Below are positions 1-64,000 of a stretch of 64,000 nucleotides of DNA, one piece after another; positions within the stretch are counted from its first letter, which is position 1, and the number at the start of each line of letters is the position of its first letter. Source of the DNA: Balanoglossus misakiensis (taxonomy: Eukaryota; Animalia; Hemichordata); NCBI GenBank assembly GCA_040954595.2, contig CM082584.2, positions 7,335,919 to 7,399,918 of the forward strand, written 5' to 3'. The notes beneath the pieces are model-generated. The model ran no database searches and was not told where the DNA came from. It saw only the letters and a list, made by a program, of their open reading frames with translations. The translations under genes were made by a program, and so were the position numbers.

Positions 1-2575
1 ATTTTTCCCTTTATTTTAGACCAATTGCACATAAGTTTTCATTGTCTACAGGTCTTGATAAAAAATTTTTTTAAAAATATATGGTGAAAGTTATGAGGTT
101 GAAACTAATGTACAGTGTATTAGTATCATTGGAATGTTGACAACTGTCAGAGTGCATTAAATTGTGTTTGCAGTGAATTCTTTTGAAATATACAGGTCCC
201 AGTTTCCCCTGGCCAGCAATTCTGACACAAGACACCTTTGTTGAACTATCAGTCAAATAGGTATAATCTTCTGTTCTGGTCTCGTAAAGGGTTAAAGATC
301 ATGTGATAATTATAGACGGTGTGTTAACAAGTCTGAAAATTACATGTACTTGTATAATATGTAATGTATTCTCTTAAGTCGTCAAGTCAAGAAAGCTACT
401 GCTCCCCCCCCCCCCCAACGCACACGTGACAATTTCTGGTGTTGTTTTGCAAAGGACTGAACTATAAACATATATATTGAGAATTAAAATCCACATAGCC
501 AAATTAAAGTATCATCTACATTGAATGTTAAGCACACACAGCTGCGTGGAGTGAAAAATATGTGGACTTGTGTGTGATTACCTGGGTGGTTGTATGTGTG
601 GGTGGGTTGTTTGGCCTGATACAGGGGTCATGCAGTTCGCATAATCACGGTTACTTCCCTCTTAAAGTTGTAAAAAAAATTCACCTGTGTTGAGTGATCC
701 GTTTTATAGAAGTTTTTTTTTTATCTTGTAAAATGTAATTATTGCCCAACTTGTGTTATTTCTGCATTCCTTTTGAAATTCCGGAATTTTAATCTGGAGT
801 TTGTTCGTTAAAGTTAGTTTCGGGTTGTTCATTAACACCAGTCCAAACATTTTCAGTTTCGATGGCCCTTTGTGTGGCCAAGGTGTGTTATTAATGCCTG
901 CGTAACCGTGAAGTCGTGTTCCTGGTATTGAGCGTTCAGTCATTGTGACGACGTAGGGTCATTCACACGTCAGTGCACACAACTCTCTGGTTCCAACTCA
1001 AAGGGTGACAGTGTTCTCATTCACAGTACATCGTCTTGGGGTTCGATTCATCTGAAAACGAAAGCACCTCATGGTGATAAACAGAAAGAGAGAATGAAAG
1101 AGAGATGACTGCTGATTCCTTGTGTCTACTATAAACAGAAAGAGACTTGAATAGAGACATTCAGTGTGGAAACTATGAGTCACATGTCTTCATAAATTTG
1201 GTCTTCGTTTTCTTCCCTTTTTATTTTAACACAAAAGATTCCTTGTTTTCTTCAGGTTTCGAAAGGTTCACAAACTTTTGGAAAAGAAATTTTACCCCTC
1301 AATTGGTAACAGTACACATTTCCCACAATGCAATGTGTCTGTTCGTACAGGAAAAGAGTGTGGGTGTAGCAAACAGGTGTCTGCCTTTTGATTGGTCAGT
1401 TACTAATTTGAACTGTTACTGGTACACATTTGGAATTATTGATTGGAAGTTAAACAACAAAGTTAATTAATGTTTCATTCAGGGTGGCTTGGGGTTATGG
1501 CTGGGAAAAGCCAATAATGAAGTCTGTGTTTCATTTTCACGGTTTCAGTTCAGACCAAAATAATCATGTTTGATTACATATTAAGCTCAGGAGGAAGTTT
1601 TGGCAATATTAAGAAGCTTGTGTTTGATTGTTTGGTTTCGGTGGTTTCAATCAGTATACAGAAGTAAGGCTGAGAAACCTGGACACTAAGTGTTTGATTT
1701 CAGTGCTTTTAATCTGAACCAATAAGGACATACTGCACCCAGCTACAGATTCTTAACTTTGCTGTCACGACTCTGAACAATGAACAATCGGCCACAGGTT
1801 TTGACCTTTGGCCCGTTTTCACCAAGGTAGTCACTGGTATTGATCACTAAACAAACAGGCTCTAAACTGCAGGCATCCGTCTATTGTCACTTTTTAAACT
1901 TAAATTTGCTTATACTCTGCTCATGGAAATGTTTTTCTGCTGTTAAAGTCAAGGAAGAAAATTTGGATTTATGTCTAGTGTACAAATTGTGACCCGAGAA
2001 CCAATTTACAGTACATGTACCATATCTCAGATTTATAAATTCTTAAAATTCTCTATGCAGTTTTCAATACTCAATATGGCCGCCTGCAGCTGCCGAGATC
2101 CGTGTCGTAAAAAGTTATGGGAGCCGTTTGAACATTATTGATTTTGTTTACCTCAAGGCTGTGAGCAGAAAACATTCATCACTTTCTCGTTTAAGGGGAA
2201 ATAACCGCACCTTGAGTCTTGATTCAATTTTATAGCAATGAATGGTAATAAAATTGATTTCAGCTTATATGTACGTGTTGCTTTCAAAATTCTTGGCAGA
2301 CATTTGAACTGGTAGAGGAGAGACTGTCTATAGGCAATTGATAAGTCCATGAACTTTCTGATGCAGTTGTGTGCTTAGCAATTTTGATTTTAAGTGTCCT
2401 AATAAATGTGGCTTAGCTAGCATTGGCCAAAATCCGTCATATCCTTGCTTTAGTAACAGCAATGACACTTCTGTGATGTAATAAATGCTCTGAAATTTCG
2501 AAGTGGAAAGTGTTATATAAGTTGAAATCTTTGCTTTAGTTAAAAAAAATCTCTCTCCCTTTTGATTGTTTTCAG

Positions 2576-5500
2576 TGACAATTTCCCCAGAGAGTCTTAT
2601 CATACACAGACGGAGTCTTCTCCTACTTCGGTGTTCTGTGAATGCAAGCAGTCCGTACAGCGCCGATGACTTGTTGTGGTATTTCAACGGTGAAGAACTG
2701 TCGGATCAGTTTTATGAAGTTGAAGGCCGTTCTACCGTATCGCTTTCCGTAGAGGAAGCAGACTTTGCCAATTCCGGGACCTACTCCTGTGGAGTTGCCG
2801 GGGATACCGCTGAAAATGCTGCCATGGCAACCGTCACAGTTGGAAGTGAGTTAACTTTTTGACTTCCCTTCACACCCTTGGTACGATACCCCCGTCACTG
2901 ATGGGTACATGTTCATGGCTTTACCACTTTTTATTTTGTTTTCGCAGAGACACCTGATGGCGCACTTAGCTGCAGGTCTCCCAATCATATGAACATATAT
3001 TGTTCTTGGAAGGAAACCTTCTCCAATCTGCCGTCGACTTCCATTTTCTCTTGGAGACTTTAGTAAGTGAATGAGTTTACTGTTCATATGTTACATTTTT
3101 TGATGATACAGAACTGCAAAAAGTGAGTCTGAACATCGACTGTAAATTTACTGACATCATGTTCTCTCTATCAATGTAAATTTGCAGCCACACCTATTTA
3201 TATGAATCCTGTGGTTCGGATCTTGATGGCGATGGAGTTTTGTGTGTCTACACAGGAGACAACAGTTGTTACTTCCCGGTGGATCACGGAACGTTACATA
3301 TTATGAGGCTGAACTTGACCAATGCACTTGGAAGCAAGTATATAGAGATGTACTTTAACCCTGATAGAGAAAGTAAGTATACAGTATGATATGAGATGAG
3401 TCCAGCAACTTTGATCAAATAGGAGCACAGTGTCCACGGTGCTATTTTTAATCAAGTCATTTCAGAATCACAGCATCCTTCAATATCTTCCAATTTTCAG
3501 CTATACCGAATCAACCACAGAATGTGATGGCAGCAGCCGACAGTTCTGAATCTGTTACTCTGACTTGGTCCATGCCCGTGGATTGGAAAGGTCATTTGTA
3601 TCATCTGATCTACAAGACAGCATACACCGATGACCCGTCGTCCAGGAGCGCATGGATAGAGGTACATGTACGCTTCCGAGTTTTGACTAGCAGTGGGCCA
3701 TGCGCAGAATGGGGCTGGAACTGCCATGGCTATATAAATGCCCATGCATGCCAGTTTGGTGTAAATTAAAGTTCCATTCATTTATAAATGGCACAGCTAA
3801 TCATAACAGCCCGAGTAGGATTTCAGTAAATGAAGCAAAGTGTGTCATATTATAAAATGCTAGCAAAGAAGTTTACCAACGTGATCGGATTTTTGTTTTA
3901 AATCTCCCCAGGAAATCCACGCACACAATCCTGATAAAACACAGCATGAATTCAAAGGACTGGAGGTATTCACGGAATATTCCTTCAGAGTGGCTTGCAT
4001 ATCTGAATATGCTAACCCAGAGGGTCTTGCTGATGATCGCACGTGGAGTGCGTGGTCCGATGTTGCCACTGTTAGGACAAAGCAGGCAGGTAGGTAGCTT
4101 TATGTGTAAATATACATGTCGTTGAAGTCGTCAGACTTTGTGTATAACCAAGCTGGCTTTGTTTTTCATGTGAAATACATGTGCATGTTAATGTTACATT
4201 GTTAGCGTCAATCTCAGCAGTATAGTGCCAAATTACTTTCTCTAGAAGCAGTGTGTGAAGTCCAGTTGCAGGTGGTTCTGCAAATTGTGACAAAATCTCC
4301 ATTTCCATACTTATGTTATTCGTCACTTCTTGTCAAAACAGCAACGTGAGAATCCTGAAAAAATATCCAAGCAACCATCCCTTAGTATGATAATAGATTT
4401 TCATTTTTTCTAATTTTAGCCCCGAGGGAAAGAGTTGAGATTATAGTTAATCGACATGAAGAAACCGGGGATGACGAAACAAGAACTCATGTTCTAGAGT
4501 GGCAGGTAAGAGATCTGTAATCAGTCGTCTTAGAAGAAAAAATATTTCTTGTCACTGCAGAAAAAATATTTCTTGAAAATCACAGTTATTAAAAATTGCA
4601 ATAGAAAGTTATTTTACAATTTCATCTTTTAGAAGAGTGAACATTTAAACGGGAAAGCAGCCAAAGAAGCCAATATCTAACAAATCTAAAAAATAATTAA
4701 AATTGTGCCCTCATTGAAATAAAAACTGTAACAGAGACTTTTTTCTTATTATTCCAGCCACTCAGTCCAAGTGATGCCAATGGAATTATACTGGGCTATA
4801 GGATATATGTATTGGTGTTGAATCAGACACTGAATTCATCTGAAATGAATGATACCAAAATTTCTCAATCATATGCAGATGTAGGGGCCCTTGTCAAAAT
4901 GTACAACATACCAGTTAATCAAACTCGCTACAAACTTACAGGTGGGTTAATCTTTGTGAGGTGCCATGGGGTGAATAAATAGCGCCAGTGGCACTGTGAC
5001 TCCTATACATACATGTTCTTAGTTTCCATACCATGCAATTCTGAGTGTGTGTTTGTGTGTGTGGATGTAATTTCCACACTCACACTTGGAATTATAGGTG
5101 ACTAACTGTGAGATTTTACGCAGAAGTGCATCGTAGACTGTCAGTAATGAGAAAAAATCAAACATATATACAGTACTCGTCATCGAATTGTCAAGGCAGT
5201 ACCATGCTTCAGCAACCAATAACATGAATTTCATCATATTCTGATTTTCACACAGGTCTTAACCCGGAGCTCGATTACCACATTGACATCGTGGCATACA
5301 ACAGTGTTGACGAATCTCCACCAGCCTCTGTCACCATTTCAGCCATTCAAACAGACACAAGTAAGGAATTAATAATTCTGTCAGCATTTTGTTCTACTTT
5401 GCAGTGAGTAAGAAAAAAACTACAGCAGCTAGAATGCCCTATGTAGGGTTGGACCATGGTTTAACCCTGCACAGGTACAAATGTATCACTATAATGCCTA

Positions 5501-7732
5501 CACTGACCTCATACTCAAACATTTGTTTGTTATTTCCCTTCAGAAACTGTGACAGAACCGGCCCACAAAGTTGCCTTGAAAGTGGTGGCCATTGTAGTCG
5601 GCGTTATCGTGTTTGTGATTTTATGTGTTCTGCTGACACGGCGCGGGTACAGAAAACTGAAGGATTATGGGTTCTTTGACCCTGTGGCAAAGCCGGAGTT
5701 TCCTTTTGACTTCGAGGTAAGTTGCTGGTCATTGCAATTGTGGTTGTGGGTAACGTTCATAGTGGCCTTCCAACATGGAATGCTTGCTCTGAAAGTGAAT
5801 TTATTTTTTGACGTGGGATTTAGCGCATGCAGCGCACACTAATGTGAGCAAATGTTTCGTTTCCAGGACAACGACGACCGAAATGTTCCACCAGAAAAAG
5901 CACTGCTTGACGAGTTTGTTGAAGTGTACGATGATTTGAGGAGATCTGGGAGCAAGCGGTCGAGCAAGAGTTTCCGCCCGGTCGACAAGGGGGCCTTCTA
6001 CAGCGCCGGGAGTCAGATCAGTTGCAATGCGGAAGTCGCGGGCAGCAATGACAAGCGCGGGCAGTATGTTAAGTTGAGAGGTGTGAATGATGTAGATGAA
6101 GGCATCTCTGCGGTCAGAAATGATAAAGTTGTCGACCTGCCACCGAAGACTCCACTTCCTGTCGGCCTCACCGACGGGTACTGTCAGGTCACCAACGAGG
6201 GACACATCACACAGCTTCCGAAGGCCCAGCAGACACCTCAGGCAAGCCCGACCAAGACCGCCAGACCGGAGGGCTACAGTCAGATGACGGAGAGCGGGCG
6301 CGCGGTCGAATCTCCGTGGAAACTGAGGACGGACAAGGCTGCATCAGATGGGAAGCATTCTCACCAAAGAGCAGACGTTGAACGTGGCAGCGGCGGGCGA
6401 ACCCCTTCAGAGGGGGACACCCCCTATTGCCAGGTGACGTCAGCCGGAATCAGTGTGGTGCCCGCCGGTCCACCGCAAAATCTCTCGACTGTACAAAGGA
6501 GTAACCCAAGCCCTCCCGCTGGAGGCTACTGCGAGTTGAACGCCCAGGGAAAGCCCGTCGTGGTCTCGGATCGCAATTGCAGGGACTCGGGACACCTGAG
6601 CAGCAATGAGGACGAAGCCGCAGACAGAGAATGCAGTGACAGGGAGGGTCCGACCGGCAAACCCAAGGACCGAAGTCCATCCGATAAAACCACCACCCGC
6701 CATTCAGGGCCCGACAAAGACACAGCTTCCAGTCGTGCACCGCAACAAGGTGCTGGTGGCTACTGCCAAGTCGGCCCAGGCGGTCAACCTGTGATGATCG
6801 GCAGAGACGAGACCAGCGAGCAGCCTCCGTGCAACGCCAGAAATTTGCCGGCAAAGAATGCACGCGAGTCGACCAGAGAGGAGTCGGGTTTGCCAACCAG
6901 TGGAAATTCAGATGCACCATGTCGAGCTGCGGAGAACGTACCACCAAGTCCCCCCCTTCCCGACTACCTTCAAATAACACAGGCTCCAAGTGTGGCACAG
7001 CCCTCATCAAGTAACAGCAGCACTGGCTCTGACTATGTAGGGGATTACTCTCAAATAACACAACCCAACGCTGGCAGTGCTGTCGGTAATGCCCAGGCTC
7101 CTGCCAACACCTTAAGTGACTACACTCAGATCACGACAAACCACCACCCACAAGCGGTGAATTCACAGGGGGTGCGACAGTCAGCGGAGTCGGGGATCAG
7201 CAGCAGCAGCGTGGACGATTATTCGAGATTATCGCACACCGAATCGGATTCTCCGTCATCAGCACCGCAGCAATCCAGAAACGTTGCAGTGCCTGCAGCG
7301 ACCGGAAGTCCAAGTGACAGCTACGTTGCGTACGCGCAGACAGATGCGGGTCGAACACGCTCGTCGCTGACACGTGCGAACGCGCAAAGTGGCAGTAGGG
7401 GCCAAGCCGGTCCAGTCGGCTATGTGGACCACAGTGTGGTGATTCCCCCAAGCCCCAAACACTCGCCTCAGAAACTTGCCACAAAATCTAGCCCTATAGG
7501 ACACCAAGAACCGACTCCCGTGAACAAACCTCCGCCACCTACAGACATTCAAAATGGCGGACACCAAACGGACAATTCATTTTCAGGCTATGTGACACAG
7601 GATCATATCTTATCGCTGTCGCAAAAGACACCTGTAGGGCAGAATTTAGATTTGGCAAAATGTAAGGTTGATGCCAAAGGAAAGCCATTATCTTTTGGTA
7701 TGCAAGTAAACAGCGATGGATATGTACAGTGA
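2576..7732 (+). CDS. Class I cytokine receptor, gp130/LIFR/Domeless-like (Ig - cytokine-binding module - FN3 - TM - long cytoplasmic tail); 5'-partial
   Basis: Phase-consistent GT-AG exons: 2576-2845 (Ig: LRCSV..LLWYFNG..DFANSGTYSC), 2948-3062 (LSCRSPNHMNIYCSW), 3188-3372, 3501-3661, 3912-4089 (FN3 ending TWSAWSDV, WSxWS at 4044-4058), 4420-4505, 4758-4941 (ANGIILGY), 5256-5360 (GLNPELDYHIDIVAYNS), 5544-5716 (TM VVAIVVGVIVFVILCVLL, then RRGYRK and Box1-like FFDPVAKP), 5867-7732 (tail, stop). Signal-peptide exon not identified. Confidence 0.9.
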
Positions 7733-10706
7733 GATTTACATGTTTGTGTGCTGGTGTGAGACATACACAGATAAATGAACATTCAATGTGAAACTTAACT
7801 CTGATATACTTCCAGATGTACTTAAAAAATCAACTTATCACCATTTTGTTGTTATGGACATCATAGTAATTTATGCTTTCATGAATGTTGAAATTTTCCT
7901 TTGAAAGAGTCTTGAGAATGTATTTTAGTTATTCTGATTTTGAACATTGCAAATAATTAATTTGCATGATGTTTTTGAAAAAAAGGAGAAGATTAGCCTA
8001 TTGATATCTTATAATTTCTCCATTGTCCTCACATACTTAATATTTTAATCAAGAGACCGACAGAGTGTTAGGCATTCTGATTAAATTTCCCATCTTTAAT
8101 AGTATATATAATCAGTCTATCTGGCCACACCCTCAAACTCTTTCTTTGATCCAACCGACACTACCCTGGATGTTGAATTTCATTAGATTTCACTCATTTT
8201 TTGGTCTGTTTATACCTTGTGATGTGTGATGAGCTATTAGAACCCAATGCTGTCAAACTTTATGACTGGTCCTCAATTCTTTCTTTTACCAAGACTTTTC
8301 TGGGAGGTGTTTAATCATCACCTTTTCTGAAGCAAAATGTTGTTTTCGTTAATATTTTTGCATATTCAATCAAGAGTAGATGTATTGATGGTGAGAGTGG
8401 TATGATCCTTAACAATGATTTTAATTGAGATTTTCTAGTATATAATTTTCTAGCCTTTTATAGAACTTTGTAAAATAAAGATTACCTTTCTTGTCATGTA
8501 AGAGATCATGTTTTACATCCTGTAAATGAAAGACTGAAATTTTCTTCAGACTCATGAACAAGCAGTCATTCATTGTGCGTAAGAAAATGAAATATTCCTA
8601 GGTTAGAGTTGTTCACAAAATACAACCATGTGTGGTCAAGGGTTGTATGGTGTGGCAGTTACATGTAGCTCGATCACTCGATTTTGTCATACACAGAGAC
8701 CGAGTTCTCATACAGAGTTATTTAGTATTATTTGATTATTAGGCTAATGACTCCCCACCTTTTATGGTTGCAAAATTCACTAGTTTAATTGTTAATAACA
8801 AACTTATGCAAATAATTGGTGTGCAGTAAAAAGTGCTTCCGTTATCGGACATATGTTCTAGTATGTGTCGGCCATATTGGAACCGTGTGATGTCATTGTC
8901 ATGCTCACTCTTGGTATTACCTCTATGCATTGCATTTTGAAGTCTTTAGCTCCATGAGTTTCAGAGCAGGCTTTATAATTAAAATTTTACAAATCTTCCA
9001 TGTAGATATATGCAAATTGATGCAAATTTTATTGATATTTACTTAGACATTATGCAAAGAAATATAAATGCTTGAATGTGAAGTTTTAAATGGTATGCAG
9101 AAGCTAGATGCAGTGGTACAGTAGTTTAGGCTGAAGATTTACAAACTTTCGTGTCAGTTTGTGACATTCAAATTGTGAAATGAGTGATTTGATGTTCTCA
9201 GGAAATTCTTATTACATGTATATACATATCTTGTTGCATGGAACTTGAGAGCGAAAATCATCTTGCATTTTGTTATTTTTGCTCAGATCACCAAATAGTT
9301 TTGTATTTTACTTAGAACAGTTTTACCATGTCTTCACCGCTCTGTATTTCTCACATTTCTTCAGTCTGTTTATTTTACAGGACTTTTTTGTCCTTCTGAG
9401 TGGTTGCAGAGAACTAAATAAAATAATTTCTTGTCTTTGGCTGGGATTCGGCCTTCCAAACTGACTTTGCTGAGATTAATTTTATAGATAACTCCAAAAC
9501 ACATACAATGCAAGTGGTCACTGTGTTTATAATTACTATATATACAGCAAAAGCCCGAGCTTTGCATATAGCGATTTATACTAGATTCGGCCTGATAAAG
9601 AGAATTTTGAAGTGTGTGAACATGATTTCTGGCTCTTCGCGTTGGTAGCGGAGGGACTGACAGTGCATTGGTGCATGAAACACAGCAAATTGAATTCAGA
9701 ACTTGATTTATGTTTGCCCTGTGCTGTTGATAGTCATTCTTCAGCTGTTTTCAGTTTCATACCTACATAACTGGTGTGGTACATGCACATTCTGTGCTGA
9801 GAATGAAACCCATGCAATTGAAAAAAGCAATTTCAGTTACCAAAAGTCTAATTGTTTCATCAATGCTTTTTATTGAATCACATTTTCAAATATAGTTTGC
9901 CCTAAAACTATTTCAGTATCCAGTTTATTTGGACATATATCGCACATAATGTATATTTCTCATCTGAAAAGAGGGATTTCAGTGAAGCGGGACTCAACTG
10001 ACCTTTATCTTACATGTGTTCATATGAATGCAAGTCAATTATCAACCTATTAAAGCCTGCATCCCCAGGCGAATTCAACTTTCCCATGATATCGTATTTT
10101 GTTCAACACCACAATGTAAAACTTTAATTGTTCAGTGGTGTATCAAACCGTTAATTCCCACATTGTAATTTTCTGGCTAACTTCCTTCAGATTAGGGACC
10201 CAACTTTGGCATGTCATGCATGTTTATTGCCTTTTATAGGATTTATAGCTGGTGAGCAAATATGTTCCCCATACCAGAAAAGAGGTCGCTCAACTGTGCT
10301 TCTTTACATTGACACACATTTTCCTGGAAAAACTACAACAGCTCACTGTCATCATCTACTATAACCTGGGGTTAGAGAATTTCCCTGTAAAATTTGGAAA
10401 TTTAGTGTGAGTACGTCCATTGATGAAAAATACCACCTTGAAATGATTGTTGTGTTTTCTGCTTAAAAGTTATTTTTTCTCAATTGTTCTATACAAAAAT
10501 GTTGGTGCTGTATGATAGATTTGACAAATTCGGCCCAAGTACAGAACATTATAATCACAAAACAACGGATTTGTCAAAACTCAACGGAAGAGGGCGCTTT
10601 AACCCGGAAATTTACGTGCATGAACTTTGACCCAGCGAAGAAGTTGCCAGTTGCCTGAAGTACAGATCGTCTTCCTAAAACCCATCTCATAGTTGTCAAC
10701 GATACG

Positions 10707-13063
10707 ATGGCGGACATCAAAGCCTATAAGATAATCACTGACATCGTACTTTTTCTAATAGGTGAGTCGATTAGCTGTACCCTGATTTCCTGAAAACGTA
10801 TGGAGGCAATATCAATAAGGCCGTATCAACTATCATTACCAATGACAACAAACACTGAAACAGTATATTTACTGAAGATGTGCCCGAGGCAGAAAACACC
10901 ATATTTGTGAATATAACAACAGAAATGGTGCGTGTGAAGTCCCGTAGCTAGTCGCCAAGTGTCATCGCGTTACAGTATCTGTCGCTGAATGCACCTGACA
11001 GGCTATAAACAAGGTCATGCTGCCCTTTGATTGCCTGGGTCACCAGCTACATGTACCACTCCCTCGTATCCTGCTGTGTGTTATTTGGTACACAGGCCGA
11101 TGGAGGGATGCTATGGGAAATTTCAGTCCTTTTGTTTTGTTCTCTTGCAGTGTTTATACCAATAATACTGGTGGAGTTATATGTGGCGCCTTTCCATCGA
11201 GGTTTTTATTGCGATGACAATTCCATCAAGTATCCCTACAAAACTGACACTATTTCAACACTCTTGCTCATAGTCCTAGGAGTGGCAATACCCGTCGTTG
11301 CAGTAAGTACAAGTGCTCCAGTTTACTCTGGGCCTGAGTTTTACTTTAGCTGTACTCATTTCTCATTAGTCTTGTGCCAGAACTTTTTACATAGACTAGC
11401 CAATTGGGTATAACAAATTCCTGGGAAGAACACCGTATTGATACAAGGACTCGCTTCCTTACAGATATTCTTCGTTGAAGTTGCACTGTACCTGAATGCG
11501 AAAAAAAGAACTGAGATAAGGGGTTCATATTTCCGCACCAGACACCTCAGCACACGATCTCTTCATCCGTTGGCTTATCACCTCTACTTCATCATCGGTG
11601 TCTTTGCCTTTGGGATGGCCACCACAAACTTGCTGACGCAGACAGTCAAGTTGATGGTGGGTCGGTTACGTCCACACTTCCTGACTGTCTGCCAGCCAAA
11701 TTATGATTTGTTTAATTGCTCGGACGGTTACATTGAGGCCGATGTGTGCACTGGTGATGCGGACAAAATCCACGAAGCTAGGTAGGTGGCACCCTGTCAT
11801 CATTAAAGGTATGGAGTCACTTCTATGAAATCATCTATATGGAGATTAGATGAATGATCTAACAGCTTCCTAAAATACATCAACTTAACTTCAAATACTT
11901 TCCAAAATTCCACACAAATGGTAATTTCAGTAGACCCTTGCTGCATTTTCATAACATGTAAAACTGTTTCTTTGTCTTGCATTTGTCAGATTGTCGTTTG
12001 TATCAGGGCATTCTTCAGTGGCCTGGTATTGCGCCCTCTATCTAGCTGTGAGTATATATAACTTTATGGTACTAGTTATTCAGTTTTCATTTTATCATAC
12101 ACCTACTGTGAGAACCAATATACTGGCATGGAAAACCAAGAAAATCTGAGCATTTCTCTATGATTCTGATTTTTATCAACACGTCCAGGATAAATGCATT
12201 TTTTGTTGTTTTTGTCATACTTGTTTGTTTTAGTTATATCTGGAGGTGAGATTTATGTGGAAAGTATCCAAGCTAGTGAAACCAGTGTTGCAAATTGCAG
12301 TGTTGATGTTAGCGTTGCTGTGTTCCTTGTCGAGGATATCAGATTATAAACACCATTGGAGCGACGTGTTGGGAGGAAGTTTGCTGGGAATTACTGTGGC
12401 TCTTTTAGTGGTGAGTATATGTAGATTTTGCGCTGCCCTGAACACCTTGGTGATCAATTCTATGCCATTATTCAGGGGTCATCTTCTAAGGAGAGTTCAA
12501 AGGGTTAAGTTTTTTTTATGTGTAATTACTTGTTCTTTATGAATGGTTGTTGGCAAGTCTTGAATCTGGCTTTTCTGGCTAAACTAGTATGTGTATGTGC
12601 ATGTTTGTGTGTGTATGGTAACATATATCAATGTTGTTAGCTTTTCTGTTGACTGTTTTATCTACAGGGTATTAAACTCAGTGTTGTGACCCTGAATAAA
12701 TGCATTGGTCTGTTGGCTTGGGAACACTGTCTAATCAGCCAATTCGACATCAGCAGGGGTACATTCTACTCAAGACTGTGACAGAGTCTATCTCAAGGCA
12801 AATTTAGTATCGCAGTTTAATAAAAACGTGTCACAATACTAACAGTTGGTTGCATTACATTCCCTGCATCATTGCTTTCTTCCATCGCTGGGAACTTCTA
12901 ACACCGACCTTGGCAAACTTTTCTCTTACAGTACTACTATGTGTCAGACTTACTCAAGATGCAGTTACCGTTGGCAACCAAGGACACGCCCCCAGAAAAC
13001 CATGATAACGGTGTCAAGGAGTCCCAAAATATGACAGACCGAGATATAGAAATCTCCGAATAA
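10707..13063 (+). CDS. Phospholipid phosphatase (PAP2/PLPP1-3/wunen-like), copy 1
   Basis: Exons 10707-10761, 11151-11302 (PFHRGFYCDDNSIKYPY), 11465-11781 (C1 motif KLMVGRLRPHF), 11990-12047 (C2 RLSFVSGHSS), 12234-12410 (C3 SRISDYKHHWSDV), 12932-13063; all GT-AG and in phase. Confidence 0.93.
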
Positions 13064-13822
13064 AGCAACCAACTGCGCTTGCTGTTGTCTTTGTTTATCG
13101 AGAGGGTATGGCAGTTTCAGTGGATAACTTTTAATGACTTTTAAATTGCTTAAATATTTAAGATGATAGAACCTGCAAATTGCTCATTACAATACATGTA
13201 CCATGTATGTTTTTCACTTCACTGAATTAAGCCAACCTCTCTCCACTCATCAACAAAACATCCACACTTTAATTAAAACATAAAACCAAGTGTCTGTCCT
13301 AATTCCTGTCATGTTTGCTGATCCTTCAACCCCTCCTCCCAAATGAAATGATCCAAATCCCAAAACCATATATGACATAATTTTTTTGTGATGCCTAATG
13401 TTATACAGTGCTTCACAACAAAACTGGAAAGAGCTTAGGACATTAGAGAACAACTTGGAGATGCGACTGTTAACTGTGGTAGTAGGGGTTGAAGTGTGAC
13501 CATTGCTATCATTGACTACTTGTGTATACCCTCTCTGTAAACAATTCAACACATGATAATCCTTGCGCCAACTGTCATCTTGGTTTTTCTGTCATTGCTG
13601 GCTAACTTCCATTTCTTTCACATTGAAATAACAGAGCTTGTTTTCCTTAAATTTGTTGCTAATATCATACACATCTTTTCAGGAGGTGTCGCACATTTAA
13701 GTACTACTGCTGGACAGATGGTCGGAAAAGTCTGCATGGGAGTTGGGTGGGTTGAAGTGATATGAGCACTGAAAATAAAACTCTTTTTTCACATTTTTAT
13801 CGTATTTTATTTGCATCTACAG

Positions 13823-13960
13823 TTTCGGTACGTCTCAGACCTCTTGAAGATGCCGTTGCCACTTGAAAAGAGGCAGGAAGACAGTTTGGAAATTGAATAC
13901 CGAGAAGAGGAAGCGTATATCCTCCAGGGTGATAGTGAACCTACGTATTATGGTGTATAG
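13823..13960 (+). CDS. Alternative terminal exon of PLPP copy 1 (duplicate of exon 12932-13063)
   Basis: Acceptor ttgcatctacag, phase 0. Translates FRYVSDLLKMPLPLEKRQEDSLEIEYREEEAYILQGDSEPTYYGV*, whose start matches YYYVSDLLKMQLPL of exon 12932-13063. Confidence 0.75.
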   Translation, partial: FRYVSDLLKMPLPLEKRQEDSLEIEYREEEAYILQGDSEPTYYGV

Positions 13961-14236
13961 TGGTACCAGAAGTTGTTTAGTATTAGTATAGCATAGTATG
14001 TAGTTGTATGACAACTTCATTTTAATTTACAGACCGAGTCACTTTGTGGTTTATATATTTATTTTCATTTGAAATTTTCTCACCCATAGTAACATGTTTT
14101 TGGTTAATTTTTTTTAAAAGTTCAGTGTTATTGCTCAAAGGTGTCTGTTATCAATTTTACTGATTTGTATTAACATGAAAAGTAATAGTACAATAGATTG
14201 TTCGAATTGCTGTGTAGCATGCAAAGCGTGTGTTAT

Positions 14237-14321
14237 CCCATTCACCCCATATTTCCCTCTTTAGGGGTCCAACTTTACCAATATAGATTAGGATTAGCAC
14301 CAAACTATGGTAGTGAAAGGG
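14237..14321. mobile_element. Short MITE-like element with CCC..GGG ends and TTAA-like flanks (piggyBac-like); related copy at ~41033-41131
   Basis: Left end ttat|cccattcacc, right end gtgaaaggg|ttaa. The second copy (cccattcacc..ttccctct..ggtcca..caaa..ggtggtgaaggg) has similar internal sequence. Confidence 0.5.
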
Positions 14322-15292
14322 TTAACTTAATTCAGACAGGACTGTTGATGAGAAACAACACCTTTTTTATAAGTTACTATTTTTAACAAGTGATAAACAG
14401 TGGTATAGCTCAGTTACAGAATTTACAGTAATTTGCGTTGACAGTCCGGGACACATATCATTTACATGAAAGATGGTCCAATTGAAACAATTTTGTAAAA
14501 TAAAGAGCGCCTCGTAAATTATGCAGCCCAGATGTGATTTTAGCATGTCTCTGTTGAAAGCCAATGGCTCAGACTACCCAACAATTTCTATGCAATGGCA
14601 CAGAGGCAGTGTGTACTGATAAAACAATGTAGCCAATTTTCACTACATGTATATTACTCTGAATATAGTAGATAATTTAAAGTATTTTTCTGATACGAAT
14701 AGAGGCTTTTTTTAGTCATATTAACTTGAATTTCTGTGGCTACATTTGTGATGTACATGTATGTACAATTTAAAAATAAAACAATCATGATCCATATCAT
14801 TAAAGGACATCGAGCACTTACAGGTTCTATGTAGTAGGTACATTAACGTGTAATTAGCAAGGTGTGATTTATTTTGGATTAAAGTTATTTAAAAAGTTCA
14901 ATGCATTGTATCTTTAGTTGGTTTTGTTCTTTCTTTTTAACTGATTAATTGATGCGCTGTGCTACAAGAAAAGAGACAGTTATGGGCCGCCATTTTAGTA
15001 AAAATAAACTGACCAAAGAGAGAGTGTTTCGTAAATATAAAAAGTTAACTTCCCAAACTCCAGTAAACTGAAAAAGTTTGCTCGCCTTTAAAGAGTCTAC
15101 TGCGCACGCGCAAAGCAATTATGTAAATTTCACTGACCTGCTCCTGTTAAGATAGTTAAACTGGTCGATTAATACTATTATAGCGACAGTTGCGATCAGA
15201 TGTTGCAAACCGCTGTTGTGTGTATGTATTATCCTACCCATTAAGTTTGGCAGTCTTTGTACCGCTGGTGCCTTTTAGAATAGGCCTACACA

Positions 15293-17786
15293 ATGTCAAA
15301 CCTGAAGTGGTACAAGATCGTGACAGACTGTATTCTGTTAGCGATAGGTAAGTCACATCGCTGGGGCATATTATGGAACGGACTGTTGACGGACACAGTC
15401 GCTTGATTAGGTACCGAGCCCTGTTTTCGTTTATAAGTGACTATAACGGTGTGTAAGCGGGTCATTTAATCCTACAAAAAGTGGTTGCCGGTTGAGAATA
15501 GGAGCTGGGCACCCCACCCCACCCCACCCAACTGAACCCCCCCCCCCTCCCGACCAGGAAGCAGCCGTTTACAACTCCATTCATACCGGATGCATTCCCG
15601 GATTCCTGGGGCCACACACATTTCGATCAGGTTTAAAGGTCGCCATTCAGCGTTTTCTGATGCTGGTCATATTTAACCTGTTATATCATAAGGCTGTAAT
15701 TAGAATTAACGGTGATATCAATTGCATATTTAACACTTCTCCCATTTACTGTTTGTTTTCTTCCCCTGTAGTCGGAATACCCATAATTATTTTGAACAAC
15801 CTGGTGTATCCATTTAAGCGAGGCTTTTATTGCGGTGATTCAAGTATACTATATCCTTTTAAGGAGAGCACCGTTCCGTATCCTGTTGTGGTCGGCATTG
15901 GTTTGGGTCTGCCAATCATCGCAGTAAGTTGTTTTCCTTTTTGGAAATATTAAGTACAGCTGGCTTACTAATGTACTGAGGATGCTAAGCATCTTTTCCG
16001 TCTCACTTCCAATCATAATTAGACACTTGACACTCAAACATCGTATACTGGCTTCAATATAGGATCTGTGTAGCAACGCTTAAATTTGCTTCCTTGCAGG
16101 ACCAGAATAAGGTCATTAAATTTTCAATCTTGTGATCCTGGTCATTCTGGATTTAGAACGCCTCAGAAGTTTACGAGTACCCCTTTCTTTTATTATACGT
16201 CGGCCTATCCTAAGTTCTTTCATGGAGCATATTATTACTCTGTCTGTGATTATCATGTGTTACTAAAACTTTCCCTGTATTTTGACAGTTCATCATCTGC
16301 GAATCGGTAATTTATGTACAGTGCAAGAAAGGCGACTTGTCCACTCGGTACCACGCCACCAAGCGGCTACATCGAATGAACGTACACCCGCTTGTTTTTC
16401 TGCTGTACTACGTCACGGGCGTTTTCCTGTTCGGCGCTCTCGTCACCCAGGTAACCACTGATACTGTGAAATACACAGTCGGGCGCCTGAGGCCGCACTT
16501 CATAGCGGTTTGCGAACCCAACCAGGATCTGTATAATTGCTCTGATGGCTATATTGATTGGGATGTGTGCAGTGGCGACGATGAGCTGGTTCAAGCGGCC
16601 AGGTAAGTGGAGAGTCACTTCGGTGGCCAAAACCAAAAATGAGATTGGACAGACTGTAGTGATATGTGTGGAAGGGAATCGCGAGGGTGGGCACAGCGTG
16701 AAGCAGAACAAATTATAGTGGGCTTAAAATTGTCCGGGCGTTCATTTTATGCTGAGTACATACTTGAGAAAGACGAATAATAAGACAGTCTTTAACATGT
16801 AAATTATTGAATGGAAAAATCGGTTGTTCGAGGGCGCGCACCCTGCTCGTAAAATGTCTATATGTACATTGGTGGTTACTTGTATACAATGCTCGAATGA
16901 ATATATATAAATAACCATAATTTCTTTCTTTATAAAATAATAGGTTATCATTCCCATCTGGGCATTCATCGTTCAGTTGGTTCTGTGCAGTTTATTTTGT
17001 GGTGAGTACAATTTTCACTCATACTCTGACTAACTCGATCGTCATCTTTTGGTTCTTAGGACCATTGGGAAGTGCTTTCTTGTTTGGGGTTAAAGGGTGA
17101 CGAGCGTCTTATGCGCATGTGCGTAATTTCGTGAGTATTGACTTGATACAATTTTTGTAACCGATGTCTCTGGTTTGACACATGCGCATAGGACGATCGT
17201 CGCTCTTTAAGGTGTGCGCCCAACCCCTGAGTACTAAATCGTGTTGTATTATTCCCAGGTATACCTTGAGGCCCGATTCGTCTGGGACTTTTCACACCTG
17301 CTGAAACCGGTTCTTCAGCTCGGCGCCATTGTTCTGGCATTACTTACAGCGCTGTCACGTGTTTCCGACTACAAACATCACTGGAGTGACGTCATGGCTG
17401 GTAGTTTGCTTGGGGGCACTGTGGCCATTATCTTGGTGAGAATCACATTATTATTTTTTGTAAACGAATTTTTCCTATGCTACTGTACTCGTGTAACTTA
17501 GAATATGGATTGTCGAACTAGAAGGCAGATTTTTAAACCGGTAATATTCAAGTTTTTTTTGAAAACGAGCGAAAGTTTTTTGCCAACTTGAAGGGATCAT
17601 TGAAAGAAGTCTCGTAAATATTAATTTTTCGTCGTTTCCTTCACAAGATTCTCATTCACTATTGTTTCCCATTTTGATTTGCAGTTTTTCTACACGTCGA
17701 ATTTACTGAAATTTCCGCGTCCGAGCACTAATGCACGCGACGAAGACGCTACCCAAGATGGTTTCGAGCCTTATCCTATATCTTAA
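15293..17786 (+). CDS. Phospholipid phosphatase (PAP2/PLPP1-3/wunen-like), copy 2
   Basis: Exons 15293-15347, 15772-15923 (PFKRGFYCGDSSILYP), 16289-16602 (KYTVGRLRPHF), 16944-17001 (RLSFPSGHSS), 17259-17435 (SRVSDYKHHWSDV), 17685-17786. Intron positions and phases match copy 1. Confidence 0.93.
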
Positions 17787-19940
17787 GAAGGTTGCTGTTG
17801 TTAAGCACAGAACTCTCGAAAAGTGTACTTTTAGTGCACCATTGATTTCATTTACAAACCTAGAACAAACACCTGAGGCGTTTGCTTGTGTTATTTATGT
17901 ATGTTATATTAAACAGCTACAAACGTATATTCTTGCCACACTGCTGTCTCTCCACACACGACTATGGCCAAAGTAATGGTGAAATGAAAGGACAGAACTA
18001 CAGTCTACTTATGTGGTACGCATGAAATGTGGAAGGAAGCGAAGGCAGCCCACTATTTGAATACGTCAAACGCAAACTTCGCAGACCATTTGGATTGGAC
18101 GTGATGGTTGTACACACGAAATGACGCACATGCGCATAAGGAGAAGCTGCCCAGGTGTGCATCGGCCATTTTGTTCTGTGATCTCTGCTCTGGGGGCTCG
18201 ACCATTGGTTGCGGTTTCATTTTTACCTCTCACGCGGTTTCGCCTGAAAGTTTCGTTTTTTCGACGTACCAGAACTTAATTAAAGTACTTTGCTGACGTA
18301 CAATCTAAAATTCTTACTCTATAGAAATTACATGTTTCGAGAAAAAAAATACAGAAAAATGTTACTTACAGTGGAGGATGTGCGCAATGGGGCTGCAAGC
18401 CAGGCACCCTCGATTTTCGTCAAGTCGCTTTCCATGACTGACCGTTCATTTACGTAGTCTTCAATGGGACTACCACAATCTTGCAAAAACCTGTCCATTG
18501 GCACAGTCATGACCTCCAACTTGGTTGTAGAAAAAATGGCTCTGAGTCGTTTTCGTCACTGCTTTCAGCCATGATGTTTGTACGTCAAAGACTGAGTTGC
18601 GAATGAAGGAAGTGGCGCCTCACTGACCATCTGGCAAATAACCTGGTGACAACTGTCCAATCGAGATGGGTCATTCATCAAGTGCATTTTGTCAAGCTTG
18701 TGATTGGTTGATGTGATTGAGAAGTTGTTTAGCATACCCAGATAACAGATGCTGTCATAATGCTACGTGTTGTAGGCCAGATAATACACTCGAACAAAAC
18801 AACAACTTCGTTTCTATCTGGAATTCTAAAATCGTTCGTTGGGTTACAAACGCTTACAGCATTAATTAGACTTTATTTAAAAGATAACAACGAATGTTCA
18901 AGTAGGAATAGCGTAGTTATACTAATAGTACGCATTTTTAATTAATCAGTCAAAAGTCAATGTATAACCAAGATCTTGCCTGCAACAAGAAAAGTACATC
19001 TTGATAGACTGAACTTTATTGGCAAGAAAAAGTCAGAGAATATGTACATGCTTAGTTTATCACTGCATATTAATAAAATGCTGTCTCTGAATATTATATT
19101 TGTTCTAATTTAAAACATAATTGCGTGAAAGAAAACATCCACGGTAGCAAATGGAGATCGGCCGTCATCCACACGACAAATTGCAATAGAAAATGTAAAA
19201 CTTACAATATCATTAGTAATTGATTCTGATAATAAGTCAGCTACTCCGGGTCGCATAATCCATCGGATTTTCATCACTACGTCACTACATGCTACATAAT
19301 ATGATTGTTCCTCGCCATGTCGGTGGGATAATTTTAATGTCCCTGACAACCACTGCATGCTACACAAGCTCTAAATTTATGATTGATTGTCATTTAAAAT
19401 CGTTTTCAACGACGACGTTACCACCATCGGATAAACAATGCGAGAAATCGCGTGTGCGTTCTAAGCTGCTGGTTAGTAATACTATAAAAAAGGCAAAAAT
19501 GTAAGTAAAGTTTAGTTTTCAAAGCGAGCTACAATTGGAATACTGCTCTTCCCTTACACAAATTGAGGATAATGCTATTGCTCTCTTGTGATTAGCTTTT
19601 AAGTACACACTAGAACCAATATGGCAATTTAAGACAAACTTCTTTGACAAAACATGATTATACATTTAATGTCTAAAAACTCTAGAACTACCTTTTGACG
19701 TCGTTCAATTAAAAAGTATCGCTCCTTATTTTCGAATTCGCCCACGGGTAAAGCTATTGTTTTGGGAAGGCGGTTTGTGTTAAAAGACCGTAGTTTTAAC
19801 ATAAGTTTTTTCTCTGTATACCAGTAGAATCCAAGCTTTCCCACTTTACCTGTGGGAATCTGGTCGTCATAGGTTGAACGTTCATTCGGAAGGCCAATTT
19901 CGCACGAAAACTTCAAAACTTTCCGAGAAAGCCCGAGTTC

Positions 19941-22614
19941 TCACGAAAAAGCCACGGAGAAAGCAACTATGAGAATAACAGCGATGATCCCGGCGATGAT
20001 TGCGGCAGTTGCAAATTTGCAGGCGCAGCGGGAAGCTTTCTCCGCTTGCGCTAAATCTTCTTTTTCTATTCTTATTCTGACCTGTGAACAACGAGCAGAT
20101 TTGTCACGCGTTAGCGTCCCTATATTAACAAATTGCCGGAACAGACCCTTTCCGATTAATAGACCGAGACCCTGCGACATCTTGCACCTATTCTGGTGTC
20201 ATACAAAGCTTAACGTGTATTAAGCTTACTAGTACTTGGCTAGCAACCCGTTGCTATGGTAATTTACCGAATCTCGGCATATCTCGAAATTAGCGGAATA
20301 TCATCTTTTCACACCATTTTTACACATGTTTTAGAGGTCACATATCAATCACCGAAATAACCCGGCATAGCAATGAGGCGTACACAACTGGGTGTAGAGA
20401 GAGTTATGGCCCACCCCTTTCGACCCATATCGTCATGATGCTTACGGGAATACGAGATATGTTAATATGACGTCACCAGTCTTCAGACTCACCTGTTTTG
20501 AATAGTAGCAGGCAATGGCCCCAAAGGGCAGGAGACACATTAGAAACCCCAGCAGGGAAAGACAGAGGTAATCGTTGGGCATCTGGACATAGGCAGCCTG
20601 GTCTACATCAACTCTTGGCAACTGAAAAAAACAACAGAGAGCCGACGTCAAATTGGTCGAATTTCACGAGGAAGAATCAACCAAACCATCAATCACAAAC
20701 ACACTCACTCACTCATTCATTCAAAAAGGCAAACACTATCAAACAGGCATACAAGACGAAACACAGACGAGCGTTTTTTCTCCAACTGAATGAACATTCT
20801 CAAAGACTATGCGACTGTGACTGTAGCTTACCGTCGCTTGACTGTTGTAAAGGGTGATGCTCCCCGCCAAACTCTTTCGACCCAGCGTACTGTTGCCATT
20901 CGGACTCAGGCTTCTGCTCCGACCCAATGTACCGTTGGCGGCGTACGAGCTGCCGCCGTATACACTACTTCCGTCATGCTTTGGAATTGTACTCTGGTCA
21001 GAAATAACTGTGATTTGATCAAGATCCGCGTCAACTGAAAAAGGAATATCAAAATGCTCGATTAGGTCTTGAAAGAAGTAAAAATACACATATATATCGA
21101 TCAGGAATAAATTGACCAGAGTACTGTAAAATGATCATAGGCAATTCAATGAAAACCCCAATCCAGAACGTCGCGCGTTCACAGAACGGCAGACGTGTTA
21201 CGTAACCGTTGTTTATAATTACAGAAGGGGCATTGTGACAGTTGAATAATTACATCAGGCTCAGCTGGTCACTTTCACAGACCTATTCAGTTATATATTT
21301 TTAAATCAAGGTCATGTCCCTCCATGATATCTACCCGTAGCTTTTGATACTGAAGTATGTGTCACTGTGTGTCATTGTCTTCAAATCACAAACCAAATTC
21401 CCATACACGCGGGAATTGGCCTTCATGTACGGAAGATGATAAAGAGCAAAATGGGGCGAAAGAATCTGGCCTTGCAATGTTTCCGATAATTTTATAAGAA
21501 CATAGTCCTGTAAGTCCTAAGGGTGCGTCTCAAACTTTTAAAAAGTACATTGTGCTTTCATATCTATATCTCAAAAATATTTGCATGAGGCTACTACAAA
21601 AATGCGACACTATCCGTCACCTTTTAAAAAGTTCTCTTGAATCTCAGAACTATGACGCCGCTTGCAGCTCGATTTTATCGATTTTCAAGAGTACCCAGCC
21701 CCTGGTCATAACAAAGGCTTACACCGAGACTGGACGCGTAAACAAATTAACGGATGCTTGGTCGTTTTGCAAGCATCGGGCAATACAACGAAATCAAATT
21801 TATATGTATATACGAGTAGGATAAAATACACGGCCTGTGTCTTGCCACGGAGACAGTGCCCCCACTACCATTTCAACGCATTAGTACAACAATATTCTTC
21901 ACACAAAAAAATTACAAACATTTGACAATACTGCCTCACTCGCCCAGAAATTTAAATTCCACCACAAAAACAGTTCCGGTGATATTCTCTCCAGAGTTCA
22001 AGGGCCTGTCACCTTAGACCACGCACACAATTTCTCGGGTAGCATATCACCGGTGGACACCCCCCCCCCCCCAACGGTAACACAAACCCGTTTCCGTGTC
22101 GGGTACGGCCACAATAACACACCAACGCTGTTCGAACTACCACCGGACAAAGGGTTTTAACAATGCAGTCGTATGGACTAGAAAGATCCGCGACATAATT
22201 TGGTGCGATGCAGGGTTTCCAAGATTTATAAACCACTGTGGTCCCCGGATCCATGATTAGCAATCGAGAGTCTCAGACTAATCGGGGAACAGACAGTTTA
22301 AGTGCAAGGCTATTTATTAAAACTTGGCACATCACCGGACCACTGTCACTATAGGACTGGGTCAGCCCATGGGGAGTACATGTATCAGAGAGCTTGGACG
22401 AAAGCTCGATAGCCGAATGTGACATATTTCGCAGTTCTGTACAGAGCGGCATACATATCGGTCTACAACTATACTACATGTGCACGTCTTCACAGCTTTT
22501 TCGGGAATCAACATTTTAAAACAACGCCTCTGCCATGGAACTGACGCTCGCGTATTATTTTTTGTAAACGGATGAAGCAAATACACTGTATATGGACTCA
22601 CCTTGGCTGTCCAT
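19941..22614 (-). CDS. CD225/dispanin family membrane protein A (PRRT/SynDIG/IFITM-like)
   Basis: Minus-strand exons 22614-22602 (MDSQ; least certain), 21034-20832 (Ser-rich), 20621-20493 (MPNDYLCLSLLGFLMCLLPFGAIACYYSKQ), 20081-19941 (VRIRIEKEDLAQAEKASRCACKFATAAIIAGII...). Shows the CD225 pattern P-x-DYL..C..P.G..A..YS..V......D...A...S..A. Confidence 0.85.
20236..20310. repeat. Dispersed intronic repeat, second copy at ~50683-50757
   Basis: cttggctagcaacccgttgctatggtaat..tctcggcatatctcgaaattagcggaatatcatctttt versus cttggctagtatcccgttgctatggtaat..tctcgcgagatctcgaaatgagcggaaaatcatctttt. Confidence 0.8.
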
Positions 22615-23896
22615 TACGTCTTTGATTTACCGTGGCCTAGTTTCAAGCATACAGTCGTGTGAAACCACAGCAGCACAAACGATGCTGGTAAAAAATTAGG
22701 TCATAGGAACGGTGCGTTTTAGCCTGGGCGTTGGACTTTCATGGTGTCCACCACTACATGTATATAGCACTTGGTGAAAGTGGCGTCGTTACGTTTGCGG
22801 TTTCAACAAAAAGAGTGATTATTTGCATGACAAAGCGTTTGCATGTTATTAGGGGCAATTCATAAAACAAACGCTGCTCAGAGAAGAAAGTCCACCGACG
22901 ACGATTGGTCGGTTACTGGTGTGGTGCGCGTGAGGCAAGTTAGGAGCTTGTGTACTCTCTGTAATATTGTTCTCCGTGATTCTGGCCGAAATATTATTAA
23001 AACACAATATGTGTGTGGCAAGTTATCTCCTTTATAGATCCCTATATGATTGTACGTAATAGAGGGACTGTGGTCTGGATTTCAATTGTACATGTATCTG
23101 GTAAATGTGCTTTCCTTACATCGCACACTTCCCCCAGTGCAGTGAATTGAATGCGGTGATGGTGGCTCATTGATCAGTGACACTGCTAAGTAGCCAGTCT
23201 TTTGTGTGAAAAAAATCACACGATATATCAGTGTCGAACGATGCCACACGTCGTGTTTTCAGCAGAAGAAAAACTGGGCAAAAGTACGCGGGTCTCTTGA
23301 TAAATTCTCTCTGGGCTTGAACCTGGACTGAGATCATGATCAAGACAACAGCGCCATCATATATTAACGACAAATCGCATAGTTTAAAGAACTTACTTTG
23401 TTTATTCCCGACCGACATTCGTTTGCCTGTTTGCCTATGTTTTGCTCCAGCGGTACACCGACGACAGCTAGAGTACGATCACAGAAACAGACAATGTTAA
23501 TAAAACATCACTGTAAATATGGGTTAAAGAGTTCCATGCAAACAGAAATGCACTTTTCGTCATCTTCTAATGAACTGTAAACATTCGAGGTTTTACACCA
23601 CCCAAAAGAAATGAAACGTTTTCTTCCATTCACGTCTGTAAAATACCGGCTGCTCGGTGCATGTATTGCCAGGTTTCAATGATTGACGTGTCACGTTTTT
23701 TTTGTTGAAATCCGCCATCTTGAAATTCTGTCGACTACACACGATATTATAGTATTCACTATGTATAGCCAAGATTTAAAGCAGCGAGGACTATAATGAC
23801 CCAGGTGCGAGGGTTGCCGTTGGTTGCGCTTGCTCCCTGTCCGACTTTCTTTGTTAAAACTCCGGAGTGCAGATTCAGTCTGCGCACCGTCGATGA

Positions 23897-26186
23897 CTAG
23901 TAGTCATAGTAACTGTTTTGTTGGTTGATGACCAACACGACGACCACAACGATGATCACCACGGTGAGAATAAAGCCGATGACAGAGAGAACCACGGAGA
24001 TCTTGCTCAGCTTGTCAGCGGTGCTGTGTTTGCCCTCACAGCGGAAAGCAAGAGCCTGCAAATAGTAAGGGATCAAATGGGACATGAAGAAACCAAGATG
24101 TTGGACACCCTGTTTTTCTTCGTTGCTTTAAAAACGACTCTCCGCACATTTTAATACAACGTATAGCAAAGAATTGAAAAGAATTGAAGGACTATCACTA
24201 AAAGTTGTTCCCTAGGCGAATACATGTGCTACCTTAAAATACTATAGTATGATCTGTATTTAAATGTACACTTACGAATCCAGATACGATGACGGCCGCA
24301 ATGCCCAGGGGGATAAAACAACAGAACGCGTTGCAAATGGCCATGACGAGTCCCACAATGTCCCAGGCGTTTGGTGTTGTCGACCTGGCGTCGCGAACTA
24401 TGGTGGTATGCTGAGGGGCTGACGTCACCTGTAAATAGCAAATATATCAACGTATACTAGTTATACGGGAAATACGCCTATAAGATGAACTAAAATGCGT
24501 CTGTGGGTGTGTTCAAGTCCAAAAAGATCTCGGACCAAATTGGCTCAGAGAACATAAGCCCAAAATTACAAAAGTTTTATACTGTCAAATTAATATAGGC
24601 CACAACTTTATAAATGTGGAGTTGCTTTTGATATAGTGATGATAAAAAAGAGTCTCAACAAAAAGAAATATGGTTCTGCAGTATACATACTTACCACCAC
24701 ACTTGTCGTAGTACCTTGCATCTGTTGTGCAGGGGCGTACGCGGGCTGTGGTGGGGGAGGGTATTGGCCCGAAGGCGGATACATCGACTGTCCTGTCGGG
24801 TACGACGCCGCCGGCTGCTGTGGGTATGCCGCGGTCCCCACTGGCTGCTGGTATGGCGGTGGTGCCGGGTACGAGTCCGTTGAAAGTGGGTGTGGTTCTA
24901 TAAGTAATCGAAAAGGAAGGAAACCGTTAAGTGCCTGTAATATTTGGTTACTTGGGATAATTTGCGAAAATTATGCAAGGCAACCATTGCCCCCAAATTG
25001 TGCTAAAACATGTGCATGACATTTAAAATATCTGCTATATTTCTTGGCCAATTAAAATAATCATGTAGTGTCAATATCAAATATCTTCGTCATCTGATCA
25101 CCGCCACCAATTCAGAAGATGACAACGTCTCGTAAGCAAAGTTTGCCGTGGTTCATTTAGTCCTTCCCCCATCTTAGGGGTGTTACCTAAATGTATGGGG
25201 GGGGGGGGTTATAACTGATCTGCAGTCTCTACTCTGCACGTGAGACCCAGATCTGCACTGAACGTAATAGGACCAGCTATCACGTGACCGAACATGATAG
25301 CACATGGCGCAGTGTACTGGCTTGTGTTTGGTCCCTTGTTAGCATAGACTGGAAATACATGAAATTCGGTAAAATCGCCGGTTCTAAATGAGATTACACA
25401 CCGGTTTCCTCCCATTATCCGCTTTAAATTGGACAGTTCTGCGTTTAAAACGTCGGTTTAAAAGGGGATTTTTGTCTACCGGAAGCGCGAATGCATATAC
25501 AGACTGCAACCACAAATCCCTCCCTAGGCCCCATCTGTGACGGTTTAATATTCATAACATCACTGCTCTGCGTTTGTGCGGATCTCCTCCATGTTGGAAA
25601 AAATCGAAGGCAAACGTGCCACGTTATATTGCGGCCATGATTAGACTACGGGCGCTATTTACACAAAGCAGGACAAATTCCCTTGGATACATGTATAGGG
25701 TTGGGTAGTCAAATAACTGCAGACGTCAAGGTCAGTTTGACCCCAGTGGCTTGAAGTCTATATATGACGGGCCCGCCGGTACAGGCATTCAAATCTGCCA
25801 TCATGCTCATTTTAAAACAACGTGGTTGGGAAAAGAGAAGGGTACGCATTCGCACTGGCAAACAACAACAATACATTATCATAATACGCGGCTTTAATCT
25901 TCACAGAAAATGCCAGTGAAAGCTACCGGCATGTGATGGTATACGTATAGATGTGGACTTGCCAGGCACAATTCACAGGGAGCTGTAATATCATGACTCC
26001 GCAGCAAGCCAGGATGTAAACTAAAAGTTGTGGTAAATACATAGTGCGCCACGTTACAGACATTGCGTCACTCATCACCAGAATTGGACAATAATATAAA
26101 ACAGAATTGTATTATTGCGAAACATACTGGCGAATTCGATTGAATTCGTGTCCATGGCAACACATACCTGCGCTCTTCTCCTCCAT
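23897..26186 (-). CDS. CD225/dispanin-like protein B with Pro/Gln/Tyr-rich N-terminus
   Basis: Exons 26186-26168 (MEEKSA), 24897-24695 (YPAPPPYQQP..YPPSGQYPPPPQPAY..TTSVV), 24428-24276 (WDIVGLVMAICNAFCCFIPLGIAAVIVSGF), 24055-23897 (ALAFRCEGKHSTADKLSKISVVLSVIGFILTVVIIVVVVVLVI..YYDY*). CC-x-x-PLG and two hydrophobic segments are typical of dispanins. Confidence 0.85.
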
Positions 26187-27459
26187 TTTTAAGTAGTCGT
26201 GGCTCTATAGAATTCCAGGATAGTGGCGAATGTGACCTTTAACCTCCTGGAAAAGAGCCTATCCGAGGGACCAGTCAGTATGTGCAACGGGGAGGGCCAG
26301 ATATTGGTAGTAGGGGTAGATATGCTCAAAATCGAGTGCGGTATTATTTTATGAATATATTATTTCAGATAAATTGCTTATCGGGGTGTATTCATCAGCT
26401 GTGATATCTAAAAAAATCTGGAGGTTAATGCTAGTGGTACAACATACAAAGACAACGACGGATTTTCACGCTGGATAATACTGGTATCTTTATTCAGTTC
26501 ACCGAATTTCCCTGTTGTAAATTTCAATGACTTTTTTATGTAAAAATTCAAAATTCTCATATTTTGCAAATTGACAAACAGCTCCTGGAAAAATGCATGC
26601 ATAGTTATATTTAAGCAGGTAAAGATAAGGCACATCTCGAAATATTTACCATTTCTATACGCAGTAACTAAGAAAACCACACGCAGATTGCGGGACATGA
26701 TTTTAACAGGCCCTGGTCAGTTCGTGTGCATTGAAGCATGTAACGGGGCCTGTACGTGAACTGGTCTGATTTCGCGCGAGGCTGTCTTCACAGACACGAA
26801 CCAGTTCTGATGGTATATGAATGCATACAGACATAGCCTAATGCATTGCTGCCCAAGTCCGCTACTGTTCAAAAAGTGGCGCGTGGACAAGGTGTATATC
26901 GGCGTTAACTTTAAGATAGTGTTACAGGGTATGTACCAGTAAATTAGAATATATAAAATGACGACCCTGTGGTAATTTGGTCTATAAATTTTTTACTGCT
27001 ATATTCGATCACACGCGTACGAAAACTGCGGTCCTTGTATATATGTTGCTACTAACACACTAAATTCAGAAAATGATTGACGCCTTGTTAATTGTCACGT
27101 CTTGAATACACACATAATGATGCTACAAAATTCACTCTGAGTTGGGTAGTATGAGAAACAGGAAAACGTGTAACTTTTGTTTCCATGGATACGTATCTCA
27201 CTGAGAAAGCCGCATTCGCCACACAAGGATATATAAATGTGATACTCCGCATACGATATATGCCGCGGTCCGGTCACGGCAACGAAATCGAATACAAATC
27301 GTGAGAATCTGATCAGATATTTTGTAAGGTGCTGAGTGCCCATGGTTATAAGGTAAAGTGTGAGGTCGCCCCGGTTCGACCTCCCCCCTGCATGAGGGGA
27401 GAAAGAGAATTTAGTGTTCGCACTTCAGAGAATGTGTTCATCCAAAGACCTCTACTTAA

Positions 27460-27644
27460 AGGTATACGGTCACTTATGGAAAATTAGCTATAGTTACCAT
27501 GGCGAATTGAAATCTAGCCAATCACAGATTTTCAGTGGGTGGCACACGCGAAAAAATGAGCGCCACTATATTTTCGTTAGAACGCTAAAATACGCCACTT
27601 CAGCCAAATATGGGCGTATCTAAATTGGAGGAGACCGTAAACCT
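27460..27644. mobile_element. MITE with TTAA target duplication and AGG..CCT termini (Kolobok-like)
   Basis: ttaa|aggtatacggtcac ... gagaccgtaaacct|ttaa; the terminal inverted repeat matches at 12 of 14 positions. Confidence 0.65.
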
Positions 27645-27667
27645 TTAATGTGACTCTGAGGTCAGAA

Positions 27668-30600
27668 TTAGTAGGGAGATTCTGTAGGCAAATCCCAATC
27701 CCAATCGATATTGGTAGCAGCGTCGACCGCATAAACATAGAGCACGAGGATGAGAACGATGGCAATCACGACGAGGATGGCCGTCACGACGCTCAGGGCC
27801 AGAGACACGTAGGTGAGCACGTCAGCGGTCTTGTGATTGCCGTCACTCCGGCTACAGAAGGCCTGCGATGGAAGAGTAGTAAATATTTCTGTTGGAACGT
27901 ACAATTACTGCGGTCATGACATTAGCATTGGGTAAAGTAAGTATTATTACACATTTGGGATGGTAGTACATATTGGGTTAATTATTACATGTTTGGGTGA
28001 TACAACCATGACGTCACCAATTGCAACACACGTCTCTAACACAAAATCATATCTGAAAAGTCTGCATGTATTTGTTTATCTCCATAGAAATGTCCTCGTA
28101 AAAAGACGCGGGCCTTTAAAAAGTGAGATCAACCTCGTTGCACTTTACTCACCACTCCAGACAGGATAACGGCAATTATGCTGATTGGCGACAGGCAGCA
28201 GACTATGCCTATGATCGCAAGTACGAGAGCGGCTATGTCCAGACCGGTCACCGAGCTTGACCTTGTCTCTCGCACTATGACGTTTTGCTGCGGGGCACCC
28301 CCGGTAACCTGGGAGTATAAAGGGGGAAAAACAAAAGTCAGAGTTGCAACGCTTTGGTTTGAGTGGATAAGAACTTCGGCGTTGAGATTGGTCGGTGATC
28401 ACCACTATATATTTTCTGTACAATGTGATGACAAATCCCTTGCAAAAACTATAAGGCGTCCTTTTTGATAACACGGAGAAGTCTACACGAGTGTGCCATT
28501 CAGGGGACCGTCGATCATTAAGTTTGGTGAAAGATATAATAGCTGTGGAAACGCAGCTGTTCGATGTTCCGCCGGGGAGGGTGTAATTAGCATACCCTCC
28601 CTCCCAAAGCCGTCCACCTGTCTTATTTATAAGGGCGCGCCCCCCCCCCGTTTTCAGCGTGAGCCAGTACGAGTATGTTTGTGACACACAGTGACCGTTC
28701 GGGTGACATTGACCTTGGAAAGTGGCGGGGAATTATAGACTCTGAAAATGCAATAGCATTGCAGAAAATTGCCAGTCGAGGTCTTTCTCAAGTTAGATTG
28801 TCACCAGCAACTTACCACCACGTTGGTCGAATGCGTTTGCTGCTGCGGTTGCGGGTATGCTGCAGCCTGTGGTGGATACGCCCCTTGAGGTGGGTAACCC
28901 CCTTGAGGAGGGTAACCCCCTTGAGGTGGGTAAGCCCCTTGAGGCGGGTAACCCCCTTGAGGTGGGTACCCTTGCTGTGGATAAGCCGGCGGGGCGTCGT
29001 TAAGACGAATATCCTCTGCCGCTGCTGTGGAAGACAAGGGAGGAGGGAAATATCGAACTGTTATCACACTATGACTATCGATTCCAATACCTTCTTTGAT
29101 CAGTTTAGTGGCGTGCTATGTACACCTTCCTTCGTTCCATAGTTTATCACAATGCATCTTCAATTGTTGGTGAGCCACGTTTTACCATGTGTCCTCAACT
29201 CCCAAACAGTCAAGTACATGAAGTACTGTCATGAAGCTAGAAGGCTAGAAGACGTCCGCGACAAGTAGTTGGGGATGGTAGCCAGACGTCATTAAAGGCC
29301 CTTCTCAACAGTGGGTAAATTTTTTTTCTTCCAATAAACAGTCACGTGATGACACAAAGGCTTTCTTGTTTGCCTTCATTGTGCCCTGGGATCGAGAAAT
29401 GGCCTAAAAGGTGACCATTGTCCAAATTCGACCAATACCAAGATGTACATGTGTATAATAACTATATGGCCCGACTTTGCCATCCATGATTTGCTTGACC
29501 AGCCGCTTAAAGCTTTTAAATGCGTTTTCACTTTCCATAACAATATACACTGAGAGTATGCCGTCGGCGGATTTTGCATATGAAAAGGTGCTTTCACATG
29601 TTTTGACTGTCGTCTTTTTGCTTGCGCTGCTGCTGTAGCGCCAGGTCAAGTCTTCAGCTCCGACCGACCGCCATCTTTTCTCTTATTAGGCTGCATTCAC
29701 AAACACCTCTGGAGGGGGGGGCGGGAGAATTGAGGGGGGGGATTTGAAAAAATTGAGGGTATGTAAGGGGGGGGATTTGAAATAATTTAGGGACTGAAAG
29801 GGGGGGACTTGAAAACTTTAACGACTAAATATTTATTTTGAGTCCACAAAAATGCAGTTTCGCGCCCTTTATTTTACAAAATTTTCTAATGTGGGAGGGG
29901 GACAGCCCCTCCCACACCCACCCCCTCCATTCATCAACACCTTTCAATCATTGACTGGTTTATCTAGTATCCCAGGTCAGGGGACTTGCCCCCACCCCAT
30001 GATAACTTTGAGCAGCGACGGTTAAATTTGTCCTCCCCAACATACCGGTAGTTGAGTTAATTTGCTTTTGCCGGGTTCATTAAAATGCAGCTTTGAGCTC
30101 TGTATTTTAGAAAATTTTCTTACGTGGGAGGGGGACACCCCCTCCAAAACCCACCCCCTTCAATTCTCGGTTTACAATGTCTCCCAACACAGAATACAAA
30201 TATATGTACTTAAAAAATAAAAACAATGTTCAGTTTTAATACCCACTGATGAGGGAAAACATCAGTTTCAAATTCTTTTCATGGGAGCGCTGTTTTTCTT
30301 TTTACAAGATAGATAGGTGATGTGTTTTGCTCAGTGAAAGAAAATGGGGGGGGGGGGATTTCAAAATTTTGGCAGTTCGGAAGGGGGGGATTTGAAAATA
30401 TTGGCAGTTCGGAAGGGGGGCATGTGAAAATTAGCGGTAAAAAAATTTGAATTCTCCCGCCCCCCCCTCCAGAGGTGTTTGTGAATGCAGCCTTATACCT
30501 CAGTTCCAACCCCCTTGATTTCACTCTGCGCGCGACGAAATAATTACGATGAGAGCGCGATCAGAATAGGATTCCAAATGTGGTGCTTGAGAGGTGTAAT

Positions 30601-31375
30601 AAATACGAATATGGTGTATGAAATCAAATTATTTCGCCCCAAGGTTTTTTTTTTTCTAGACGGAAGTGGAGTTTATTTTGAAGGGAGTTTCAACCACTTT
30701 GCATGTTTCACAAATGCATCTTTCGGAAATCAGCGAATCGGAACGTATTTCCTGGTGAGAAACCTATATATGTCAGAAGCCTGGTACACACACATACACC
30801 AGTGAAGGTTAAAGAATAATACACGTAACATGATATTCCGTGACGTATCAACCATGTACTGTACATGACACGCAATGGGCATGATGGGCGAACCTTTTGA
30901 ACTGAACTGCCAAGCGAACGCACCTTGGACTCTATCATTCTCTGGTGGCGGCGATGGTTAGCATTGAGGTCAGCGTTAGGGTATGGTAACGACTTTATTT
31001 TGCTAGTACATGACTTTACAATGACTTTTATTTAAAAAACGAAAATTTACCTCACTCACGAATGTAAATCACTTAAGTCATGTTAAATACAGTCATAACC
31101 CTAACGCTGACCAACGCCACCAGAGAATGGTAGAGTCCCTGGTGCGCTCGCCTGGCACTTCAATTCAAAAGATCCCCATGGGCTTCACGTACACAGACGT
31201 GACCAACAATAACAACTTTATAAAGGCCAGCATAAAGGGCAAATATCACAGTTTGCTATCATGATTGAAATTGTATTAAACGTTATATTATGACGATACA
31301 ATATCCTCATTTAATCACGAGACAGCTATAAACAACCGTCCAGATCTAATACCCACCAGCTCTTTTGTCGGCCAT
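27668..31375 (-). CDS. CD225/dispanin-like protein C with (PPQGGY)n repeat N-terminus; paralogue of B
   Basis: Exons 31375-31357 (MADKRA), 29024-28816 ([21 protein letters not shown]; NAGNAG acceptor), 28308-28153 ([30 protein letters not shown]), 27862-27668 ([26 protein letters not shown]..). Four-exon structure and phases match gene B. Confidence 0.85.
28865..28984 (-). repeat. Coding 18-bp tandem repeat encoding YPPQG(G/A)
   Basis: Plus strand shows about 6 units of ccccttgaggtgggtaac and variants. Confidence 0.9.
29689..30492. mobile_element. PIF/Harbinger-type (Tourist-like) MITE, ~804 bp, in intron 1 of gene C
   Basis: ~40-bp terminal inverted repeat ggctgcattcacaaacacctctggaggggggggcgggagaat / attctcccgcccccccctccagaggtgtttgtgaatgcagcc. 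TTA target duplication at 29686-29688 and 30493-30495. Subterminal gggggggatttgaaa repeats at both ends. Confidence 0.85.
30893..31172. mobile_element. Degenerate fold-back/MITE-like element with long imperfect inverted repeats
   Basis: cttttgaactgaactgccaagcgaacgcacc..ggactctatcattctctggtggcg..ggtcagcgttaggg pairs with ccctaacgctgacc..cgccaccagagaatggtagagtcc..ggtgcgctcgcctggcacttcaattcaaaag. Confidence 0.7.
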
Positions 31376-32891
31376 TTCGTTTCAAGCCTGGGTTTGGTAT
31401 ACGGTGGTCGAAACTGAGCACGTCAGCCCCTGACGTCGGATCAGAATAGAACAGATATGACCTGTGATCGTCAACAGTGATGTTCACCGCTGTGAACGAT
31501 GCCTGGCTGCTGTGTTCGGCCGAGTACGCGTATATGTTTCGTCAGTCGTAAATGCTGTTGACGTCAATTGGAATAGGGTGTGGGATGGTGGTGGTGAAAG
31601 CGGTCTATAATGATATGTACAGTGTCGTCATGCATATATTAATGCCAAACCACGGTCGGCCTGTCCTGGACCATAGACCAGGGCCTATCACGCCTTGACT
31701 GATCACCTCCTTGTCAGTTTGCAAATATAGTTCAACAAAACCACAAACAATGTTTGTTTGTCGGCAAGTGTATTCAACGAATGATATCTTGTACAGAAAT
31801 CAGACCCCACCCCTTTCCTGTCTCGTGTTTTTATCTGTGTCATTTAAATATCGACTAAAACATTTGACCATTTGGTCCATGATACTCAACGAAGCTACAT
31901 GCATGGCTAATAGTAGATGCAGTTCTTGTCTGTTTTGCCGTCAAACAAACAACCAATGCAAAATCAAGCTACATGTACTGAACTGCAGCTAGGCTAATAG
32001 TAACACGCAAGCGGCTGCTCAGTGACCAGATTTCTAGACGCAGTGAGATCAGCTATTTGGTCTCACGACTGCTCCCAACAAAACAGCGGCGGAGGTATAA
32101 CGCACATATTAATGACAACTTCGGTCGACGTTCGTTCGTTCCAAGGGACTGAAAATTTCAAAAAAAAATAAATAACACGTTCTACATACATGTATAATCC
32201 TATGCAATAAGTTATCCCGCGCACTTACAGCGTTTATGTTTTATACATGAGAGATAATTATATATGCATTATCATAAAACTCATCATTACCACTACCACA
32301 TTGAAGTACTTTCTCAGCTTGTATAAAGCATACAAGACGATGTGATTGAAATAGGACAGCGTCTGTGCACGGTATATAATAAGTATTTATTCAGGTAGAA
32401 AACTCTCCATGTCTGAAAGCTCGTATGCATTACTGGCTAGCAACAAAGGTCAATGTATCACACATTTGGAATGACCACAAAAGGCGGAATGAAACAGTAC
32501 ATGTTCCTGAGTGCAAAACAGTCTGAATATAAATAAGTACACATGTCTTGATACGTCGTATATACTAGTACATGTCTTGGATATGCAAAACAAAAGCCAA
32601 TACAACCACACGCCCAGAGGTGCATGCTATCCCAAGGGAATTTGCAGGACACCAGATTCTATAAGACTTAGACCCCCGTGTGACGTCATGAGAATGTCAC
32701 CGATTTTTTTTGCCAAGAAAACCCCCAAGGTATCTGGTATACAAGAGTTATGCATTTTGTAAATAATACTTCCTGGAGCATCTTTGTCAGGTGACAACGC
32801 ATTGCAGAGCATTAAGTATTCAGTAGAATTTCACAATTGCTTCTGTGTTTAAGCTGAAGTCCATGTGACAGAGTTGGCTTAACTGATTGTG

Positions 32892-35780
32892 TTAAACGAA
32901 GTGCTCCCCATCAAATGCATCTTCGCCGTCACTTGTTGTTTGATCAGGGTTTTCGAATTCGTCAGAGCTGACACTGACTTTCGAAGTAACTGGACATGGG
33001 GCGGCTCTTTTGTGAGCATTGGGGTTCGTCAGGTCAGGTGTAGACGAATGTGACTTGTCGATGGATATACGGCGTGGCGGTGGTGGTGGCCGTTTGTCTA
33101 GTGATGGGCCTCTGACGCCGCGTTGTCTGCGCTGGTGCATTCTGCCTAGTCTGACCGATGTCTGCGTGGAGACATGCTGCGAGCTCTTCGGTCTTGCGCA
33201 GGAGTCACTTTCTCGAACAGCGACAGTGGGCGGTGCCGGCAGTTTAGCGTAAACGTTAGATGGCGAAGAAGGAGGATACGGCAAGTCGGGAGGGCAAGTC
33301 TCTGTGTCTTCACCACGGACGGACTGCCGTCCCTTTGATTCGATCGCCGGCTTTACAGCTCTGGGTCGACGGCGTAAATCATTGTATTTAGGAATAGCAC
33401 CACCGGGGAGGCGGTCAGGCAACGCGTTTTTGCTGGCACAGATTGGACATGCGGTGGTTAGAGGGCAACAGTGGCGATTATTCATCTTGTACCCATTGGG
33501 AGGGCGAGTCGGCTGTAATGTTGGTGGTCGGGTATATACATGTGTATCTTTTTCCCCCGACTGACTGAGACGTGCGTAACCACTGGGGGCGCCCTGATCA
33601 TTCTTGGGGCCATTGACATACATGTTGTACTTGCTGGAAGACTCTTCATCGACCCTCAGATGCTCTCGAATCTGTGCAACGCTGCGAGATCTCTTCATGG
33701 GAGACCGAAGAGGGCTGTTGTATACTTCCTCGTGGTCGGCGACAGGAACAACTGACCTATAGGAACACGAATAAATGGAATGTGTTTTACAATGTAAACC
33801 AATTGACCTGCGCAGAAGGAAATGTACCGACGATCGATGGCACTTGGACAAAATGTGTGTTCAACTTTCGGAAACTGCTCGACTAGAAATACCTACTGGG
33901 AATGGAAGCACTTCAAAATGGAGTCAAATCCAGGTCTCATACTCTTCTCAGAATGCCACATTTTCTTCATGAGTTTGTAGAGCCAATCGGGACACTCGGG
34001 CGGCTGTTCCTGGCGTTCCTTCTGACTTACGGCTTCAATGACCTGAGGTACAAAAGCACAATTTGAACGTCAAATCAAATCACTGTAATATCATGTCTGC
34101 ATGAACTTCAAATCTATCCACGGGAAAATTCTACTTTTCCTTGTTCACACATTACCGCATGATCATCATTCGGTATACTTTAACATGCCTCTACGCAATG
34201 AGTTACACTCGACGTGTATTTGCAGACTATTTACCTCGTCGGAGCGTTGGTGTGGGTAGGGGACTAGAGCTTCTTCGGGTTTGTTCGGGTCTTCGGAAAG
34301 AGCATTGAAGGCCTCCCAACACAACTGGGAAAACATGAAGACATCTCCCGGCTGACTGAATACATGTGAAAATATGGTCTCTGGTGGCGCCCTTGAAAGG
34401 AAAAAAGTGACACACATGTAAGTTAGTTTAGAGGACGAGATTTGGCAGAGTGGTTTCGTGTGATGACTTCCTCCCTTCCTCGGGGTTAAACGTGTTTTCT
34501 GATAACTATAAAGGTGAGTGAGAGTGTTTAGCTCTAATGCATATTGTACGAAGTTAACAGTGTCATTATTAGGTTCAGTTATCAGTCTGATAGCGACTAA
34601 CAATCAAGAACCAAGACAGCCATAAAGAAGCCATTTACTCCCATAGTCTCATGATAGTCAACCTACCATCTTCTAAGATCTTCTGGCATTTCTCGACGAT
34701 GCACAGCTTGAAATGGGCCCTCGTCATAATAGCCAACGACTGGTCGGATGGCCCTGCCCCACCTGTATATCTTCGCCACGCCTTCATTGATGTACACGTA
34801 GCTTGCCTTTAGGCAACCATGGATCCATCCCTCTGAGTGCGCGGTACGGAGGCCAAATGCAACTTGCTCGAGAATTCCCAGGATGCCGCTGACGTCATAG
34901 AGCTTCAGTTTGCAAATTTGCAACAGATTCAAGCCGCCGGGAAACTTTGTCTTCTGCAAGTCGAAGTTGAGTTTGGAAAATGCATAATACAGTACAGTAT
35001 AATCTCTGAATTGCCTAAATTCAAAATGACCGATCAAGATTTGTAATGAACAGTTTATGTTCAAAATTAAATATTGGAATCAGATTTCACGAGTTGTGTA
35101 AAGAGAAATAGAATACAATTTATGCATTCACTTAGTTTCTTATCAACGGCACTGGCGAACAAAAATCAACGGTCAGTATATTCCTTCTCTGCAGCTCAAT
35201 CCGTTTTCATTGTAGTCATACATGTACTTTAAATGTGTGGTAGACAATGAATACCTGAATGAATGTGTCTCCGTTTTGTTCAATATTAACTACTTCGGCT
35301 ATGTTTACATGATCCAAATTCTTAAGCTCCTCGTTGTCTTCAGTGCAACGATCAGTGCGGACGCATTCTACGAAGTACTTTCCATCCTGAAATAAAAATG
35401 AAGAAGTTTCAAGATGTATTTATGTGCGCACGTACATACTTATGTGACACGTGTCGATAATTACGCTCAGAAACAGCATCTAGAAAATTGGTTTTCTATG
35501 CATATTGCATACCTGTGTCAAAGTTGGTTCATCTGGTCCCAGAATTTCACTTGGTAAACAAGGATAGCATTTCATTGCCTCATCTGTCGACTGGTATATT
35601 GTAGATGACATGTTATCATCCTCTTGATTGAAGTCTGGAATCCCCTATTATCAACAACGATGGGAGTATATTAATAATGAAAAATTGTTATTTTCATTTT
35701 CTTTTTTCGCCAAGTATACTCTTCGTTCTTCTGATAAACTGCTGTTAACTGGGCGTGACATAAGGTAGACTACTATAAAA

Positions 35781-35878
<98 letters not shown>

Positions 35879-38800
35879 CGAGTATCTCACCCTTTCAGGA
35901 TGAATAGGCTGGTTGTCTCTTGGAGGCGGACTGCAAGCCAACATCCACGTCAGGTCAGAAGCGTCTGAAGTAAAAGAAGCTTAATTTGTGAATGACGTCA
36001 ACACAGACCAGAACATTATGATTAAAATCATATGTAGATGTAGGCACTGTCTTTGGCTGTTCCGTTCTCTGTCTTTGTCGGCGCCCAACACTACATCTGA
36101 TTTTAACCAGTTTGGGATAAAAAAACTCAAGGGAATCTATGCGTACCTGGCGTTGAATAGCTCTCTTGGTAGTCCCTCAGACACTCGGCGAAATCTTGCA
36201 CTGTCTGCCGGCGAGTTGGTTCCGTTAGGAATCCCCCCATCACCAGGATGTGTATGTTGTCGGGAATCGACGGCGGTTGCTTGACTCGGTACCCAGACAT
36301 CACTCTCTTGACCACCTTCCAGGTCGGCATGCCGTAGAGTTCCGTGTACGGCTGGCAGCCATGGGTAAGGACCTCATAGGCCGCACACGAACACATCCAC
36401 GAGTCGGATTTTCTGGAGTACCTGTAATGTAGGATGGACTCTGGGGCAGAGTGTCGGGTTGGTATCGGGTCGCTTGGACATCCTGGTTAATTATGAGTAA
36501 AAAAAAGAAATAATGTCACGTTATATATATGTGTGCGTGTTTTAAACATCGCTATATTGACAAACAGAATACTGGGTATATTTGTAAGGAGTAGAACAAG
36601 AGACTGGATTTGATTTACGGAAAATATAATCGCCCAAAAGTTACTGCTTAATGTTTCTTTAACCAAGCCAATGCGAATTTCAGATGCTCAATGTTCTGAA
36701 AATGTATGGGTTTGCGCGGTTCCCAGGTTTTTAATGAGAGGTACTGCTTTGAAAATTGTGCACGTAACATGAACTACCATTTGAAACTTGTTGACTTACA
36801 ACACTTCCTCGACTCTAATGGTGGAGACGATACGTACCTTGTACTCCTTCAATGCCGATTGTCGCATAAATACCATCGTCTTCGCGCTGTGTTGTCATCG
36901 TCGTTGATTTGGCCAGTCGAAAGTTGTGATATTTTACCTGCATCTCTCCGTTGACCCCCTGAATGAAGAAATTAGCGCAGACGATGTCGCGCAGAATGAC
37001 TCCGTTCTCGTGGCAGTAGGTCACGGCCGCCAACATCGGCCGCAGCACAATTCTCACCAGGTCACACATGCCCATAAGACGATCCTCCTCTACTCGCCTG
37101 GTGAGAAATTCAGAGACGTTTTCGCGCCAATCTTCAGTGATGATGAAGCACGGCCTGGGCTGCATTTGGAATCCAAGTACATCCACTATGTTTCCGTGGG
37201 CGCCCACTTTTAACATGGTCTGCAGTTCTCGCAGGAAGTCCCTCAGTGACGGCGAATTCGCATCGAAACCGTCGACAAAGTCTTTCACGCAAACTGGCGA
37301 CAGCGCGTTGACTTTAACCCGTTTATTACCGCCCATGCTTGCGGTCGCGGTCCACGTCCACAGTTTCGGATTCTGGTCGGACTCCCTTGGTTTGGACTCC
37401 CCGGCAGAAACGGACAGTCCCTGGGACGCGTAGGCCTTCCCGACAGCCTCTTGGATAGCCCTGTGAGCACAGCTCATTTCTAGTACCACCAGAGATTCCG
37501 ATTCGCTTTTCATGAAAAGCCTTCTGGCGACATGCATTCGCACGGCGAGACACTGGTGGTGGATGAGCGGTCGGATAGCCTCCTGCATGTGTTGAATGGC
37601 AACATCTTTAAATCGTTTATCGGTCATGATTTTCATGGAGTCCCACATTTGTCTGAGACCAAGTGTGTTGCCACCGAGTCCATCCAGTAGAGTTGTACAT
37701 AGATCTGTAGAATTTGCAAAGAGGGGTTCTTTTTAGTCTGAAAGATTTTGTGAGTGACTCGACAGAGTTACATTCCTAATATTTAACCCAGCGTATTCTA
37801 AACATTCTAATTCCTTCTTTGGTTCCCCAAAATGATCATCCATATATCGAACTCAGAGCCTCTTATACTGTCACACAAAAAACTCTCATTATAGGCAAGT
37901 ACCAAACTTTCTGGCAATTGGTACATAGAAGTAAAAAAAAACTGATTTTTTTTCACGCAATGGCAACTACAAACTTACTTTTATCTCTGGTGCTCTGTAG
38001 TACACCGATCAATAGTTCGGAGATGTGAAAGAGAAAGTTCTTGCTGGTTTGATTTCTCATTTCGTAAACAATTCTCTGCAGCGCCTTCAGTGCGCGTCCC
38101 CTGACCTCCTTATCTCCGCTTGTGACAATCTGAAAAAGACAAGAACAATAAGAATATATTGGCTATTTCAATCCTGGTATACGGTGGCCTATTTCATATA
38201 TGATTTTAAGAATGACTCCCGCCGACTACACTGTTCTACACAGCACAAAATCATGGTTCTGTAGGATGGGAGTGGCGGCATAAAACCGACGTTCTTCGTT
38301 GAAATATCACAATACACCCACCACGTTAGCGATGAGCTTCATGGCCAAAAACTGCTCGAACCACGGGGCGCCCAGAACGGTGCTGATATGCCCTTCGAGG
38401 TCTTCCTCACATCTTGCCTCGTCCAAGATTGCGTCTTGAAGAGAGCGCAGACAGTCTTCGTAGTTCTTGTTTCGACGGCGTAGCAGACTAGCCTTTCCTG
38501 AACCGCCCTGCTTTGACATTTCAGTCATCTCCCTAGCTTTTCTCATCACCTCCTTGCAGTATTTGAGCCTGATCTGCTGGCAGGGACTGTCGGACTGGGG
38601 CCATTTCTGCGGACACCTGGCGTCTCGGTTGCACACCAATGGCTGTCTGTGCACCTGGTCTTTGTTTACAGCACGGGACAAGAGCAGGGAGCAGATGACG
38701 TTGCTGTACACTTGAGCCAACAGAACGAAGGCGTTTGTGCTGCCCGCGGTCTGGAGCGACGTCGAGATGATATTCTCTAGCGCTACCAACTCGTCGAAAT

Positions 38801-41800
38801 CCAGAACAGCCACACAGGTACACTCGCGTAGGGCATCGAGGGCCGCTGCTTGGACTTTGGTGGTAAACAAACCGGAGACCTGTGCCAGCATCAGGCAGTC
38901 GCTCTTATCTCTGAGCTCTGGGATGACTCTGCCCAGTAGGAACTCCTCCATCGTACCCCTATCTCGACTGTCCTTCGGCAATCCTTTGAAGATTTCGTTT
39001 AAATGGACCATTCCATTTGAACCTGCTCGACTCTTCAGGTGCAGCTCTCGATATTTCTTGCCTGTGGAGTTCACAAAGCCAATGGTGTGAATCAGGATTT
39101 ACAATAGCCCTGATATATACACACAATGTACATACACTTGTACGTAGTAACGTTATTTACGGTGGGTTATTTGTACTATACATGTATATACCAAGTCGGT
39201 ATTTAATTGAATGACGGTCACGCGTCTGTCAAATAGCTCAGCTATCGATCAAAAAACTTCACCTCCAAATCTGACCTTTTCATTTTCCGGTTCTTACTAA
39301 ATCAGTGTTAATTTAGTTTTAATTCATAACAAATGCATAGTCAGATGGCGCCACACGCTCATACCTGTGCTCTCCTTATATTTACTGCATATCTGTGGAC
39401 CGGAGGGCATGCATAGATCTTCCTCCTTCATATGTACGGAAACAAACCTTCGTCTATCATCATCGTCTGCAGTTTGTATCTTCTTTGCGGAATTCTTGTC
39501 TGCGGGTATATGAGAATTGACTTGAAAATAGTAATGATTTGGAACTACCGTGATTAATTTAAGGCTAAACGGTTATTACGACGCTAATCATTTTGTTGCC
39601 CTTATATTAGATTTGTTGTCCCCGGAGATAGCATACAATGTACATGTCTCAGGTACCAGACCAAGATCAATGCTTACCTTCTGAACTGTCTGTCTGATTT
39701 ATGCGGACGTTGCCGTCCGCTTGGTTCTTTATCCTCTCCTTGGTGATGACGACAAGTTTCTCTGACCCCTTCGCCCTTCGTCCGTCCCAGGTGAGATCCA
39801 CCACGTCCATGTGGCGGAACACGGTGGCGTCCGGGATGACGGCGGCGCTGTTCAGTTTGACGATGACGTACCGCTGCAGGTCAACTCTCCGCTCCTTCAG
39901 GATCACGTCGGTCAGCTCTTCGTCCGGTATCCCCCAGTTGCAGTCGGTCGTGGCGGGCAATATCGTGACCGGGAGCGTCGTGAGGGCGCAGCGCATGCTT
40001 TCGCCTTCGGTCACATAGGGAGATCGGTCGCGTGGCGGGTAGTAGCACCGCACCCCGTTATTTTCCAACAGCTGAACGATCCTGCGGTCCACAGTGTCGT
40101 TTCCCGTCGCGCACGCGATATTAGCGTCGTATTTTTCTTGATAGTTCTTGGCATACAGATCTGAGGAGAATCGTGGAAAAAACAATGTACATGTGACCAG
40201 AAATTTCTGACGTAATATTTAACCAAATAAATGGCATTATTTGAGGAGTGCTTACAAATTATGGTAAGTTCAATTATAACACATCACTGCATGGGTCCTT
40301 TTCACAAACGCGAAAATAACTTTCATACTGGTTTGTCAGCGGTGATTGTCTCCAATCGTATGTGGGAAGTCAGTCGTGAAATACATAGACCTAAGTAGTC
40401 TAGTAACCCCTCTGCCTTTTTTCTACAACGTAACATTACTGGTTGACCTGCTGCCAGTGGCCTTGGTAGCGCTAAATCGCGTAACCAGACTTGCACGTAT
40501 ATAATTGTACCAGTCAATCGAGTTTAAGACATCTAAAAATTCTAGTACATTTTTGTCAAACCCTGGCAATGTATATAGAGGGACTGTGGCCAGACTGAAA
40601 CATGCGGAAGATCCAACCGTGTGCGGGCGCACAGCCGCAACCTGTCACCAACACCCAGATTCCGTGTCGATGAACACGTCGTTTGTAAGCATTCCACAAG
40701 GACGGGTCATCCGTCCTGCTTGACCTAGCCTAGCCTAGCACTCCTTTTCACCTGAAGTATGCCCTGCATTGCACGCTTGAAGAACTCGCTATAAACACCA
40801 CGGTAACTCCGCCGTGCTGAACACGCAGACACATACCTGCGGGAAACTTCGGAACATCCGGATCTGATGAAACGTCATGGTCAGTGTTGGACCTCAGCGA
40901 TGACGTCGCTTCGTCGTAGATGGACCCCGTTTCGTCGCTGATTCGGTACCCGGTTGACGATGACCCCGATGAATAGGTGACAGGCTGGCGCAGGCCCTGA
41001 AATGCATGGGCGCAAAATCGTCAGTAAATAAACCCATTCACCCACTAGTTCCCTCTGTGATGGTCCATCTTTTTATCACAGAAAACAGTGGAATCTGGCA
41101 AAACCAGGGTGGTGAAGGGTGGGGGAAATGGTTAACCTGGTAATATAATGTTAAATGTCAGAGGTTGGGGCCGCAATACACGGGAATTCGTGATTCTAAT
41201 TAAAGCTCCAATAGCTGACACTTTTACCATATTTTTAATTGAAAAAAAAACTTCAACCTTCTCCTTAGTCGACAAATGACACTGTTTTGACTTTGTAGGG
41301 ATTTTAGTACCCACGTGCGCATACCACGATAGCTGTGTGCAGGTACACTTGCAACGGGCAGTTGAATAAATGAGTGCGGCACCCGTTTATTATTTAACTT
41401 GGTCAACAGTTATTGGGGCTTTCAAATGACAACGTATTTCAAAAGAAAATTCAGATTCGGGATTATCTATCAGAAATCCACACGCCTACACTTTATACCA
41501 GGATTTGTTTTATGAAAGGCGAATGGGACGCATGCACGTGATAACACTGAAGAGGATAAGACCACAGGCTGTGCACAAAAGGAGCCTCGTAAACAAATTC
41601 CTTGAAGCCATTTCCTTCTATTCTGAGAAACGCTGTATGATGTTCGCTTACTGAAAAGTGCGATGTGAACTGTATTTTCACCCACACAAGGCGGAAACAA
41701 AGAATTGACAAAACTGTGCTAATTAAATATCTCCATTGTTATGATCACATCAAATTTAGGTCTGAAACCAGACTGTGGACATTGGCTTTCTTACCTCGGC

Positions 41801-41845
41801 GAAAAATAATCGGTCTTGGTTCACCCCGCTCGTGCTCGAACTCAT
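32892..41845 (-). CDS. TIR domain - helical region - tandem tyrosine-kinase-like pseudokinase protein, paralogue 1 (~1571 aa)
   Basis: 15 phase-consistent exons (4716 nt): 41845-41795, 40996-40837, 40160-39678 (TIR: KYDANIAC..LLENNGVRCYYPPRDRSP), 39499-39365, 39061-38322, 38129-37979, 37704-36838 (kinase 1: HGNIVDVLG..ILRDIVCANF..KYHNFRLAK), 36482-36147 (PTRHSAPES..SDSWM..YEVLTHGCQPY), 35964-35891, 35644-35513, 35386-35255, 34953-34667 (kinase 2: WIHGCLKASY..KIYRWGRA), 34391-34235, 34042-33897 (PPECPDWLYKLMKKMW..RPGF), 33756-32892. The two 5'-most exons are less certain. Confidence 0.85.
35781..35876. repeat. (GAT)32 microsatellite, intronic
   Basis: Perfect GAT run lying ~14 nt into the intron after the donor at 35890. 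Confidence 0.97.
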
Positions 41846-44800
41846 CTTACTTTCTTCTTTTCGCCGAGAAAACTGCAAAATGATAAAACCATACGTTCAA
41901 GTGATTTGTCAAACATGACTTACACATCCCGTTCCTAAACGTCGCATTTTCAAGGTTACGTTTAATTACCTTTGCTGTTGTCTGAGAGCAATTATGTCAC
42001 GTGGAATGGAGTGATATTAGTCATGGTGCTGGGGGTTGTGTCGTTTGTATTTGTTTTATTTTGTTTACTTAATAAGAGGACTTTATAGATATGAAGTCAT
42101 GTCTTTGCTGATCACGTTCTGTTGCTAACGCGACGAGCAACGTCCAAACAAAGAACAGGTAAAGATATCTGATATCATATGACAGAGAGCCCAGTGGGTT
42201 ACGACGATTTGGAGACGCTATTAAACTTATGGATTCCCATTTGCGTAAAATGTTAGTACGCGAACTCAAAACGTGACCTGACTATACCCTCAGAATCACT
42301 CGTGCGTTCATGTCATGGTCGTACCACAGACCACTGCCCTGGCATCGAGACGACTCTAAAACACTCCCGGAAATAAAACGTTAAATCCCCACTGCCAGCC
42401 TATAGAGACGGCCACTCTATACAAAATCAGTGACCCGGGCCGCAAAGTGAACGTGTCCTAGGCGAGAAATGTATGCGTGTTGCGTTTGTGGTAAAACATC
42501 GAAAGATCGACGCGACTTCATACCTACACAATATTAAGCTTGTATTTTGTGGGATTTGAAGCCTGCCGTAGTGATCCACATAAGCGCAAAGACCACTCGG
42601 CAAGACCACCGCTCCTATTACAATGCAAAAGGTCATGGTTGCTTACAGTCTCAAGCAGGAACTTCAACAAGAAGTCGCAACACTTTGTCATGAATACATA
42701 TTATAAATTCGCTACTCACCAAATTAGACGCTCATTGCAATCACAAGAAACGGCAAGCACACCCAAAATGGAATCTTGTGCCACTCGGCCTACTTGAAGA
42801 AAAGTCCGAGAGAGTCGGGCGACCTTTTGGAGTTTCCCTATTTAGCAGCTGACGTAGTTGTTCGGCGACCCAATAGGTGCATTCATTTTGGTCACATGTC
42901 ATACGTACCTATGTTTACCTGTACGTGTATTGCCTACAACGCGAAAATCGGTAGTTTTATATAAATGCTATATCGTGGTTCAAATCTCCTACCAGCCAGC
43001 ATAATTCACGCAAATCGTGAAATTTTCACAGGCTTGTACAACAAAGTCCGTCTTCATTATTTTTAATGCACCCACCTCAGTGTCTAAGCTGGTCTAGTTC
43101 CGTGATCACAGACGCATGTGAATATCCTTTGTGTGTGTGTTTTTTGAAATCACAAAACCTAAGGGCCCGATAGTCATTTCGAAATGAAGTAACGTCCGGG
43201 TTGTTTTCAGGATACGAACATTGGGTTATACTTAACGCGCATGTTCAAACGCGGCCAACCAATCATGGAGTGGGATATCATTGTTTTGCCGGCATCATAT
43301 ACGCCGTACTTCCGAACTGCAAAAAGGTGACCTTTATACAGCAGTACACGAATGAGAATTCTTGTATTTGCTAATTGTATAAGAATTTATTGTTCTGTTG
43401 TTTGTATACAGATAGCAGCACTGACATTGGTGTTCAAGTGATCGACGGCACCGTGACGTCATCACCAGACAACACGCAGACGGATTTTCCATCATATCTT
43501 CCAAAGAAAATGTTGCGCACTAAACGTGCAATCATGTTTTATGACTGTACTTACGTGCACTGTGTAAAGAAGTAAGATGGGTTATTTATAACGTTTCATT
43601 ATCAAATTTTCTACTATCCACCCGCCCGGGGCAGGTATTAATTTATGCCGAGTAGGTTTATTCGCCCGAAATTGTACTCGAGGATGCATGATGATGATTA
43701 AGAAGGTGGTCAACAATTCCGACAGTTTGGAATGGAGAAAGGTAGATTTTCAGTTTGAGGAATCTCCCTCCCTCCCTCCCTATCTACCTCTACCCTCATC
43801 ATACCCATACGCGCGCGCACAACAGCCGTCAAACCTGCTGACTGAACCCGTTCAGGTGGTTATGGTTAAACAAAAGTTTCGATGACTGAGACCTCGGTGG
43901 TGCTATCTACAAAGTCTGTGACTGTCTACGCGTCTGTAATCATTTCGGTTCAAGCCATCAATGTTTCGAATTGCTTTCTTGAAGTATTCAAATCCAAGTA
44001 ATGCGACTCTTTGAAATTAGTGTTCTTTGAAAATACGCAGGGTGAAGTTTGTTGCGGCTTGTAAATGAATGACAAAGGTGGTGTACAGTCCCATGTAGTT
44101 AACATTTTTACTGTGGTAGCCGAGAAAAATGCAAACTTCTGTACACAACTTGACCTTCTGCAAGATGACTAACACTGTGACATAGTTACGACGCTGCAAA
44201 GGTCGATGTAATAAAACAAATAACGTTTTTTTTTCTCATGGGCTGCATGACAAACCTAAACCCTGCTTCATCCCTGATGCTTTTTTTACACTGCCAACAG
44301 AAGATTGTCATTTTGATGATCAACAAGAGTACAAATGTAGGTTTCGATACGTGCAGCATCCGCCCTGTCAGCAAGCTTACTACAGCCACAGACAAATAGC
44401 ACAGGTCAATTCTTCCTGCTCGTGACAGTGTCAGTCACCCAAATGAATCATCAAACGAACTGGCATAGCGAAACTCCAAATAGAAACCAGCTGGAAAGAT
44501 TATCTGTCACACAATGACTCTGTTATTTGAACCATATACATTGTACATCCCTTCTCGTCACCGCGCATTCTCCCTGTGCTGGCAGAGAATCAGTATTAAA
44601 ACCAGCGCATCAATTTACAAATACAATAACGACCTATAAACCTTTCCAGAAAGCATCCAACACCTTTGCTCGGGACTGATACTGTAACAACACAAGAGAT
44701 AGGTACGCGTATTAGTATTTATTGTTATAATATTATATAAAGTCTACCGTGCCGTGACCTTAAGTGCGGCCGGGAGTTCATTTACAATCATATTTCATCA

Positions 44801-46270
44801 TAATTCATTGCATATTGTTTGAAGAATTTTGACATGTGTTGTTAACATTTAACCCCACCTTTAAATTTAATTGCCAGAGGGTTTCAGTCGACGACCCGTC
44901 TCCCGGTTGCTATGGATGCAGGCTGTATTATACATGTATCATCTCCACTTTTGTCTTAATGCTCTTTCTCCCCAGCTTTGGTTTTGCAACCGGGCACGTT
45001 CTGCCTTGTTTTCCTTTATTCATTCGCGTGATCTTTGTTCATCGACAGTCACTTCTCGGACTCTTATAGCCGCCACCGTCAGAGATGATATTGGCGACTA
45101 AGAATTTTAGAGTCCATGAAAACTCACTGTTTACGTGTACAAATGAAATCTAAAATTCTAAAGAGGAAGAGAACAACCCAAATCATCAAGTCTCACTTCG
45201 CAATCATAATTTTAATACCAGTGATGAAAACTGGATCGATTTATGAAAGGTTAGTGTTAATATACAACATAGGACTATGTGTGCGAATTAGACGGTAGAT
45301 CTGTGGTCGATGTGGCGTATACTAGTAGTTTGGCGTACATGCACATGTATATGTGTTTTGAAGGTAAATTTTGTCGCGCAAGGAAAAAAAAAAACTTTTT
45401 TTTTCTCGGGGAAAAATGGCATCAACAATTTACAGGTGTACATTCACAGTCATATTAATTTACATATGCCCATATAAAGCTGAAAGGGCGTGTCTGAGTT
45501 CTCCAATTACAGTTTGGTGGCGCCACCCAGCGAAAACCTGTGATTGGCCAGATCTCAACATTCCATGGTAACCGCGTCTAAATCTGCGAAGTTGGGCGTG
45601 CATCACAAGATGGAGCTCGGCCAATACGAGGGGACACACAAGAATGCAACACCCGAACAAGCTCTGATTTCTTGTTGCTTTGCTGTTTGAGTCGCGCCGA
45701 AAACACGGTCGATGATTTGGAGGTCGTGAGGAGACAACCGTTAATCCCTCCGATAGTCATATCATGTGATTCGCGCTCATAACATCTTAAACCGTGAAAA
45801 GACAGTATTACTTCCGCTTGGGGAGACTACTATTTTAGTTGGAATACCCGTGAAGTTGACTGCAGCAATGTTAAGCTCGCCGCGGACACGATGTCACCCG
45901 CAATCGGTGTCAAAGGTTATATCACTGAATTCGATTGTTTGGACTGCTTCTGTGTGATTCACAATGTACCATGTACAGTATATATTCAATTTCCGCATTT
46001 TCCTTCCGCATTTCGGTAGCAGTCGTGCTCCTGCGTTGTTGCTGCTGACAAGCACCCTGTCGTCTGCGCGCCTCCCAAAGAGTACGAGTGTGTCAGAATA
46101 GACGTTTCTCGGCGAACGGACGCTTTTGAGATGGCATGTTCTTTGGGGAGGACTGTGGCACGATGACTTTGCAAGAATGGTGAGAAGAGAACAGGCTTGA
46201 AAGCTGTCAAACTTTTGCGTGACCTGTTCACGGAGTGCTTGAAACGATCGCGGCGGTTCTGTTGAGAGAA

Positions 46271-49200
46271 ATGGAATTATCGCAGTCCGAGGAATCGACG
46301 GTCTTCGTCATGTACGCCGAGGGCAGGAACAAAATCTGGGCGGAGACCCACCTCATCGACATGTTGGAAAGCAGGGGCATCGGGTGTTTCCACGAGGAGA
46401 GAGATTTCCCCCTCGGCGAGACCAGGGACGACGTCATACGGCGGGCGATCGAGTCGCACCCTTGCACCATACTGCCGCTGTCGCAGACGTTCATTCAGAG
46501 GCACAGCCCTTACTTCAAGTCGATCGTCGACTGGAAGAGGGACAACCTGCTGATCTGCATAAAGACCGAGGAACACCTGGAGATGCCCGGCGAGTTCCGA
46601 GGCCTGACCGATCTGGACTACACCAACGAGTCGCAGAGGAAGCATTTCCAGGCGCGGCTACTCAAGGCGGTGCGAGCGGCTCAAAGTGCGACAGCCGCCG
46701 CGGCCATCATCACTTCCTCCCCCGGGGGTCAAAACAGGTCATTGGAATTCCCAAGCACCGAAAGAGCGTCTTCTGCCGCACTTGTCAGGCGCCGCAAACA
46801 TTCGGTTGGAAGTTTGCCAGGTGAGTTTATTTGATGAATGCGGCTTGTTGTATCTCCGAAACCACTATAACGTCATAAATATGTCAGTGGGTATGATTTG
46901 CAAATGCTTGACCACGCGTACGGCCACAACATTGAGGACACTGAAATAAAAAACTCGACGCACGGCGCTTATGTCACGTGATCGATGGTCTTCCGAACTC
47001 TCAGTTATCTATCATTTTTTGTACGACCATTTTCATCATACAAAGAATAAAATTACCAAATATACATCATTGTTAACATTTATACACAATTCCCCCATGC
47101 CCCTGTATTTGCATTACGTACTATCATGCAGTCATTCTTGATTATTTGCCAATTCACAAAGGAATCGTGACAGACATTCGTCTATAACCGTAAGTTCCCG
47201 TTTCCCATGGCGACAACATCTAGCTGGCTTAATAAAAATGAACCAGATATCTGCAGATAATAACTTCCTGTTTTTTGTAAAGAATGGTTACGTGAAGAAC
47301 ACGAAAAGTTGCACGTGCAACTATGAACACATTTCCCCGAGAAATAAGTGCGAAAGTGAAAATACTTCGTCTGCTGAAAACTGCGTGTGTGTGTCTATTT
47401 ATCGTGTCTCTTTTCCCCTGTCGATGTGTTTATATTTTGCGTATGATGAATCATGTATACGTTCGTGATCACATATAAGCCGTACGTTGGAGATAATATT
47501 TATGCCAGTGAATCAACTGTTCAAGTTAGAAAAACTCTTTTAGTTTGTTTTTCTTTTCTGGATCGTCTTTAGTTTCCACAATGCAAAATTGCGATCGACA
47601 GATGAGGAAACCTCGACCGAAAAGCGCCATGTCCATGATGTCGTTGCCAATGTCCATGCTGCAGGATTTTCACCCTTCATCTCAGTGTGCGAGGGAATCT
47701 TGGAATTTCCGAGACGACTGTGACGTGGGTGACGCTGCCATCACTGCGGCCGCCGTCGACGACGACGACGATGGCTACGATGACGGCAGCAACGACGACG
47801 TCGACTTCGATTACGAAGATGACGATGGAGTGGACGAGTTGGAGAGCGCGTCGGTCGTCACCCCTGCGTGGGCGAGAAGTCGGGGGAAGCTCACGGATTT
47901 CGCACCTGCAGCCAACCCCAGACCAGCAAACTCCCGAGCGGGCAGCAACAGATACCGCCATAGCGCGCGAACTGACTGGAGACGCAGCGGCGTTTCCCTG
48001 CCGACGGTGGTATCGGAATCCAAAAGGCGAAGCAGCGTCAACAACATCGGAGGGCGGCTGACCATCCGCAGCCTGAACTTACCAGAGTTTCAGGGGCAAG
48101 AGGTCGCTCTGCCACCGTACGTCCCGGTTGAATATAATGGTCGTGATTCGGTCCAACTGGCTGACGTGCAGGGAGCAAAGGTTAAACTTTCAATAATTAC
48201 AGAACAGGGTAAGTGTTGGTCAATATCGTATTTATCATTGTATTGGAGAACTGCATATCTGGTACAAATAGCCTGGGACCAGGTAATATTTTTATCCCTC
48301 AGGTTGATTCGTTAACTTAACCATAATGTTAATATTCCCCACCCACCCACCCACCCCATCTCTCTCTGTCTCTCTCTCTCTCCCCTCCCCCCTCTCTATC
48401 AGTCTCTGATGGCGTGAAGTCAAATAGGATGTAAATATCCTTATATGAGGTCATTATTTTTCTTCCAGATTCGGTTTACGATAAATTTAAATTGACTCAC
48501 AGACTGCTGAGAAATAACAGCGCTGACGACTTGTTGAGAGAGTACGACGAATTCCGGGAAAATCCTCGTTCGCGGGGAGCCGCGGTGTACCGCAGTTTCA
48601 TCCTGGACCGGCTCCTGCCAAACTGCGAGGACAGCTGCAGCAGCATCTTGAAGTTGACGACTTGCAACGATGCGACGGTGCAGCTGCACGCCTTGCAGCT
48701 TCTGGACCGGAAACTGAAAGAGATTGCCCGGTCCAGATGCCACGGCGGCCGCTCCGGCGACGTCGCGCAGGCGTCGGTCCTGCTGGACCTCCAATCCAAG
48801 ATGGCGGAGTCGCTGTGCAGCGGCCCGCTGTTCAGGAACTTGGAGCGCCTGCGCGTCTACAAGCAAGTTCTCGTCTTGCTGTTCCTCTGCTACGCCCAGG
48901 GCGACGTCGCCAAGAGCGACCTGCCCAGGGACACGCCGAAGGTCAGGAATGTCCTGGACTCCGACAGCCATCACGCTACCCAGCAGAAATCGCACGCCGT
49001 CACCTACAAGTACCCTGTCTCCGTGATCCTTCATGCCGTCGATCGGATTCACGACGAGAGTCACGGCCGCTCCAAGATTCGCGATTTGAGGGACATCCTG
49101 TTAACCATCGCCTCCGTATTTGACCCACATGTGAGCGAGGAAACCTCGCAGAAAGGCAAACACAAGAGAGAAGAACGGATGAGAAAATGCATTGACCACA

Positions 49201-52200
49201 TTTCCAACAGAGGGTGGCTGGAAGTACACGTAATCGTCAACTTTCTCGTGAACAGGGTAAGTTCACCTCATTGCAGCTTTATCCGGGGTTCAAACACAAG
49301 TTTACAAAATTGTTTGGTATGTTAAACCTCGCTGAATTGCTTTGGTTGGTTTGTCACTCTCCTCACTTAGTATTAAGTGTCTCCATCTCTGCCTCCAGAT
49401 CACCAAGGCGACGACATCATCCAACGCCATGGAGACCCTGTGGTTTCTCCAGCGACTTTTCCACAAGTACCAGAATAAAAATGGAGCTACTTTTAAATTT
49501 GCTGCAGTAGTGACTGATGCATATGTGGGTATTCTGGAAGGGGTTACAGAACAAGGTATACTACATTGTACATACTAAGTGAAATTTTATGTGTGAATTA
49601 TATATGTGGACATGTATTATGTCTCCATGTTTATAGTAGTGGATTGACTTTCAAGCCTAAGTGAACATAATTATTCACTCTACTCTGTAGAATTATGTCG
49701 TGCCGTTCTGCGCCACCCAAACCACACCAAAAAGAAGCTGGTTGGACTGACCGAGTTGTGGGGCTTGCATTTTGTGGAGCGGAACAGCGGCGATATACGC
49801 CACTACATCGCCGAGTGTTTGAAACCGTTGCTGTACCACAAATCGGAGATCATCCGCCGGGAGTTGGCGATGAACCTGGTGGTCAGTGACGCTGATGGTA
49901 AACAGTCGCTCAACGAACGGAACGTCCTGGAATCTGTCGCTCTCGACGTGGAGTCGAAATTCAACAGATTCGATCTCGAGTTGGAAGCGGTTGGTGGTAG
50001 TTATCCCGTCGAAGAAGACGCCGATGACGCAAAATTCTACCAAATTAAAGGCAGCTTCGCTCAACACAGGTGTTGGATCAAGTGCCTGAAGGTCGCCAAG
50101 CTGGACGAGTTCTACGCCAGTCCGGACCAAAAGTCGCCGCACTTCTCCGACTTCTCCCGCCAGATCCACATTCTCGTGGCACTTCAGGGGCACGACAACA
50201 TCGTCAAGATGATCGGTTTCCAGCGCACACCGCGGCCATGCTATCTAATCGTGGAAAGATTCGACGAGACGATTCTGGACTATTTGACCCGGAAGTATTT
50301 AAGCGGGCAGCGCATCAAATTGTGTGACCTCATCACCTCCATGGTTTTCCCGGTCGTCCAAGCGGTGCTCCACTGCCATGACAACGACATGATTCTGCGG
50401 GACATCAACGCCAGGAACTTTCACGTTTCAGAATATGGCGCGAAGCAGCGAGTGAAGTACTGTAACTTTAACCTCGCGAAAGAATTGCGGAATCGAGCGA
50501 CGGGAGTTTCTGCTGGCAGGGGTGCAGTAAAATGTTGCAAAGGTAAGAGATGATTTACGAGAAAACGGGGACTGTGTCATCGGCAATAACTGGTAATCTT
50601 CGAACAAATATGCGAACGATATGATTACGATATTTCTAGGAGGAAATGTCGTCGATTTTTCAGCAGTTTTCTTCCCCATTACCTTGGCTAGTATCCCGTT
50701 GCTATGGTAATCAACCAAGTCTCGCGAGATCTCGAAATGAGCGGAAAATCATCTTTTGGTTGAATGCACTCATTATAGTGTTACATCTCTGATTTGTTTT
50801 GTATTTCCAAAGGCAACTTGAATGACATGATACCAAAGCGATGGAGCGCTCCCGAGTCGCTGATGGAGTGTGTCTACAGCCGCAGCTCGGACAGCTGGAT
50901 GCTGGCCTGTGCCATCTACGAAATACTGACGTGTGGCTGTCAGCCGTACACCGAACTCTATGGAATGGACGCAGACGAAATTGTGCAAGAGGTTTGTAGT
51001 AGGCCTACATGGTTTACACACTATTGTTGTATGTCCCCCATACGATTTATTGAAGTGGAAAACCCTGAATCAGTAGATGTTAACTTTCAGACATCACGGA
51101 CGATTGCGATTGATTGCGAGTTTGCTTTCACAGGCCAAACACTAAAAATATTGTTAGGCTATATCATGATCGATTGGGCGATCGACCTTCGAGTCGACTC
51201 GACATGGATTCTCTCGATATTGTTTTACTTCACCTGTCATATTCTGTAAGGTCTAGTGTCTCGCTAGTAACAATTGGACTGCAAACAAAGCCTCATGATT
51301 GTGATCCCTCTATAGAGAAACGTTTCAATTGACTAAGTGTCACGAGGCCAAAAGTTTGTTTTCTGACAGATCTTACAAAATTGGGGATGTACCACCGTCG
51401 TCAACGCTTTCCACGTTCGTGCTTATAAGTCCCAGGTACCGGCGTCATTATCATGATAACAATGGGGGTCGGCTATAGTCTATTATTTGTGGCCGATTTC
51501 CCCCGTGAAAGGACGGTAAACACTGTCTGAAAGGTGTTCGCCCTTAACTGTCGCGATATTTGAAAGTGGTGACGCACTCTGACAGTGTCTTGTTGTCCTC
51601 GCCCGCAGGTCATCTGGGGTTATCGCCTCACGCAACCGGCGTGCATACCAGACCCCGTCTTCAAGGTCTTGATGGCGAGCCTGGTGACGAGCCCGGAGAG
51701 GCGACAGTCTGTGGCCCAAGTGCAGGAGATGCTGGAGGATTTCCTGAACAACACCGAAGATTTCCAAAACGATGACGGCGGTTGGTTTTTTCACGATTGG
51801 TTTCGCACGAAAGGGTCGCTTCTTCTCATGTTGGGGGGTTATGCTTAATTAAAGCACGCGCACACGACACATGCAACTGTTGCATTGAAATTGCGGTCGA
51901 TATACAGAAGGAAACACACAGGGAAAATAGATGACAGTTTGCATCTTAAACCTCTTTTAACATTTCATTGATCCAAACAGCAGCCGAAGGCTACATTTCG
52001 GAAAGTCCACGTTCATCCACTCTATAGTGACATCACGACAATAATAAGTGGTATAGCTGCATTTGCTCATTTAAAAAAAGTTTTGGCAATTTTTGGGGCT
52101 TGACCTTCCTCATTCCTACGTTGTTCTGTCTTGGAAATAAATTGCGCCCCTTGACCTTTACATGTAGGCGTTGACAGTGTGCAAACAACTCGGCCGTGAG

Positions 52201-55200
52201 TTGTGTATCATGTCCAACCCCCGGGTGGCCAAGACAACGCCTTCAAGTGGTGATAAACAATGCGAATCGGTTATACATGTACAATAACCTGGATTTGCCG
52301 GAAAGTTATGGCTGGTTGTAAAAGATGTGCTCTTCAAGTGTTTCCTGGCTTTTATTTCTTTATTTTGGACTTTGCACATTTAGAAACTTTGAAGATCATT
52401 TTCTCAAAACAGCAACTAGCGAATCTTTCTATCGTTTCAGAAAAATTACTAACGTTGGAATTGTGTTGCTTTCCGTGACTTCGGTGTATTTTTGACTATG
52501 GATGACTCGGCAAAATTTGAATGTGCAAAACCCAAAATAAATTAACAGGTGTTTTCTTCGGTTTAGCATCTCAATCCTCTGATTGAAGTGGAATAAATAT
52601 ATTTTAACATGTATATCGCATGCGCAGCAACACTTATCACCTTAAGGCAAATCGTTAATTCAGAAGCTGTTCTGCAATCCACACAAAGATGTGTGTCAAA
52701 ATACAATCGCCAACCGACAAACCTCAGATTTCTGTGATCTCAACGACTCCCTACAGACAATAGCCAGAAGTCATCGAAACTAAACTGTAATCCAACATGA
52801 AACATTTCGTGACCTGATATATGACAGAAAATCACTCTGTATCTCGAAAGCAAACATTAACTATTCAACTGCGTCGCCGTTTCACACAAAAGACTCGTGA
52901 CATGATGCGATTACGTTTCCTTATTTTAATAATTTTTTTTATATTATAGTTTTTGACGACAGCACCCCCAAACTGTTGAAGCGGGACCCGAAACAACCAC
53001 TGAAACCCGAAAGGGTAAGACAATATTTCTTGTTAAATCCATATTTTTTCAAACAGTTTCCTGATTTGTCGTTAAGATATGGTTTTGCTCATTGAGTAGA
53101 CAAGCTAAAGTGTTATAAATAAAATGTTTAGTTGCTACGCATAGTTTGTTTTCTCGCGTGTGTCGTTAGGCTATAAATCGCCACATTGATAAGCGCAGAA
53201 CGTTTTATTGTCCTTTCGATGTTGTGACTTCTAGAATGCGTCGCGCCTCGAAAATCAAAGTCTTTCACTTTTTCTCATATTTTGCTCAACTTTAGTTGTT
53301 TTCTCTTAATAAAATTCGGGGGAGGGGGTGTCACCATGTAAACTTTTGCATCTGACAGCGAAATTTTCTCAAATTTGAAATTCAACCATGTTATATAACC
53401 GCCGTTGTCATTGTACAGATGAGGAACACCTGACCTATACAATTTTCAAACCATGAAAAATAACACATTTTTGTACGCTGGGAAATGGTTGGTTCTGCGT
53501 CTGCCGTTAATCTCAGTGACGGTCTTTGTCTCACTTTCAGGGAATTCCGCGCAAGCTTCAAGATCGGAATGTGTCGTTCGCCACTTTCTATGACGACATC
53601 TACAAAGCGTTCAGGACGGTTAAGGTATGACATGGCAGCTTTCAAGCCGGTTGCAGATTTATAACGCCATGCCAGTGATAAGAACAGCATCTAAGTAGGA
53701 CACGCTAATCAACAGGTCCACTTATGACGTCGAAAAAGTAGGGCGATCTTGGTGGCTGATACAATTACCTTGCTATTTGCACTGGTGATATGAAACAACC
53801 AACACACACCTGCGCAAGTGTAGGGATCTATCTGCACTTTTTACAACCACGAAGAGAGTTCTTGTATTGACTTTTAGTAGACCACAACGATTCAAACTGG
53901 TTAGTGTAGGTTATTGCGCGTTATAAATCAACGAATGGCTGTCTAAAAGTATATAAAATTTAGACGACGAGCATGCAGCTAAACCGTTTCGAGTGCAAAA
54001 CCACCTGTTGATGGCGCTGCGTAAATCATGGACAGTAGTAAACGTAAATACTTGATTTGACATTTTGTATTTTTCCTCGGCATTCCTTTGCAGAACAAAT
54101 ATCCATGTCAAGCTGGCGAGATTCGAAACCAGGATAACCCCGTTAAATGGAAAAGAGAGGGCAGTCAGGCAGATGTTCAGGTAATGGTTTGGCTACACAA
54201 CTGTTTCACACAGAAACTTGCATTGAACCCTCGACTATGAAATGAATAAGCAATGAATATGCAATCACAATTTGACTATTTTGACAATACCTTTTACGTT
54301 TTTCTGTCACCGGCAGGAGGAGGTACACGCCGAATGTCTCTTGGTCCCAAAGACGCTCGAAGAAGAAGACACTTTGCTCAATTTACGACAGGACAACATC
54401 GTGAAGTTGGTGGAGTTTGTGAGAACAGAGCGAGACGTCTTCCTGGTAGGTAGGCAGTCACGTGACTGGGGCGACTCATCCACGATAATGATGCACCTGT
54501 GATTATGACGAATTAAAAACAAGTTATTCGCACCTGCTTGTTGCTCCATCGTGACGTAAGACACAATGAACTACCCGCAAGTATTGTGTCTCAGAAAATG
54601 CAAACGATGGACTTTGATCGTTGACTATCAACAGACTACGGGACTACACTGCAGATTTTGTGCTGTACCGAAAAGCTTCCCGTAAACTGGTGTCTAAATG
54701 CCTGTTTTCAGAGAATAAACCAATGTGCCCATAATTAATCAACTGGTGACAAAATTAGCTCATTGATGGTCTATTATTGAGATACTTTATGTAAACCCTC
54801 TATTTTTTCGATAGTTATCGGAGTACTTTGAATCGGACTGGAATCTCCTGGAAATATGCCACGATAAAGTCATTGCCGTGGACGCCCTACCCAAAGTGCT
54901 ATTGCAAATGGCCGCCGCCATGTCATTCGCTCATGCGCAAGGAATTATTCACTGCGATTTACGCGCCAATTACATCTTTATGGCGTCTAATGCAAACATA
55001 TGGGTGAGTAAATTTGTTGCAAAAAGGGTTTTCATATGAGTATGACTGTGTTTATCATCTGTTTGCTCCGTCATTTTGCAAATCTCCGGCCTGCGTTGAC
55101 CTGAAATGATTCATGTATGCGTTCAGAACCCTTTAACATTGTTTTCCTTTGACGTCCGCGCTGGTGTAAGTTTTCGGTTAAACCACAGACAAATAGAAAA

Positions 55201-58200
55201 GCACTACCGGTAACTTTACAGGTCAAAATTGGTCGCTGGGGACGGGCACAGTGCCTGAATGTCTCCCCGTACGAAGAAAGTTATCAAGAGTCTACGTATG
55301 TGAAAGAAATGCCCGACGATGCAGTTAGGTGGTAAGCTGATGTCACTGTGTTACACGTTGCTTTTCATTCTGTGGCTAACCTTGTACCTTGTATGGCATT
55401 TTACGGCGGGATAACAGGCAGGGGGAAATAGCTAAGGAAGAACTTGTCATGTTGGTATTACAATTTCCAACTGACATGCACAACACTCTCACAGGTCTCC
55501 CCTGGAGGTGATGGATGTACAGACTTATTCCACGGGTTCAGATGCATACATGTTCGCCCAGGTGATCTGGCAACTCTACAACGCCCACAAAATGCCATTC
55601 AACGAAGACCACGAGCTGCAGACCACGATATCTGTCACCCATAAACTTGTGCCATTTCCGCACCTTGACAAGACTAAGGTAGGTAGACATTTCGATAACT
55701 TGCGGCTAGTGGTCAGGGGGATGCCTTGAACCGTGCACTATTAGTGCACATACACTGGTCAGGATCATTCACATGCAACGTGCTTTGTCAGTGTGCAGCG
55801 TACGACTAGCAAAGATATGCCGCCTGTAACAGCGCTTATTTTGTACTTTGGACAACAATTTGAAGTGAAACTGGTCAAGATGTACGTGTTGATAAGTTGG
55901 CATATCATTCAGCGTCATTGATTCTGACGGATGACAAACCACTCTCCCGTCCACTTCACTTGAAGGTACGCAGCGCAGTTCTCCACCGAAAGCATCCACT
56001 GCAGCCCAGCAACTGCCCGGATTGGCTGTACGAGATGATGAAGCGTTGCTGGATCCCGCAGAGAATGAGGCGACCGACCTTCGATGTCATGTATCATTGT
56101 CTCATGAACAGGTTGGTGTTGGAAAATATTGACATTGGTTTTGCAATGATTGTTAGACAACATTAAAGGGATACCTGTGCAAAATAAGCCCCAGTAAAAA
56201 TGGACTAGTCCAAATCCCGTCTAACCAAATCTATCGTATATTCCTATTCTTCGTCTAGATCAATGAGTCCTCTGATTCAATACCAGAAACAGCGTACGTC
56301 ACAGGTCCAGAAGTCACGTTATCCGCGGGTATCCATGGCGTTCATAGGGCTGGAACGAGAGTTAGAACTCGAGGAGCGAGACACGTTTCAGTATTTCCGG
56401 AAGGGCACGTTGGACGACCAGGTCGAGAACGACGTCAACCCGGACGACGCGTACGGCGAAAGCCTGACGAGGAACGAGAGCGTGGTGTATTTCGAGAACG
56501 GGCGGACGTACAACCGCGCCAGACAGAGGAGCCACGCGGCAGTGCTGGGGCCATCTCGCGAGAGGCCGAGGGCGCAGTCGGAGTTGTTTGAACCCAGCCC
56601 CACCGCCGCCATCATCGCCAGTGGCGGAAGCGCCGGCGATGAATCCGAGTCTGAAGAGGAACCCGAATCGTGGCCCTTACCTCCTCCGCCGCTCGCCCTC
56701 CCAACAGGCGACGACGACACCACGGCAACGCCAGCGGCAGTGGAAAGAGTCCCACCGGAAATTGAGCATCCGCCCGACGGTGATTACAATCGCTACGAAG
56801 ACATGACCCTGGGCGGCAACCATATACCGCAGTTTCGTCCAGTGAACAGACCGGGGGCAGAGGAAAAGTCAACGGCCGAAGAAGGCACATCTTCGGCTGA
56901 ACGACAAAATGTGCACCGGGAGTCCAGCTTCCTTCAAGAGCTGGATAGCAGCAAAGCAGCCTTACGATCCAACATCCCGAGAAGAGAAGGTAGCGGCAAG
57001 GGAGACAAGAGGGACAGGAGAACTAGTACATTTTTCAGAAACGTCAAAGACTCGGTGGTCTCTGAAATAACGTCGGTGGTTCATCGACGCAAGCAGGTGA
57101 AGAGTTCCATCAGTTTATCCGCAGACGACCTTCACGAATCGGCGGTCGTTGCTGAATCGACCAAAAGGAGGACAATATGCGGCGATGACGTCAGATTTGA
57201 CGCGGGGAACGGAACCGAAATGCTTGACTTTTTACCACCACCACCACCACCACCTCCTCCAGAATTGTCGCCCGCAGCACCAGCACCGCCAACATCGCTG
57301 CCGCCAAGCGGTGCAAGCATACTGGACCTTTTACCCCCTCCACCACCGCTACCAACGTCATCACCTCCTCCATCACCGCCCGAATCACCACTACTACCAC
57401 CGTCATCGCCGCCCCCACCTCCTCCTCCGCCGCAGCAACCGTTTCCTCCCCTGTTCGAGCCACCGTCACTGCCGCAGCGGATGCGACACACCCTCCCGCT
57501 GTCGTCATCACAACCAGAAGCCGTCACCGCCACTCCAGCGAAAACCAACATCGTCAGTGACGCGGGCCTGTACGAAATGTGCGCGGACACCGTGTCACCG
57601 TCTCCCGGTAGCACACTGGGAGTCCCTCCGTCTTCCGCTATAACAGGGGATCGGCAAGAATCAGAAAAGCGTGAAATAGCAACAGGGGTGGAAACTGGTG
57701 GAGACGTGTCTGCATACCTGAGTCCACAAACCACAGCCGCCGAGAGAAGGCCAAGAAAGTCCAATTCCAAGCGAAGCTCATTGCGGAAGAGTGTAAGCTT
57801 GGACATGGATGCACTGGTGGGAAAGACTGTCGGCGAGTCGCGTTTGGAACGAGGAAACAGCCTGAACAAGTTGGTCATGTTCAGCGTTCCAGGCGAGCTT
57901 GGAAATGGGCAACGGTCGACAGGAAAGAATTCACAGAGTGAGGCGTACGACGGTGCAATAGCTGCCCCTCCCAAAGACGTCTTTCGTCCCAGGAGGCAGT
58001 CGATCACAAGTTTACCTCTCCCTCCGACCCCCGAAGAAGGCCTCTCGGATTTTAAGATCCACCGTTCTCTGTCGCAACCGCACCCGAATCCGCCTTCACA
58101 CAGGAACAGTCCAACGCAGGCAAAAGAAGGAGCGAGCTACGATACCGTGCCATATGAATTCGGCAAGTCGTCGACGTCACAAACTGCTCGTCGGCCAATC

Positions 58201-59754
58201 ACTCAGCAACCCGACCGCGATAGTCCGGTCGGCCAACGTGAAAACCCAGAGAAGATGGAATATGATCAGAATGCCACTCTGCGGGGGAAACAACATTCCC
58301 AGTCTCTTGTAAGGGAGATCCAGGAAACAACACAGCGTCTAAATAACGACAGTTTCTCAGCAAACGGTGCAAAATCGCCGGGGCCTGATTTGGCCATCGC
58401 TGTTGGCGGTCTCGCCACCACTGTCCTGCACGAGGGCGCTCCAGAGTTTGGCCACGTGACAGAGACAAGACAAAGCGGGGAACCACAGTTGCTCCACACT
58501 AATTTGAAGCTGGCGAATCTTGACGAAGAGCGGCACTTGGCGAACGCGAAATCCGAATCGAGAGAAATGTCCAAGTCCTCACCCATATACAGCAGTGTTC
58601 CCGACGAATTCTCTGGCAACGATGGTGATGATGACGACTACGTTGACGACTACGGCGACGATGATGATGATGACGAGTTTGATGATTTTATCGACTCCGA
58701 ACCGGATGAGCCAGACGGCTTCCCTCCCTCGGAGAGAGAACATCCGGGTCTCGGCAATGCATACCTATCTCGACACACTCTGAACGTGGGTAGTGACTCG
58801 AAGGAGAGACTTCTGTCGATGATCACGACCTCGGACGATGGACAACAACCAACAGCAGAATTCAACAAGCAAGCAGCAATCGAAAGGAATACTTTCAAAG
58901 GCGACCTGGTCATAAGTGAATCTCCTCACATCGCCGTAAATCGGAGTACCCCCAATGAGATGAAATCCGCCGAACCCAAGTTCTTGGGAAGAATGAAGCT
59001 GGTGAGTCTGAACGACGCAAAGCAGATTGTTCGGGTAGATTCCGACGCCACAGATCCCCGCCGATTACCAAAATTTCAGCCACCGCCTATATACAGCAGC
59101 GTGTCTGACGACAATTTCGACGAAGCAATCTCTGCGGCCACGTCAGCGGGGGAGTCTGGCTTTCTGTCGCCACTGGACCAAGCACAAAGTGACGCCGCAG
59201 ACCCAACCTTGACGTCATCACCTTCTTCCAGCCGAACGGGTTACTCCAGGGACCGCCTGCTCTCGATGTACTCCAAGCCGCAGAAAGCGAGGCATGATTC
59301 CGGCGGCCAATCACGAGCGGCGGACGAACCGGCGTCTGGTGATGTCGGCGCGAACCACGAAAGCGCCGAAATACCGAGCCCCTTTCACGATGCCGTCGAA
59401 GAAGACGATCGGGTATACGATTGCGTCCCCGACGAAGACGACAAGCAAAAGCGCGCCAAGCAGGCCAGACAGTGGAAACTGTGGAAACGCCCAAAACGGA
59501 AACAGCTCCCCGCCACGATGAGCGAAACTATCGACCGTCATCATCACCAAAACCCCGGAGCGCGCAAAACAGACCGATATGATAACGACGCGCGTAGTGA
59601 GGTTCGGACTATCTCGTCACCTCCCGTGCCCGTCGGACATGAGACTCGTGACCAAGATCAATACCAAGACGACCCGGAAAACGCTGCCGATGTGCAGAAC
59701 TCGACGCAATATCAGTTCCAACAAGAACTGCTGAAGAAGATATCCCGTGTTTGA
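46271..59754 (+). CDS. TIR domain - helical region - tandem tyrosine-kinase-like pseudokinase protein with Pro-rich tail, paralogue 2 (~2607 aa)
   Basis: 16 phase-consistent exons (7824 nt): 46271-46820 (TIR: VFVMYAE..WAETHLIDMLESRGIGCFHEERDFPLG..TILPLSQTF), 47573-48208, 48469-49256, 49399-49555, 49691-50542 (kinase 1: HDNIVKMIG..ILRDINARNF..KYCNFNLAK), 50813-50991 (IPKRWSAPES..SDSWM..YEILTCGCQPY), 51609-51780, 52950-53014, 53541-53624, 54094-54180, 54317-54445, 54815-55003 (IIHCDLRANY), 55222-55331 (VKIGRWGRA), 55495-55678, 55966-56111 (PSNCPDWLYEMMKRCW..RRPTF), 56259-59754. Confidence 0.87.
52359..52541. repeat. Imperfect intronic inverted repeat, probably a decayed DNA-transposon derivative
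   Basis: tttattttggactttgcacattt (52359) pairs with aatgtgcaaaacccaaaataaa (~52520-52541). Weaker outer symmetry at ~52238 and ~52650. Confidence 0.5.
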
Positions 59755-60410
59755 GATGTGCGCGGTAAAGTAAATTAAGAAGAAGCTAGGGGGATGAGTG
59801 GACACATATAACATGTAGATAACCCTTTCCATATTAAAAGATTAGAGGTATTTTGCAGTCATATTTTGCTATTATATACATATCTATATTTTGTATCTAG
59901 TGACATTCCGTTATTATTAAATTTCCCTGCTCAATTGCTAATGATCGGATATAGAAGAACCATTAAGTGAGGAAGTCCCATCAATAAAGCTTTAATATTT
60001 GTGAATGAATTCCTTGGATTGTCTACGTTGTCTCTGTTGTTCTATAGGCCTACAGGAAGACAGTTTGCAATGCATCTGTTGAGGGGGGGGGGTACACATG
60101 TACTGTAATAATTTCTCGCTTAAATAGCCATGTTGCAGTTTAGTTAAAACAGGATTTATCTTGCAATTACATGTTTGATGTGAACATGTCACCTGCAAAA
60201 GGACATTCGGACGCGGCGACATCATTGCATTGTGCGCGTCCGCGGGTTCTAATCAGCGATCGCGTAGCAACGTAGAACATGACCAGAGTTTAGAAACAGA
60301 ACCACTGGAATATCGCCGGCACACGTACACACGTGTGCGTTCGAATTCGTGGATATTTCTTTCTCAATAATTACTCTAGATTTCGGCAAAGGCTGGTCTG
60401 AAATTCGGAA

Positions 60411-61922
60411 ATGGCTGATAAAGGTAAGAACTAAATGGTAATGGAACAGTGTCTATTTTAACGACCCAAAATACAAAGATACATACTACATGTGTATTTG
60501 ACGTATCAATAGCGAAGGCACTCGTTGTAGGCTATTGGCTTTGGCGGGAAGAATATCACCAGTGCAACTGTTTATGAAGTGTAGGCCTAGGCCTAAAATC
60601 CGTCATCACTCCATATTGTTGAAAGTTTTAAGTGTTTTCATCATGACAGACACGTATGGAAGTGACATTGCACGATTCTGGCATTTGGACTTGTCGTTTC
60701 AGATTTAGAAGGCGGGAAGAATTTACTATTGCAACTTCCAGACGACGTGTTATACCGAATTCTGCAGTTTATACACCCTCTGTCCGAAGACTGTCTGAAT
60801 ATCATGCTTACCTGCAAACACTTGTGTCGGCTGATGCAAGACGACTCGCTTTACCAGATCAGAAGTTTGAAGGTCGTGTGGGGAATGAGAGAAGCGACAG
60901 CGCGGACCATACAGCGGTTTTCTCACTCTCTGACCTGTTTGGACGTCTCCGGTTGTCCGTTTATCCTCGAAAAGTACGCGATCCACATCGTGTTCAACTG
61001 CCAAGCTTTGAATTCGATCAATCTGGCGGGCTGCTACTGTTTGGGGGACCGGACGCTGGCGGCCATCACGTCGCTGCCACCCCCGCTCTACGAGATCAAC
61101 ATCAGCTGTTGCCCTCTGGTCACCGGGGCCGGGTTGCTGGACTTCATGAAGAAGCACGGGCGGAGCCTGGAGAAGCTCGACATGCAGCAGTGCAACGGCA
61201 TGCGCCGAGAGCGCCACCTGTTGGCGTTAATCGGCAACTACATGCCCGTCCTGGAGCACTTCTCCGTGCGCGGCGACAAGAGGCCGAGCGAGGTGTACCC
61301 GTGGACGTCGGGCGAAATCGAACGCGTCCTCAGGAAAAACCCGCCCCTCAGGTATCTCGACATCTCCTTCTGCCTGGTGATCAGCGCCGCCACGATGTCG
61401 CACGCTGCCAGGTGCGCGGACATGTTACACCTGCACGTCAGGAGGTGCTACATAACGAACCAATCGCTGGACAGCATCGGCCAAGGACTGCGCAAACTCG
61501 AGCTACTGGACATAGGCGAAAACTACCTCGTCACTGACCAGGGTCTATCGCATCTCACAAACTGCCGCAATTTGACCCACCTCGACTTAACTGACTGCCC
61601 GAATGTTTCCGACGTGGGGCTTGTAGAACTTCAGAAATCGTGCTGTAAATTGAAAACGTTGATACTGACAGTGTGCGACAATCTGACAGACGACAGCATT
61701 CGCCACTTGCCGTTTTATTGCCGCCATCTTGAATTCCTGGACGTCAGCTGTAACATTTACGTCACTTTCAAAACCGTCAAAAGCGTGCTACTGAGGGCGC
61801 AAAGCCATTTGAAAATCAAGGCAAAACACTGTCCCCTTGTCTTTAAAGGACACTCCGGTCTCTTGCATTATAGTTATCTATCTCAGAAACACGTTCTGAG
61901 ATTTGCGTTCGTCCCATGTTGA
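60411..61922 (+). CDS. F-box/leucine-rich-repeat protein (FBXL family, cysteine-containing LRRs)
   Basis: Exon 60411-60423 (MADK) splices in phase to 60703-61922. F-box LLQLPDDVLYRILQFI..LTCKHL, followed by LRR-CC units such as LTHLDLTDCPNVSDVGL and LKTLILTVCDNLTDDSI. Confidence 0.9.
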
Positions 61923-62765
61923 CGAATAGTGTTTTCTGGTACCGTGGACATCTGTTCGTTATTTAGTCTTCAAGTCGAGTCATGGGTTTGTGTCTTCCAG
62001 TGAACAGAACAAACAAACACCTGCCATGACGACCAAAATAATGCGAAAGATGGCGACCGTGCGTTGTCTGTGTACATGAATAAATTAACTTACATTATGA
62101 TGTCACCAATATTTCTCTAAAATCGTTGGAATTCCGTATTACTGAATAGTCAAATATTAATACCATGAGAAACTGTGCTTATTGAGCGATGACTGTGCAA
62201 TTACTCTTTTTTGAAAGCGTTTGAAATCGAAAGGAAGTATTTTTTTCTACAAGCTGTTGTTTTTTTATGGAGGATGACACAAGGGAACGTGTTCAACTAA
62301 CCATTCATACAGCTGCATAATGAATTGACGTGAACACAGCGTCCTATTAATTATTTTTCGATGCCACATGCGAAGACCAATTACCTGCGGCTCTCCACAA
62401 TAACAACACATTGATTGAGATATTATGTTTGGTTACAGCATACGTTTTAGATGGCTCAATCTCCACATGATCTCAACGATAGAGAAAAGCACCTTCTTAT
62501 CGCGGCGTCCATAGATCACCGATTTAGTAACAGTGCCTCATTTAATTAGTAACAGTACTAATTTAAATTTGCCATTTTTCTTTCGAAAGAGCACACGCTG
62601 TTTTTTTTAATTTTGGAGGATATGCCTCACCAGATTGGATTCATAATGAAAACATAAAATTATTTTGACCCCATACTGCCATGTTCTTCCACCATATGGT
62701 AGTTATTGTTATATCTGCCTCGCAACCTACACTGATATCACTTTCTGCTTTTAATAGTCGACGAG

Positions 62766-63692
62766 ATGGAGCTTATTGGGGCACAAATCATCGCCATGGT
62801 TGGTCTCTTCGTTGTTGCAGGCATCTGCGGTCTAATTCCGATCGTCCTAGGCCGGTGCGTACAGAGTCCGATCGTGGAACAGACGTTCGGTTTTCTGAAT
62901 TTTTTGGCGGGAGGCGTGATTTTGGCGACGAGTATGCTGAACATGCTGCCGGAGGTGCGCGCGGAATTGGTTCTGGCGGGTGACCACCTGAAACGTGCTT
63001 CTAATTTCCCCGTCGCTGAATTTCTCGTCTGCGCTGGAGTGTTCCTCATGTTTATGCTGGAACAGGCGATTTCGTTCTGTGCCGAACAATGCGTCGGTGG
63101 CAGCGATGAGGACATGCCGCTGAAACCTCCGGGCTCGGAAGGAAGTCCTGCTTGTTGTTATAACTCTACCACGAACGAGGAGACCATCAACCAGGAGACC
63201 GTGACGTCGGCAGATGGCAGTGTACCACCAACCCCACCATCATCTCACGTCAAATCTTACATGTTTTTCTTAGCTATCTGTATCCACGGCGTATTCGAGG
63301 GCATGGTGCTGGGACTGCTGCCGAACGCGAACAACGTGCTCATCCTCTCAGCGGGAATAGCATGCCACGAGGGTCCGGTCAGTTTCAGTTTCGCCGCCAG
63401 CGCCGTTCGCGCTGGCCTCGGCACGCGCGCCGCCGCGGCGCTGGTCGCTCTGCACGCGTCGGTCTTCCCGCTGGGCACCGGAATCGGCATCGGGGTGAAC
63501 TCGTTCTCGGACGGGACGACGAGGAACCTGTTCAGCGGCATCATGCAAGGTTTGGCCTGTGGAATGTTACTCTACGTTACGTTCTTTGAAATACTCCCCG
63601 GTGCGATCAAGGAGAGACAGTACAGAGCCCTGAAAACGGCAGTCCTCATACTTGGCTTTGCGGTCATTGCAATGCTCTATTTAATACATTAA
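62766..63692 (+). CDS. ZIP (SLC39) zinc transporter, ZIP1/2/3-like subfamily; intronless
   Basis: 308-aa ORF with ~8 hydrophobic segments: LNFLAGGVILATSMLNMLPE, FPVAEFLVCAGVFL, TM4 ICIHGVFEGMVLG, TM5 IACHEG, and QGLACGMLLYVTFFEILP. Confidence 0.93.
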   Translation: MELIGAQIIAMVGLFVVAGICGLIPIVLGRCVQSPIVEQTFGFLNFLAGGVILATSMLNMLPEVRAELVLAGDHLKRASNFPVAEFLVCAGVFLMFMLEQAISFCAEQCVGGSDEDMPLKPPGSEGSPACCYNSTTNEETINQETVTSADGSVPPTPPSSHVKSYMFFLAICIHGVFEGMVLGLLPNANNVLILSAGIACHEGPVSFSFAASAVRAGLGTRAAAALVALHASVFPLGTGIGIGVNSFSDGTTRNLFSGIMQGLACGMLLYVTFFEILPGAIKERQYRALKTAVLILGFAVIAMLYLIH

Positions 63693-64000
63693 CTATACAC
63701 GAAGAGCGTTACATATGCTGACCTGGGGCCTATACATTGATCTTCACATTTCATTCGTGGTTCCTTTACTCCCAAAGAAGTGTTACAGTAATGCTTATTC
63801 TGTTTACATTGTACATAATTCGCTGTGACTTCCAGCGTTTAATATTGTCTGGAATTTTGTGGTGTATTTACCTTGTGTAAAATTACCGTATACATGTACA
63901 GTCATGTATTTGAGTTTTCCATGCATTTGTATATTAGCAATTACAGGCAGATTTATCAGTGTTTTCACTTTTTCGCGCCATCGTTTCACGTTTTCGCCAT

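Follow-up and report, generated by a model that had tools for sequence, protein, structure and literature searches.

Head-to-head paralogues of Balanoglossus misakiensis combine a TIR or TIR-like exon with tandem kinase-like domains predicted to be catalytically dead

What is the role of four tyrosine-kinase-like domains, all with impaired catalytic motifs, in two neighbouring genes of Balanoglossus misakiensis? The window, which is the whole stretch of 64,000 nucleotides that was analysed, holds two paralogues arranged head-to-head: P2 on the plus strand (about 46271-59754) and P1 on the minus strand (about 40167-32892). In both, a TIR or TIR-like domain is followed by a helical region, by two tyrosine-kinase-like domains in tandem (KD1 and KD2), and by a disordered tail. 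This architecture appears to be undescribed, and the family was not described in any literature that our searches retrieved. We modelled at least 11 exons of P1 and at least 14 of P2, with canonical GT-AG junctions and zero in-frame stops, and the kinase exons match the Pfam profiles PK_Tyr_Ser-Thr and Pkinase, so their kinase likeness is not due to chance. Our preferred reading, to which we assign a probability of about 60%, is that the kinase-like domains are dead and that TIR-type signalling likely uses them as a scaffold, for docking or for allosteric control.

An earlier note on this DNA had described the four domains as impaired and located them at 49691..56111. A six-frame scan recovered every motif that it quoted in P1 and P2, including those of the C-lobe, and HMMER alignments to solved tyrosine kinases uphold the catalytic positions. 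Its coordinates are true exon boundaries of P2 (49691 is the acceptor of a KD1 exon, and at 56111 the last KD2 exon ends, directly ahead of its donor), but the range comprises P2 kinase exons only, and the P1 counterpart lies outside it, at 37704-33897 on the minus strand.

The first coding exon of P2 (46271..46816, 3' end approximate) carries the start codon and the TIR domain (ORF 46223-46831, ATG at 46271), matches Pfam TIR_2 (E 1.4e-8, 35.7 bits, cut-off 28), and is 71% identical to residues 6-177 of P0007. It is followed by an acidic, disordered exon (47830..48219, limits approximate; tblastn against P0007 residues 241-370, 45% identity), whose ORF (47530-48312) has zero Pfam matches, and by a helical pre-kinase exon (48468..49256; 59% identity to P0007 residues 367-624) with a GTAAGT donor after 49256. 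KD1 begins in an exon (49691..50542; acceptor 49691, donor after 50542) that holds a helical lead-in, the N-lobe, LRDINARN, and NFN and matches Pkinase (5.2e-12) and PK_Tyr_Ser-Thr (1.4e-10). Junction searches placed the second KD1 exon, with the P+1 loop, PKRWSAPES, and the F-helix (50813..50991; PK_Tyr_Ser-Thr 5.3e-10; 73% identity to P0007), and the third, with the end of the C-lobe (51609..51782, 3' end approximate; 69% identity to P0007). A linker exon (53538..53624, approximate; tblastn against P0007 residues 1098-1126, 62% identity) leads to KD2, which opens with a degenerate glycine-loop region (54094..54174; acceptor 54094, donor after 54174) and continues from beta3 to alphaC in an exon found by junction search (54320..54445; 67% identity to P0007), for which acceptors at 54317, 54320, or 54323 are all possible. 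The remaining KD2 exons, all delimited by their junctions, carry HCDLRANY (54815..55003; 73% identity to P0007; PK_Tyr_Ser-Thr 24.3 bits, cut-off 23.1), RWGRA (55222..55331; 78%), a further segment (55495..55678; 68%), and CPDWLY...RRPTF (55966..56111; PK_Tyr_Ser-Thr 6.4e-7). The tail exon (56259..59754; acceptor 56259, frame open to 59754) encodes about 1160 aa that are Pro-rich and disordered, ends in KISRV before the stop, and has zero Pfam matches; islands of it are conserved in the P0007 tail, as are short motifs, among them poly-Pro runs and an S-x-V at the C-terminus.

On the minus strand, P1 starts with a divergent TIR-like exon (39678..40167) that is 44% identical to P0001 residues 96-262, a segment that itself matches Pfam TIR_2 under the cut-off (E 2.7e-4). 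The P1 exon has zero matches of its own in a Pfam search and aligns to the P2 TIR with 31% identity over 45 aa (E 7e-5). Next come a helical exon (38322..39065, 5' limit approximate; tblastn against P0001 residues 315-561, 41% identity; donor found) and, with limits from junctions as for all exons up to the tail, a small helical exon (37979..38129). KD1 occupies two exons, one with RVKVNAL, DFLRELQTM, LRDIVCAN, and NFR (36838..37704; Pkinase 3.5e-11) and one with the entire rest of the C-lobe (36147..36482; PK_Tyr_Ser-Thr 4.2e-14). A linker exon (35891..35964) and an exon with linker and KD2 start (35513..35644) precede the KD2 N-lobe exon (35255..35386), the exon with HGCLKASY (34821) and RWGRA (34764) (34667..34953; 67% identity to P0001), a further KD2 exon (34235..34391; 75% identity to P0001), and the last one, with CPDWLY...MRPGF (33897..34042; PK_Tyr_Ser-Thr 4e-9). 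The disordered, Pro-rich tail exon (32892..33756; acceptor 33756, ORF 32892-33860) includes the stop and has zero Pfam matches. The N-terminal TIR and TIR-like exons and the long tails of both genes are additions to what the earlier note had described.

In KD1, the alignments to solved tyrosine kinases place LRD at the HRD position and NFR (P1) or NFN (P2) at that of DFG, as had been proposed. P2 aligned to CDKL3 puts LRD, NFN, and Gln at the positions of HRD, DFG, and the alphaC Glu, the P1 positions come from an alignment to FGFR3, and the family profile against FES agrees with the other alignments. The motifs lie at 50149 (DFSRQIHIL), 50395 (LRDINARN), and 50464-50472 (NFN) on the plus strand in P2, and at 37240 (DFLRELQTM), 36994 (LRDIVCAN), and 36925-36917 (NFR) on the minus strand in P1. 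The alphaC Gln read in P2 is thus placed correctly, but it is not common to the P. flava orthologue, which has Glu. The family alignment and an AlphaFold model identify beta3 as RVKVNAL in P1 and RCWIKCL in P2; P2 therefore retains the beta3 Lys and P1 has lost it (Asn), a loss absent from the earlier note.

Among the 14 family members, none has a KD1 with all five key catalytic residues, and a glycine-rich loop is absent from every one, consistent with the missing GxGxxG noted before. The beta3 Lys is present in six (P2, P0007, P0005, P0010, P0014, and P0012), and the paralogues have Lys, Asn, Leu, Tyr, His, or Ser at this position. The DFG Asp is kept in 3/14 and replaced by Asn in 9/14, spanning the P1 clade, the P2 clade, and amphioxus; just one member has the canonical Gly of DFG. 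The HRD His is kept in amphioxus and two other members, and its change to Leu is, by sequence comparison, one that originated within hemichordates. The catalytic Asp and catalytic-loop Asn, which KD1 had been said to keep, are retained in 13/14 and 12/14. P0005 and P0007 retain Lys, Glu, Asp, and Asn and have lost the DFG Asp alone from this set; P0007 differs from an active kinase only at the DFG Asp and HRD His, which leaves room for nucleotide binding or atypical catalysis. KD1 may have residual ATP binding or activity, and the case is strongest for the P2 lineage, which retains Lys, Asp, and Asn.

KD2 has HGC (P1) or HCD (P2) in place of HRD, Tyr in place of the catalytic-loop Asn, and RWG in place of DFG. 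Its motifs are found at 54950 (HCDLRANY), 55234-55248 (RWGRA), and 56014 (CPDWLY) on the plus strand in P2, and at 34821 (HGCLKASY), 34764 (RWGRA), and 33994 (CPDWLY) on the minus strand in P1. The Asn-to-Tyr and RWG replacements claimed for both genes hold when positions are set through P0001, which was aligned to Src, ZAP-70, and a Src-Abl ancestor for P1, and whose KD2, aligned with Src-family kinases, fixed the P2 RWGRA by homology; against solved tyrosine kinases, the KD2 of the P. flava orthologue has HCC, Tyr, and RWG at these positions (HMMER). R-[W/L]-G-R-A occurs in all 14 members, amphioxus included (the RLG form in 7/14), and its R, G, R, and A are among 25 invariant columns of 255 in the family alignment. 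The HRD Asp is kept in 9/14 and lost in five, all of the P1 clade, and the metal-binding Asn is replaced by an aromatic residue or His in 13/14. Because Arg replaces the metal-binding Asp, the Asn is replaced, and a glycine loop is missing, we infer that productive Mg-ATP binding by KD2 is impossible.

An exhaustive HMMER search found 12 relatives, from three hemichordates and amphioxus and all named "uncharacterized"; with P1 and P2, the family has at least 14 genes and, in the search made, is confined to hemichordates and amphioxus. Like P2, the relatives P0005 and P0007 match Pfam TIR_2 above its cut-off. The tree pairs P1 with P0001 and P2 with P0007, both from Ptychodera flava, with 100% bootstrap each, and places the divergence of P1 and P2 before the split from P. 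flava. The kinase-like domains are among the best-conserved segments: identity between P2 and P0007 is 71% in the TIR, 55-78% in the KD exons, and 30-37% in the tail, and between P1 and P0001 it is 56-61% in KD1, 54-75% in KD2, and 34-40% in the linker. The proposal that the losses predate the duplication and that the replacements were kept is borne out by RxGRA in every member, the KD1 Asn in both clades, and the age of the split. Many catalytic residues are replaced, as would also be seen in decaying pseudogenes with eroding kinase motifs, the outcome that the earlier note had held against its own reading; we regard this as very improbable, because the genes are intact and conserved. Frames are open in all modelled exons, splice sites are canonical, the P. 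flava orthologues share the replacements, kinase exons reach 55-78% identity against 30-40% in linkers and tails, and R-x-G-R-A is invariant across a tree whose listed branch lengths total roughly 10 substitutions per site (hand addition). Intact exons, GT-AG introns, conserved kinase domains, and a P1/P2 divergence older than the split from P. flava thus indicate maintained pseudokinases.

Modelling of a P. flava paralogue, P0003, shows a tyrosine-kinase fold for both KD1 and KD2. This tandem model has a pTM of 0.69, and most blocks of its kinase domains reach pLDDT 80-97; its KD1 matches RET (Z 23.6, 267 aligned, rmsd 2.7), its KD2 best matches EphA2 (Z 24.4, 226 aligned, rmsd 3.3), and Foldseek matches include FES, FAK, and SYK. 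The AlphaFold model of the P2 N-terminus (pLDDT 74) likewise shows a TIR fold, with Hydra TRR-2 (TMt 0.82-0.84), TLR6, TLR1, and MyD88 TIRs as top Foldseek matches, and is nearer to receptor and adaptor TIRs than to SARM1-type NADases. The Glu of the TIR Y-E-L motif is the NADase catalytic residue; in an alignment to TLR15, it lies opposite Ser in P2.

From these sequences we infer a non-catalytic role of the tandem kinase-like domains, and the P1 and P2 products are likely non-enzymatic scaffolds in innate-immune-type signalling. Because the TIR is at the extreme N-terminus, the protein would be cytosolic; it might be recruited through TIR-TIR contacts, with KD1 as a nucleotide-binding switch at best and the double pseudokinase and motif-rich tail offered as an assembly platform. 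There are precedents: EphB6, in which RLG stands in place of DFG, acts as a signalling hub (PMC8454701), and SgK223 has SNF for DFG, an occluded pocket, and a scaffold role (PMC5660093).

It is unlikely, though worth weighing, that KD1 is instead an atypical working enzyme or ATP-driven conformational switch regulated by KD2, as in JAK JH2/JH1 with the degenerate partner C-terminal. The widely retained catalytic Asp and Asn, the Lys of six members, and the near-complete sets of P0005 and P0007 would fit, as would EphB6 and EphA10, which bind ATP despite a missing DFG Asp (EphB6 with a KD of 94 uM; PMC8454701), so Arg at the DFG position alone is no proof of an empty pocket. The pTM of the tandem model is compatible with a defined domain arrangement and demonstrates none. 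Against this, no member has the full set or a glycine-rich loop, a canonical DFG Gly is nearly absent, P1 lacks the beta3 Lys and DFG Asp and P2 the alphaC Glu and DFG Asp, and key positions vary freely among paralogues, as expected where catalysis is no longer selected. We consider it more doubtful still that the double pseudokinase is an integrated decoy, a bait for pathogen effectors directed against host kinases, with the TIR as executioner or signal output. These genes would then be the animal equivalent of sensing by plant tandem kinases and by ZED1/ZAR1. The fusion of a TIR to non-catalytic kinase folds, the lineage-specific expansion (six P. flava and four Saccoglossus paralogues among the representatives), the long branches even among orthologues (0.4-0.6 substitutions per site), and plant tandem kinases reported as immune sensors would suit a decoy; the receptor/adaptor-like P2 TIR and its Ser opposite the catalytic Glu do not, and the long, conserved, motif-rich tails better fit a constitutive scaffold.

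Several known systems resemble parts of this proposed scaffold. JAK JH2-JH1 (TYK2, JAK2) is likewise a cytosolic tandem of tyrosine-kinase-group domains with at least one regulatory pseudokinase, and JAK2 kinase domains are among the matches of the family profile. Unlike in JAK, both domains of P1 and P2 are degenerate, the more degenerate one is C-terminal, and a TIR and helical region stand where JAK has FERM/SH2; Pfam searches of the family proteins found neither a FERM nor an SH2 domain. When the tandem model is superposed on TYK2 JH2-JH1 (4oli), the rmsd is 26.4 for 485 residues; its predicted domain arrangement is therefore unlike that of TYK2. Plant tandem kinases (Sr62, WTK1, Rpg1) usually retain one active kinase. 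Together with ZED1/RKS1, they are reported to use kinase or pseudokinase folds non-catalytically in immunity, but they are RLK/Pelle-derived, have no fused TIR, and leave signalling to separate NLRs, so the resemblance to them is one of functional analogy only.

TIR adaptors (MyD88, MAL, TRIF, SARM1, and BCAP) also join a cytosolic TIR to protein-interaction modules, and the P2 TIR model matches the TIRs of MyD88, TLR1, TLR6, and IL-1RAcP. We know of no TIR adaptor with kinase-like domains; the kinases and pseudokinases of the MyD88 pathway (IRAKs) are separate proteins that carry death domains and belong to another kinase group. EphB6 is a tyrosine-kinase-group pseudokinase with the RLG found in half of the KD2 sequences and binds ATP (PMC8454701); unlike P1 and P2, it is a single-domain transmembrane receptor with an Eph ectodomain and SAM domain. 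The motif likeness is most simply convergent. The PEAK family (SgK223/Pragmin and SgK269/PEAK1) shares tyrosine-kinase-like pseudokinases without the DFG Asp, long disordered Pro-rich regions, helices flanking the kinase fold, and an assembly-platform role, and side chains fill its pocket (PMC5660093). Unlike P1 and P2, it has one pseudokinase, an N-terminal disordered region, SHED-helix dimerisation, and no TIR, and we saw no sequence relationship to P1 and P2 beyond the kinase fold. The earlier note had named MLKL, JAK JH2, and ZED1/RKS1 as parallels for a non-catalytic role; because the defining extra domains of MLKL, JAK, and ZED1 are absent from P1 and P2, the closest functional frame is rather a TIR protein with a double pseudokinase.

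The sequence is eukaryotic, and its kinase motifs are spread across short open frames with stops between them. A six-frame motif scan of the window recovered every motif quoted in the earlier note, which had been made from the sequence alone, in one set on the plus strand between 50149 and 56014 (gene P2) and another on the minus strand between 37240 and 33994 (its paralogue P1). The range 49691-56111, to which that note had assigned the kinase domains of both paralogues, thus holds real motifs but covers P2 alone, because the second set lies outside it. Both ends of the range are genuine P2 exon boundaries according to an acceptor/donor junction search.

Exons were placed by tblastn, guided by P0001, an "uncharacterized protein" of 1438 aa from Ptychodera flava that was at first the sole close database relative, and later also by a second P. 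flava protein, P0007; GT/GC-AG combinations were screened for in-frame, stop-free junctions. The chosen junctions are all GT-AG, and the joined frames are open in both genes. P1 lies on the minus strand, stretching from the TIR-like exon (40167-39678) through a tail exon whose end is at 32892. P2 lies on the plus strand; its ATG is at 46271 and its stop at 59754, in a giant, disordered, and Pro-rich last exon (56259-59754). The two genes are oriented head to head, with about 6 kb (40200-46270) between them. A homologous Ser/Asp-rich frame is visible 5' of 40167 in P1, in which no clean start codon was placed. Intron positions are mostly common to both genes, and in the kinase region all but two are shared; the P2-only introns are 50991/51609, in the C-lobe of the first tyrosine-kinase-like domain (KD1), and 55003/55222, between the catalytic loop and the RWG motif of the second (KD2). 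A (GAT)n microsatellite at 35781-35878, perfect over its 32.7 copies, lies in the P1 intron flanked by exons 35964-35891 and 35644-35513.

A tblastn search of the window (E <= 1e-4) with 17 protein queries, 12 of them family members, returned these two loci only, with no third paralogue, and there was no Rfam match in 32000-60500. Downstream of P2 are open frames for an F-box/LRR protein (60666-61922; LRR_6 1.4e-12, F-box-like 2.6e-6) and a ZIP zinc transporter (62736-63692; Zip 6e-49). Elsewhere, a stop-free frame of 629 aa without a Pfam match occupies a GC- and A-rich stretch at 5843-7732.

Exons of P1 and P2 alike have Pfam kinase-domain matches that place both genes in the tyrosine-kinase group of the protein kinase superfamily (PK_Tyr_Ser-Thr, PF07714), and each of the family proteins among the database relatives P0001-P0014 has two Pfam kinase stretches. 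Against solved kinases, the family profile matched FES (2.8e-44) and PTK7 (1.2e-42). Tyrosine kinases are marked by a catalytic loop of the form D-L-A-A-R-N or D-L-R-A-A-N and by a P+1 loop of the form P-x-x-W-x-A-P-E. The counterparts in KD1 are DINARN and PKRWSAPES in P2 and DIVCAN and PTRHSAPES in P1, and those in KD2 are DLRANY, GCLKASY, RRWAPPE, and VRWSPLE; judged by these motifs, the signatures are degenerate yet of tyrosine-kinase type.

The substitutions described in the earlier note were borne out by HMMER alignments to solved tyrosine kinases: KD1 has LRD at the HRD position and NFR or NFN at the DFG position, and KD2 has H-G-C (P1) or H-C-D (P2) at HRD, Tyr at the catalytic-loop Asn, and RWG at DFG. 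KD2 also has P-P-E in place of A-P-E, and P0001 has H-C-C at the HRD position of this domain. A family-wide profile aligned to FES gave the same motif positions as the single alignments. At the alphaC Glu of KD1, P1 and P0001 have Glu and P2 has Gln, as had been noticed, but the Gln is not shared by the P2 orthologue P0007, which has Glu. For the KD1 beta3 Lys, on which the earlier note was silent, the single-sequence HMMER assignment was two residues off and was overruled by the family alignment and a model strand. In that alignment the amphioxus and two hemichordate members read V-A-[V/L/I]-K, P1 reads V-K-V-N, and P2 reads W-I-K, and the AlphaFold model of the P. flava paralogue P0003 has a strand exactly at this column, with a short inserted helix between it and alphaC; P1 has therefore replaced the KD1 Lys with Asn and P2 has kept it. 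None of the 14 family sequences has a glycine-rich loop in KD1 in the family alignment.

A pseudokinase is defined here by sequence as lacking at least one of the beta3 Lys, HRD Asp, and DFG Asp. By this definition all four domains are pseudokinases, in keeping with the impairment proposed earlier: P1 KD1 has Lys to Asn and DFG Asp to Asn, P2 KD1 has DFG Asp to Asn, P1 KD2 has HRD Asp to Cys and DFG Asp to Arg, and P2 KD2 has DFG Asp to Arg.

Word-indexed protein searches returned P0001 or nothing, and the ESM Atlas returned nothing more specific than generic kinase clusters; the family surfaced only when the P1 KD1 exon was searched exhaustively with HMMER against 1.84 billion representatives, which yielded 14 proteins at E <= 1e-10. 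HMMs built for KD1 and KD2 both found their domain in 12 database proteins, all labelled "uncharacterized" or "hypothetical": six from P. flava (P0001, P0003, P0004, P0005, P0007, and P0014), four from Saccoglossus kowalevskii (P0002, P0008, P0012, and P0153), one from Glandiceps talaboti (P0006), and one from Branchiostoma (P0010). In the counts, the truncated P0009 was swapped for P0153, a longer member of its cluster, and four ordinary kinases (P0011, P0013, P0016, and P0019, with moss, choanoflagellate, and bacterium among the sources) were left out. Also left out was P0025 from the mussel Potamilus streckersoni, whose only kinase-like domain resembles KD1 (HRD, NFR) and comes with a helical lead-in, but which lacks KD2 and TIR; this protein is a possible distant relative from outside the deuterostomes.

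P1 and P2 are colinear with P0001 and P0007, respectively, from the TIR through the tail (tblastn), and are members of this family, which combines a TIR, a helical lead-in, KD1, and a KD2 with the motif R-[W/L]-G-R-A. In a maximum-likelihood tree (LG+G4, 620 columns, 14 sequences), both window genes group with these orthologues at 100% support (WIN_P1+P0001 and WIN_P2+P0007), and the P1 and P2 lineages part deeper than the clades that hold the Saccoglossus and Glandiceps genes. In P. flava, P0007, P0001, and P0004 share a contig and have consecutive accession numbers, consistent with a conserved gene cluster.

Motif states were counted in the two window genes and the 12 database proteins (n = 14). 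In KD1, the HRD His is Leu in ten, Ser in one, and His in three; the HRD Asp is kept in 13/14 and the catalytic-loop Asn in 12/14. The DFG Asp is Asn in nine, Gly in two, and Asp in three, and the DFG Gly is canonical in a single member. Six members keep the beta3 Lys and ten the alphaC Glu; none has all five of beta3 Lys, alphaC Glu, HRD Asp, catalytic-loop Asn, and DFG Asp. The KD2 DFG region reads R-[W/L]-G-R-A in all 14 (RWG in seven, RLG in seven), and its R, G, R, and A belong to the 25 columns, out of 255, that do not vary. The HRD Asp of KD2 is kept in nine members and is Cys in the five of the P1 clade, the HRD Arg is kept in one, and the Asn position holds Tyr (seven), Phe (three), His (three), or Asn (one). 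The branch lengths of the tree, added by hand from the listed values, sum to roughly 10 substitutions per site. Given this depth, the invariant columns, and the universal R-[W/L]-G-R-A, the replacements are old, shared with amphioxus, and maintained. The earlier note had proposed checking the conservation of the RWG and NF motifs: the Arg at the KD2 DFG Asp is found in 14/14, and the change to Asn in KD1 in 9/14. An Arg for a metal-binding Asp in every KD2 makes the family a natural experiment in the upkeep of a probably dead kinase fold.

The earlier note had raised decaying pseudogenes as the alternative, which we reject since frames and splice sites are intact (open frames, GT-AG junctions) and the kinase-like exons are well conserved between orthologues. 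Orthologues are most alike in the kinase-like exons and, for P2, in the TIR: P2 and P0007 share 71% in the TIR, 55-78% in the kinase exons, and 30-37% in the tail, and P1 and P0001 share 56-61% in KD1, 54-75% in KD2, and 34-40% in the linker.

The P0003 model, which is of a paralogue and not of a window protein, has a pTM of 0.69 and kinase-domain blocks mostly at pLDDT 80-97, with a helical segment ahead of KD1 (residues 3-114). Foldseek with this model returned FES, FAK, RET, SYK, EGFR, and FGFR, and VIA-align superposed its KD1 on RET (Z 23.6, 267 aligned, rmsd 2.7) and its KD2 on EphA2 (Z 24.4, 226 aligned, rmsd 3.3). A JAK-like packing of the tandem was rejected, as the tandem model deviates from TYK2 JH2-JH1 with an rmsd of 26.4 and from EGFR-KDD with one of 17.2.

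The first exon of P2 matches Pfam TIR_2 with 35.7 bits (cut-off 28), and its model resembles the TIRs of Hydra TRR-2, TLR6, TLR1, MyD88, and IL-1RAcP; P2 is thus a TIR-domain protein by profile and by structure model. TIR_2 was also detected in P0005 (2.8e-10), P0007 (6.7e-8), P0010 (1.1e-4), and P0001 (2.7e-4). The TIR-like exon of P1 is homologous to the N-termini of P2 and P0001 and has no Pfam match of its own. TIR NADases of the SARM1 or plant type cleave NAD and carry a catalytic Glu in the alphaC region. Aligned to the TLR15 TIR, P2 has Ser at the Glu of Y-E-L, and SARM1 TIRs rank beneath receptor and adaptor TIRs among the matches to the P2 model.

We propose that these proteins act as cytosolic adaptors, which would be recruited via TIR-TIR contacts and whose rigid double pseudokinase and flexible tail would form a docking surface. 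KD2, which has no glycine loop and has lost both metal-binding residues (Asp and Asn), is predicted to support neither productive Mg-ATP binding nor catalysis; in the P1 clade the catalytic base is gone as well. In KD1 the catalytic Asp and Asn are still present, as is the Lys in P2; with its DFG Asp lost, this domain is probably inactive but could bind nucleotide. Of other kinases with a replaced DFG, EphB6 (RLG) is described in one source as an ATP-binding signalling hub (PMC8454701), and SgK223 (SNF) in another as a scaffold with an occluded pocket (PMC5660093).

Three features fit the adaptor scaffold: the position of the TIR at the extreme N-terminus, conserved short motifs in the tail (poly-Pro runs, LPLPPTP, and a C-terminal S-x-V), and an acidic motif in a KD1 insert. 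The P2 tail (56259-59754, about 1160 aa) is mostly disordered, with islands conserved in P0007: poly-Pro runs, R-R-Q-S...L-P-L-P-P-T-P, acidic D-D-E-F-D-D-F, Y-D-C-V-P-D-E, and, at the C-terminus, K-I-S-[R/H]-V, which resembles a class I PDZ ligand. The acidic motif, [I/L/F]-Y-x-x-[I/L/M], is in the KD1 activation-loop insert (36838-36900, minus strand, in P1) of seven of the 14 members (P1, P0001, P0002, P0003, P0008, P0012, and P0014), is absent from P2 and P0007 in the family alignment, and may serve for phosphotyrosine or SH2 docking.

A more far-reaching reading would make the proteins animal intracellular immune sensors akin to plant integrated-decoy receptors, the dead tyrosine-kinase pair serving as bait for effectors of pathogens or as a phosphotyrosine-regulated switch whose perturbation drives TIR oligomerisation and signalling, in a family that arose in early deuterostomes and was lost in vertebrates. 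The loss is suggested by the lack of any vertebrate member in the search; taken as a whole, we consider this reading improbable. Its parallel to plant tandem-kinase immune receptors is directly testable. For invertebrate deuterostomes, the proteins are a candidate lineage-specific component of Toll/IL-1-type signalling.

Both pseudokinase scaffolds and TIR adaptors are familiar kinds of protein. Because we found no description of a TIR joined to two consecutive tyrosine-kinase-derived pseudokinases in open-access texts and preprints, we regard the domain architecture as new and the family, which is unnamed, as confined to hemichordates and amphioxus as far as the search shows. The family falls outside the JAK, MLKL, Eph, and plant tandem-kinase families, and probably outside the PEAK family, since their defining extra domains are absent or their lineage differs; no Pfam family besides TIR and kinase was found in P1, P2, or the relatives scanned. 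JAKs have FERM and SH2-like domains before JH2-JH1 with an active JH1, whereas P0001-P0014 have no FERM or SH2 Pfam match (E <= 0.01-1) and the C-terminal domain, KD2, is the more degenerate. MLKL has a four-helix-bundle killer domain followed by one pseudokinase, in contrast to a TIR followed by two kinase-like domains. In PEAK proteins, a split helical dimerisation (SHED) module flanks one pseudokinase; the P0003 model has a helical segment ahead of KD1. Plant tandem kinases and ZED1/RKS1 (RLCK XII) are RLK/Pelle-derived, whereas the best sequence and structure matches here are the animal tyrosine kinases FES, PTK7, RET, Eph, FGFR, Src, and ABL. Human EphB6, with its RLG, has the same Arg-for-Asp solution as KD2, apparently reached independently.
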